In this document: positions 1-64,000 of the stretch, piece after piece
How the letters are laid out: every line of letters begins with the position of its first letter
Numbering within the stretch: the stretch's first letter is position 1
NCBI GenBank assembly: GCA_030704615.1
Contig: CM060731.1
Span: forward strand, 67,828,001-67,892,000
Source of the DNA: Takakia lepidozioides
Lineage: Eukaryota; Plantae; Bryophyta
DNA: 64,000 nt
Reading direction: 5' to 3'
The notes under the pieces: model-generated
Databases searched by the model: none
What the model was told of the DNA's origin: nothing
Seen by the model: the letters and a program-made list of their open reading frames with translations, nothing else
Position numbers and translations under genes: made by a program

Positions 1-1141
1 GACCAAAGATAGGCAGCACACATTAATGCACTCATCATGCACCCTTGGTCCAGAGATTGACGAAACAGATGGCCATGCCTGAGCGCAGTGATTATGGCAT
101 TCAAAGCAGCAGCAGCCGAAGAACAAACCCCCACAATCAGTGTCCTTTGCAAAAGAAGAGAAGAAGGTACACCGATCTGGGCCCGGAAGACCGTTGCATG
201 CAATACCGTTTGTTTGTTTGCGACTCTATATCGGCGGAGGGAATGCCTTATATAACTAACTTTGGACTATCCCGGTAGCCCTGATGAGTGTCGGGGTGGC
301 TACCTTGAGCCTGAATCTGCATGTAGGTAAGGCCTTGCTCAATTTCACAATGCGTGGGCAAACTAGCTGAGAAGTGAGAATACCAGGCCGAGATGGGGTA
401 CCTACCTGATACTCTCCAAGTCCTGAAAATAACCAAGAACAGATCGCTAGGGGCACATTACAGGACTACTTCTCATTACAGGAGTTTGATCTCAGCTCCA
501 GCAGCCTCATCTACCTTGCAACACTTCACTACACGGACAATACATTCCAGTGACTCCATTTTCCTGTTGTTGCTATATATGCGTTGCCTGGTCTTTACCT
601 CGAAAAAGCAGCTAGAAGAGAAGAATAAATATGCATCCCCAGTAGTTTGAGAATTGAAATCAACGAAAGAGGAGTAGACATGTAGAGGAGATGACCTTGC
701 CCATGGCTGGCCAATGCTTAACCATTTGCCATGATGGTGCAACCTACTCTTTCATGTTGGCTTTGGTACAAATGGCTTCTTGCGTGCTCAATCACAGTGG
801 AAGAATGAACAAGAAGTGTCAACCCTCCATTCCGAAGAAATGCTGATGACAGCTCAGACTCAAGTGTCTGATCATACCAAGCCTAGAAAAGCAAAGTCAG
901 AACGTCAGAACCGTCTCTGTTTAGGTTTTGGAGCTACAAGCAGTGACTTGCTTTTGAAATAGCCGTTCCAAACTGCAGTAAACTTGAGTGCATTCAAGTT
1001 GAGGTGTTAGAATGTCTCGAGAGTTAGGTGGACCTCAATCAGATCCGTATATCGCCTCCTCCATTTCATGTTCTTGTTCCTGACTGTGGACCTTCTTTGA
1101 CTTCGTAAAAGTGCCTAGTCAACAGAACAGTTGTTTGCAGT

Positions 1142-2448
1142 AGCCTTGTGGCCCTAGACCCCGCACCCAGTTTGGGCGGACCAAAAGGGAAGTAAAAATA
1201 AGATAAAGGGTAAGTATGACGCCTCCCGAATGGTGTCACTTGACCCAGAAGGGCTACTGCCTTCCAGCTGAAAGGTGGACACCTTCATGACACACCAGAC
1301 GGTGGTTTGAACCCACAACCACATCCAACGTGGCATGTGCCCATTACCACTGGGCTACATGCTGGTTGTCCCAAAAGGGAACAGAAACTACCTGCTAACT
1401 CACCTAGTGTGACAGAGACCTTTAGTTCGGGTTTTACCCTCTCACACAAGCATCAACTTGCTCTGTGTGAACTGCCCAGCAATTAGACCCCATCAGGCCA
1501 GAGCTTTAGGCACACAGCCTCAAGATTCGAAAGTTGGTGAACAGTGGTGCAGGGGCAATGTTCTTGATTGTTCTGAAGAGGCTCACTGTCCGGTGAGAAT
1601 AACCCAGACTGTGTATCAGAAAAAGGATGTTGTCTGCAGGTTGCCTGCAGATCGGGCAGTCTCCTCGTCTCCTCTTCCTCTCTGTATCTGTTTATTGCTC
1701 AAAGGTAGGCTTCCTGCCCTGAGTTTGATTCTCAGTCTGGTGCCGCGGATCGGTAGGCCCATGAGATCATCCTTAAGGTCCTCGCCCATGTCAAAGGTTC
1801 AGGGAAGTTTTATGCCTATCTTAAATTTCATTGGAAAGTCTTGACATATCTTTGGACAACACCCTCACGTCAGCTTCATCTGGTGTGGTCATTTCTTCTG
1901 GACTAGTATTCAGATACTTGAAAATCTCTTTCTATCAAGACTTAGCCTGTTTGTCAGGATGATCTTGCTTCCAAGACAAGGCATCAAATATCTTCACTTA
2001 TCTGGTATTAGGCATGAGATTCAATTGAGAGCTTAACAGAGGTATGCCAAACTCGCTCTGACCAGCCACATTAGCTGCTCTAGAACAAACCAACACGCTT
2101 TCTTTGAGCACCCCAACCTGAATGGAATCTAGAGATTTAGCATGGCTGGAATTGTCAACCAACACAGCAGATGCATACTCTGAGAGCCTTGTGGCGCTGG
2201 ACCCAGTGCCCAGTTTGGGCGGGACAGAAGGGCGGGACAGAAGGGACCAGGAACTACCATTGTGAGGGTATCACTCCCTTAGTATGGTTTACCTTAACAA
2301 TTAGTTCGGGCTTTCCAGATATCCTCTAGGAAGCCCTTCACACAAGCATCAATCTGCTTTGGGTGAGCAGCCCGAAAGTTAGACCCCAACAGGGCCAGGG
2401 CTTTAGGCTCAGAAAAAAGATTTTGAAAGTTGGTGAACAGAGGTGCTG
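1142..2448. repeat. Pair of ~270-bp diverged direct repeats (1142-1550, interrupted by a SINE; 2186-2448); possibly the LTRs of a degenerate miniature retroelement
   Basis: Both copies share, in the same order, agccttgtgg...cccagtttgggcgg, tagttcggg, cacacaagcatcaa, ttagacccca...gctttaggc and gaaagttggtgaacag. No PBS or PPT recognised. Confidence 0.6.
1192..1370 (-). mobile_element. tRNA-derived SINE, full-length copy with target-site duplication
   Basis: The minus strand has Pol III A-box TAGCCCAGTGG and B-box GGTTCAAACC at tRNA spacing, then a non-tRNA body and a T-rich tail. Flanked by the 11-bp direct repeat ccaaaagggaa (1181-1191 and 1371-1381). The sister repeat at ~2240 lacks the insertion. 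Confidence 0.85.
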
Positions 2449-2955
2449 AGACGAGACAGAGAGAAACATGATATCTTCAGTCCAGGGAGAGAAAAAGTGT
2501 TTGCTTGATCAGTGCCCAACTACTGTACTGCATTTCTTGGCTGGCCAAGGTTGTGATCAAGGTTTTTGGTTTGTTAAGTTTACCTGGGCCTCAGAATAAA
2601 AAATTGTTATGAATCTGGAGTTTTTGCGACAAGGTGAATGAAAATGAACCAGAACAGACAGGCCCACCAGTACCTCTCATTGATGAAGTGGAAGAACAAA
2701 TTGCTTAAAACCACATGAATGAGATCTCCAAACAAGGCCAAGAGAATCCCATTTTTTGGATTGAAGACCAATGGCTCCATAATTAAATAGACAAGAGGAC
2801 ATAATTGAAGACCCTCTATCAACATCATAAGCCTAGACCTCAAGAAAATTTGTACAACCACCTATGTTTTGCAAGCCTCCCCCTTCTTGCCAATGAGTGA
2901 ACTGAAACTTTGAGAAACTTAGACCACAGCATGCTGCCTAAGGATGCGGACTGAA

Positions 2956-5900
2956 TCATGGCTCCTGAGAAAGGGTGCCAGGTATAGACTGAGCACCCGT
3001 GATGTAAGAAATGACAACAGTAATATCGTCCATTTTACCTCCAAAAAACCGGAAACCTGCATCTTGTGCTGCTGTTGAGAAAGGCGTTTGCCGTTCTTGA
3101 TCCTGAGCCCGGTCTCGCGCAAGGGCCACTATTTTCTGGGCTGTAACCTGAGGTCCCAGGCCTGCCCGTGTGGATTGTACCACCACTCGTGTCAACTCAC
3201 TATCGTACAAATTGTCGAACAGGCCATCAGTACCCGTGACAATCACGTCTCCTGCTGCCACTTGCAGTGAAAACACCTGCTCACATCATATTCAACCAAA
3301 ACCAATTGTTGAGCATTCCATTTATTTTCGCCGTTAACTTTCATCACACTTGTGGAACAAGGCCACCACAACTGGTACTACCTTGGCCTCTCCTGTCATG
3401 ACAAATATGAAACCGCATTGTAGGAAAACAGTGATCCTAGAGATCTTTGACCTCAACAGGAAACCAAAACTGCAACCTTTGCAGAATCTCAAGGCAAGGC
3501 ATATGACCAGTTACATTGGCAGCAACAATGCAGCAGAATGGAACGACACAGCAAAGGACTGGCTATCCCCTGGTCTCATCCTAATCTTCCTGCAAAATGA
3601 TCCATATCAGGAAAAATCTTGAAGAGTTCAAAGGGTTGCAAGTTAGAGTGCATACCTCAGCAGCACTGGGGGGGTCACTGCCCTCACTTCCCAGCTGGAA
3701 GGGCACATTGAACTCGTGCTGTTGCACAGGTGATTTAAAGATAATGCTTCCATTCCTCACCAAAAGGAAACCACTGTCCCCAATATTTGCGGCTTGCAGT
3801 CTCTGCAAGCTCACCCAGCAACTCTCTACATTTAGTACAATGTCGTTGCCATTGTTTAGTGCCAGAAATGGAAACAAACCCCTGGTATACTTCAACAGTA
3901 ATTCCTGGGGCTGATTGTCTTGCCAGGTATATACGTGACGGGAATTGTTCATAGCCTTGATGAAATTACAAAACTACGGTGCTCCTTTTGACTCAAACTT
4001 GGAAGTGACACAAACTCACGGATTTTGACATTCTGATCTCTAGAAAACAAACCCCAAGCAGGCAAGCAGTTGGTTAAAAACTTCATCTTAGTATCTTACA
4101 AGTGGGACCAGAGGTGTTGCATACACCACACATTGTTCCCATCTTGATGTACTTGTAAGCCAAAGCCATGCCAGAATACATGAATGGGTATGTGGACAGC
4201 CACTCCAGTTGTATCCCACAAATCCACATAAGTAAAGAGAAAACTGCAGAGTATGGACTTACACTTCACAGTAGTTAACAGGAAGAATGAAGAAAACCTA
4301 TCAAAGGACAAAGAACCTCTTTGCAAGATGGATTTGAGTAGTTATCCCACAACAAAAAGAAGAAAATCCTTAAAAAATAATGGCAAAGACAGAGAAACTA
4401 ACAACCATGACTGGCGCCTTGTAACAATGAGTAAATTGGTAACACGCTAACACCCTCAAAACCCCAATTAACCCATAAGACTGCGACTGACACCTCAGAC
4501 TATCCCACCAACTTCTGTAAATGGTCCATTGGCCTCCAATATGACATTCCAAATTTGAACATGTTCACACTGGCCACAGCTGTTGATTGAACTTCCACAG
4601 CCACAAACTGACCATGCCTGAAATCTCCATTTGCTGCTGCCTAGAAATCTCAAAATTGGCACATAACCTAAACGTCTCACAGGGGTATGTCAAGATCTGT
4701 CACTTGTTTTCCTCCGGGGAGCAAGACATTTGCAATCATACTTATTATAGAACGTGTGTGGCAGAATGGCTATATCTCACCGGCTCTAATCAAGGGTGGC
4801 CATTACTTTTCCAAAGCAGCTGTTAGTGAAAGCACAAAGCATCCACACCATTGAAAGTGGCACGACAAATATTGGAGTTCTTCCCATCATCCACACATAC
4901 ACTTTCCTTCAAATCAACAGCACTAGCCAATCATACGAAGATTTGAGTCTACTGCATTTGTTTGGTAGGGATCATCGATTAAACAAGCTCCCAGGTTAGG
5001 ACATTTCACAATGCCTGCCTCCATGATATCTGAACAAAGGGAGCAAGGGTGCAATAAGGCAGAAATCAGGAGAAGGCATTTTTTAGTTGGGGATGAAGGA
5101 AAGGAGGGATAGAAAGGGACGTGGGATAGAGAAAGAAAACTTACAGAATCAGATAAAGCAAGAATACAAGCAGTTGATGACCCTTGGCATTTGGTCATTG
5201 AATGAGCATGACGCAAAACCTGGTCTGGATCAATGAAGCCATGACGTTCCTGTCGAACAGCAATCATTGATTGAGACATGAGCTCCCGGGCATACTCCCC
5301 CGAATCAACTCCAACAACCGCCCAGCCCCCAACCCCATCAGCAACTCCAATGACCTGTTTGTCTGAACATATGAAGTAGGCGTCTTCTCCTCCAGTTTTC
5401 ACCTTGTTTGGATGAGGTAGGCAGCACGCACCAGAGAGAAGTCTTAGTGCTCGGTTCTCCTCTCTCATCCTGCCAGCACAGATGGGGTCAATCCACTCAC
5501 ACTGTCACTTTCATGGATATGTATGCTCACACTCTAGATGATGAAGAATATGATATCAGCTGGCGAAAAAAGTCCAAAATAGATCACGACTGCATTGTGA
5601 ATAGACGTTTCCTGCGATCTACATATCCAAGTCCAAAACTAATGTCAGGGACATCTTCCACCCAGACACACAATGATGAAGACAAAGACAAAAGACATCT
5701 TTGCACAAAACACCACTTCATATTGACTGCTATATAAGCCCTCACACTAATGCTAATTGCAATAAGAGACTCCAGCAAATCAAAAGGCCGACGGTCTCAG
5801 GAGGTGCTCTTTCCTCATTCTCAAAGAAAATCAATGCGAGCAACAGACTGGGGGATAATCTTACTCATGCATATCCTCGTCTTGCTCATCCGAGGGGTTG

Positions 5901-6895
5901 TCACTATGAGACCGGTCCAGCACCAAACCCGTAGGAGAGGGATCCAAACCCCCCACACTTGCATCGTGCAGTGCCCTTACATACAAATCTCCAGCCAGGG
6001 GTAGGGAAGGAACCGCATGGAAGAAATGAAATGCTATTGACCAGCTGAAAACATCCTGCATCCCAAGTAACCTTTGAATTCCGAGACGTTCAGTGAATCT
6101 TCTATGGACTGAATCAAAGATGTTCCCCTCCTCCCTATTGGGTCTTTTGCCCACTCTCCCTGACTTCTCTTTTCCATCATTGCATTCATCAAAATTACTA
6201 GAAGCCTTGGTCCGGTGCACATATTTGGAAGGATTCTTTTCTTCCAAACTCAATCTTCCAAGATGTCGATCCTCCAAACCTACTTCCGTCTCCACCTGTC
6301 TCTCCTGCCATTGCCTATCCTTCCATATGTCTGGCCTAAGCGAAGCAGCGGAAGAAAGGACAAGCTCTGGAGTGCCCCTCTTCCCTCGTTGTCTCTCTAC
6401 TCGCTCCCCTACATGACGAGGCAGGCCCCTCAGCACAAGAAAGCCTTTCTCTGACAAATCCCGCAAACTGTCGGTTGTGGACTCGCCTCCACCATCAGCT
6501 GAAAACTTCAAAGAGGTGACACCGCAGCTCTGCAGCAAGGGGCCATGAACTGAGGGTGTAGAAACAGCACGAGAAAGAGACTCCGTTGCAGAAAGAGCCT
6601 TAGCCCTCCAAATATTCGAAGGATCAGCTGCCAATGGCAAATAAGCCGGGGCTGAGTAGTAATTTGTCGAGGAGAACTTCCAAAACGACAAAAAGGGATG
6701 TACACAAGACGAGGAAGTCGAGGAAGCGCCCACAGGACAAGGAGACGAAGGTGAAAGGCGCGAAATCGAATTCCCTTTGTTGAGAAGTGGCTTTAGTCTG
6801 TCTACCTGCAGTAGCCCTCCATTGTTACCTGTTTTCGACCGCAAACTCGCTTTCACCTTCCACAAGTTGTACAGGGATGGCATTTTGGGGGCCAC
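2956..6895 (-). CDS. Protein phosphatase 2C, PPTC7/clade K type (PP2C55/80-like), with a long N-terminal extension; exons 6895-5865, 5469-5145, 3802-3656, 3276-2956 (607 aa)
   Basis: Motifs PHPNKVKTGGEDAYF, GVADGVGGW, GSSTACI, ANIGDSGF, QQHEFNVPFQL, GTDGLFDNL and GGKMDDITV. All three introns are GT-AG and preserve the frame (1824 nt). Confidence 0.93.
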
Positions 6896-7651
6896 GCCCT
6901 CACCACATTACCTCACACAAACAGATCTTTGTACACAAACTAAATCCATACCCATACCTCCATAACACAAGGACCCTCCAACGACCCAATTCAAGGCAGC
7001 CGGCCAGACTAAGGGACTCCCCCGCCCCTCCCTTCCCTCTTGCACCGTTTCCCAGTTCCTGCTCCGTAGGCACAAGATGATCCAAACCCTAAGTCTCCAT
7101 CCCTTGCAAACCCAAAACTCCAACAATCCAATGTCTGCTCATCGTCGGAGTATCACCGTCGTCCTCTCAACGATTCAAAGAGTCCCTCAACCAGAAGAAT
7201 ATCACAAGTCCCGCTTGCAAACCACCCCACAGTGAGCTCAATCCAAGCTATGGGTGCAATCTGCAATCCCTCCCGACGAATTGTAGGCAGCAGTGCAGCA
7301 AAGGAGCAGAGAGAATTGTATACAGAAAAACAGTTGCTACCGCGAAGGTTACTTGTGGGCTGCCCTCTATTGTGTTGCAGCAACGTGCTCTGCTTGCACA
7401 CCTACACCTCACCAACCCTCAACACCTCACTCAGGCCTTAACCAATTTCTGTCAACTTAATTTTTTCTTTTTTTTTTCTTTTTTTCTCCCCCATAAGAGG
7501 GGATAGTACAAGCCCTTGAAATGTATGGCAGATGGTGGAAAAAATAACCACCAATGAGGCTGTGAAGGAGTTATAATTTACAAATCCACAAATTCCAATC
7601 ACAGAAAAAAATGTGGACTCATTGCCAAAGCAAGCTTAAATTATGATGTCT

Positions 7652-7700
7652 CTTGACCCCGAAGGCCGATTGTCTAACATGTGGTTTTGAACCCGCAACC
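7652..7700 (-). mobile_element. Internally deleted fragment of the same SINE
   Basis: cttgaccccgaagg...gtggttttgaacccgcaacc matches both ends of the SINE core at 1240-1320. Confidence 0.45.
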
Positions 7701-8127
7701 TCTGGTGAAGCGACAATCGAGCAAATTATGGTTTGACAGGTGGCTTTTCCAAATTTGTCAAATTGCACTTTTTGTCCTGTGGGCTATTTTTTGGGTTTAA
7801 ATTTAGGTACGAAAGGTGAAAATGTCCAAGCTTCCAAGGAACATGCAAATTTTTCAAACATTTGGACTATAGATGTGTCCAAATTTAACTTCACACCGGA
7901 GCTAACCTCTCGCAGGCCCTTGAGTATAGTGAGAGGAGAAAATAAGGTAGGGGGAGAAGATTTATGTCACTCCCAACAACACGTGAGCAGCTCATGCTCG
8001 CGCGATCACATTGGCATATATTCTGCATATTCCTAGAATTATGAAAGCATATGCTATTGTGAAACTTACATGTGCTTAGAAGTCTTTGAAAAAGTGCACA
8101 GTGTCTTTGAAAAGTCTTTGAAACATA

Positions 8128-8285
8128 TGCTCATGTGGTAATGGGCACATACCACCTCGGAAGTGGTTGTGAGTTCACTCCACCCAATAGTGTCACAAAG
8201 TGTCTACCTTCCTACTGGAAGCCTACAAGCCCTTCGGATTAAGAGACACCATACTTTATGCTTCCTTTGGGAGGCTTCATACATG
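8128..8285 (+). mobile_element. Diverged copy of the tRNA-derived SINE
   Basis: gtggtaatgggcacat...gtggttgtgagttc...tgtctaccttcctactggaag...cccttcggattaagagacaccat...gggaggcttcatac aligns with the reverse complement of 1192-1370. Confidence 0.75.
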
Positions 8286-9127
8286 CATTTCTCTTTAGCT
8301 CACATGAGCACAAGCTATGTACTACCATATCATTGGCTCCTCCCTAAAGAGGAGACTACGCATCAGTGTCAAAAAACGTGACTAGCCTACATGTTACTCC
8401 ATATAAAACCTGAGTTGAATGCGCCTCCCAAGATAAAATGTTTATCAAAATCCTAAATTGTTTATATTTAGTTTTTATTCACTATTAATCTGTAATACCT
8501 ATCATTTGGTGCTACTTGGATCCTGACTTTGTGGTACCATTGACTTTTTTGGAGTTGAACAGTCTTGCAAATGGAGTTTAAATTGACTTCAATCATATGC
8601 ACAACTCAGTAGGTAGTCAATGTAGTACTTAGCAGTCCACAGGTGAGCGTTAGGTATCTTACTTCAGCGCCTAAAGGATTGTCACTCTATTATTTAGGAA
8701 CACTGGGCTTTTTTTCAGTATCACTCTTTCATATGATGGCAAATATTTTGAGTGTTTTACAGTATAATATGATATGTATAGGCTTCTTTTTAATAACATG
8801 CTTTTTGTGTTATCTTTGAGTACATTTTGAGTACCGCACAACATGATGTATGTAGTCATATATAGATATATACACAGAGATATTCAGGATTCTAATTTTT
8901 AGTATCATTCTTTTGTATTAGTGGAAGATTTTTGAGAGTCAGATTTAGTCATATTTTTCTTGGGGTTAGTGTTGCTAATGGTGGTGTTTCAATGGGAGTA
9001 TTATAGGATACAAGATTCCCTAAAGGAGCGATTTGACAACCATTAGCGCAATAACGATGTGGTGTTAAGCTATAGATGGGTAATTAATCAAACACAGGGA
9101 ATTTGTGACAAAGTACCATTACTACCT

Positions 9128-9228
9128 CTGCAAGGGATGGAGGAGAGTATTCAAGATAATTCATTATATATGTATTACTTTGGTCTGATTGAATTTTCGG
9201 AAGTTCTCACTGATTCTGAGTGTGCTAC
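9128..9228 (+). pseudogene. Inverted ~100-bp duplicate of the 3' part of the F-box ORF at 10383-10661
   Basis: Closely similar (roughly 85-90% by eye) to the reverse complement of 10387-10488, encoding CKGWRR...YMYY.GL.E..EVL.DSEC. Confidence 0.75.
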
Positions 9229-10382
9229 ATTGGATAGTACCATTGCTATCTTAGTTTGGTTTATTTAGAATCACTTACGAAGTTAGGATCGTGTTGTGAG
9301 TTCATTTCCATGGGAGAAAGCACGTAGAGATCAAGAGAGAATGACTTAGATAGAGAGAGAGAGAGATTATAAGAGTTGTTGGGAAAGCGTTGGCTCTGTA
9401 CTGCCCTACTCTATGGAGCCGGTCTTCCAAGTGTTTGGTGACGGTGGAGAAAGTTGTGGAGCTGAAGCACATATGATCCAATCGTTCTGCCTTATTGCCC
9501 TAATCCGCCTTATCAAGACAAACGAATGCTCAATGCATATATAATCTAGTGTAGCTAACTCTAACGTGCAGTGGAAAATTGACTTTTTAGCTACACTCTA
9601 TAGCACAACCTTACCTTGTCAATTTTTCTTATTCAACAATGAGCTCTGATAATGCTTTTACAAGCTACACTCAGATCATGCTACAAGATGTGGATCTCCG
9701 AGAGGCCGAGCATGTTAACTTGGAATGCTTGTCAGGTTTGTCTAATTTTGAAGTTTGAATGGGACTATCTTGATCATGAGTGGACATGTTCATAGAACGA
9801 TTCAAACTAACACCATATTTTTTGTATCAACATATTGTTTCTTATTGTGACTTCTACCTTCTACCCAAAACTTGGATCCATTTAAGCTTTTGTGTAATTG
9901 ATAGGATTTTTTCACATTAAGCGTTTAAGTTGGTAAGTTGACCTTATTTCATTTTTCCGACTACACCAAATTTGGCACAAAACCGCTTCATGTACAAACG
10001 ATGTTATATGCAAAATTTGGTGGTGGGCAAACCGACACATTTTAATGTATTGTGGATTTCTAGGGTTATAGAACTTCCTTCTCGGTGACTGTTCATAAAA
10101 TTATCTTAAAGTGCATTCTGGTCTAAAAAATTTCTCGAGTTCATCTTCTTAACAAAGATGTAGGTTCGAGGCTTTCTCATTTTTACATCTATTCAGCTTT
10201 AAAATTGGAAACTAGCAAGCCAGTGGAGGTTGTTGGCATGCATTTGTCCACACAAATATAATCCAGATTACATAGCAATCTATATCACAAGCCTTGTTCC
10301 GGACTCAAGTATGAGCAAATCCAAACACTCAAGTTTAATTCCCACCAACTTTATTTAGAAGACGATCAACTGCATGTCTAGG

Positions 10383-10661
10383 TCAGGTACCACACTCAGA
10401 ATCACTGAGAACTTCCCAATATTCATTCAGACCAATGTAATACATATATACTGAATTATTTCGAAAGACTCTCCTCCATCCCTTGCAGACTACTTGGAGC
10501 CTCCTCTGCTCGTTTTCAGGAAGATGTGGAAAAATCTTTTCCAGATCAATATGGTTCTTGAGGTCTTTCCAAATATGACTGTATTGAAACCGTGATTCAG
10601 TGAGATGTAAACGTTCAAACTCCAGAGCCAACTCCTCTACCTGTCCATTTGTTGCAGCCAT
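10383..10661 (-). pseudogene. Short F-box-domain ORF (92 aa): a truncated F-box gene or pseudogene
   Basis: IWKDL....DLEKIFPHLP.....RLQVVCKGWRR matches the plant F-box consensus. No C-terminal substrate-binding domain is visible. Confidence 0.55.
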
Positions 10662-11558
10662 TATATAGCTGCAAACAAGTTGCGAAGGGATTGTTCATGT
10701 TACAACAAAACTCTTAATTGAGTCTAACTCAATATACTGAAAGTTCCTGCTCCCACTAAGTCTTACACTACACATTGCAACATGCACAAAGCCTAGAAAG
10801 TCCTACGGACGGAAATTCTAGAAGATAGGATCTAAAGCTGATAGTTATAATATACAATCCTGTCTAAGCGGAGAACAAATGGTTTCGTCTCTCGCCGCCC
10901 TGTCATTGTTGGATCCGCACTCACGAATTGAGAACATGACAATGAATTGCTCAACTCGCAAGAAATGCTATTAACTACTTCCGCCTCTATACCAAGCGAT
11001 CAAAAACTCACACCTAACTTCCAAACACCTTTCCATTATACCCTTGTGCTCTCCAGAGCTCTCGAAAGCCTCTCATCCTGAAAGAATTACAAGTCCACAA
11101 CACTCACCTCAAGGTTGATGATTATAAATTCAAGGTTCTCCAAAGCTCTTCCACGCGCATCCGCCGCTCTAACAACTTTCGAGGCTCATCTTCACAGCCA
11201 CAAGCCAATCGTATTATCTTCTTCAATTATCGAGGTTGTTCTCTGTCGATCCTCACTGCTCTCTCCCCATGGAAATGAACTCTTCGCCAGATCAAATGTA
11301 AGCTATGAGATGAGCGCAGAAGAAGAGACATGAATGCAACGATCTAGGGTTATAAGAAAGTATTCGCGGCATTAGTATTCTTGAGGGCTGTATCGAAATT
11401 GAGGAGCGCTATGGCTGCGAGAATGCTACAAAGTTGCGAGAAGGCTTAGAGCATGACCAGCAAACAGGTACGCCAACAGCATTATGAATTTGAAATTTTA
11501 TGCCAAGATTAGTGAAAATGTTGACATATATATAGTATGTAGGATATATTATGTGTAA

Positions 11559-13620
11559 CTAGTAGGCCGGCACGCCAGCCACCGGCGTGCCATTCGAAAG
11601 TTCTTTATATTAGATTCATCTATTATTTCTAATTTCTTTGTATCTTTGTTGTTTTTTTTTTTCCATCTTCATATTTGCCAAACCTCGATTAATATTTGGT
11701 GAGATCAACATATGAAAGTTCTACTAAATATTTATTATCTTTCTTTTAATGCTTTATTGTTCAATACATATGCTAAGGTATATTTGGCCAAAAATGGTTT
11801 ACTAATTATAAAGTGGTAGATATTTTTTTATTGATTTGTTCATATACCCAAAAATAATAAATTATGAAGTTAAAATAAACGTCTTTTAAAACCTCAATAA
11901 ATATATGTTGAATCCTCAATGTGAGCCATGTACCTACTAGTAGAAATACAGATCGACTAGGAAGTAAGCAGCGACTCACGACTAATGAAGGCATTCATCC
12001 AGATACTCGACCTAGCAGTCAGGATAGCCGATTGTTACATAAGTAGACCGGGGAGTTTTGGTGCCATTTAGTAGTCGGGTACTGAAACTTATACATCTCT
12101 TGTTGTTCTCTTTTATAAAACATCTTTCGTTTCTTTACACTCATATCTTAGGCTCACTAGGCGATGCTTAGGGTGTTTATCTGAATGGAATTTGGGTCCT
12201 TGTCTGAAATTTGCAGTCGACTGTCCCCTGAGTTCAGTGTCACGTAGTTTCCAAGCGACTCTTCTTCTTTAACACTCAATAAAATATTGAAAGAACAATA
12301 TGTGAAAGTTCCATACAATCAATATATGAATCGAGACGTTTGTTTTGTTTTGTTTTGTTTTGTTTTGTAGATTTGAGATGTCCCAAACTGCGGGTCCCCA
12401 GCCTTGGTGCTTGGTACCGTTGGAAAGCCCTTGAGGAGGAGGGGTGCACCGACTTGGTCTCATGATTTTTGGACATGCGGTGTGGGAGATGTTGAATTTC
12501 AAGTACTTTTGGTCAATGAAAATTCCCAAAAAATAGGAAAGTGGGCATTCATGGGACAATGGTGGGAGCCTCGACAGAAGAGATATAATGGGAAAGGTCT
12601 CCGATTCAAATCTGGTCGTAGGCTCTTTGGAAAAAAAAAATTATGAAATACGGCTAACACGAATTTCAAGTTCATTCATGTCACACTTCAGCTTCTACAC
12701 AGGAGACGCACTTCGATACACTTGGGCTTTGATGACAATGGACACTTGGGCCTCTACATAGGAGACGCATTGGGATACATAGGAAATCACACTTGGTCTT
12801 ACATTTCAATTCTTCACAGATGAGCCAAAGGCACAGGCTACCCTAGAGGTCGCACTTGGGCCTCGACATAGGAGACGCACGTGGACTTGGGCCAACGCCA
12901 CAGGCTACCCTAATATTCTTTATTTTACAAAGTTTTGGTGCATGATATGTATACTAAAAAGAATAAGCCAATGATTTACCATCTCTTTACTAAAGTTTTA
13001 GTTATTTTAAAATAACTTGTCTACTTTTTAAAGTAAATGTTCACTTAGCAAAAAGTATTTTTGATTTAATAATAAAGAATATAATTTATATAATGAGATC
13101 TGCACTCCAACCACCGGTGTGCCATTGGAAATTTTTTTGTATTGGATTCATCTTGTATTTTTTAATCTCTTTGTATCTTAGTTGTTTTATTTTTAAGTTC
13201 TCGTTTCAAAGTTTCAACCTTTCTGATATTTCCTTATTTATTTTTATTTATTTATTTTTGAAATTGATTGTCTACTTGTAAAAAAAAATGTTCACTTCAC
13301 AAAGAGTTTAGTAATTTCACAAAAAGTACTATTTATATAATGATGAGGTTATTTTTAAAAATGATTGTTTCACTTAACAAGAGTGATAGCTTTCTAATTA
13401 ACACTGAAAGATAAATCACTTCAAAAAGAGTTTCTTAATTTAACAAAGAGTATAATTTAACACAAAAATGACACCCCTTCAACGTAATACTAGATAAAAA
13501 AGTTTACTTTATTTATTTTACTTTTAAGCTCTCGTTTCAAAGTTTCAACCTTCCTGATTTTTCTTTTTTTCTTTTTTTTGAAATTGCTTGTCTACTTTTA
13601 AAAGGAAATGTTCACTTTCA
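11559..13620 (-). mobile_element. Non-autonomous Helitron-like element; 3' end at 11559, 5' end not located
   Basis: The minus strand ends with the GC-rich hairpin ggcacgccggtggctggcgtgcc (11569-11591) followed by ggcctaCTAG|T. The AT-rich body carries internal duplications (13108-13190 repeats 11577-11660; 13195-13300 resembles 13520-13620). Confidence 0.6.
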
Positions 13621-13722
13621 CTCACTGTGCCATCTGCGAAATACGAACGTCTTGAACAAGTTATCAACAAGATTTTTTGTGAATGGGGTATCATCACTCA
13701 TATTTTGATACTATAGAACAAA
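13621..13722 (+). pseudogene. eIF3b RRM fragment, 5' half (split by the MULE insertion)
   Basis: Translates as LTVPSAKYERLEQVINKIFCEWGII, resembling eIF3b PVVPxEKFEKLEGVVRKIYSQIGVI. Confidence 0.6.
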
Positions 13723-14480
13723 GGCGCACACTAGAAAAGGCCCGGGAGTTTAATGCGAGCCCTTCGGTCCTGCCTGCGTGGCACCCCCCCCTCCCTCTGG
13801 CTCCCGCTCTGCCGCCCCTCCCCTCGCCACCCCCCAGCCCCGCCCGCCCCCCATTCGTCACCCCATGCATCACATGAGTCGCATGATCCATGTGTTGCAA
13901 CCATCCCATGATGACGGACAACCTCCCATAGCATGATGTGACTCACATAGCCATTGCAGGCCGTAGGTGATCGCAATCATCATGCTTGCGTGCTTTTCGC
14001 GTCCTGTCCGCACGCACATGGCGTCGCTGACGCTTCGATGCGGCCCCTCGCCTGTCACCACCCACGTCAATTCTTGAGTGTTGAGATTCATGGCAGCCTC
14101 ATGACATCTTCTCCAAGCTCAATGGCGTCTGATGGGGCCGGATTATATGATCCCGGTGGAAGCGGTATTGTAGGCACTCTCTTGCATATGAATTGGCTTG
14201 CATGTGTTACAAATTCAGTGAGCTCTGGCGGTGAAACGATTACTCATTGGAGGTCACTTTAGGGTTACTTCTTTTGTAGTTTTGTAGTCATTCACTTCAT
14301 TTGCAGCTATTCTCTTGCCCTTGCCTTTTTTTGTCATGAGCAGAAATGGAGTCATTTAGAGTTCGTGTGCGTGCAGTCTTGTTTTAGTGTCAGTCGTTGC
14401 TTTCACATTCCAGCAACCTCCGAGTGTAGCTAGTCGATTCGCAGAAACGAGTTGTAGGAGGATTTGCAGTGAAGGCCAAG

Positions 14481-17208
14481 ATGGTGAAACAATCCAGCAT
14501 GCACAAAGCGCGCAAAACGTACCATGAGGTATACGACTCGGACAAGTGGGAATCGCTGATATGCGAGGCTCACTCTGAGGCAAGGCTTGAAGAGCCTGGT
14601 GATGATAATAGGAAGCCATTTAGATGTATTCATTGTCGTAAAGTTTTTAAAGATAAGAAGAAAGTTAACATTCACATGATAAATGGCTGTGATGTAGCTG
14701 TGGAAAAGGGTGGTCCTAAACTGAAAATGTACCCTGTGTTTGAGCCGGGGTAGAGGCACATCATGGAGGGTGTTCTTTGTAAGCATGGGCTGAAGCGTCC
14801 TGGAAAAGGGATGAAGATGAGGGTAGAGGGTGACGATAGTATTATGGAGGAGGCTACACGAGATGTTAAGCGCAGGAAGCAGTTGAGTCTACGGAAGGAG
14901 CCAGGGAATGATTCTGAGGATGACGATATCTCCATCTTGGACACACCTCCTCTCGTGCCACAGGTAACTGTTACCACTCAACGCATTGGCAACTCTACTT
15001 TGGACGGACCTCCTGTTGTGCCACAGGCACCTGTTACCACTCAACGCATTGGCAGCTCTACTTTGAACGGACCTGCTGCTGTGCCACAGGACACCGTGAA
15101 AGTTCACCGCATTGTGAAGACTACATAGGACGGACTTGCTACTGTGCCATAGGAAAGTCGCCAACCTGAAGACCACATTGTGAAGGAGGTACATGTTGCA
15201 TCTTTAAGTAGAGAAGAGGCCATAGATGGCTTTGTGAAGGCGTCATTGCTGCTGACCTCGGATATTGTTGTGCCTCCGAAACCCGCACCTGTTCCATGCC
15301 CAGGACTCACCTATCTAATGAAGTACGGCTTGCTGCCCGAGGGATTCCCTTCTCCGGATGATGCTTCTTTCCCAGACCACCTTGTTGCACTTATTGGGAA
15401 ATTCAAGTTTTCAGACCAAATGATAAGCACCGCCTTTGGTCAATGGTGGCTTAAGGCACGGGTACATACACCTTCTTTCTGGCCTGCACCTTCTTTTACA
15501 TGTTCCCTTCCTTCATGATTCGTGTCTCTACAATTTGTTGGAAGTTCCGAGCTGTAGTAAGTTTACTATGACTGCTGAAATGAACCTTGCATCTCCAATG
15601 GGGGGAGAGCAGATCCATGCATCTCCAATGGAGAAGGCAGTTGTTGAAAAAGTGGTGGAGCTATTCAGGGGCCGTCCTGGAGTATGGCGTGAGCATATTG
15701 CTCAGTTGAATGAATGCCAACGTGTGTTTGCACATCACAACTATACCAAGGCATTGCTAGATTGTGAACTCGAATTGGTTGCAGCTCAGTCTCAGTTGGA
15801 GGCTCGTAGAAGGCTGTTCGTGGATGAGAACATTGCAAAATGGGATAGAGAGCAATATGACGTCAAACAGGAGGGAATCTGGTCCCCTCTATACCAAATT
15901 ATTACAGAAGGTGAGATCCCTGAGGTGTTGCCCATTATGTTCACACATGCAGAAGACGAAGCCGAGAGGTTGATGGTCAATCTGGTCTTGGCTCGGAAAA
16001 ATGCTCCACCTCCAAAGGTGCCGCTGTTCATACGGATATTACATCAGATTTGGATGTGTCAAGTTCACAAGACATCACCTCTTTCCATTCCCCGAAACCA
16101 GGTTTTGGAAAGCCTGCAACACCATCTTCTGAATACATAGGATGGTCATGGTGCCCTCAGAAATGCCAGTGACAACTTCCTCAAGGTTGGATATTTTCTG
16201 TACGGTGCCATGCCCCCATATGAGGAAGCCCGGACTGTGGTACAGGGGGCGGTTGCAGCCCTTGTGGGTGTGAGCAGTGAGGATTGCGATCGAGTTGTTC
16301 ATGAATTGGAAGAGTTCATGCGTGAGGTCCACTGCAGAGCTGTGTGTGACCTCGCTATACTTAATCCGAGTGCCTTCAAGAAGTTGTGGTGTGGGAGTGC
16401 AACAAGTGAGGGTGCAGGGGCCAAGAAAAAATCCGTGCAGGACTTCATTCATATTTTGGGACATCGGGAGGAAGTCGACATGGGATGGCTTCCTTGCCCA
16501 CCAGGTCTGTATTGGCCTTACATTTTGTTGCGATATGCATATTAGATTGTCCTACTTAGTAACAATGTTATTGTGCTCGTTTTCACCTGTTGGCAAATGT
16601 CACTATAACATATACTGAATGCATTCATACTTCTGCAGGTTCTTTTGATTACGGGGAATCCAACATACATGAGAAAATTGCTGCATCCCGGCAAAGCCTG
16701 CATGATGTCCACATTGAGAGGCATGCAAGGGATGAGGCGCGTTTCTCCAAACCTCCACATGAAGAGCGAAATTCGGGTATCCTTGAACGTCAGTCACAAG
16801 ACACACGAGGTCCACCTCCAAACAATACAAACAATGGGGGCATCATCCTCGCTGTTGATATGGCATGCTCAGGCATCATTTCTGAAGACAGGTCAATTAT
16901 GCTGGTGGAAAATGTGCTGCAGGATCCTCTCCTCCCTTAGCCCGAACACAACGCTAATCCTGAACAACCATGAGACGACATACACTGCCCAGAACCAGGT
17001 CCCATGACTCAACTTGAAATGCAACTAAATGCCAGTCAGGTATTTCCTAACTTGTATGGACCGCCTCCCCCTGTGGCGTCTTTTGCTTCTGAACAAACCC
17101 TCTTTCACATGAATGACTTCAACAGTCCTCCACCCCTTAGTACGCGATATCCGACTGATGAGATGTCATTGTACATGCAATAAGCAATGTCGGATCTTCC
17201 GTAACCCA
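14481..17208 (+). pseudogene. Degenerate second (accessory) gene of the MULE with a C2H2/C2HC-like zinc finger and 63-bp repeats
   Basis: KPFRCIHCRKVFKDKKKVNIHMINGC and tandem 21-aa repeats (LD.PP.VPQ..VTTQRIG.ST), spread over successive plus-strand ORFs broken by stops. It lies inside the left TIR, convergent with the transposase. Confidence 0.45.
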
Positions 17209-17708
17209 NNNNNNNNNNNNNNNNNNNNNNNNNNNNNNNNNNNNNNNNNNNNNNNNNNNNNNNNNNNNNNNNNNNNNNNNNNNNNNNNNNNNNNNNNNNN
17301 NNNNNNNNNNNNNNNNNNNNNNNNNNNNNNNNNNNNNNNNNNNNNNNNNNNNNNNNNNNNNNNNNNNNNNNNNNNNNNNNNNNNNNNNNNNNNNNNNNNN
17401 NNNNNNNNNNNNNNNNNNNNNNNNNNNNNNNNNNNNNNNNNNNNNNNNNNNNNNNNNNNNNNNNNNNNNNNNNNNNNNNNNNNNNNNNNNNNNNNNNNNN
17501 NNNNNNNNNNNNNNNNNNNNNNNNNNNNNNNNNNNNNNNNNNNNNNNNNNNNNNNNNNNNNNNNNNNNNNNNNNNNNNNNNNNNNNNNNNNNNNNNNNNN
17601 NNNNNNNNNNNNNNNNNNNNNNNNNNNNNNNNNNNNNNNNNNNNNNNNNNNNNNNNNNNNNNNNNNNNNNNNNNNNNNNNNNNNNNNNNNNNNNNNNNNN
17701 NNNNNNNN
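17209..17708. other. Assembly gap (500 N)
   Basis: Run of N; the true size is unknown. Confidence 1.
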
Positions 17709-20700
17709 TCCACTCAAACAGAAAATGCCATCCTGGTTGTCTAACATGACAACTCCAGTGTCACCATGGCGCGCTCAATGCTGGCCTAGCTGGCAGCTCC
17801 ATCAACCTGCAGCGCCAGCTTGCCATGGCGCCGCCGTGGCAGTCTTGACCCTCAAATCCCGAGGATCCCTCCGGCACTACACCTCCCACTATCTCCGCAG
17901 AAGAATGAAGTAACCTCCCCACTCTCACAGATGTAGCTGCCAGCCTGAACACCTCAGCTGGTTTTACCCCCGCGTCGCAATCATGGTAGCCCGAGAACAA
18001 TGCGAGCCTGCACACCACAGATGTGGCCGCTCCCTAGCCAGCACACTAGCACTGCCGTAGCCTTGGCAACACTAGGTAGTGGTGCTACCCGTGTAGCCTC
18101 TCCCCAATGCATAGTAACCTCCGCCTCGTAACAGTCGGCGAGAACTAGGTGCCATGGATGGCGTCGACATGTCTCCGCCAATGTGAATGACTGAGGAAGC
18201 CTAGCCTGACGGCTGCCTCCCCACGCTGTGGATCCAACTCCACCTCTGCACCTCGTGGCTCAGGAACTCGTGCTGCTCCTCGAGTCATCGGCTTGCAGCA
18301 TGACTCCACCTGCACTAGTGGTTAGTGCTGATCCACACATGAATCCATGCCTTCCCATATCTCCTCCCTCAGGAGCAGGAGGTGGACCATCCGGCCTAGA
18401 GCCACGGTACCACCTGACTGTACCATGGCAGCGACCTATGCTCTAGCTGCTGAAGCCGGTTGGCCATGCCTGTGTCAACACCCTGACCTCCGCGTCCTTG
18501 GCCACGTGAGCTGCCCTTGCCTGCACCTCGTGCCTGCCACCTCGTCCCCTCTGGCTCTCCACCTCGGCCCCGGCCACCATTGTTCCCTTGGAACTGGCCT
18601 GGGCGCAACTCAGGATGCAAACCATAACACTGAGCCTCTCCATGCCCGTGTTTGCCACAATGCCCACACTGTAACTGTGCAGGCTGTGCATGTGCCGGCC
18701 CTTTGCCTCCCTCTGACAATCCTTCTTGACATGGGTCCTCCACATGTCCAGCCACACCACATCCGCCCGTTGTTGGCCAGCAAATGAAGGGAGAGACCCC
18801 TGCATCTGAGGTCCTCTCTGCCCTTCCCTGAGCTTCACCTGAGCCCCGCCTGTTTGCCTTGAGCACGTTGAGGGTAGTGGTTGGCTAGGAGCACCACTAC
18901 CGCCCGTGGTGTCTCCTTAGCAAATCCCACCATGACCACTCGTTCCCTCCACCATGTGTGAGCTCTATCGCGCTCTGCCAGCAAAAACACATTTGCTAAG
19001 GTGGGGTTGGGCCGCGTTGTAGGAGAGTTGCATCCCGCACCCTTTCTCCTCAGCTCCTTGGTCCAATATCCCATACCAGAATTGACTGCCTGAGCTTCCG
19101 TAACCCCTTGGGTTACATTTATCAAGCGCCTCATGCGAGTGAAAGCCTGCCTCAAGCTCTCGAGTCGGCCTTCCGTTGGAACTCTTGCAAGCTCCGCAAC
19201 TTCTCTGTCCTCACCCCTTTGTAGTTCCCTCTCAACTCTTCGGAAGAAACTCCACAACAGGGTTGAAGGCAGGCACGGTGCTAGTGCTGGTGCGCGGTAG
19301 TGGCTTGGGTGGACGTCGTAGCTACGTGTACCACCAGTCCCACTGCTCTTGCTGAAGCTGCCGGAAGCAGCGCGCAGGTGTAGCCACTGCCCTCGTGGCT
19401 CTAGTGCCCCTAGTGATGGAGACATAGTCGGGTGACCAGTACATCCTCCACTCCTCGATCTCAACCTCATGCCCCCGCCTGAACTCATGGTAATCATCCA
19501 TAGGCGGCCCCTCAAGTGCTGAAACAGCCCTTTCCATGCCATGAACGGCGTAAATAGTTGTGGATTGCGCATTTGCTGCAAATCACACCAACTATCAAAC
19601 TCTTGGATAAAATCATTCCAACTCAATGGTGCCACCGCCCCAGAGTACCTCGTGCCCCTTGTAGCTCATACATCTCCTCCATTGTGTCCCACAACAATGG
19701 CAAGAAAACAACTTGCACCGCCGGTATGAGCCCTCGCTGATTCACAATCCGAATCAGAACCTTCCGTGGAAGACACAGGAGGTGAAGGTGGCCTAAACCG
19801 CACACCTCGTCTCGTGTACCCACTAGTATCACTAGTGCTCGAACCGGCACTGTCCCAGCAACTAGTGGCACCTCCGTGTTGACACTCAACCGGTCATGAA
19901 CATGTCTCTAACCCCCTCTCCACAAGGTAAACCGGGTAGAGACCTGTTGCGGCTTATGGTTTGGAATACTAATTCCTAACATAGCCTACACCTGTACCTG
20001 CATCCACCGCAAGCACTCCTATGGTTGGCTGGTCATCACCTCCAACCTCACCACAGGAGAAACCAATGATGGTCTGGCTGGTCATCACCCCAGTCTCACC
20101 ATCGACAGCATGCTCTAGGACTGGCCGGTGATCAAATCCGGACCAATCACCTATAAAAACAGCGCCCACACAAACACTAGCATGGCGCACAGTCAAGCAT
20201 GCAGGTATGGAGGGATCCAAACACAAGAAATCAGAATCGACAACTCCCCCACACCAAAACAACTCCACGGTGTTGCTCCTGCAAGGACACCCCAGCCCAA
20301 ACCGGACTGACTCTTGCCTCCACCTACGGAAAGGTCTTGGCCTAATGAGAGGGTGGAAACTACGAGGAAGGAAGCTAAAGCAATGCCTAACCCCAGCATG
20401 CTCTCATCCCAACACTCTGCCTCTCCTCTCTACCCTCACTTGCATGACCATTGGAATATCATGAAGATACCTCAAACCGCCCTCCACGAGCTTCAAAATT
20501 AGGCCTTCCAGACCACATGCCAGTCCTTAGGCAGTCCACCAGTGCCTCCACGAGTCAGCACAGGCCGCCCACAGGTCAACACGGGCCACCACAGACCAGC
20601 ACAGGCCCACAAAGCCTCACTGGTCACAGCCGTCACAGTCCCACAGGCCACTGGGCACAGCCTGTCGCAGCCCCTTACAGCCTGTCACAGCCTCAAAGGC

Positions 20701-23700
20701 CACTGGGCACGCCTGTCACAGCCTGACACAGCCCGTCACAGCCCCACAGGGCACGGGCACAGCCTGTCACAGCCCATCACAGCCCATCACAGCCCGTCAC
20801 AGCCTCAAAGGCCTCAGGCACGGCCTGTCACAGCCCCTCACAGCCCCGTCACAGCCCCAAAGGCCTCAGGCACGGCCTGTCACAGCCCCTCAAGCCCGTC
20901 ACAGCCCAAAGGCCATGGGCACGGCCTGTCACAGCCCCTCACAGCCCGTCACAGCCCCAAAGGCCTCAGGCACGGCCTGTCACAGCCCCTCACAGCCCGT
21001 CACAGCCCCAAAAGGCCATGGGCACGGCCTGTCACAGCCCTCACAGCCCGCACAGCCTCAAAGGCCTCAGGCACGGCCTGTCACAGCCCGTCCACAGCCC
21101 CAAAGGCCATGGGCACAGCCTGTCACAGCTCGCCGCAGCCTGTCACAGCCCGTCACAGCCCCACAGGCCTCAGGGCACAGCCTGTCACAGCCCCGCACAG
21201 CCCGTCACAGCCCCAAAGGCCATGGGCACGGCCTGTCACGCCCCTCACAGCCCGTCACAGCCCCAAAGGCCTCAGGCACGGCCTGTCACAGCCCCTCACA
21301 GCCCGTCACCAGCCCCAAAGGCCATGGGCACGGCCTATCACAGCCCCTCACAGCCCGTAACAGCCCCAAAGGCCTCAGGCACGGCCTGTCACAGCCCCTC
21401 ACAGCCCGTCACAGCCCCAAAGGCCATGGGCACGGCCTGTCACAGCCCCTCACAGCCCGTCACAGCCCCAAAGGCCATGGGCACGGCCTGTCACAGCCCC
21501 TCACAGCCCGTCACAGCCTCAAAGGCCTCAGGCACGGCCTGTCACAGCCCGTCACAGCCCCAAAGGCCATGGGCACAGCGTCACAGCTCGCCGCAACCTG
21601 TCACAGCCGTCACAGCCCCACAGGCCTCAGGCACAGCCTGTCACAGTCCCGCAACAGCCCGTCACAGCCCCAAAGGCCATGGGCAAGGCCTGTCACAGCC
21701 CCTCACAGCCCGTCACAGCCCCAAAGGCCTCAGGCACGGCCTGTCACAGCCCCTCACAGCCCGTCACAGCCCCAAAGGCCATGGGCACGGCCTGTCACAG
21801 CCCCTCACAGCCCGTCACAGCCTCAAAGGCCTCAGGCACGGCCTGTCACAGCCCGTCACAGCCCGTCACAGCCCAAAGGCCATGGGCACAGCCTGTCACA
21901 GCTCGCCACAGCCTGTCACAGCCCGTCACAGCCCCACAGGCCTCAGGGCACAGCCTGTCACAGCCCGCACAGCCCGTACAGCCCCAAAGGCCAGGGCACG
22001 GCCTGTCAGAGCCCGTCACAGCCCGTCACAGCCTCAAAGGCCTCAAGCACGGCCTGTCACAGCCCCTCACAGCCCATCACAGCCCCAAAGGCCATGGGCA
22101 CAGCCTGTCACAGCCCATCACAGCCCCACAGGCCTCAGGGCACAGCCTGTCACAGCCCCGCACAGCCCCAAAGGCCACTGGGCACAGCCTGTCACAGCCT
22201 GACACAGCCCGTCACAGCCCCACAGGCACAGGGCACCGCCTGTCACAGCCCATCACAGCCTATCACAGCCTGTCACAGCCTGTCACAGCTTGCCACAGCC
22301 CATCACAGCCCGTCACAGCCCCACAGGGCACAGGGCACAGCCCGTCACAGCCCGTCACAGCTCGCCACAGCCTCACACAGCCCGTCACAGCCCCACAGGG
22401 CACAGGGCACAGCCTGTCACAGCCCCTCACAGCCCGTGACAGCTTGCCACAGCCTGTCACAGCCCCTCACAGCCCGTGACAGCTTGCCACAGCCTGTCAC
22501 AGCCCCACACATGGCCGCTCTGGAAGTTTAGCCATTTCTCCAAGGGGTTTAGCCACGCCAAGCTAGGGTTTGTGTCTCTTGGACTCTAGGCTTCTTTCCA
22601 CCGAGCTATGGTGGCTGTGAGGAAATCAGCAAGGTATCCTTGCTCTTTCGGCTCCCACACACCACCATAGTAGCCCTAAGCCATGAGGTGGTTGCCACAA
22701 ACCAAGCCTTCTTTCTCACTTAGCCTCTCCAAACACGCCACTAAACTCAATGGCAAACAACCAAGCCCTGCTGGTTCCCAGCCCTTGTGAGCACTCATTC
22801 AAGCACTCTCATTGGCCATAGCATCTGTCTTAGAGCCTATTCCAGCCCTCTACACCTGTTGCTTCCAGAGTTGCGCTCCCTTCAAGCTTGAAGTTGAAAC
22901 CCCAACTCACATAGGCCCTACAGTGCTGTTCTTTCACTCCAAGTGGAAACCAGCCCTAGACCTTCCGTTCTAGCTCTCTAAGGCTTGAAAACAAGAGCCT
23001 CAATGGGCTGAAGGCATGCTCCACACATGCCCCACTCTCACCATAAGAGAATCAGCTCCTTTGCTTCATTTCTTGCACCCACAACCTGATAATACAAGCT
23101 TCAGCAGGCTGTGAAAGCATGCTCTACATGCCCTACAGGGAAACCAGCCCCTTCCTTCCTTTCTTGCACTCCCACACCTAAAAGTGCAAGCCTTCACCAG
23201 GCTGATGCATGCTCCACACATACATTGCCCTCACATAAGGGAAGTCAGCCCTTCCCTCTTCCTTGCTTGCCCTCCAAGCTTGAAGATGGAAGCTTCAATG
23301 AGCTGAATACATGCTCCACACATGCAACCTCTTCACACAAGAGATATCAGCCCCCTATCTTGGCTCCTTGGCTCCTTGATACTCTCTAAGACAAGACTAA
23401 GCACTCCATAGCCTTTGCCAAGCTCCTGAAACCCTAAGGCTTACATTTCCAGCCACAAGACACTTCTCTTGTGGTGCAAGAGCTCTTCTTCAAGCTCTGA
23501 AACCCTAGGTGCACATTCCATGGCCTTGCCGCACCTCTTAGCTCCTGTTCCAGCCGTGCTCTTGCCATGACAAGAGCCCTCTCAATGCTGAAGCTCGAGA
23601 TTGAAACCCAATCTCACCATACTCCACAAAGTGCACTGATTTGCCCCAAGCCAAATCAGCCCTTTCGCTTGGTCTTGCAATCCTTCACACAATGAAAGCT

Positions 23701-24366
23701 CGCATTCCCAAGTCCAGTTCTCAGCTTTGCCACCAAAGCCACTATAACCTGCTCTTGACTGGTCCTCTTCCCAATCGTGCTTGCTCATGCATGTACACAA
23801 TCTGAAACCATCAAGGTGCTCTGGAATTACCTGCAGTATGGTGCTTTCATCTCTGAAGCTGAAGATCGAATGCCAAGGTTTACCACCTCGTAACCCACAT
23901 CGCCTCCGCTTCTAACAACCAAGAGCTCCACGATGCTCCTTGCATAACAACTTGGTTTCCCTCATTTTCAAGCAAAAACCACAAGTGCTACAACTAACTC
24001 GTATCTAGCACTCATAGATACGAGCTCATCTTTCTCGAGTGATAAAGAAGAAGAATACAAGCACAAGCTCATGCGAGCTCACAAAGCTGAAGCATAAACT
24101 CATGCATATATAACCTCATCACTCAAATACAAGTCAAGCCAAGTGCACCCCACGCCATGGGGAATCCACACTACGGCGCCATAGCTAGGCGCGGTGAGGC
24201 TCAACTCGAGAAAGATGAGCCTCCCGCGCTTGCCGTGAAGATAACCACTCCAGGGCCTAAATCTGCCTTGACCCCTGGATTGACACTTGGGCCAATCCCA
24301 AATGTCAATATGTAAAAGCTAGCTATTTCCTAGCTAGTTTCACACTAGTGGTAAAATAACTTGACA
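17709..24366 (-). mobile_element. Degenerate LTR retrotransposon (Ty3/gypsy-like): 5' LTR, long leader and gag, truncated by the gap
   Basis: Starts TGTCAAG at 24366, and the same LTR start recurs at 49208. Frameshifted gag at ~19700-18400 (PLSWNDFIQEFDSWCD...) with CCHC knuckle CGHCGKHGHGEAQC. It abuts MULE transposase sequence at 24367. Confidence 0.7.
20590..22510. repeat. Hierarchical minisatellite based on TCACAGCC (10-11-bp subunits in ~50-57-bp higher-order units) in the retroelement leader
   Basis: Repeating ggcacggcctgtcacagcccctcacagcccgtcacagccccaaaggcc(atg/tca); strong C/A strand skew. Confidence 0.95.
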
Positions 24367-24547
24367 CTTGAAAGAAGGAATGTATCACGAGTAACCTCCA
24401 ACCCCCTATCCATGATATCCCTCACCCTCTACATGTGCTTTGCCATTATCTTGTTGATGCTTAGTCCCAGACGTAGGTTATGTAACACCCATGATTTCAT
24501 GTCATCGCTCAAGTGGGGAGCTAATGAAATACGACCTAGTTGCTGAG
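24367..24547 (-). pseudogene. MULE transposase middle fragment between the two LTR insertions
   Basis: QQLGRISLAPHLSDDMKSWVLHNLRLGLSINKIMAKHM*RVR...TRDTFL continues the At4g13970-like sequence (RAMFAPYISEDLR...LLYVGVSVETIMQRH...RDDLL) that follows CHGP. Confidence 0.75.
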
Positions 24548-27500
24548 TGTATCGAGCACCTCACTTCGGTAAGCTCCCCCTTTAAGTCATAGTTATGATG
24601 CGCGCGCCTAACTCCCAAACTGGCCGCCGGGCCAACTCGGAGCTTCGGCTGCTCACCGGGATATAAAGGTCCCAGTTTGCTTCTCCACAAGACCCTCTCT
24701 CAATTTGGGCCTAGTGGAAATTCCCTTTGGTTGTTGGCAGTCCAGAACAACTCCCCACACCTTGGTCGCTTTCCAGCTCGCACGCTTATTCACTAGTTTT
24801 TGGTCACCAACGGGCTTGTACTATTCTCGGGGTTACTACCCCCTATATATACTTCTGTGACTGTCAGCGGGGGTTTCACAAACAACCCAGTCATTTTATG
24901 GTGAACCACCACGAAAACCCTCGACTCCCGGTGATGAGTCGCGTTGAGTCTTGGCCCACCCACCACAGCCCCAATGGATCGTGATGAGTCCCAAGACTCC
25001 CCACGACTCCCACCACAAGGTCTCCGCCCCATGGTGAGTCTTATGCCACCCCCGCTAAAACCCACTAAGCTACCACCACTCCTCGTGGACCCACCCCCAC
25101 CACAACCCGGTGTGGGGGGTTCCACCTAGTGATTGCCTCCGCCTCCTTGAGTGCCTTGGGCACTCAAGGGTGCTTCAGCCCCCGTACCTATTGTTGCCAC
25201 TGCCCCCACCATAGGGGCAGCCCCTCTTGAGTCCCGACCCCCTGCCCCAAGGCAAAGGGCTGCGACACACACCCCTACCAACAGGGAGTCGATGTCCTCA
25301 TCGACTTGTCCATTTTGTAGAAACGAACATCCAAGTTGTGGCGTCCCACATCAAGGAGTTTGTTCACGTACCATGGCATCCCATAGCAAAGAACCAAATC
25401 CCCACTTGACTCTACTCTCCACTAGCTAGTTCGGCCGACTTCCTCCAAGTCCCGGCCAAGGGTGGAGCCTCTCAAGCTCCACCCAGTGCACTCTTCTTGG
25501 CCTACTTCAAGGCCAAGGAATGATCCTCCCCGAGGATCGAATCGCCTTACTGCAACAACATTGCTTGCGACCGCTCATGATGCCGCTTTTGGCATCACCT
25601 TGAGCAAGGGTTCACCTTGAACCCTTTTTGACTAGGAAAATAACCTTGAACCAACCGTGCGCCCCAATCACTACAATTGGGTCCGCCTTGGAATGTTGCC
25701 CTGAGGTACGGGAACACGCCGAAGCCGCACTACGACTTCGTCCTGAGGCTACACGATTATAGTACGTGAACAGAAGCACGTAGCTTCCGCGTTAGCCCGC
25801 ACTACAAGGCAACCCCCTCGGTAGCGCAGTTATAGTACGCGCACGTGCCAGATGCGCACTAGCACGTGAACTCCCAAAGAAGGCGCAAGTTTCCTTGCCC
25901 CTTGGATGGGAGTCACCCGATTTTGGCACTACACAAACACACGATTAATTCAATTTACCTCTCCCACTTTTGTAAGCTAGCATGCATTCTACACACTAGC
26001 CAACCATACCATGCATCACCATTCCAAACAAAATAGGAAGCACAACATTTGGAAACCATTTCATTTATCACAAATTTGTACAACACAAGTTTTTGCAATC
26101 GGATTCTTGAGCTAGCTAAGCCGGACTAAGCATGCATTTCCTCCCCCACACTCCAAGGTTGATGTCCCCATCAACGCTTCTTCCGCTTTTGAGGTTGCCC
26201 TTCGAAAGCTGCAACCGCCTCGGATGCGTTTTCTATTTCTGAGGCACACACCCAAGTTGCCTCCACTTGATGATAGCCCTTCCATTTCACGAGAAACTCC
26301 GTTTCTCGATTCTTGAACCTCCTCGACTTAAGCACTGCCTCCACCTCGTACTCAGGTTCATTTTCATGATCCAACAGCACAGGTGGCGGACGCAACACTT
26401 GATGCCGATTCAGACGCGCTTCATCTTTGAAGTAAGGCTTCAAAAAAGAGAAATGGAATACCGGATGCACCTTGTTGTTTGCCAGCAGCTCCAATTCATA
26501 CACATCCTCATTCATAACCTTCCGGATACGAAAGGGCCCCGCATACGGAGGTACAAATTTCAGACTCACTTCCGGAGGTAGTCGAAAATTCTTGATGTTC
26601 AACCAGATCTCCGTGCCTGCCTCAAACTTAACTTCCCTCCGCTTCCGATTCGCCTACCGTTCATACCGTTTCCTAGCTTTGGCAATGTTGTACTTTGCGA
26701 GTTTCAACAAACGCTCGCGTTCTTCCAGCACCTCTGCTGCTGCCGGTTCCTCAACGTCCTGGGCGGCCCAACTTGTCGGCACCAAAGGTGCTTTTCCATA
26801 AACCAATACGAAAGGGGAAACTCCCGTTGCGGAGTGTTTTGTGTTATTATAATAGAACTCTGCCGCATCCAAGTGCTCCATCCAGTCTGATTGGTCTGCC
26901 GACACATAATTCCGCAAGATCTGCTTCACCACGGAATTCACTCTTTCTGTTCGGCCGTCCGTCGTAGGTCGGAAGGCGGTGCTCATCTTGAGCCTCGTCC
27001 CCATTTTCTTCCAAAATGCCCTCCAAAATTTACTTGTAAACTTTGGATCGCGGTCCGAGACAATATCCTTCGGGAGTCCATGATGCTTGAAGACGTGGGC
27101 GAAGTAAAGTCGACCCGTCTCTTGCGCTGTTGTCGTCTCTCCTTGGTAGGGATGAAATGACCCATTTTACTGAACCTATCCACCACCACCATGATTGCAT
27201 CGAATCCTTTTGACAGCGGCATAGTAGTCATGAAATCCATCGAGACACTTTCCCAAGACCCCTCTAGAATCGGCAAGGGTTGTAACAGCCCCGCTTGCTT
27301 TTTGTACTCGCTCCGGTTTTGTTGGCATGTGGTGCATGTCTTGACATACTCCCCGGCCTCCTCCTTCAGTTTGGGCCAGAAATACTCTTTCTTCAAGAGT
27401 GCCACGGTGCGCTTGGCTCCGCCGTGGCCCGCAAGCGGGCCATCGTGGCATTCCCTCAAGAGACTATCTCTGATCCTTCCATTCGGCACGTAGAGACGCT

Positions 27501-30500
27501 TTTGCTTGTACCGGAGCAGTCCATTTTGCAAGTGAAACTGCAATTTAACCCCCATCCTCAAGTCCCGCATCACGGACTTTGCCATCTCATCCTTCCGGTA
27601 AGCCTTCCGGATCTTCCTTTGGAGCGCCGTCTCGCCCCTGTATACCAACATGAGCTATTGTTTTCTACTTAAAGCATCGGCTACCACATTTTCCTGTCCC
27701 GATTTGTACTGGATATCCACGTCGAACACCGCCAAAGTGTCTTGCCACCTAAGTTGTTTTGGAGACAACTTAGGCTGCGTGACAAAATACTTCACCGTGA
27801 CATTGTCCATGAACACCTTCACCGGGTTGGAACCAATATAGTGGCGCCAAAGATCAAGGCAATGTACCACCGCCTTCATCTCTTTCTCGTGCGTTGGCCA
27901 CCGTCGCTCCACTTCATTCAGTTTCTTACTTTCGTAAGCCATTGGACGTCCATTCTGCATGAGCACACCCCCAATTGCGAATCAAATGGATGGTTGAACT
28001 CCGGGATTTTCAAGATTGGAGCTTCTACCATCCGCTGCTTCAAAAGCTTGGCCACAAAAGGTGTTCCATACCCATACCTTAGACTTACACAGAAGGTCTG
28101 ACAGCGGCCCCGCAATCTTGGCAAAATTTCTCACATACTTTCGGTAATAGGAGGCGAGTCCTATGAAGGATCGCACTCCCAGGACCGAAGTCGGAGGCTC
28201 CCAGTCCAAGATCGCCCTCACCTTTCTGTCATCCATTTTGATCCCATCCTGTGTAATCACATGCCCTAGGAACTCCACTTTTGTGACCCCGAATTCGTAC
28301 TTTGAAGCTTTGGCATACAGCTTCCCTTCCAACAATTTCTGGAACACCCTTTTGAGGTGCTCCATGTGGTCTTCCTTTATTTTCGAGTAAACCAAGATAT
28401 CATCGTTGTTAGCCTTGTCCAAATCAGACATGTACAGGTGATCAAGTAGCCAGCTTAGCTCATTCTGTGCTTCTTTAAATCACAAAGTCATCCAACCACT
28501 CCTGGAAAAGGCTGTTCATTAGCGTGCTAAAGGTCGCAGGTGCGTTGGTGAGCCCAAAAGGCATCACCAAGAACTCATATGACCCATACCTTGTCTTGCA
28601 CGCGGTCTTCTCTTCATCTCCTGCCGCCACTCGGATTTGATGGTAGCCGGAGCGCAAATCGATCCGGCTGAAATACTTCGGTCCTGCCAACCAATCGAAG
28701 AGGTCGTCGATCCTTGGCAAATGGTACCGGTTTTTGATAGTCACCTTATTCATAGCCCTGTAATCGACACACATCCGCAACGTCCCATCCTTCTTGTCTG
28801 TGAATAGCACCGGGGCTCCGTAGGGTGACTTACTCAGCCGGATGTACCCCTTTGACATTAGATCCTTGAGCTGAGCCTTCAGCTCGACCAACTCTTTGTG
28901 GCTCAACCGGTAGGGCGCCTTGGCAGGCGGCTCCAATCCCGGTATCACCTCAATCTTGTGGTCAACTCATCTTTGCGGTGGCAAGCCGCTTGGTAAATCC
29001 TTCGGCATCACATCCTGGTATTTCTCCAAGATCCCCTTGATCCAATCGGGGCTCGGCTCCCTATCGCCTTCTCCCTCCACTTGTCTCACGTAAAGCAAAA
29101 ACTGGGGCTCGTGTGGCTTCTCCACGGCCCACTCCCTTGCTGACAGCAAGTTTATTCGCCCTCCCACGGGGTTGGGCGTTTTCGACACTCGTAAAACTTC
29201 ACCACCATTCCCACACGGTAGCGTGACTATTCTCTTGCGGCCATCTATGACCGCTCCGGATTTGCTCAAAAAGGTCATCCCCAAAAATGAGATCCACTCC
29301 ATCGATCTTGCAATTGGTGAAGTTCTCACGTCCCTCCCAACTCCCAAGCTGAAGAGGAACATCGAACGCCAACCTCGTCGCCAATTGTGATTCTCCTTTG
29401 GCAGAAGACACTTCAATAGAGGCCCCCACATCACTTGTCGGGAGCCCCAGCTTCCGTGCCGTTGCCGGTGTCATGAAGGAGTGCGACGGTTATGTGTTCA
29501 CCAACAACAACACGTTAGTTCCGGAAATTATCCCACTCACGAACATTAACTTACTCCATTTTCGCAAGCGCCAGTTTCCTGATACAACTCACAAGAGTAG
29601 TTGCCTACCTTGCAAGTCTTGGCGACCACCGCTTCCACCAAGCGGCTGATGGAATCTTCGGACAGCTCCGTGGTTGCCCGAGTCGTGTTCAATTGTCGGG
29701 GTTTCACGCACTTCTTGGCCATGTGCCCGGGCTCCCCACAATTAAAGCACACTGCATCGAAGGTCACCTTCTGTCCGCTATAAGCCGTCGCACCTGATTT
29801 TCCTTTCGAAGCACCGGGTGCCGCCTTGACGTATGAAGGCCCTCCCTTTGATTTCCATGTGCCATTGTCACCGCGTGGCCTATCCCATTTCTTTTCCGGT
29901 CGGAAGGAGTCACTCTCCCGCTGGGCCTTCTTGTGGTTCAGCTCCGCACGGCCTTGTCTTTCACCTCTAGGGACATCCGAGAAACATTCAGCCCTTTCAA
30001 TTGCCTCGTTCAAAGTCTTAGGTGGCTTCTCCTTCAACTTCCGGCCCATGGGGCCAATGCCGCCACAAAGTTGAAGACCATTTCTTGTTCTGCCATGTCT
30101 TTGAGCAACAGTACATTGAAAGCCTGAACATATCCCCGAATGTCATCCGTTTGCTTCAAATTCCTCATCTTGTCCCGGGCGAGCCAGGACGCGTTGAGGG
30201 GCACAAACTGTTTCTTCATAAGTTCCTTGAACCCACTACAGCTCAAGGTTTCCGGGTTTGGACCTTGGTCGTGAAGGCGTTTCTGCCACCATTGTTGAGC
30301 ATAGCCCCTCAAATAGGTGGGAGCCACTTCCACCCAATCCTCGTCACTCAACTTGGCCGCTCGGAAGTATTGCTCTAGCTCCAAGAGCCATGTGTTGAGT
30401 GCCTTCCGATTTTGGATGCCCTCGAAGGTGCCGGGTTCCTTAGGCTTCACCTTAAACTTTGCCTTAGTGGAAGTGGCATTAGCCGCCTTCAACACGTCTT

Positions 30501-31513
30501 TCAACGTCCCGCCAAACTGCGCCAACAACCCTTTCCAAAAGGCTGCTGGCATGGGAGACATCTGTTGGTCTGCCGGACCTTCCGGGAAGTCCTCGGACTC
30601 CGACTTCCCAGATTCATCCCGTTCTTGAGCGGCCTCGCTTTCAAAAGCATGAATCGCTTCCTCAAATTGCCGCTCCGGTGACACGTCGCCTCCACCGGGC
30701 TCACCAGAATCATCATCTTTCGGGCCGTTCCGCTTTCGCTTTGGCTTGCCCGACCCCATGATGAGGCCGATCTCAAGGATGATCGCGTACTGAACTCTAG
30801 GCTCTGATACCAAGTGTCGCGCACCTCACTTTGGTAAGCTCCCCCTTTAAGTCATAGTTACTCGCTTTGATGTGCGCGCCTAACTCCCAAACTGGCCGTC
30901 GGGCCAACTCGGAGCTTCGGCTGCTCACCGGGACATAACGGTCCCCATTTGCTCCTCCACAAGACCCTCTCTCAATTTGGGCCTAGTGGAAATTCCCTTT
31001 GGTTGTTGGCAGTCCGGAACAGCTCCCCACACCTTGGTCGCTTTCCGGCTCGCATGCTTACTCACTAGTTTTTGGTCACCAACGGGCTTGTACTGTTCTC
31101 GGGGTTACTACCCCCTATATATACTTCTGTGACTGTCAGCGGGGGTTTCACAAACAACCCAATCATTTTATGGTGAACCACCACGAAAACCCTCGATTCC
31201 CGGTGATGAGTCGCGGTGAGTCTTGGCCCACCCACCACGGCCCCAATGGATCGTGATGAGTCCCAAGACTCCCCACGACTCCCACCACAAGGTCTCCGCC
31301 CCATGGTGAGTCCTATGCCCACCCTACTAAGACCACTAAGCTACAACCACTCCTCGTGGACCCACCCCCACCGCAACCCGGTGTGCGGGGCTCCTTGAGT
31401 GCCTTGGGCACTCAAGGGTGCTTCAGCCCCCGTACCTATTGTTGCCACTGCCCCCACCACAGGGGCAGCCCATCTTGAGTCCCGACCCCCTGCCCCAAGG
31501 CAAAGGGCCGCGA
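24548..31513 (-). mobile_element. Ty3/gypsy chromovirus: complete 3' LTR 24548-26136, truncated 5' LTR 30815-31513
   Basis: The two LTR copies are highly similar. iMet PBS TGGTATCAGAGC at 30801-30812; PPT GGGGGAGGAAA next to the LTR start at 26136; internal domain order gag-PR-RT-RH-INT-chromodomain. Confidence 0.95.
26171..30813 (-). pseudogene. gag-pol of the chromovirus, frameshifted
   Basis: gag zinc knuckle CFNCGEPGHMAKKC; [42 protein letters not shown]; RNase H WPTHEKE, NVVADALSR; integrase H-H-C-C, SMDF, DGRTER; GPF motif; chromodomain YEVEAVL...FLVKWKGY...ATW. Confidence 0.95.
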
Positions 31514-32256
31514 TAGAGTGGGTCCATGGCAGACCTCTCCAGCCCCATTGACATGTCTCTTTTCATAATAGACCAGCTCTGCATTATCAGGGTCCACATA
31601 GCATTGCTTCACTACAAACCTGCACATGCATCCCCTCTTGATGCCTTCCCCCGATTTTGTTTGTGTAGTCCTTGCTTGTTTTGGCTTTGCTTCAGTGGAA
31701 GCGGCTGTGACTCTTGGCTTCCTCCCCTTCTTCTTTGCAGGTTTTGCTCGGCGTTTCTTGTGTGCCATTGCAGGGGTAACATCCAAGAGGGTCGTAGTTC
31801 TGTTCTCTGGACCATATGAGCAGTGATACCTACAACCACAAACTACATTTCGTTACTATCACTCTAAGGGGACTTAGGCACTCTCTGTATTCATGGAAAT
31901 CATGGAATAGACATTGCAACACATGAACGGCAGCCCAAGATGTACCTTGTTATAGTCAAAGCACTGTTGGTGCGAGGAACTAACAGAGATCCCTCCGGAT
32001 GGCCTCTTTGGTGATGCCTTTGGAAAGTGCATGGGCCATCTGTACGGGAGGATTCCCCAGTAATGAAATCAGCAACGCGATTCCATGGAATGTAGGCGAC
32101 TTGGGCTGAGTTTTGGCCAGGAGGCTTGCCTTGCCATTGCAAATGCCACTGCACTACATGATGGTTGAAAGCACCTGCATTTGGCAGTTGCACTTGGTTT
32201 CGAAGCAGCAAAACAAGATGAGACACGATGGCTTCAGATTTCTCGCCAACCAACAT
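31514..32256 (-). pseudogene. MULE transposase N-terminus, At4g13970/At1g60560 (SWIM) family-like; intron 31945-31830
   Basis: VAYIPWNRVADFITGES...TR|YHCSYGPEN...KRGCMCRFVVKQ...LVYYEKRHVN..GEVCHGP resembles LALIPYTRVDDFVRGEC...YWCSFGPDD...KRGCRCHFIVKR...VIYNNDKHVD..GFPCHGP. The GT-AG intron preserves the frame. Confidence 0.8.
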
Positions 32257-32896
32257 GTCGATTTGCAATTCAAAGAGGAGGCGGTGCTGATACAGGCTAA
32301 ACGTAAGGTTTCCTGGTGACAGAACCGTTTCCGACACGAAGCTACAGGAGGGTAATTCCATGGAGACTCGCCTCTGATTAGACATCCATTCGTACTCTCA
32401 TCCATCTGATTACACATCCATCGTACTCTCATCCATCTGATTACACATCCATCCTACTCTCATCCATCCATACCTACACACATTGATCCTAAATCCCACA
32501 AGTAGACGAACAGTCATGTCCATTAAATAATATTAAATTTCAAATTCAAACTTGGGTACGCATGTGCAACCATGCATGTGTTGGCTTCACTCTCACTATG
32601 GGCTCAGGTTATGTTCATGACCACATCTGACATCTGGCATGGATGCGTGCATGACCTACATGTATCATACATAAACGACATTCCATGGGGTGACGGATGG
32701 GTGGCGGGGGCGGTGCGCGGGGGGGCTGGGGGGTGGAGGGGGCGGCGGGGGATGGCGGGGATGGGGCGGCAGAGCAGGTGGCGGGCCGCGGCGACCGCGA
32801 GCCGCGCGGGAGCCGGAGGGGGGGGCGAGGGGAGGTGCCACGCAGGCAGGACCGAAGGGCTCACATTAAACTCCCGGGCCTTTTCTAGTGTGCGCC

Positions 32897-33050
32897 CAGA
32901 ACAAATAACAGGACGTGCTTTCATTACATACAGCACTCCTCAGGAAGCAGAGCGTGCTCGTGCAGAGATGGACGGCTACAGGCTGGACAGATCTCATACC
33001 CTTGTTGTGAGAACAGTTTGAGGATTATAGGAAGTATAGGAAAGTGGATT
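32897..33050 (+). pseudogene. eIF3b RRM fragment, 3' half
   Basis: GRAFITYSTPQEAERARAEMDGYRLDRSHTLVV/FEDYRKYRKV resembles eIF3b GYCFIEYNTPQEAELAKEKTNGYKLDRAHIFAVNMFDDFDKY. Confidence 0.75.
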
Positions 33051-33792
33051 CACGGGAGATGCCAAGTGGGCTCATAGAGGAGCACCCACTTGAGCATCAG
33101 TTGAGCGGTGCCTTTGGTTCATACTTTGTTTCTTTGTCTTTGAATAAAATGAAATAAAATGAAATAACGCTTCATTGAACAGAACAAGTACAAAGCGCCC
33201 CTCCTTGGGTTCATACTTTGATTCGCACCATGCACGGTGTTTTCAGTTCTGTGGGGATAACTTAGTATGTGTGTGTCGTAGGCCAGGGTTTGGGATTTCA
33301 CAGAAATTCTAGAGCTTTTTTCTCACAACCATGCAAACAATTTTGAAGAGTTGTAATGGGATTCAGAAGTCTGATTTCATATTGAAGGGCACTCCCATTG
33401 TTTCCATGGAAGAACCCATGTAACATGTCTCCATTAATATGAAAGTGGTTGTCATTATATCTCAAATTCCTCCAGATGCATAAGCGGGTTGGATCTGCAG
33501 ATCTGTTTTGGAGTCCCTGTCTTTAAGCATTTTTAGTTTGTTCATGCACTTCCGTTATGCTTAAATGAGCAACTTGGCTATGACTACAGTGCTGCATCCG
33601 CAGCAATCTCCCCCTGGTTTTCCACATCACAAACAAACTACCATGCCACCAAGATTCTAGAAAGCGGTGCAAATCATTTCGCTTATTAAAAAAAATTCTT
33701 AAAAGTGCCTAACTGCCAAATGGCCCCAAGAATAATTATTAGGGAGGCAAGTGCCTAACCGGCTATCCCACTACGGTAGCTTCTCTCTCTCA

Positions 33793-33813
33793 AAACCCTA
33801 AACCCTAAACCCT
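33793..33813 (+). promoter_or_regulatory. Telo-box-like element, (AAACCCT)3, upstream of the FAM136A-like gene
   Basis: aaaccctaaaccctaaaccct follows a CT-rich tract ~450 bp upstream of the ATG. Confidence 0.5.
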
Positions 33814-34257
33814 GGAAGGTCGGCCAGGGTGCGCGGTTTTTGTAACCTTTGCTTGCAGCAGCTTTGGAAATTTGTCAGTCTCTAGTACAACACAGGGATT
33901 CATTCGGCCGTATTTGAAAGAAATCCACTTGGGCTCGAAGAATTTAAAGGGTCAACGTACGTGTTACTTTGATTCAAGTGGACATCTTCTCTATTCTCTT
34001 TCTTGGTTGCGTTCCAGACCTGGATCTAAGCAAGTAAGTTTCAATGTCAAAGAGCTCCATCTGTGTTGTCTCGATAAATGCCGCGGCATTGTGTAATGGA
34101 GAATTATCGGAATCATGAGTTTGTTCTTTCTGTAATTCGTTGCAACCATCGAAAGCATTTCAAGGCTGTCAATAAATTGTTTGTTGCGTCTTTCCAGCGC
34201 TTGATTATCCGACGTGACGTTAGCCGAGGGTAAATCGATGCGTGAGGAAAAGAGACC

Positions 34258-34610
34258 ATGTCGGAAACATTGAACAAGCTGTCCCAGGATGTTAACGCTG
34301 CTGTCAACGAGGCGATGTCAGGTGTTCAAGACTATGTTAGCATCACGCTTCAGGTGGCCTCCTTAGTTGTATCTCTCTTTTGTCCTTTGGCGCCCAAGTG
34401 TTTTGTTATGGTTCAAAGGATCGCTTGTAGTTGTGTTTGTCTTCGCAAAGACATAAAGAGGGAGACACTTAAGAGACATCTTTGCGAGCTTATTTTTTAG
34501 GGTTTACGTAGATGCCGGACCTTCCATCGAGGTCCCTTATGGCAGATACAGCCTACTCCAGACATGAATGTGCAATCAACTGGCAAGTAAGGTAATTGTA
34601 AACTTCACTT

Positions 34611-34653
<43 letters not shown>

Positions 34654-35634
34654 GAGAAACCGACAGAGATATGAAGGAAGTTGCTCATCGCTATCTCTGT
34701 GCATGTTTTGGGAGGCAGAAAGAGTACTACAAGTGTGGGTACGAGTGCTTCAACCGGAATAAGGGGGAGATTCCAAGGTGCATTGAACGATGCAGCCTTC
34801 CTGTGCAAAGGGCCAGTGCGATTCTTGACAGTGAACTAAAGAAGTTTCAGGTTAGTTCCCTGGGTCTTTCTTATGTCTTTCTGTTGCTATGATTGACAAT
34901 GCTTTCCGCCGAAGTCATTGGTTGCTAATAGTCATCATCAAGTTTGTAACCAACTTGTCATCTGACTGTGTTTCACCCCTAATGTTATGCCAATTTTTAT
35001 ACTTGGTGACATGAGGCCCGGCATCTGACTATGGGGGAGGTAGGATTCCACCTATGATATAGCGAATGATATAACGAAGCCCAAAGTCACAAGGGTATCA
35101 TGGCATCTCTTTGTTGTGTCTTTTGGATGATCCAGTGCTTGACTGCTTGAAACTGCTTTTCAAGTGGCACTCATGAACCAACAATGCAGGTTTTGGTCAG
35201 CAATGTCCACATACCTTCTTAATGTTCTCTGTAGACCTCATGCATGCAGTAGAAGTTCTGGGTATTGTGAGCCTACAGACTCAGTGAATGGAACAACTGA
35301 GAGGAAATTCGCACTCAAGCTGCAATCAACAGGAGCTGTTTTTCTTGATTAAATTATTTTGGCTGTTGAGCTTGACATCTATTGACAGAGCAAAACACAC
35401 TTGAATTTGTATGTGCAGGATAGGTTGACTAGGAGCATGTTGGTGTGTCGCGATAGAATCGAAAGCACAGGGGGTTTTGTTGAAAGCGATGATGGGAAGA
35501 TAAGGGAGATGGAAACTTGTATGCAGGTTGCCGTCAGAGAGCAAATGAAATCTCTTCCCCAACTTGCAGACCATATCAAGACACAGATTACAAACAGCTC
35601 CCAACTTAATTTGCCACCGGAATTTCGTCGGTAA
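34258..35634 (+). CDS. FAM136A-like (DUF842) protein; exons 34258-34353, 34719-34850, 35419-35634 (147 aa)
   Basis: LQ|KEYYKCGYECF...CIERCSLPV...ELKKFQ|DRLTRSMLVCRD...METCM with the CX3C pattern; GT-AG phase-0 introns. Confidence 0.9.
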
Positions 35635-35961
35635 GTTGACTTGGGATAATTCAGGCTGCCATGGTTGTAATTGGACAATTTAGTAAATTTTGTACACTCT
35701 TTGAGGGAGTGTACTGAGTTTTGATAACTCATTCACTACAATTATTTATTCATTCATGGCAAATTGGCAGAAAGCTTCCAGAGTGCCTGCAACACCAGGG
35801 ATTCATCACTTACATCTGCATATCCAGGAAAAGAAAATAATCCTCAGAATTCAATGTCTGGGGGTTGGGTGGTAAGGGCACCTGAAGTTCTTCTCTACTC
35901 TTCGCACAATCTGATCAAACCTTGCAACACTGACAGTCTCAACCTATTGTTTCCAATGTAT

Positions 35962-36145
35962 AACTGTGGGAAAGTGATAATGTGTATTGCTAGGACTGAT
36001 ATCTCAGCTGTGGGTGTCACTGCAAGCAGATTACCTCAAAGCCATGAATTCTGATGTGAAACTGCGGGAAAGTGACAATGTGTATTACTAGGACTGATTT
36101 CTCAGCTGCCGGTGTCACTGCAAGCAGATTACCTCAAAGCCATGA
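35962..36145. repeat. Local tandem duplication (two ~85-bp copies) between convergent 3' ends
   Basis: aactg(t/c)gggaaagtga...gcagattacctcaaagccatga occurs twice, about 97 bp apart. Confidence 0.85.
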
Positions 36146-36306
36146 CATTCAAATGGGGGTCATGATTATGAGGCTGAGCTCCACCTGAACATTGTCATAG
36201 AGTCATAGCAAAGCATACATCCTCTGCAACTGTTCCTTTCTTCCAATACCCTCATCTCAATAAAAAGGCTAGAAAGACAAAATTACAATTCATTTCAATC
36301 AAATCA

Positions 36307-37379
36307 CTAGTCAAAAAGAGAGAATCCCATGTCATCGTCACTCTCCTCCTTCTCCTCTTCCTTCTTCTCTTCCTTCTTTTCTTCAGCAGGTGCAGCTGCC
36401 CCACCACCTGTGGATGCAGGGGCTCCAGCAGAAAACACAGCACCACCACCTCCACCTCCACCAACTATGACCTGCAGTTTGTCCACAGCCATCATTGTTC
36501 ACATCATTAGCTATGGTCGGTGAAGGGCAACCTAATTGATGACGGTCCCATTCATCGTAAAGAAATTCACCGGCGTGTCGTGAAAGATAAATTTAACAAC
36601 TCGTTGACACACTGCTCACTCTTGAGCCCGACCTTCCGCAGTGCCCAGATATCGTCAAGACTGAATCAACTGCGTCAGTCACAGTTCTGCTCTATTGAGC
36701 TCACAAACTAAAACTGTCGAGTGTTGATTACGAAAATCGACTGCACCCAAATCGGTGATCCAAAAACTCGGCTTGACATAGTCTTCCGAATTAATACCAC
36801 ATAAATTCAGACGTCCTTTCCATTATCTGGAGTTTGCTTCGAAACATGGTTTGGTCAATTCGGCCATTTAGACCTCGCCAACTCTTTACCATTATTGTTC
36901 TTCATATGCCTAGGCACAGTTCCTTGACAATGATACATTCGGAGGTTTCTCTAAAGCCTCAAGACACACAAACCGTAACAAGCATCAAGCCCTTTATCCA
37001 CATTGCAGACTACCACGATATGCAGAAGTCAAGCCAAAATTCCAAATTCACAAATAGAAAAAGCGATCAAAAAACTTTTTCCCAGGCGTTTATCTGCAGT
37101 CCAAGGAACAACATTTAAAACAAACAACATGAAAGAGTGGGATACATATTCACAAAGAGAAACAAAATGAATCACCTGGGCGACAGCGGATGTGGGAGTG
37201 ATAAGCGAGAAGGTAGAGGAAACAGCCCCTGAGCCTGCGGCCGTCAGCGCCAAGTTGGTCAGTTTCCGCTGAAGCTCCCATGTGGTAGCGGCACTCTCCT
37301 CCAGCTCAGATTGACCTGCATACTGCTTGGCTGTCCATGTGCCCGAAGCAAACCTGACCACGAACGTGAACACCGCCAT
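36307..37379 (-). CDS. RPP3: 60S acidic ribosomal protein P3; exons 37379-37176 and 36471-36307 (122 aa)
   Basis: N-terminus MAVFTFVVR...WTAKQ...[24 protein letters not shown]|VIVGGGGG, and the C-terminal [13 protein letters not shown]. (TA)n TATA-like tract at ~37513-37526. Confidence 0.95.
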
Positions 37380-38870
37380 CGCCGCTGCCCTGGAGCTCCT
37401 GCGAGAGTGTGTGCGCCTCTTCCTCCTTCGCCGATTAGGGCAAGACGATGCTGACCGGAAACTGGCTGTTAGCGGTTGGCACATGGGTGTGGGATGGAGG
37501 TTTTTCAGAGTCATATATATATATAACCGGATAGGTAACCGCTGGGTATTAGAGAGAAATTCAAATAACCGCCCAACACTGGTATTATCTCAACCCTATA
37601 GTAATTTTTTTAATGAATCATTATTTTAGACCTTATATTAATTTAAATTCCCTGATCACAACATAATGTACCCTTTATTACTTTTAAATATTTTCTAATT
37701 TTTATCTTTTCCGTATAAATTGCACCCTATATTTTTGTTGGAAATTTTGGAAGTGACTTCCCGGGGCATTTCATCCTAGCCTGTTTGTGTTTTTCTTTGC
37801 TTATGAGTGGTGTGAGCTTCGAGTTTGAGGCATTGAGGAGGAGTGGAAGGTGGTGAAAGATGTAGTTTGAGGGTAGCTTGACTAGAGCTTTTGGAGCGCT
37901 CTCGTTCTAAACCGTGCTTTGACGAGGTTCTCTTTCTCAAGAACCACCCTCTCCTTCTTTCACATGCACATGGCTTTTTCCGTGCTTTACAACGTCTCTC
38001 TGACATCACCCTCGCAGCGCAATTTTGTGGATTGATATCCGTAGCCATAGAATAAGAATTCAATTAGCTGGGAACGCAGCAATCCGAAAGCTTTCAGTCC
38101 AATCACGTGTTTCTTGACGATCGATGAATGTGTTTGTGTGTGAGAGAGAGACATTGCTCACAGCTCTTGAGCTAGCCACGGGTCCATGGAAATTTTTGTA
38201 CACTGATCAGAGCCTCAATCGAGTATATTTGGAGTTTTGTCTTGAGCATTTGTCTTTATTTATTTCAGATTCATGACTTGGAAAGAAAACTGGGTGAGCT
38301 GTGGCAGACCAAGGGCCTTTTTTATTGTGCGGTAAGAACAAGTCTCACTTCTAACATTCATGGAAAAAATATGAGGCCATCATCTTTGAGGGCCTTGTGA
38401 CAATAGGTTACTCAGCAATAGCTATGGTGGCTTCATTACAAGTTCATTGAGGAATTCAGTGATCGTCTTCGCAAATTGGGGGCTGCCTTGACAAACTTGG
38501 TTGGAAGGAAAAGAGGCTTCCATGAAGCAAAAATCGAGAGAGTGGGCAGTCAATACAAAACCTTTCTATACGAGGCGGCCGGGTTTAATTACCATGGCCT
38601 TATAGCAAGACTCAGGGCTAGACATGGGCTCCCTCCAGACTTGCCTACTTAGACAGTGCTGCTGGTAAGAACATCGAAAACCATCTCTTGTGCACTATTC
38701 CACCTAGCCCAAATTTCCTACACCTCTTATCTGGGTTTGACTCTACCATGATGACTATTTTTGGGAGATTGCTAGGATTAGGAGCTCTGGAGGGTGCTCT
38801 GGAACTTTTGCTCACAGCAGCAAGCCACCCTACCCATCTCTTCCGATGGTATGGGTCTTTGTGTGACCGT

Positions 38871-39360
38871 CACTACAGCCCCGTCAGCCGTCCTCGGTAG
38901 TTGGGCGTTGGTTACGCCAGCGATCGCTTAATGATTTCTCTGCGACCATCGTCCCATCCTCACTGCTGCAAATAGGGGGGTTTAGCAACGTCAGCCGCGA
39001 TTCCACGCCTGCGCGACGTTGAGCATGCGACGCCCACCCCACGGTGCATTTTGCGACGCCACAGCGTCGCATAACAGCGCCGGGGCAGCGTTTGCCACGT
39101 CGTAGAGTCGCACCACAACGCCCAGGCGTCGCCCCCCTGCGTTGGGGCCAGCCAGCGACGCCGGGATGTCGCAAGGTGGCATGAAGGGCAAGAGGCAACC
39201 CTTCTTTGCGACGCCCGGCCGTGGCAAGGTGAGGAACCCCCCTGCCACGCCCGGCCATCGCATGGTGGCTTGAAGGGCGAAAAGGCCTCTGCGACGGCCG
39301 GGCGTCGCAATGGGGGATGTTGCGACGGGGTTTTTGGCTTGCGACGGTGGGGGGTCGCCA
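38871..39360. mobile_element. CACTA (En/Spm) terminus with subterminal repeats
   Basis: Begins CACTACAGCCCC, followed by many GCGACG/CGTCGC repeats in both orientations. A TnpD fragment lies 1 kb inward. The partner TIR was not found in the window. Confidence 0.7.
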
Positions 39361-40077
39361 GAGGGGGGGGGGGGGGGGGGGGGGGTGTTCTTTGAGTACT
39401 TAAGGGGCAGGGAGAGGGGGTGGGGATGGGGGATGGGACTCTAGGGGGGGAGGGGAGGGGAGAACCTCTCTGTTTTTCTTTCTTTGCCCCCCCTCTCTCT
39501 CTCTCCCTCTCTCTCTTGGTTGTTAATAGATTTTGTTTGCAAGATGGTTGTCCCATCCAACATTTTCAAAGACTTCCACTAATGGGAAAATGCGGATTAG
39601 TATTGTGAAGATAGTTTTCAAGGTCAGCTCAAAAACACAAATAGTTCCTTCCTCAAGGCACTAGTGGAGTGCAAATTGTGCAGAATCTTGATAGTCCAGC
39701 TCTTGACTGTAAGGGTGCTCCCCTGCGCATTGAGGATTCCACACTTTGCCAGTGGATGGCAACCACACCACCGATGGAGTTCTCATACTCCACATCTTGG
39801 AAGCCCGCATCGGCTACCATGGCTGCAAACTACAGGTCATTGGGTGCGACAGAGAGTTAAACATTGACTATGATACCTAGACAATATCATATGGGAGGAG
39901 TAGACACAAAACTTATATGGCATTGATAAATCATAGAAATAAGCTATGCATGTACAATCAATCGAAGGGATGGGTACAGTTCTGTGCGAGAATTATTACG
40001 TAGCTTTGATTACGTGTCTAATCAATTTGAACATCATCATCCGGAGCTTCTTCATCCTCATCAAGCTGCAAGTCTTC

Positions 40078-41060
40078 TTAGTCATCGGAGTCATCGTCAT
40101 AAATGGGTCGGCCCTCAAAAGGCACCTCCGAATCATCCTCCACCTCGTTTTCAATGGTCGTGTCTTCATCTCCTTCTCCAACATCCGTATTTTCTGGAGC
40201 TTCATCATATATGGTCCGGGATGCATTCTCCGGGGCGTCATCATCCTCTTCTATCCCTCTACTCAATCTCCAACATCAGCATCATTATGACCAGTCTCTC
40301 CCTCCACCGCAATTGCCTCACCCCATGAAGATCCAAGACCATGATAGATACGTCTTCCTCTTGGCTGAGCATGCACAACCACCTTCCAATTTCCCCCTCT
40401 TGTTTTATCATCGGAGAAAAAAACTTGCTCCATGTCTGAAGACCATGCAAAAGGCTCATCGGATGGACGATGAGTAGGGTTGAGCCTATTTGCATTGACG
40501 CGCATGAAACCACAATCATCTCGCACTAGTGTTGTTGAGGGCCCCACAAGATGTGGCTGGAACCACCTTCCTTTGAAGAGAAGAGGTCGGTACGTTGTAT
40601 ACTGAAGTTGGAGTATGCTCTCAAGCTCTCCAATGTACTCAAGTTTGCTCATAGCAGGTTGTGTATCTCTCTTGCCCCACATGGAGTCTTGCCAATATGT
40701 GGCACACAAGCCAGAATCAAACATTGTTTTGCGCTTCATGTCAAGAGCACGAATGCGGAAATAACGACCGTGATCCCAAATCGTCGTATATGAGGGGGGG
40801 GTGCTATTCCGTGAGCCTGGAGGCGTGAGCCCAAGAAACCGTGAGCCCAGCACAGGCTCACGCCACGTCAGCATACATACAGGGCCTATTTCCGCGGGTG
40901 TCACCTATTTCCGCGGGTTGATCAGCCATTTCCCGGGAATGCAGAGTGGATATGTTACATCCATTGTATCCATTGCATCCATGCAGACGTTATCAACATA
41001 CCAAGCCCTCACAAGTTTATGTGGGTACGTCGTGAGGAGGTGCACACTGACATGATCTAA
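40078..41060 (-). pseudogene. CACTA TnpD/Tnp2 transposase C-terminal fragment (DUF4216-like) with an acidic tail
   Basis: HGRYFRI...DSGL...YIGELESILQLQY...LFKGRWF...DDCGF..VN...DEPFAW...EQVFFSDD...WKVVV...PRG. Confidence 0.85.
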
Positions 41061-41084
41061 AGCGGAACCCTGCGAAATCTTTCT

Positions 41085-41735
41085 TACTCACCACCCTTGC
41101 GAACATGCCAGGTATGTGCGGGAGCATCATGGATGCTCATTAGATTTGAGAATGCCTCACAGCTCTTTGATGAGGTGGACTTCACCGTGATGGATTCACC
41201 AACCATTCTTCTAGCAGGAATGGTTTGGAGACCAACGACCAAATGATGCGAGAATGTTGTACACGAACCAAAGTCGTTTGTTTGTTTTTGCAATGCACTC
41301 AAGTCTGTGAGGTCCAGAAAACACTAAATAGATTGAAGGAACAATCTGGGCAGTCCATGCGACCCCCATCTCCAACAATAGTTTGTTCCCATTAATGTGC
41401 ATTCCACGCACACATTGCAAACAGGACAACAAGGACACACAACCATCCCATTTCAAATTTGGCCCCGAATAAAACCAAAAGAAAACTTCATATCAAGTGT
41501 CACAGTCATCAGAATCAGTCTCGACCTCCTGTGCTATGTCATCCACAAAGATTCTGGCCCCAACACCAGCAGCAGCATGTGCAGAGCAGTGTACGGGTGA
41601 ATTGAAGCCAGCGCCCTACCTTTAAAATTCTATTTGCGATCTGCCAGAGAAAGGCAGCCAACTTTGCAGGTCTGGTTTTGACCCATATGCCTTTCCAGAT
41701 TATTTGCCATCGCTCGTTTTGAAATCCATAGGCTC
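41085..41735 (-). mobile_element. Degenerate 3' fragment of a LINE (zf-RVT region)
   Basis: RWQIIWKGIWVKTRPAKLAAFLWQIANRILKVG matches the zf-RVT consensus W..IW....P.K...FLW......L.vg; stops and frameshifts follow. Confidence 0.55.
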
Positions 41736-42038
41736 TTCTACCACGGCCGTCGATGGGTGGACTCCGAGTGCCATGAACGGTCATGCTTGTTGCGAGTGCC
41801 TCCGCATAGACAAGTAGCACGCAAGACCGAGGAGGACTGGAAAGAAGTCCAAATAGGTGTGATAGCCCTGGAGGGCAAGTGGAAGCATGCGGACTCCTGC
41901 ACATGTCGACAAAAACCCATTCAGAACACAATATGCAATACACAAGTCCAACGAAGAGGATGTCTGCCATGTGAACTTTGCCTCAAGAACAGTGATTCTC
42001 GATATTGAAACAACAATGCAAGCATCCACAAGTTGAAC

Positions 42039-45000
42039 TTACTCACAGGCAAAGTCGGAGTCCAGCTCCTTGTCGGAAGTCTCCTCTGTATCAATATCAG
42101 CGGGACGGGGCTTCGGAAGGACTTGAGAAGTGTGTCCACCCAAACCCATCAGGAGGTTCTTATAAATCTCAGCATCCCCTTCAATCCCAAAGAGATGTCG
42201 CGCACTGGCCTTGCAAGCGTGGTACGAAGCACCTGCAGTGGAATAGAATGAAGGAAGCAGACATTGAAGACACATATGGAACGGTGGGAAGTACTGAAAG
42301 TGCAAGCTCAATCAAACCTCATGAAATCTGAATGTTGAAGAGACGAACCTGTGCCCATTGACAAATCCAGAACTCTGGCATCTGTGTAGGTGCAGCACTC
42401 CACAATCGTTTGAATGAAAGCCGGGCTCCTCTCCCTCGCCCCTCTCCAAGGAACCCCATTCCCCCTTCACAAGCAGACGTTGTTGTCGACGTAGTTGTGG
42501 TGCATGTCATCCGTGGGAGGATCTGTCCTGTCGTCTATGAACTTGCCCCCATGAGTGATGGCGAACTCCGAAATGCCGGCCGGAGTCGTTGGTGGATGCA
42601 CTCGGACGAGACAAATAGCTTCAAACAAACGAGTCTGCGAACAACACATCCAGAAGGAACTAAGAAGCTTCAAAAATCAGGCCCCTACATATGAGTTCGA
42701 GCGACCTACACAACTCCATCCGAGAACCACCAAGAAGAGGAAGAAGAAGGCAAATTTACCATCTGTCCCGGACGATCCCCCTTCGTAAGGTACATGCTGT
42801 TCACACAATTCCATGTCTTCAGGACTCTCTATGAGCACCAAAACACCTGCATCGGACAGGAAAAAATTGCAAAAGGAGAAAACCCACCGCCAGTAGCGCT
42901 CATCAAAAGCATTCCAACCCAGACAAGCACCCGATGGAGGGACATCCGGGACTGCCAACCCATCAGGGATGTCCAAGATTATGAGTTCGGCTGCATATTG
43001 CTTCTCCTCCCCGTTCACCCAAGATTTGGTCATTTTAGCCTGCAAACAAAATTACAATGGAATACTCAAGAGGATTGAAACGATCCATGCCCACTACAGA
43101 GAAGAAGCAAAAGAGAACACGCACCGTGCCGAGGAACTCTACAATCCTCTCCCACACTGGTGATGGCTCGCCCTTGTAATCAGATTTCTTGGACTCCATC
43201 ATGGCAAGGAATCCAACGTTGGCCATCTCCAACCTGGTAGGGCGAATGACCCTCGTTGGATGTTCCACTGCATGGTACGGGTCCTTGGGATCAACCACCC
43301 CCTTGTTCTTTCTCACGGATCCCCTACCATGCGGTGGAGTCTGCTGGACATGCACCACTGGGCCAATATCTGCAACACTTCCCTGCCCTTGTGCCACCTT
43401 CCCTCTACCCCTTCCTTTCCCCACAACACCAACAACATCTTTTCCCTTTGCCTTTCTACCTCTACCCGGGGTATCCTGAGCGGGAGGCTCCTTCTCTGCA
43501 AGAGTCCTCAAATTTCGTTCATGAATGTCGAGGTCGGCTGCTGCGGCAGTGGCTGCAATTCGCTCATTCTCTCTCCTCAAAGACCCCTCCGGAGCTGGGG
43601 TCTCAGAAGGAGGGCAATCCAAATATCAACCACAAGAAGAAAGATGGTCTGGGCCCCAGTCATGCAAGATCCCAGTAGTAAACATGGTCTGATTGCCAGC
43701 AGGGACAAGCCAGAGGTCCACGAAATCTGGATGTTTGTCCAAGCAATTCTCTTCCATGAGAACAAACTTTATGTACCTGCAGGAACAGAGACAGCCTCAT
43801 TATGCAATGCAATTATTGTCTCTCAGCTTTTCCATCACACCAGGAAGACCCCCTTAAACTGTATGCGTCACAGTACATTGCAACCACAGCACACTAAGTA
43901 GCCTAAACGGCCAGGGTGTGCACCTGTAAAGGCATCGTTTCCAGGCTTCCTCTCCTTTTTCTTGCTGGTCAAGGTCATGTGTTCGACTGATGCCACCCTC
44001 CTTGCTGAACTCTCTAAAGAAACAAGAGTGCCACACTGTGGCTCTCCATTTCCTCATGTATGCTTCAAAGGAGACCTTCGGTGCTGTCATAGTGATGCCA
44101 TAGTCAGCCAGCTGAGTATGCAGAACCGACCGTGCCCTTTCTTCCAACTGCAAAACAATTCAAATGCAAGAATGAACCCAAAAAAAATCATAGCGAATGT
44201 GAGAGGCAATGGAAAGAGAAGGACAGGAAAAGAGAAAAGAAAGTGACACAGGAAAGGACATCACACCTGGCTCCAGTAAGTGGCCTTGTGAAGCCATGTG
44301 TCCAGCACATTGTCACTGACAGAAATGACACGCTGGGTCTTCTTCTCTTTCTCCGGCCTGGGGAACATGTGGGTATCCCTAACTGTGGGATCGGAGTTCC
44401 ATATCTGCAGCCACTTCACCTTCTGTTCTGAAGACACAACGGCGGTAGACAACCTGTGTAACTTCTCCTGGGCCATCTCTAGCTTGCCTGGCTTATTATA
44501 ATGGTTTTTTATCTCCAGGAGAAACTGCGATCCGAATGATGGGTCGGCAATTCTCAACTGCTTCACAAAAGCACTCATTATAGTCCTTCTTGTAGCGGTC
44601 ATCTCTTTCTGGATGTGACTCTCAACCCCCTTTGCTGTCCTTCTCTCCTCAGGGGTTGACCTGTAGTATTCCAGTTTGCCACGCTCCCCTGCATCTGCAA
44701 TGTCTTGCTGCAAGGGAATGCACGAGAGTTGCATCAACCCAAGGGCAAGGGAAACAAACAGAAACAAACATGTGGAAGCAGGAATATGGAAAGGGCAGAT
44801 GAAGGAAGATGTATCTCACCGTGTACATGTACTCCATGAAAGCCTCACGTGTCAACGAGTACCACGTTTCCGATGTCTTGGAGCTTTCGCACTTCTTGTA
44901 CGTCTCTGCTGAAAGGATGGTCTTGAAGTTGGTCAAGGGCATCTGCCCGATCCTTTGTATCCTATACAGTGTGTGAACCAGACTCGTTTTGACATGCGAT

Positions 45001-45703
45001 GTCTCCGTTCCTCTGCAGAATGATATCTGAAAGTCAGAATGAAATTCAAGGACTTTAATCAAAGAACCACGGAACTACAAGTGGAACATGTAGAATGAGA
45101 AACCAACCTGTTCACATCATTCATTGCCGTCAAAAGACCCATCATGTTCCCCTCATAATCCAGCACCATCGATCGAACAGAGTAATGCCACTCTTCCTCC
45201 TGTGAGTGCAGCCTCCCAATAACAGCCATCCATGCAAGCAACCGGTGGTTCCCATCCCAAACGTGAAACATCTTCCCCGAGAATGCCTGGGTGGAAGGTT
45301 TCCTGGAGAGAAGAAGTTCGAAGGATTCGTTCACCTGTCTCCAAATAGGATCCCAGGAGTCCATGATTGACTCATCCACAAGGAGCTCATTGCCTGTGGA
45401 ATCCTTTGTACAAACGTAAAACACTACGGATCCATCCAAATACCCATCAACAAACTCGGCCTCTAGCTTGAGAATGTCCTTGATGAGGGGTGGTTGAACA
45501 ACGGGCATGGAAACCATCCTACATAGGGGAATCTTCAACCTCCCACCCGGGGCAAGCATACTTTGCACCACAAGCTGAGAGTTTACCTTCTGACCCCCCA
45601 GCATCTCAGCGGCTTTGCTTTCATAGAACTCATCGTCAACATCAACAATGATCTCTTTCCCCAGCCCCGAAGGGATCTCCTCCGCCACACTTTGCATCTT
45701 CTC
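42039..45703 (-). pseudogene. Spliced ParB/Srx-like + beta-class (N4C/N6A) DNA methyltransferase fusion gene, disrupted; exons 45703-45108, 45012-44820, 44707-44267, 44147-43924, 43776-43125, 43039-42760, 42634-42349, 42232-42039
   Basis: ParB-like FHVWDGNHRLLAW. Motif-IV-like ELIILDIPDG followed by L..aGvlvli. SAM-binding block ERSPAFIQTIVECCT...RVLDLSMGTG|ASYHACKASARHLFGIEGD. Seven GT-AG introns. In-frame TGA at 43626-43628 and 42467-42469 and a frameshift near 42825. Confidence 0.8.
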
Positions 45704-45794
45704 CTGCAGGGTTGTCCATTCAAATTGATATAAGAGTGAGGCATAAGACGATGGTGTTTGAGCATGGCAGACAGGTCATGTGTGGAAGAAAATG

Positions 45795-48700
45795 TGAGCT
45801 CAAACAGTGTGCGTTGACGCACACTGTTTGAGCTGCAAGATAAGTAATCATTGAACCTCAAAGACATGCCACATAAGTGTTCATTGAACCTCAATGAGAA
45901 GCCCTTAGTGGCCGATTTTCAGATGAAAAAAAAAAGAAAATGTGAGCTCAAACAGTGTGCGTTGACGCACACTGTTTGGGCTGCAAGGTAAGTGTTCATT
46001 GAACCTCAGAGACATGCCAGGTAAGTGTTCATTGAACCTCAAAGAGAAGCCCTTAGTGGCCGATTTCAGATGACAAATGCAATGACAAGGTGACCTCAAA
46101 CAGTGTGCGATGACGCACACTGTTTGAGCTGCCAGGTAAGTGTTCATTGAACCTCCGAGACATGCCCTTTATTGCCGAATTTCACAGGGAAAAAACAGTG
46201 ACAAGGTCTGCTCAAACAGTGTGCGGCAACGCACACTGTTTGAGCTGCCAGATAAGTGTTCATCGATCCTCAGAGACATGCCCTATGTGGCCGATTTTCA
46301 AATGAAAAAGGCAATGATAAGGGTAGCTCAAACAGTGTGCAGCAACACACACTGTTTTGAGCTGCCAGGTAATTGATGATTGATCCTCAAATACAAACCC
46401 TATGTTGCCGATTTTCAAATGACAAAGGCAATGACATGGTGAGCTCAAACAATGTGCGTTGACGCACACTGTTTGAGCTGCCAGGTAAGTGTTCATTGAA
46501 CCTCCGAGACATGCCCTGTATTGCCGAATTTCACAGGGAAAAAACAGTGACAAGGTGTGCTCAAACAATGTGCGGCAACGCACACTGTTTGAGCTGCCAG
46601 GTAATTGATCATTGATCCTCAAATACAAACCCTATGTTGCCGATTTTCAGATGACAAAGGCAATGACATGGTGAGCTCAAACAGTGTGCGTTGACGCACA
46701 CTGTTTGAGCTGCCAGGTAAGTGTTCATTGAACCTCCGAGACATGCCCTGTATTGCCGAATTTCACAGGGAAAAAACAGTGACAAGGTGTCCTCAAACAG
46801 TGTGCGGCATCGCACAGTGTTTGAGCTGCCAGGTAATTGACGATTGATCCTCAAATACAAACCCTATGTTGCCGATTTTCAGATAACAAAGGCAATGACA
46901 TGGTGAGCTCAAACAGTGTGCGTTGACGCACATTTTTTGAGCTGCCAGGTAAGTGTTCATTGAACCTCCGAGACATGCCCTGTACTGCCGAATTTCACAG
47001 GGAAAAAACAGTGACAAGGTGTCCTCAAACAGTGTGCGGCATCGCACACTGTTTGAGCTGCCAGGTAATTGATGATTGATCCTCAAATACAAACCCTATG
47101 TTGCCGATTTTCAGATAACAAAGGCAATGATATGGTGAGCTCAAACAGTGTGCGTTGACGCACACTGTTTGAGCTGCCTGGTAACTGTTCATTGAACCTC
47201 CGAGACATGCCCTGTATTGCCGAATTTCACAGGGAAAAAAAGTGACAAGGTGTGCTCAAAGAATGTGCGGCAACGCACACTGTTTGAGCTGCCAGGTAAG
47301 TGTTCATTGAACCTTCGAGACATGATTGCCAAATTTCACAGGAAAAAAACAGTGACAAGGTGTGCTCAAAGAGTGTGCGACAACGCACACTGTTTGAGCT
47401 CCCAGGTAATTGATGATTGATCCTCAAATACAAACCATATGTTGCCGATTTTTAGATGACAAAGGCAATGACATGGTGAGCTCAAACAGTGTGCGTTGAC
47501 GCACACTGTTTGAGCTCCCAGGTAAGTGTTCATTGAACCTCCGAGACATGCCCTGTATTGCCGAATTTCACAGGGAAAAAACAGTGACAAGGTGTCCTCA
47601 AACAGTGTGTGGCAACTCACACTGTTTGAGCTGCCAGGTAATTGATGATTGATCCTCAAATACAAACCCTATGTTGCCGATTTTCAGATGACAAAAGCAA
47701 TGACATGGTGAGCTCAAACAGTGTGCGTTGACGCACACTGTTTGAGCTGCCAGGTAAGTGTTCATTGAACCTCCGAGACATGCCCTGTATTGCCGAATTT
47801 CACAGGGAAAAAATAGTGACAAGGTGTGCTCAAACAATGTGCGGCAACGCACACTATTTGAGCTGCCAGGTAATTGATGATTGATCCTCAAATACAAACC
47901 TTATGTTGCCGATTTTCAGATGACGAAGACAATGACATGGTGAGCTCAAACAATGTGCGTTTGACGCACACTGTTTGAGCTGCCAGGTAAGTGTTCATTG
48001 AACCTCCGAGACATGCCCTGTATTGCCGAATTTCACAGGGAAAAAACAATGACAAGGTGTGCTCAAACAGTGTGCGGCAACGTACACTGTTTAAGCTACC
48101 AGGTAATTGATGATTGATCCTCAAATACAAACCCTATGTTGCCGGTTTTTAGATGACAAAGGCAATGACATGGTGAGCTCAAACAGTGTGCGTTCACGCA
48201 CACTGTTTGAGCTGCCAGGTAAGTGTTCATTGAACCTTTGGGACATGCCCTGTATTGCCAAATTTCACAAGGAAAAAACAGTGACATGGTGTGCTCGAAG
48301 AATGTGCGGCAACGCACACTGTTTGAGCTGCCACGTAATTGATGATTGATCCTCAAATACAAACCCTATGTTGCCGATTTTCAGATGACAAAGGCAATGA
48401 CATGGTGAGCTCAAACAGTGTGCGTTGACGCACACTGTTTGAGCTGCCAGGTAAGTGTTCATTGAACCTCCGAGACATGCCCTGTATTGCCGAATTTCAC
48501 AGGGAAAAAACAGTGACAAGGTGTCCTCAAACAGTGTACGGCATCGCACACTGTTTGAGCTGCCAGGTAATTGATGATTGATCCTCAAATACAAACCCTA
48601 TGTTGCCGATTTTCAGATATCAAAGGCAATGACATGGTGAGCTCAAACAGTGTGCGTTGACGCACACTGTCTGAGCTGCCAGGTAAGTGTTCATTGAACC

Positions 48701-49207
48701 TCCGAGACATGCCCTGTATTGCCGAATTTCACAAGGAAAAAATAGTTACAAGGTGTGCTCAAAGAATGTGCGGCAACGCACACTGTTTGAGCTGCCACGT
48801 AATTGATGATTGATCCTCAAATACAAACCCTATGTTGCCGATTTCAGATGACAAAGGCAATGACATGGTGAGCTCAAACAATGTGCATTTGACGCACACT
48901 GTTTGAGCTGCCAGGTAAGTGTTCATTGAACCTCCGAGACATGCCCTGTATTGCCGAATTTCACAGGGAAAAAACAGTGACAAGGTGTCCTCAAACAGTG
49001 TGCGGCAACTCACACTGTTTGAGCTGCTAGGTAATTGATGATTGATCCTCAAATACAAACCCTATGTTGCCGATTTTCAGATGACAAAAGCAATGACATG
49101 GTGAGCTCAAACAGTGTGCGTTGATGCACACTGTTTGAGCTGCCAGGTATGTGTTCATTGAACCTCCGAGACATGCCCTGTATTGCCGAATTTCATAGGG
49201 AAAAAAC
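45795..49207. repeat. Tandem array of ~29 x 116-bp monomers (232-bp A/B dimers), each with a 36-40-bp palindrome
   Basis: Consensus hairpin GCTCAAACAGTGTGCG-(TTGA/GCAA)-CGCACACTGTTTGAGC with alternating linkers; the ORF track shows the 232-bp period. Confidence 0.97.
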
Positions 49208-49536
49208 TGTCAAGTTATTTTACCACTAGTGTGAAACTAGCTAGGAAATAGCTAGCTTTTACATATTGACATTTGGGATTGGCCCAAGTGTCAATCCAGG
49301 GGTCAAGGCATATTTAGGCCCTGGAGTGGTTATCTTCACGGCAAGTGCGGGAGGCTCATCTTTCTCGAGTTGAGCCTCACCGCGCCTAGCTATGGCGCCG
49401 TAGTGTGGATTCCCCATGGCGTGGGGTGCACTTGGCTTGACTTGTATTTGAGTGATGAGGTTATATATGCATGAGTTTATGCTTCAGCTTTGTGAGCTCG
49501 CATGAGCTCGTGCTTGTATTCTTCCTCTTTATCACT
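49208..49536 (+). mobile_element. 329-bp 5' fragment of the LTR found at 24038-24366
   Basis: Near-identical to the reverse complement of 24038-24366 and starts with TG. Confidence 0.92.
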
Positions 49537-49539
49537 ATT

Positions 49540-50080
49540 GTGTGGACTAGTGACTGCCATAGTGGGCAGCGTAGTGGCAGCCTAGTGACTGACTAGTTGT
49601 AGCCTAGTGGTTGGCTTAGTGGCTGGACTAGTGGTAGACTAGTGGTATACTAGTGTGTGGTGTGCACATGTGTTGTGTGGTTTTGGACAGCGATGTAGTT
49701 GTGTAGCGATATGTATGCGCACGACACATTGTCCAATAAGAACTTTCGATTGCCAAACATGGAAATGCGACACCGCATTTCCAAAACAGACATCGTTGAT
49801 TGTCCAATTCCAGACCCTTCGATGGAAATGCGGCACCGCATTCCATTGTCCAATAAGAAAATTTGATGACGGACATGGACAAGCATTAGCGATTGGACAT
49901 GCTTGGACAATTCAAGGTCCAATATGGAAATGCGGTGCCGCATTTCCAATTCGAAGTATGGTAATGCCATGTTAAGAAATGAAATGTCGTACAACATATC
50001 CGTTACGACCACAACGGAGGAAAGGGAGCTGCCAGAAATCGCTGCATGGTGAAAAATGAAATGCGGTCCCGAATTTCCGA
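49540..50080. repeat. Cluster of CTAGTG short repeats and dispersed 22-bp palindromes GGAAATGCGGCACCGCATTTCC
   Basis: About 10 (c)tagtg units at 49547-49655; palindrome copies at 49761, 49824, 49926 and 50058, with a related copy at ~51195. Confidence 0.75.
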
Positions 50081-50324
50081 GCTTCAGCATGTACATGTTT
50101 CCTTTTACTCATACATGGATTTCCTTCACCTCAGGACTCTGATATCGCTAACTCTGGTATATTCATGTGGACAGACACATTGTAGAAATGAGACCACAAA
50201 TTGTAAACAGTGGGCCAATTACGGCAGTTCTTGAACACATTGAAACAGAGCACACAGAAATGAGGTACGATGGGTTGTTTTATTGATCGAAACGGTGTCT
50301 CACATTTAGCAACTCCAGACAAAT

Positions 50325-50990
50325 CTAAGCCCTTCCTCCTTCTACATGGGCGTCACCAAGTCGATAGAACTTCGATAGCCTCAAAACAAGCTCATTACTG
50401 ATGCGGCACCTGGAGGTAAACTGCAATGCGGTCGTTCTGGTGCCCTTGATGGAGCTGATGACAATGTCATGCCCATCAATGATACCACCATCATATATTG
50501 ACAAGGTCACTGTGGGCCTCATGTGCCCGTGCGATTTGTCTTTGCAACTCAGCCGAATGTCTCCATACACTAGAAGAGCGGAGTGAACTCCACGAATATA
50601 GTTTTCCTTGGTGCTGTCCTCCCTGGTCCACTGGCAGCAGTTCCAGCGCCAAAGCGAGGCCGTGCGTGATCTGTCCGACATCCCATTCCACCTTGGTATA
50701 TCGAGGTCAACAATTTTCAGGACCCACGGACCACATTGACCCTCGCCCTCACCTCGCTCAAAGCGGTAATAGCCCTCAAAATACTCCATTGCGCGCAAAG
50801 ACTCCCGCTTGATTCCACAAGCGTCAGTGAAAACAGAGAGCCAGACAATGATGTCTCCTGATTCTGGTTTGAACTAGCATAATCGTGGCCATGATAAGGG
50901 CAGTTAGCAGGATTTCGGCGGCACGGCATCCTTGAAAAAGATTAGCGGAGTACGCTTAATGACAGAGGCAACAGCGCGGTGGCTGAAAGA
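50325..50990 (-). pseudogene. Frameshifted paralogue of the unknown 225-aa protein at 51316-51993
   Basis: Shares RMPC.RN...CPY.G.DYA, GDI.vW, EY..G.Y.FERG, PW.L.I.D.D.P, RWNCCQWT, YGDIR and LSI.DGG.I.GHDIV; frameshift near 50860. Confidence 0.8.
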
Positions 50991-51315
50991 AGTTCAAGCA
51001 AACGCTACAATTCCTCACAAACACTCCAGGGCACGTTTAAATTTCCCCCCTACATGAACCTGCACGGATGAAGATTGGCTGCTCCATGAATATAGCTGTT
51101 TCAGTTTCCTTCCCTGCCATGCAAACTATGGGCAATAAGTGCCAGGTGGGCCTATAGCCACTCGAAACGACGAAGTCCATCCCCCCTTCGATGTAAATTC
51201 GGCGCCGAATTTCCATCCGGGGGATGGACTTCGGTGGCAGATTTCAAACTACCCGTGGATGAGAAAGAGGTATCGGTTCATCCACCGCTAGTGTGATGAA
51301 CATGTTACACGATGA

Positions 51316-51993
51316 TTGGTGGGTACGTGGGACCCAGATGCTCCATTATTGGAGCCCGCACTGCTCTTCCGCTTCCCATCATTTCGAAAATCTAAGGGCT
51401 TCGTTGCTGTCCGCAAGGTCATTGTCATCGGCATCAAAGACGTCCTCAGGTCCTCCTTTGCAAGGATGCCGTGCTTCCGAAACCGGGACGACTGCCCTTA
51501 TGGAGGCTTTGATTATGCAATGTATTCGGCCACATCGGGAGACATCGTTATCTGGTACACAGTTTACACAGAAGATACTAGTTCGAATGTGGAAACATTG
51601 TCCGCTTTTGAGTATATCCCAGGCCACTACACCTTCGAGCGGGGTGACGATCTTGGTCTGAGGAGTCCATGGCTCCTGCGCATCCTTGATTCCGATTTTC
51701 CCAGCTACGACGGGCACCCATGCAGAAGAATGCGCACTGCTATGTTGTTGCGGTGGAACTGCTGCCAGTGGACATGGGTGGACTCTATCGGAGAGACGTA
51801 TACTCTTGAAGGAGTGCGCTCCTCTTCTCCATTGTATGGGGACATTCGCATTGGTGTGGACGACGAAAACGTGAAGCTTTCCATATTCGATGGTGGTATG
51901 ATTGAAGGGCACGACATTGTGGTGAACATCAATAGGGGCGGTACAACGGCTGCAATCCAGTTTACCTGGAGGAGCCCGATGATCATGAGCTAG
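51316..51993 (+). CDS. Intronless hypothetical protein (225 aa), family not recognised
   Basis: Open ORF whose amino-acid motifs are conserved in the divergent paralogue, implying past coding constraint. The listed start codon is not ATG, so the true start is uncertain. Confidence 0.6.
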   Translation: MVGTWDPDAPLLEPALLFRFPSFRKSKGFVAVRKVIVIGIKDVLRSSFARMPCFRNRDDCPYGGFDYAMYSATSGDIVIWYTVYTEDTSSNVETLSAFEYIPGHYTFERGDDLGLRSPWLLRILDSDFPSYDGHPCRRMRTAMLLRWNCCQWTWVDSIGETYTLEGVRSSSPLYGDIRIGVDDENVKLSIFDGGMIEGHDIVVNINRGGTTAAIQFTWRSPMIMS

Positions 51994-54189
51994 TTTTCAG
52001 AGCAGTCGAAGTCCCATTGACAACGTGACTTGTATTCAGAAGGCACAGGGCTAAAGATTTGTTTGCACAATCAGCACAGTAGACGTGCTTCAAATGCAAT
52101 TCATGTGGATCAATAAAAACCCCATACTGCCCTCTTTTGTTCTATTTTGTATCCATCGTTCCCAGAATGCATCATTCCTCATTTCGTTTGGGATTGGAAG
52201 TGTGGGTGGATTTTGCAAGTGGCTGGTAGGCTGAAATGGGCCCCCATTGTACACAGCAGTACCACCCTACCATTCGCGAAACATTGCCTTTCAATATGTA
52301 ATTCTAAAAAACATTGCCGAACCTCCTTCATCGGGAGGTCATTCTCCCCCTATGACCGTGACACCCTAAACCCTATTCCCGCGGACACTCATTTCCGGAA
52401 AATAGTCCTGCTCATGTTTTTTTCGACACTTACGACTCTGCTCATGGCTCATGCCGCTCATGGCTCATGGCTCATGAAATAGCAGCCCCACACACACACA
52501 CACATACATAATAGTGCAAGGTTGGCGGTGGAATTACATTTATTTGTTTCTTAGTCCCTCTGGGAACAACCACCCACCAGTTAGTGTACTAGGGTATATC
52601 TTCTCACTTATGCACATTTCACACCACCCGCTATCTATAAGTTCTAATTGCACACACCTCTTTTATAAACACATTATCTGAAATTGTTCTTTTCAATCTA
52701 TAACTCCCAGTGTTAAAGCCTCTAAAGTCAAATTTATCTACCACCCTTGAAGAGGTGGTGTGAGAACCTTAAAAATTATCATTAAGATTTTGTGACCACA
52801 AAAGTTTCATTCAATGTATTCTTGGCCATTCCATAAGGTACCCCAGTAATTAGAGATGTTTTGAACCAAACATGTGTGGACGTTATCCACATGCAATATC
52901 TCTTAAAATAAAATTCACAATAAGGATTTAGTTTTTTTTTCCAGCCAAAAATATTTTTTATCTCTAATTAATTTTATTTTCCTAATTTATTGATTAAATA
53001 AATTAGGACCCGGATCCGAACCCGTGAACACGATAATATTTTCCAACAACTACCCGGACCCGGACCCGGACTTGGTACCAAAAAAAATCCGAACCCGGAC
53101 TCGGCGGGTTCCTTAAAAAGGCACTACCCGCACAACGTTGTAATCCAATAGGTACATAGGTCAGAGCCGAGTATGTACCAGGGTATATACACAAGCATCA
53201 GACACCTTGCGCTTGGGACCTGCGCCCAAACCCTAGAGATCCAAGCGCACACTAAGAACTAATGCAAATGAAAAGCGCAACCCAAGTTGGAAATAAAGAC
53301 GATCGCCAAGATGTAAATGACAAACTGCACAGCAAAGCCAGGGTAGTACGGTTAGTGAATCACGATGGCCAGACACATCCCAAAATAGAGACAAGCGGGA
53401 AGTGGAGGGGACACAATTAATGAGGAATGCTGCGAAATTGCAGTGTCTCTTAACTATTACTAGCCATCTCACACCTCTAATCCGACTATGTAGGGCTTTT
53501 GGGGGGCCTCCTTGAGCACTAACCGCCTATGCAGGTCTTGGGGTGGGTAAAAGACAAGGTTGGTCTTGGCGGGCAGGGCTGGACACACGAGCCACCAACA
53601 CCTCAGCTGGTATATAAGAAAGTTGTGGAAATACTCTCGCACTGGGGTAGAACATCATGCCACTGAGGGGCAATTGAGAGAGATCTTAGGCCTGCTTTGT
53701 GTTGAGTACTTGGTAAGTTTACCTTTTCCTCCTTGCGTGCAGCGTTGACCGAAGCACCTTCGTGCTCTCAACTACCATTTTTTGTTTAGAAGGCATGTCA
53801 GTTTGATTTTGGGTTGGAAAGAGAGGAGGGAGGAAGGTGACAAGCAAGGCTTTAGTGAGGCGGTGACCGAAGTGCTAAGGGAAGATGTCTGGCTAGATGA
53901 GGACAGTAAAACAATACAGGCCCTTTAGCTCGGGAAAAACGGTCGAGACCTGCGGGCAATCAGAATTCGCTTCCTCATCGGGCATATGTGAGGAGAAGAT
54001 GTGATTTGGGGGGGCAATGTGCCAGCTACCGCACACTTGCGTGCCAGTCTCGACACTTGTATTGCTGCTGCCACTAAACCCTGCAGGTCTCCTTTGAGTG
54101 ATGTTACTCGGAATTTTTTTGGGCTATGTTCATGTCGTGGCTCTTGTGGGTGCAAGTACTTTAGAACTTGAAAATTCTGTACGTAGGGA

Positions 54190-55290
54190 TGTCGAGATGG
54201 TTGCTATGGATGGATATGAGGGCGATTCATGTGAGGAAGAGGACTGGGAAAATGATGGTGACTGTGAGGAGGCGGAAGATGTTCCAAACGCATCTTTTGC
54301 TAGTTTGTTCGCTAGTCCTGGAAAATGGGACTGCACAAAAACTACTTTCTGTAGTGATAGAGAGTCGTTTGGTGGGCCTGCACCTGGGCCTTGTCTGGGC
54401 AACATGACATAGACCTCTCCAATTGTGCGTTCTTTTTTCAAATTGTTCTGGTTGAGTACAATCCTTGATCAAATTTGTCGAGAGACAAATCTGTATGTTG
54501 TCGAGAATATAGCCATGTGGAACTCGAGGTGGGCCAATGTGGAGGCCATTGATTGTGGCAAAGTTGGAAGCTTGGATTGGCTTGTGTTTGTTCATGAGGA
54601 TAAAGAGGCTGCCCAACAGCCGCTACTACTAGCAGCAAAGTGAGGTATTTTTTGCATGCCCTGTCATTATAAAGGTTATGACCAACGATCGGTATGAAGC
54701 TATTTTGCGGTGCTTGCATTTGGTGGACAACTTAACCCTGGTGTCTGATCGTACTAGTACTGCATTCGACAAGATTGGCAAGGTGAGGTGGGCTTGTGAG
54801 GATATTGCAAGTGCTTGCAAATGTCATTGGAATTTGAACAAATTGCTAACTGTGGATGAAATCATGATAAGGTATAAGGGAAAATATTGTGCCATACGCC
54901 AATATATGCCCAAAAAGCCAATGAAATGGGGCATAAAAGTCTGGGCCCTTGCAGATGCAGTCAGTAGCTATATGTACGATTTGATGTCTCTGTGGCAAGA
55001 ACGGTGGCACCCAGGGCATGAGGGAGAAGTCTGGCAAAGATGAAGGATATGATGTGGTCACTCATCTAGTCTCTGGATTGCATGGGCTTGGGCATGTGGT
55101 GGTAACTGACAATTACTTCACCTCACCAGAGTTGCTATACAATATGGCTTTGCTTGGGACATGGTCACTGGTATTGTCAGGCTGAATAGAAAGGGATTGC
55201 CCCCCTCATTGACTTGCTTGAAGAAATGCAAGACAGCCAAGCAAGGAGACACTTGGTGGCGAATGCATACTAGTCGGCAGGTCGCTGCTT
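54190..55290 (+). pseudogene. piggyBac (PGBD4-like, DDE_Tnp_1_7) transposase relic
   Basis: FFKLFW...ICRETNLY; RYEAILRCLHL; KIGKVR; TVDEIMIRYKG...RQYMPKKP.KWGIKVW.LAD; HVVVTDNYFTS; TGIVRLNRKGLP. Frameshifted, and the C-terminus is missing. Confidence 0.9.
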
Positions 55291-56266
55291 GCCTGGTGGG
55301 AATAGAAATTTTTGTTAATTTATCTCTTACCTACATAAGTGGCCCCTAAGTGTCTCTCACGCCTTGTAAGTTTTGTGAGCATTCATTGTTTCGAATAATA
55401 ATAAGGACAATAAATTATACTGCAGGGCTACGATGATAAGGATACACAATGTTATGTTACGTTCAAGAATATCATGTTGTTGTCACAAAAAGCGGCTTAA
55501 ACACACCAACTATTATCAACATCCAGCCCAATTGTTAGGGCACAAGATCGCCTTACAAATTATAGTTGGTGGGATCAAAGCCACATATGTGTATGTCAGA
55601 TGTTACCCATCATAACCAAATCCAACTATAAAAGGGCATTCGGGTCAACTATTTACTTGATGTGTGGCTACATAGGGACTTTTGAGACCTTGGGGGAGGT
55701 TCTGGGCAACCGCATTGCCCCATTTATAGTCGGTAGAAAGTATTAACCTTCCAAACAAAATGCATTATGCCTTCAGGTAAAATGTCATATTCCTTTGGGG
55801 TGAAGGGCATGAGTCTTAGTCTCTTCCTCTTCACAAACAACAACCCTAAACTTGACTTTTCAGAATGTGGATTCACTAGTAGTGGCTTTAATACTAAATC
55901 ACTGAGTGTCACTTGGGTGATATTGGGTTCAAATCAATTATGAACAATCTTTTCATGGTTTTTTGTCTTAAGGGCGGGATCAAGACACTGAATGGGTTGC
56001 TCCCATGGTGGGCCAAGACCCTTGAGGTGGCTAAGGAAGCCCTTCAACCGGAATGCGGTGGGGCTTCAAGTGGTGGTCATGGGCCATAGATTAGGGGGAA
56101 CATAGTGTGGATGGTATACGACTCATCAAGAGCTTAGGGGCTCTATGTGCATGGGAATCATAGAGTCTTGGGATTCACCACAGCCACAAAGGGTGGGCCG
56201 AGACTCACCATAGCTCTCATAGGGAGTTGAGGGTTCTTTTGGTGGTGCGCCATAACTTAAGTAGAA

Positions 56267-56402
56267 TAAGGTGAACGTGTTGCCGAAGCAAGTGTAACTT
56301 ATGGTGTCACTTGACCCAGAAGGGCTACTGCCTTCCAGTAGGAAGGTGGACACCTTTGTAACAACCAACAGGGTGGTTTGAACCCACAACCACTCGTAAG
56401 AG
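56267..56402 (-). mobile_element. 5'-truncated copy of the tRNA-derived SINE
   Basis: 56301-56393 closely matches 1230-1323, including the B-box. Bracketed by the 12-bp direct repeat acttaagtagaa (56255-56266 and 56403-56414). Confidence 0.75.
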
Positions 56403-57309
56403 ACTTAAGTAGAAATTCCACTGCTGCCTACATAAGTATATGTAGAACGGGGGGTTGGTATCCTGTGAGGAGCACAACATGAGTAGGAAAGAAAACAAGC
56501 GTGAGAACGATCCACGGCTATAGGAGTAATATGTTTGTGAACAAAAATACAAATAATGGTACCCCGACGTTAATAGGGTTAATAACATGGTGTATAAGTA
56601 TATTTTAGTTAAAACTCTCTGTAAAACATAAATATTTAATAGTGAAACACTACTTTTAATATTATAATTTCATAAAAAATAAAGGTCGTGATGATATCAT
56701 CTAACATTAGTATTTCGCTAACAAAACTACTTCAAAATTTTGCTTACGTGAGCACAATGAGTTTCATTGGCAAAACAAACCCAAAAGAGTGTGAGCACAA
56801 ATTTTGTAGTTTCGCGTGAGCGTATTTTCGTTTTGTTGTAGCATATTCTCATGATATTTCACGAATCTATAGAATATTCTAGTTTGCTTGCTCACATTGG
56901 CATGAGTATGCTCACCACTACCCAACCTTTGTAGAAAGTAGTAAATTCGATAGCGGTGAAAGCCCAATAAGCGATCAAGGGCGAGTTAGATCAAAGCGAT
57001 CAAGCGTTGGGAGTTGTTCCAAATTGCCTATAACCATAGGAAAGTTCCACCATTTATGTTGCCCTAATAGTCGGATGATCTATTGGGGGGCTTAAAAAAG
57101 ACTGTCACACCCCAGCCTCTTATTTGGGCTAAAGGCGCAATGAAAAACTAACATACGCGCACATTAAGCTAGTAATTATGGCTTGAGGGGGAGTTATAGA
57201 AGGAGAAAAAGCAAGTGTACGACATCCTAGCTTCATTTTTGCACTCAACGTTTTATGCAAACAAGATTAGTTTGAACATATTGCCACAAAATGCATACTC
57301 CTAACGTTT

Positions 57310-57940
57310 AAGGTGCAAGCTACTTTTAGCATTAAGGTACAGTTTATAGATCACCCAATTAGTGAATGTGTAGTCGTTCCTTTAAGTAAAATCCAAGCTA
57401 TTTTTAGCACTACAATACTTGTGGGTCACCCATTGAGTGAATGCACAGTCGTTGCTATAAGTAAAGTCCAAGCTACTTTTGGCGTTAAGGGGGTTGTAGA
57501 CCCAAATAGTGAATGCGTAATTCTTGCATTATGTCAAGTGCAAGCTATTTTAGCAGTAAGGTAGTTGCAAACCAAATAAATGCGTAGTATTAATGCTAAG
57601 GTCCAAGAATTTTCATCTAGTTGTGGATCCAATCAAATGTATGGTCCTAACCTTAAGGTCCAAGCCATTTTTAGGGTTAAGATAGTTGTAGATCCAAATG
57701 GATATGTAGTCCTTGCCTAAAATAAGGTCCAAGCTACTTTTAGCATTAAAGTAGTTGTAGACCCAAGTGAATGGGTAATCCTAACATTGAGATCCAAGAT
57801 ATTTTTAGTGTTAAGCTACTAATTTTATCGTTAATATAATTATAGAGCCAAGTAAATGCATAGTCCTAATGTTAACGTCCAAGCTACTTTTAACGCTTAG
57901 ATAGTTGTAGACCCAAGTGAATGCGTAATCATTGTCTTAA
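57310..57940. repeat. Degenerate minisatellite, ~10 units of 60-70 bp
   Basis: Recurrent gtccaagcta(c/t)ttttagc.ttaaggtagttgtagacccaagtgaatgcgtagtc. Confidence 0.85.
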
Positions 57941-59950
57941 GGCATGGCTTAACAAAGTGAGGGTAGGGATAATGATGTACTTGAGCCATTGGCAATTGAT
58001 TTTTTTTTCTCTTAAGATAAAAATATTTAGAGAAGTTGGAGTCAGTTAAAATATATATTTTTAATAAAATTCATGACCTGCCCTGATACATGACCGAGAG
58101 GCTTCTATAGCAACAAACCCTTTATACCTATGTCCGGCAAGGAAATAATGAACACAAATTATGCATATCCTTTGGACAGCAAAAATATTTGTTTCTTCAC
58201 AAGCTCTGATGCGCTTTTAATGTGTTTTCGTATTGACAAGTCCGGCCCATAGGTCATGTCCTCAGTGACATACCCACCCAACACTAATAACTGAAAATTA
58301 TCATAACACATGTTATTTGATTTTTTTCATAACCACCAGTTTCGGGGGTACATAACCAGGCTAACAGCTGGCGATTCTCCAGTGTGAAATCTAATCACCA
58401 CCAACACTGATCCACATTGCTCCACTAGTTTAGGGTTGGGGCCACTTGACTTCATTTCCTATTCATATTGATCCAATCGGTTCAAGTTGCATCTACAACA
58501 AAGTGCACTAAATTTAAATTGGCAATGCAACATAGTCATGCATGTGGATAACGTCAATATTTGTGTGGTTCAAAACATCTCTAACTACTGGAGTACCTTA
58601 TTGAATGGTAATTTATGGCCAAGAGTATAAATGAGAGTTTTGTGGTCAGATATCATTAATGATAACTTATAAGGTTCTTAAACCATATTTTCAAGAGTGG
58701 TAGATAAATTCGACTTTAGAGGCTTAATTAATGTGGGGAGTTATAAATGGATAGGGACAATTTCAGACAATATGTTTATAAAAGAGAACGAGCGGTGTGA
58801 AAAGATGTTTGCGATTACAGCAATAGACAACATGTGGTATGAAACGTGCAAAAGTGAAAGTAAACCCTAGTACACTAACTGGTGGGTACTTGTTCCCAAT
58901 AGGGACTAAAAACAAATAAATGTAACTCCACTACCGCCTTGAATATAATTATCAAATATAAAGATGGTATTAAAAACTAGGGTTGCACACTGATCTAACG
59001 TAAGGGCATGTCAGATCTGACGCTGAGATGGGCTTGCGTCATGTCAATTTTATATTTTAAAAAAATAAAAATATAGGGGATAAAGACAAGTATCACATAA
59101 GCTAAACCATACAAAAAATTGTCACGTGACATAAACAAACAATAAAAAGAAATTGTCATGTCAGCTTTTACAATTAGTCAGCTTGATAATGCGGGACGTA
59201 CACAACTGGCGGTCTCGATTTATCAAATAATTTTTTTTAATTTAGGGCCGCTAAATCTTGCGCTCCCATATATTTTTCTGAAAATAATTTCTTAAAATTT
59301 TGAACTACCAGATATAATATGGCGGCTTATGTGATACTATAATAAACTATACAATATAAAAGTTAAAATTTACAAAACATTACACAACGTAGAGTCAATT
59401 TTAAGGTGACGTGATGCAAGTTAGGATGCGACTTCGGACGTGCTGCTGACATGTTAACGTCACGTCACGTCATTTTGTGCAACTAGGTTAAAAACATGGT
59501 CAATCCTTGGGGTCAATCAGACGAGTATTCTTGTAATTATCTCTTCTGAACTTCGATTCAGTAGGGACGGAATTGAAGTACATTAAATAAAATCCATATG
59601 GCTTATCTGTTGGACTGATCTAAGATAGTAACTAATATTAGGTCATAGAGCTCTTTGGTTTATGTCTATAGTTTATGACAAGCTACGACGAACATGGTGC
59701 TCCCTAAAGCAACTATAAAAGATCAAACAACTGAATGAATTTCAATCTTCACCTGATCTACAAAGTGTTACTAAACATCGAATATTCAATATCAAGTCAG
59801 AACTTCTATACTCTTGATGACTACCTTTGTGCATTTTTTTGAGATGGCACTTTAAGCTTGTGAGTATAATTATATAGAGTGGTCATTGCAAGGTGATACT
59901 CTTCATTGTAGTTTGTGGTAAGTTTTGAAATTAAAACAACGTAGTGAGGA

Positions 59951-60604
59951 ATGATGAAGATGAATTCATTGTTTGTTGTTCCTACGGTTTTGCTTGTAGT
60001 ATCGTTGGGAATGATCAAGACTACCGATGCAGGAGGGCTAAGCTGCTACAATGGTGCGAGACGGGTTGTAGAATTCACCCAATTTTGGATTTCGAGAGAG
60101 GGAGAAAAAGACGTAGATGATAATGGCAATGTGATTAGGTTGAGCGGACCCAAGATAAAAGCACTCAAAACTGATTCTGGGAGTCTTATAGCAAAAGTCG
60201 ACAAAAACACCTATGGCAAGTGCTATGAAGAAGGAACATGTTATCTAAGCAATGGCGAGCTCATCAACACTGCTTCTCAGCCGAACACCTTCAGCATCAT
60301 CAATAAAAGAGAATATCCTTATGGACAAGGTGCATACAATGCATTAGTGCCATTTGTGAGTGTGGCCTCGGACGACCTCCCACAAAACACTGTGCTCTTT
60401 GTTAAAGAAATCCACAATTTTAAGCTTCCCAATGGAAAACTTCACAATGGATGTGTACGGGTGGACGACACAGGTGCGGGTAGCAACTGTCATCTTGATT
60501 GGTTCATTATCTCATATCCGAATGAGGCAATTATGAACCCCAAGCTTCCTGAAAAAACTCACGCACAGATCCAAAAACATTGCGAGATATTGCATTACGT
60601 GTAG
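59951..60604 (+). CDS. Intronless secreted protein (217 aa) with a 3D/MltA-like double-psi-barrel motif set, resembling a Mucoromycota family
   Basis: Hydrophobic signal peptide; motifs FTQFWI..EG.KD, EEGT..L.NG, YPYG.G, LVPFVSVASDDL, LPNG..HNGCVRVDDTG and CHLDWF. TATA-like ctataaaag at ~59713. Confidence 0.75.
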   Translation: MMKMNSLFVVPTVLLVVSLGMIKTTDAGGLSCYNGARRVVEFTQFWISREGEKDVDDNGNVIRLSGPKIKALKTDSGSLIAKVDKNTYGKCYEEGTCYLSNGELINTASQPNTFSIINKREYPYGQGAYNALVPFVSVASDDLPQNTVLFVKEIHNFKLPNGKLHNGCVRVDDTGAGSNCHLDWFIISYPNEAIMNPKLPEKTHAQIQKHCEILHYV

Positions 60605-62737
60605 ATTTAGATTTAGGAATATAGAAAACTGTGAAAGAACATATACATTATGGGATAAGGCAAAGAGAAATTTAGGGAGTACCTATCTAGTAGAGATACA
60701 CATGATGGTAGCATCATGTCGAGGGTTGCATTAGTGACGAGGTACTTATTCATACAAACATTGATATAATTATGGTTCATGTTCTAGTCTGCGTTTTTAA
60801 ATAGGGCCCTACGTGTAGAGCCCACCAAAACAAGAAGTATGATGAGATTTATATATAGATTTTTAGGGCAACGGGCCTGACCCACTCGAGCGGCCTTAGT
60901 GCCTTTTAGGAGGCTGGTTTGCTCCATTGCCCACGTTTGTGCAGCCCCATTCTCTTCATATACACCTTAGTACTTATCCACTTGCTACAAAATAACAACA
61001 TGCTAGTCCCCACTCCCACCCCATTCTTAGCTATTGGCTTACTTATTGATTGCACTTGTTGGTACCATAGTCTAATTAATTATAATACATTGGAGATCGA
61101 TATGTATTTATGTATGCTGCTGTTTTTTGTGCTAAATAAAGCAGGTATTGGGACCCCACGTTTTATTTTTAAACAAACTCCAAAAAAACAAGAAAAAAAA
61201 GTTTGGCAAAATCGCAAGAGGTGGCACGACCTTGAATGAGACTGATTAATTGCACAAAATTGACAACCATGCTATTGTCTGATCATACTATGATCTATTA
61301 ATATATCCATGTGAGACACCTTCTCCATCTCTTGTCCCAGAATTTGACATTGAACAGATGTGTAAAAGCTGCGAGGGCTAACTTAGACAAGCTTATCATG
61401 TTTGTATAGTATGGATGTGGGTATTATTTATCCGGTGGGCTAAGGCTTTATTTTGATGTATTTTATATATACTTTAGAACACTTATAGTATCGCCATAAA
61501 ACTTATACCAAAAAATCCAAGGTTATTTTTTCCTTGATTAATAAATTAATTAAGGGCTTCCATCCCCTTTTTTCAAAAAAGAAAAGAAAAGAAAAACAAA
61601 AGACAAAAAAAAAGAAAAAAAGCGCATCGGCTGGTAAGTGCATGGTGTGTCGCCCTGGTGCTTCGGGGTTCCAACCCGCTGCCCTGCCCCGTGTGTGGGA
61701 TTGTTCGCGACGGTATGTATGGGCGTTGATCGTCCTGTAGGCCTTATGGCCCAGAAATGAAAGGGGGTTAATTTTTCCCCCTCCTCAAGGGCCTGAATTG
61801 TGGGCTGTCGCTCGCATGTTCCCTTTTGTTTTTTAAGAGAAAAAAAAACTTAATAAAATTAATCCAGGGCCTCTGTCCCCTGTTCACCAAAAAAAAAAAA
61901 AAAAAAAAAAACTAAAGGGCTTCAAGCCCTTGGTTTTAAGGGAAAAAACAAAAACAAATCCCCTCTGTGAGCCTTCGTGACGGCCTCACTGGCAGAGTTT
62001 TTTTTCTTATAATTCGGAAAATAGCACGAGTGGCTACAGAATTTTGCAAAAAATTAGGCATATATTCTGTTCATCCATTCAAATTAGGACAGAATCATCC
62101 ACATCCATACTTTCATCCATTTATATCATCCATATTTGGCGAATTCATCCATAAGTTTTATTTTGTTTTGAGAAATTTGGCGATCTCATCCATGAAAAAA
62201 CATGGAATTTGCTACAGAATATTCTTTTCTATTTTTTGAGGTCGGCATTTGGCGAAAATTCGCAAAAAATAAAAACGCTCCTCACTGGTGGGTTTTTTTT
62301 TCCACCTTTTGTGACATTTTCTTTAACTAATTTGATTAAAAGGGCCACTGTTCCCCTTTCTTTAATTTTTTTTAAAAAAACAAAGAAAAAAAAAGAACTT
62401 GGGTGAACTTGGGTAAACTTGGGTAATGTGGGTAAATGGGAAAGTTAAAACACCTCTCTTTTGTCATCTTCTTCTTCTTGTCATCTCTCAGAGGGATCCG
62501 CAGTCTGATGCTTACTGTGAAGAGTATTTGTTTGTATCGTATCGCTTTAGACTTTATACAATGGAACCTTGAAGGCTTCGAGCCTCTACAGAAACAGAGG
62601 ACTGACAACTCTACAAGAAATTTATCTTCATGGCTCTGGCCTTTAATTTAGATCCACAACCCTGCAATGCGATCCTCTGGCATGTGCATGATTGAGAGCT
62701 CTCTTTAGTGGGTTTGGATCGCAAGAGTTCGGGGCGG

Positions 62738-63877
62738 ATGGCTTACTCAGAAACGTATCGCAAAAGTGCGGGGTCGATGGGTTATTCAGCAGCGGGTCAA
62801 AGATCCAGGTACGTGGTTGGGTTTGGATTAGGTTGGATTAGGTTGTATAGATTACAGGGGGAGTTTGTGTATGTTTACGTTGGATTACGTTTGTGCGATG
62901 TCTAGCAGATTTATGAGATTGTGAATCTGTGAGCACACGCTGATACCTGGGGAAATCGTGGTGGGCTTTTGACACAGATCAGCTCAGCCAAACGAACAAT
63001 TGCAGCTGAGAGTGGATCCCATTCATGGAGACCTTGACACAGAGATTGATAGCCTGCATAGCAAAGTAGCCCAGCTCACGCGGGTACGTTGTGTTGTCAG
63101 AAAAAAAGCTACGCTGTTAGGCCATTGACGTGGACAAACAGGAGGCATGAAATCGGCTTAGAAATGCAGAAGCCATAGTTAGGTCGAACTCATTACCTGA
63201 TTTTAGAGGCTGGTTGGGTTCTCTAAGAAAGGGAAATACTCTGGTTGTGATTCTTGAAATTTGGTCTTACAATCGGAGGACAAAGGTTCCTGGATGCTAA
63301 CATTTGAAGATGGGAGGGTGGGTGGTGTGCCAGGTTGCCCAGCACATTGAGTCAGAGACCAAGTACCAAAATGATCTCATTAATCAGCTGGTATGCCCAT
63401 TCTTTACCATTGTTCATTTTCCATAAGATTGCAGGAAGGGCACATCATTGTTTCAGCCCACCCGCCATCATCATTTAAGTGATTATAGATGTTCACACAT
63501 CATGCTGTAATTACTACAGCTTTGAAATGGATGCTCACGTCGTTTTTTGTTTTACGGTAGTTTGTGCCCACTACTGTCCAGAGCAGGGGATTTGTCCAGC
63601 CTTGAGGCAGAGTGGCAATTTTCTTCTTATCACTTGTTAGTCATCTCCCAAGGGACTGTTAATACTTGCAATTGAATTGAGCTCTGTGGTTTGTGGTGGT
63701 GGCATGCAGGAGGCAACCATGGCCAAGGCACAAGCTGGTCTCAAGAGCACCTTGCGAAGGTTCAACCGGGGTTCGGCTCAGCAAGGCATCAGCCCTCTTG
63801 ACTTAGTTGTCCTCTTCGCATTGTTTTACTTTTTCTGTGTCTTCATCTGGTCCAAATTTAACAGAGGCTTCCATTGA
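62738..63877 (+). CDS. BET1-like Qc-SNARE (SFT11/SFT12, At4g14600/At1g29060-like); exons 62738-62808, 62978-63083, 63334-63390, 63710-63877 (133 aa)
   Basis: EQLQLRVDPIHGDLDTEIDSLHSKVAQL|VAQHIESETKYQNDLINQL|...AQAGLKSTLRRFN...VVLFALFYFFCVFIWSK (C-terminal TM helix). GT-AG introns preserve the frame. Confidence 0.9.
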
Positions 63878-64000
63878 ATCTACAAGCTGTTGTACAATAG
63901 CATTGTGCACCCCATGTGTTTCAGCCAGTTTTATCTGATGTTAATCTCTCATCCCTCCATTGTAGGGTTTTTTATTGGTTTTTTTTGTCATCCCATTTTT

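Follow-up and report, generated by a model that had tools for sequence, protein, structure and literature searches.

A pseudogene of nine exons on the minus strand of the window, that is, of the whole 64,000-nucleotide stretch of Takakia lepidozioides DNA analyzed here, is likely an accessory-gene copy of a family of Mutator-like (GCM-MULE-SWIM) DNA transposons of non-seed plants. As judged from structure models, its protein consists of a ParB/Srx fold, a middle region, and a beta-class amino-methyltransferase (MTase) fold. Our literature search, subscription papers aside, found no description of a ParB-MTase fusion in land plants.

Structure and decay of the ParB-MTase gene

Seven GT-AG introns of 85–147 nt separate exons 1–8. 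The first-pass annotation had reported eight exons with GT-AG junctions, and these stand, but the total is nine: the presumed stop codon at 42041–42039 is in fact part of a GA/GTAAGT splice donor, which opens an intron of 146 nt (intron 8, 42042–41897) followed by exon 9 (41896–41493). The exons, all on the minus strand, are as follows.

45108..45697, minus: exon 1, predicted ParB/Srx-fold domain with the DGNHR motif (model pLDDT 94.5, fold matches)
44820..45012, minus: exon 2, middle region
44267..44707, minus: exon 3, middle region
43924..44147, minus: exon 4, middle region
43125..43776, minus: exon 5, premature TGA at 43628, low-complexity linker
42760..43039, minus: exon 6, region of MTase motif IV (DIPD), frameshifted by an internal deletion near 42830
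42349..42634, minus: exon 7, motifs X and I of the MTase (WRGARERS...VLDLSMGT), premature stop (TGA) at 42469 (hhalign 98%)
42043..42232, minus: exon 8, remainder of the SAM-binding block (GIE), GA/GTAAGT donor at the end
41493..41896, minus: exon 9, conserved C-terminal tail, split by a ~163-nt insertion

The motifs lie at 45256–45242 (DGNHR), 42985–42959 (LIILDIPDG), 42433 (ERSP), 42373–42349 (VLDLSMGTG), and 42188 (GIE). The same splice-site positions are seen in the homologous loci L093 (introns 1–4) and L094, the closest full-length relative, which has the same intron positions and the same terminal inverted repeat (TIR) at its end. The exon 9 intron is common to L001, L024, and L094, and the exon 9 product, SPP..h.YAE.LA with a FVDDIAQE-acidic tail, is found in these three loci and in the Riccia protein P0184. 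The 5' end of the gene is uncertain because a possible acceptor lies just ahead of 45703, and from the sequence there may be a further exon upstream of exon 1. The gene was searched exon by exon; the exons were joined once, in a script, for a frame check in which stops were kept.

As had been proposed, this copy is dead, carrying two stops, one deletion, and one insertion. The two TGA codons are in frame and start at 43628, where homologues have tryptophan, and at 42469. The single frameshift reported previously is correctly placed near 42830 but is actually an internal deletion of roughly 55–60 nt relative to siblings (loose ends 42829/42831; length judged from L094). Exon 9 is interrupted by a zf-RVT-like insertion of ~163 nt (about 41569–41733) which the siblings lack. 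One contig that resembles RNA, a status that is a guess, matches exon 7 and derives from a paralogue.

The ParB/Srx and methyltransferase folds

The proposed ParB/Srx-type DGNHR domain was recovered in the model of exon 1, whose top Foldseek and VIA matches are ParB, Noc, Srx, KorB, PadC, and SbnI only. The Z-scores are middling (best match Z 7.5, rmsd 2.7, 89 aligned) and the Foldseek E-values are above 0.001. Sequence profiles did not detect ParB, and searches of single window exons with Pfam, PHROG, and PADLOC gave no ParB or MTase match; a match of the ParB profile to eL24 was dismissed as chance. The conserved G-N-H-R..A-W residues of the domain correspond to a GxxRxxA-type nucleotide motif. 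For the middle region, which has no assigned fold, no match was found in PDB. The dN/dS ratio is 0.07 for the ParB domain and 0.11–0.12 for the MTase domain; the core of the transposase has 0.21. The ParB tree has too little resolution to put the events in order.

The assignment of the C-terminal domain to beta-class MTases, with motif IV ahead of motifs X and I, is supported by modeling of intact relatives, on which the fold was demonstrated; the window exons are tied to the family profile by motif alignment and by hhalign (exon 7, 98%). The profile retrieves beta-class enzymes only, in collinear alignments (M1.HpyAVI, E 2e-4; CcrM, 6e-4), and the model of a Riccia relative matches CcrM at E 1.5e-9 and MboIIA, BceJIV, CcrM, and PvuII with Z of 13–14. 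Pfam N6_N4_Mtase scores in the family are 23.7–24.8, under the gathering cut-off of 26.7. The domain resembles CcrM, M1.HpyAVI, M.RsrI, M.MboIIA, and M.PvuII in fold and motif order, but differs from them in lacking the motif IV aromatic residue and the motif I phenylalanine and in being encoded by a spliced eukaryotic gene. It also recalls Marchantia MpDN4MT1 and bdelloid N4CMT as eukaryotic beta-class amino-MTases of prokaryotic type; those, by contrast, are host genes with an intact SPPY motif, proven 4mC activity, and no ParB fusion.

The catalytic motif (D/N/S)PP(Y/F/W) is absent here (DIPD), and nearly all of the family has D-h-P-x, specifically D-h-P-(E/D/T/S/I/R), with phenylalanine only in Adiantum P0143. 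Hence LIILDIPDG, previously called a catalytic-type motif, occupies the right position but lacks the base-stacking aromatic residue, as does nearly the whole family. Motif I follows a DLxx[GS]TG pattern (DLSMGTG or DLTAGTG); the phenylalanine of FxGxG is missing in nearly all members, while the GxG turn and the acidic residue after beta-2 (GIE/ALE) are retained. In solved beta-class MTases, the motif IV aromatic residue stacks on the target base, and the second position of the motif supplies a main-chain carbonyl only (PMC10406627).

The aromatic residue is missing almost family-wide, yet dN/dS is 0.11–0.12; judged by sequence, the chance that intact members actively methylate DNA is fairly evenly balanced, leaning slightly against. 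A somewhat less probable reading, which we would still take seriously, keeps the same gene and carrier but makes the MTase domain a pseudo-enzyme that would bind DNA, SAM, or a flipped base as a scaffold, reader, or steric shield, by analogy with DIRS retrotransposons and their inactive Dam-like domain. The altered motifs IV and I agree with this, and the MTase domains of DIRS elements have been reported as likely inactive (PMC4738411). However, the domain is under purifying selection, with the aspartate, the proline, the GxG turn, and the ribose-binding acidic residue all preserved between liverwort and fern, and the varied second position of motif IV has to provide only its main-chain carbonyl (PMC10406627).

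The carrier element

Besides the gene, the following features of the window bear on the identity of its carrier.

38871..39346, plus: CACTA-type end, either CACTAC (38871) or CACTGC (38961), and a subterminal cluster of TTGCGACG motifs
40010..40795, minus: CACTA TnpD C-terminal remnant (DUF4216 about 40610–40377, acidic tail), outside the Mutator terminus
40796..40917, plus: Mutator-family terminus (TGCTATT..GTGAGC repeats), 3' of the gene, 18/20 match to the L094 TIR core
45786..49207, unstranded: tandem array, 116-bp period (232-bp dimer), ~38-bp palindrome per unit, candidate cognate binding sites
49208..49689, unstranded: LTR piece adjoining the array, right boundary tentative
49760..49948, unstranded: second palindrome type, three copies (GGAAATGCGG..CCGCATTTCC)
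50325..50798, minus: WNCC-motif ORF, paralog 1, between the Mutator ends
51316..51993, plus: WNCC-motif ORF, paralog 2, between the Mutator ends
52378..52490, minus: related Mutator-family terminus, inverted, imperfect partner (alignment score 54)

The first-pass annotation had treated the gene as cargo of a CACTA family. The cargo part holds, with a Mutator-type carrier; the CACTA part is not supported in that form, as a Mutator terminus separates the gene from the DUF4216 remnant and homologues are accompanied by MULE transposases. In particular, a divergent MULE transposase was found in 14 of the 19 homologous loci that extend at least 4 kb upstream (moss-like contigs, Riccia, and Adiantum, some of them redundant), including Riccia L091 and Adiantum L092. 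DUF4216 was found near none of 16 homologous loci. Three loci (L001, L009, L010) are copies of ~13 kb, each at its own site and with TIRs of ~50 bp, and two of them (L001 and L009) are complete, with 10-bp target site duplications (TSDs) and the divergent MULE transposase. Clade-specific palindrome arrays lie close to the gene in L001, L029, L043, L091, and L096, and the array of the window has no sequence similarity to those of other loci. The predicted siblings elsewhere are numerous: in one run, 9380 contigs were placed.

This multiplicity, together with the copies bounded by TIRs and TSDs, contradicts the view of the homologues as single-copy syntenic host genes. A domesticated gene of the host, of the kind of Marchantia DN4MT1 and beside transposon debris by chance, is a highly improbable reading: the gene is intron-rich, and Riccia has a full-length annotated protein (P0188, with no SET or 2OG domain), but against this stand the 9380 contigs in a single run, the decayed copies, the bounded copies at different sites, and the lack of a TSPPY motif. 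No relative of the gene was found in viral contigs. The single match in bacterial genomes, L096, contains introns and groups with the plant locus L095; for these reasons we rejected it as a bacterial donor and consider it a plant contaminant of a bacterial MAG.

For the window itself, the terminus at 40796 matches the L094 TIR core at 18/20 positions vs at most 16/20 in shuffles, and lies 697 bp beyond the gene stop (737 and 771 bp in L001 and L094, respectively). The terminus at 52490 has an alignment score of 54 vs a maximum of 47 in 1931 random windows. These two ends are only ~65% alike, so they could stem from separate members of the family that became joined at the LTR; the LTR piece is 98.5% identical over 332 bp to 24038–24369, inverted, with no TSD found. 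No TSD was seen at the Mutator ends in the flanks read, and the local unit 40796–52490 has no transposase. Another TIR pair (13723/32896) belongs to a separate Mutator element which does not contain the gene.

The reported CACTA TnpD fragment is indeed TnpD-derived, but only as a C-terminal DUF4216 remnant (Pfam E 1.8e-7); motif and Pfam searches of the 64-kb window found no Transposase_21, DUF4218, or TnpA, and a homologue search with the DUF4216 ORF as the query was blank. The first ~36 codons of this ORF are Mutator terminus. Since the remnant starts exactly at the terminus, the most probable history is that a Mutator end inserted into a tnpD gene and that loss or rearrangement of the far flank followed. 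Alternatively, the Mutator end, once nested in tnpD, could have spread as part of a non-autonomous CACTA element, so that in this genome the gene would be CACTA cargo; we regard this as rather unlikely. A CACTA-derived composite that was amplified as one unit would agree with the contig depth, which stays equally high to either side of 40795: the summed depth is about 35,000–174,000 (X1) and shows no break between 39860 and 44840, a stretch spanning both parts, but no bridging contig was seen. Moreover, the CACTA-type end with its subterminal motifs is 1.9 kb away, and red-algal accessory genes shift between Plavaka/CACTA and Mutator (bioRxiv 2025.02.11.637652). On the other hand, depth drops about 100-fold below 39860, short of the CACTA end; one contig (X11-13) departs from the window sequence exactly at 40795; the window holds neither an upstream tnpD nor a second CACTA end, and hence no CACTA/CACTG pair enclosing the gene; no homologue outside the Takakia genome lies near DUF4216; and both families may simply be abundant. 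We did not accept a 16/16 CACTAG inverted match (24343/49231) as a CACTA TIR because it lies inside the 332-bp LTR piece.

Possible function and related systems

In intact members of the Mutator-like family, the ParB-MTase accessory gene probably serves to mark or shield its own element from host silencing. The ParB domain and the middle region would load on the palindrome array of the element, possibly in a nucleotide-dependent manner, as ParB does on parS, and carry the SAM-binding MTase domain onto element DNA. There, this domain could write an amino-methyl mark other than 5mC, with N6mA favored by the aspartate in motif IV, or occlude host CG/CHG methylation. The intact protein would thus be a sequence-specific anti-silencing helper of the VANC type for its own element family. 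The Arabidopsis VANDAL elements are likewise Mutator-like, with an accessory protein, VANC, and tandem motifs of their own; here the role is putative. VANC targets the tandem motifs of its own element and counters silencing by inducing hypomethylation, and it has neither a ParB nor an MTase fold. To our knowledge, it is the only proven case of self-targeting anti-silencing among transposons.

The nearest precedent, by analogy, was missed in the first-pass annotation. In the red algae Bostrychia and Chondrus, accessory genes of Plavaka elements (PAG2/PAG3) encode a PF01555 N6A-methylase and a ParB-like domain and adjoin tandem arrays of inverted repeats. They are known from EnSpm/CACTA as well as Mutator elements, and a role in self-modification has been proposed (bioRxiv 10.1101/2025.02.11.637652). 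Likened by description, PAG2/PAG3 share with our family the transposon accessory gene, the combination of methylase and ParB, and the palindrome arrays. They carry methylase-SET and ParB-2OG oxygenase in separate genes, whereas here ParB and MTase form one nine-exon land-plant gene, which in the family stands head-to-head with the GCM-MULE-SWIM transposase; the PAG1-3 cassette architecture was not encountered. ParB-Tls loci of phages and N6A MTases fused to ParB in algae also link ParB to adenine MTases in mobile DNA (PMC4738411), although those systems involve other MTase groups or ParB-HTH fusions.

The gene constantly stands head-to-head with the transposase around the arrays, and the ParB domain is its most constrained part (dN/dS 0.07). 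Both facts would also suit a transposition helper, a ParB-type clamp that would pair arrays and ends, or compact them, to build the transpososome in a role analogous to MURB. We consider this quite unlikely, as it does not account for a full SAM-binding MTase fold having been kept, and the red-algal genes join ParB to a 2OG oxygenase and the methylase to SET, two folds that modify chromatin.

The anti-silencing reading can be extended, tentatively and with the odds against it, to a system present since early land plants, in which Mutator elements would carry single-chain parS/ParB-like targeting together with an active amino-methyltransferase of non-canonical active site. It would write 6mA, 4mC, or another mark on family-specific arrays to escape silencing, with a programmable site per family, and would also have moved into a CACTA lineage here. 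If active, the family would supply bryophytes and ferns with non-5mC DNA methylation that is encoded by a transposon and targeted by sequence. This would bear on how 6mA/4mC arose in plants, which is disputed, and on transposon resistance to silencing. These predictions can be tested directly on near-intact copies whose TIRs, TSDs, and cognate arrays are defined (the L001/L009 family, Riccia P0188).

Annotators should be aware that ParB-MTase genes are mislabeled and contaminate a bacterial MAG; in UniRef, members of the family appear as trimethylguanosine synthase.

A Mutator element as the probable carrier of the gene

The ParB-MTase gene is transposon cargo, but the CACTA element named as its carrier in the first-pass annotation is not borne out by its relatives, as a DUF4216 match was found in none of the 16 homologous loci with enough downstream DNA. 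In three loci of one assembly (L001, L009, and L010), the gene lies at different sites inside a ∼13-kb element with ∼50-bp TIRs and, in two of the three copies, 10-bp TSDs. The element also encodes a 1229-aa protein, transcribed divergently from the gene, whose Atlas neighbours having a Pfam family are nearly all MULE/SWIM transposases. The same head-to-head arrangement is seen in 14 of the 19 loci with enough upstream DNA (some of them near-copies), including those of Riccia and Adiantum.

The closest full-length relative, locus L094, ends in the same TIR, 771 bp past its stop. Its TIR core has exactly two sites in the window, at 40802 (18/20) and, on the opposite strand, at 52484 (17/20), while shuffles reach at most 16/20. 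The alignment of the two termini spans ∼120 bp and outscores those of all 1931 random windows. The first terminus is situated 697 bp beyond the stop of the gene, and one public contig departs from the window sequence at 40795; hence, the gene is separated from the CACTA piece by its own terminus. The reported TnpD fragment, ORF 40904-40263, is a chance fusion: it does hold an interior part of tnpD (DUF4216), but its first part is TIR DNA.

At 38871-39346 there is a CACTA-type end in which TTGCGACG motifs cluster; no partner for it was found in the window. Summed contig depth, which is not equal to copy number, was measured over 5,981 bases; it is very high over 39860-44840, on both sides of the 40795 junction, and ∼100-fold lower towards the CACTA end. 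The high depth implies many copies, and we infer hundreds or more. It fits either two separately abundant families or amplification of the gene and the CACTA piece together as a composite; we consider the composite rather unlikely.

Features of the gene and its local unit
40796-52490: unit bounded by the two Mutator termini, containing the gene, a palindrome array, two WNCC ORFs, an LTR piece, and palindromes of a second type
50325-50798 and 51316-51993: the WNCC ORFs, paralogues in head-to-head orientation, 64% DNA identity, conserved WNCC motif
41896-41493, minus strand: exon 9 of the gene, reached via a 146-nt intron from the GA/GTAAGT donor

With neither transposase nor TSD, the unit is non-autonomous and has been rearranged; it may consist of two family members that were joined at the LTR. 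Its array comprises 3.4 kb of 116-bp palindromic units. The WNCC ORFs, which have no match in Pfam or PHROG, are possibly further Mutator cargo. In the L001 family, intron 2 of the gene contains a palindrome array with a GGATCC core (11403-12482 in L001); its 117-bp period is close to that of the window array, while the sequences are unrelated.

Gene model and decay

Between the eight exons initially described on the minus strand lie seven GT-AG introns, 85-147 nt long and mostly T-rich, and the motifs named in them are at the expected positions. However, there is a ninth exon: the supposed stop at 42041-42039 overlaps the exon 8 donor. The motifs and acidic tail of exon 9 are common to the Riccia protein P0184 and, with the same intron, to loci L001, L024, and L094. 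The gene model is not due to chance, as the intron positions recur in loci L093 and L094, and the exons match homologues collinearly at 30-61% identity. An RNA-like contig from a paralogue, aligning just across exon 7 (42347-42636), hints at splicing and expression.

This copy is indeed dead, with four lesions. Two TGA codons are in frame, starting at 43628 and 42469. The frameshift near 42830 is due to an internal deletion; ∼55-60 nt present in siblings are missing here. Finally, exon 9 carries a ∼163-nt zf-RVT-like insertion, skipped by sibling contigs (joints 41568-41734; Pfam E 0.04). Most of the sibling contigs lack this LINE-type fragment (41569-41733).

Domains and proposed role

Both domain assignments of the first-pass annotation held. 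A Pfam search of single window exons gave no match. Searched exon by exon, the gene yielded 523 relatives for exon 1, whose predicted structure, built with 49 sequences, has pLDDT of 94.5. The structures that rank highest against it are without exception ParB/Noc/KorB/PadC/sulfiredoxin/SbnI, although the scores are middling (VIA Z of at most 7.5; Foldseek E above 0.001). The G-N-H-R..A-W motif is conserved. The middle region of the protein had no match in the PDB and carries no fold assignment.

The profile of the C-terminal domain, to which window exons 6 and 7 belong, matches beta-class amino-MTases only, collinearly over ∼210 positions. Full-length relatives come from Riccia sorocarpa, Adiantum, and moss-like metagenome contigs. 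Gene content and relatives mark the host as a non-seed land plant. The predicted structure of Riccia P0189 matches CcrM with E 1.5e-9, and MboIIA, BceJIV, CcrM, and PvuII with Z 13-14. UniRef labels Riccia P0186, P0188, and P0189 as trimethylguanosine synthase, although their matches are beta-class DNA MTases. L096 (CADCWO010000058.1), a contig in a cyanobacterial MAG, carries this plant gene, introns included, and its array, and is likely moss contamination.

Motif IV is D-h-P-x almost throughout the family (DIPD in the window; DVPE, DLPE, DLPT, and DMPS elsewhere), Phe occurring in one Adiantum protein only; motif I lacks its Phe. In solved enzymes, the aromatic residue missing from motif IV stacks on the target base (PMC10406627). 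When family copies are compared, the MTase has a dN/dS of 0.11-0.12 and ParB one of 0.07; for the transposase core it is 0.21. Sequence comparison thus indicates purifying selection on both domains, and values below that of the transposase core speak against simple decay.

We propose that the protein would load on the palindrome array of its own element, as ParB does on parS, and would carry the MTase domain to the element DNA, countering host 5mC silencing. The domain may write an amino-methyl mark there, a reading we hold tentatively; that it shields the DNA without catalysis is conceivable but somewhat doubtful, and a purely transpositional role of the protein is less likely. The arrays beside the gene differ in sequence by clade; those of L001 and L096, from the same starred branch, have a common core. 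Common ancestry alone could account for this pattern.

In red algae, Plavaka (EnSpm/CACTA) and Mutator elements have two accessory genes, N6A-methylase-SET and ParB-2OG, that lie next to arrays of inverted repeats, and self-modification has already been proposed (10.1101/2025.02.11.637652). ParB-linked and DIRS-borne adenine MTases have been catalogued, few of them in land plants (PMC4738411). Unlike Marchantia DN4MT1, a host 4mC enzyme with TSPPY, the window gene is transposon cargo with DIPD. The searchable literature yielded no description of a single-chain ParB-MTase of land-plant Mutator elements.

Other features of the window

A separate Mutator-like element (13723-32896) has 89% TIRs, a 9-bp TSD with one mismatch, and transposase fragments. 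Nested in it are LTR retroelements, a Ty3/gypsy at 24549-31513 with 91% LTRs and, at ∼17.7-24.4 kb, a second one that contains a long tandem array rich in CACAG. At 52528-58931, inverted repeats (77%, 400 bp) flank a decayed piggyBac-like transposase (54678-55043; DDE_Tnp_1_7, E 6e-19). The intact, intronless ORF 59951-60604 (217 aa), with a signal-peptide-like start and AT-rich surroundings, has no significant match in Pfam and possibly encodes a horizontally acquired secreted protein. Host genes, identified by eye at 2956-6895, 33800-35400, and 36300-37514, are a PP2C (PTC7-like) phosphatase, a FAM136-like gene, an acidic ribosomal P-protein-like gene, and a small conserved plant gene.
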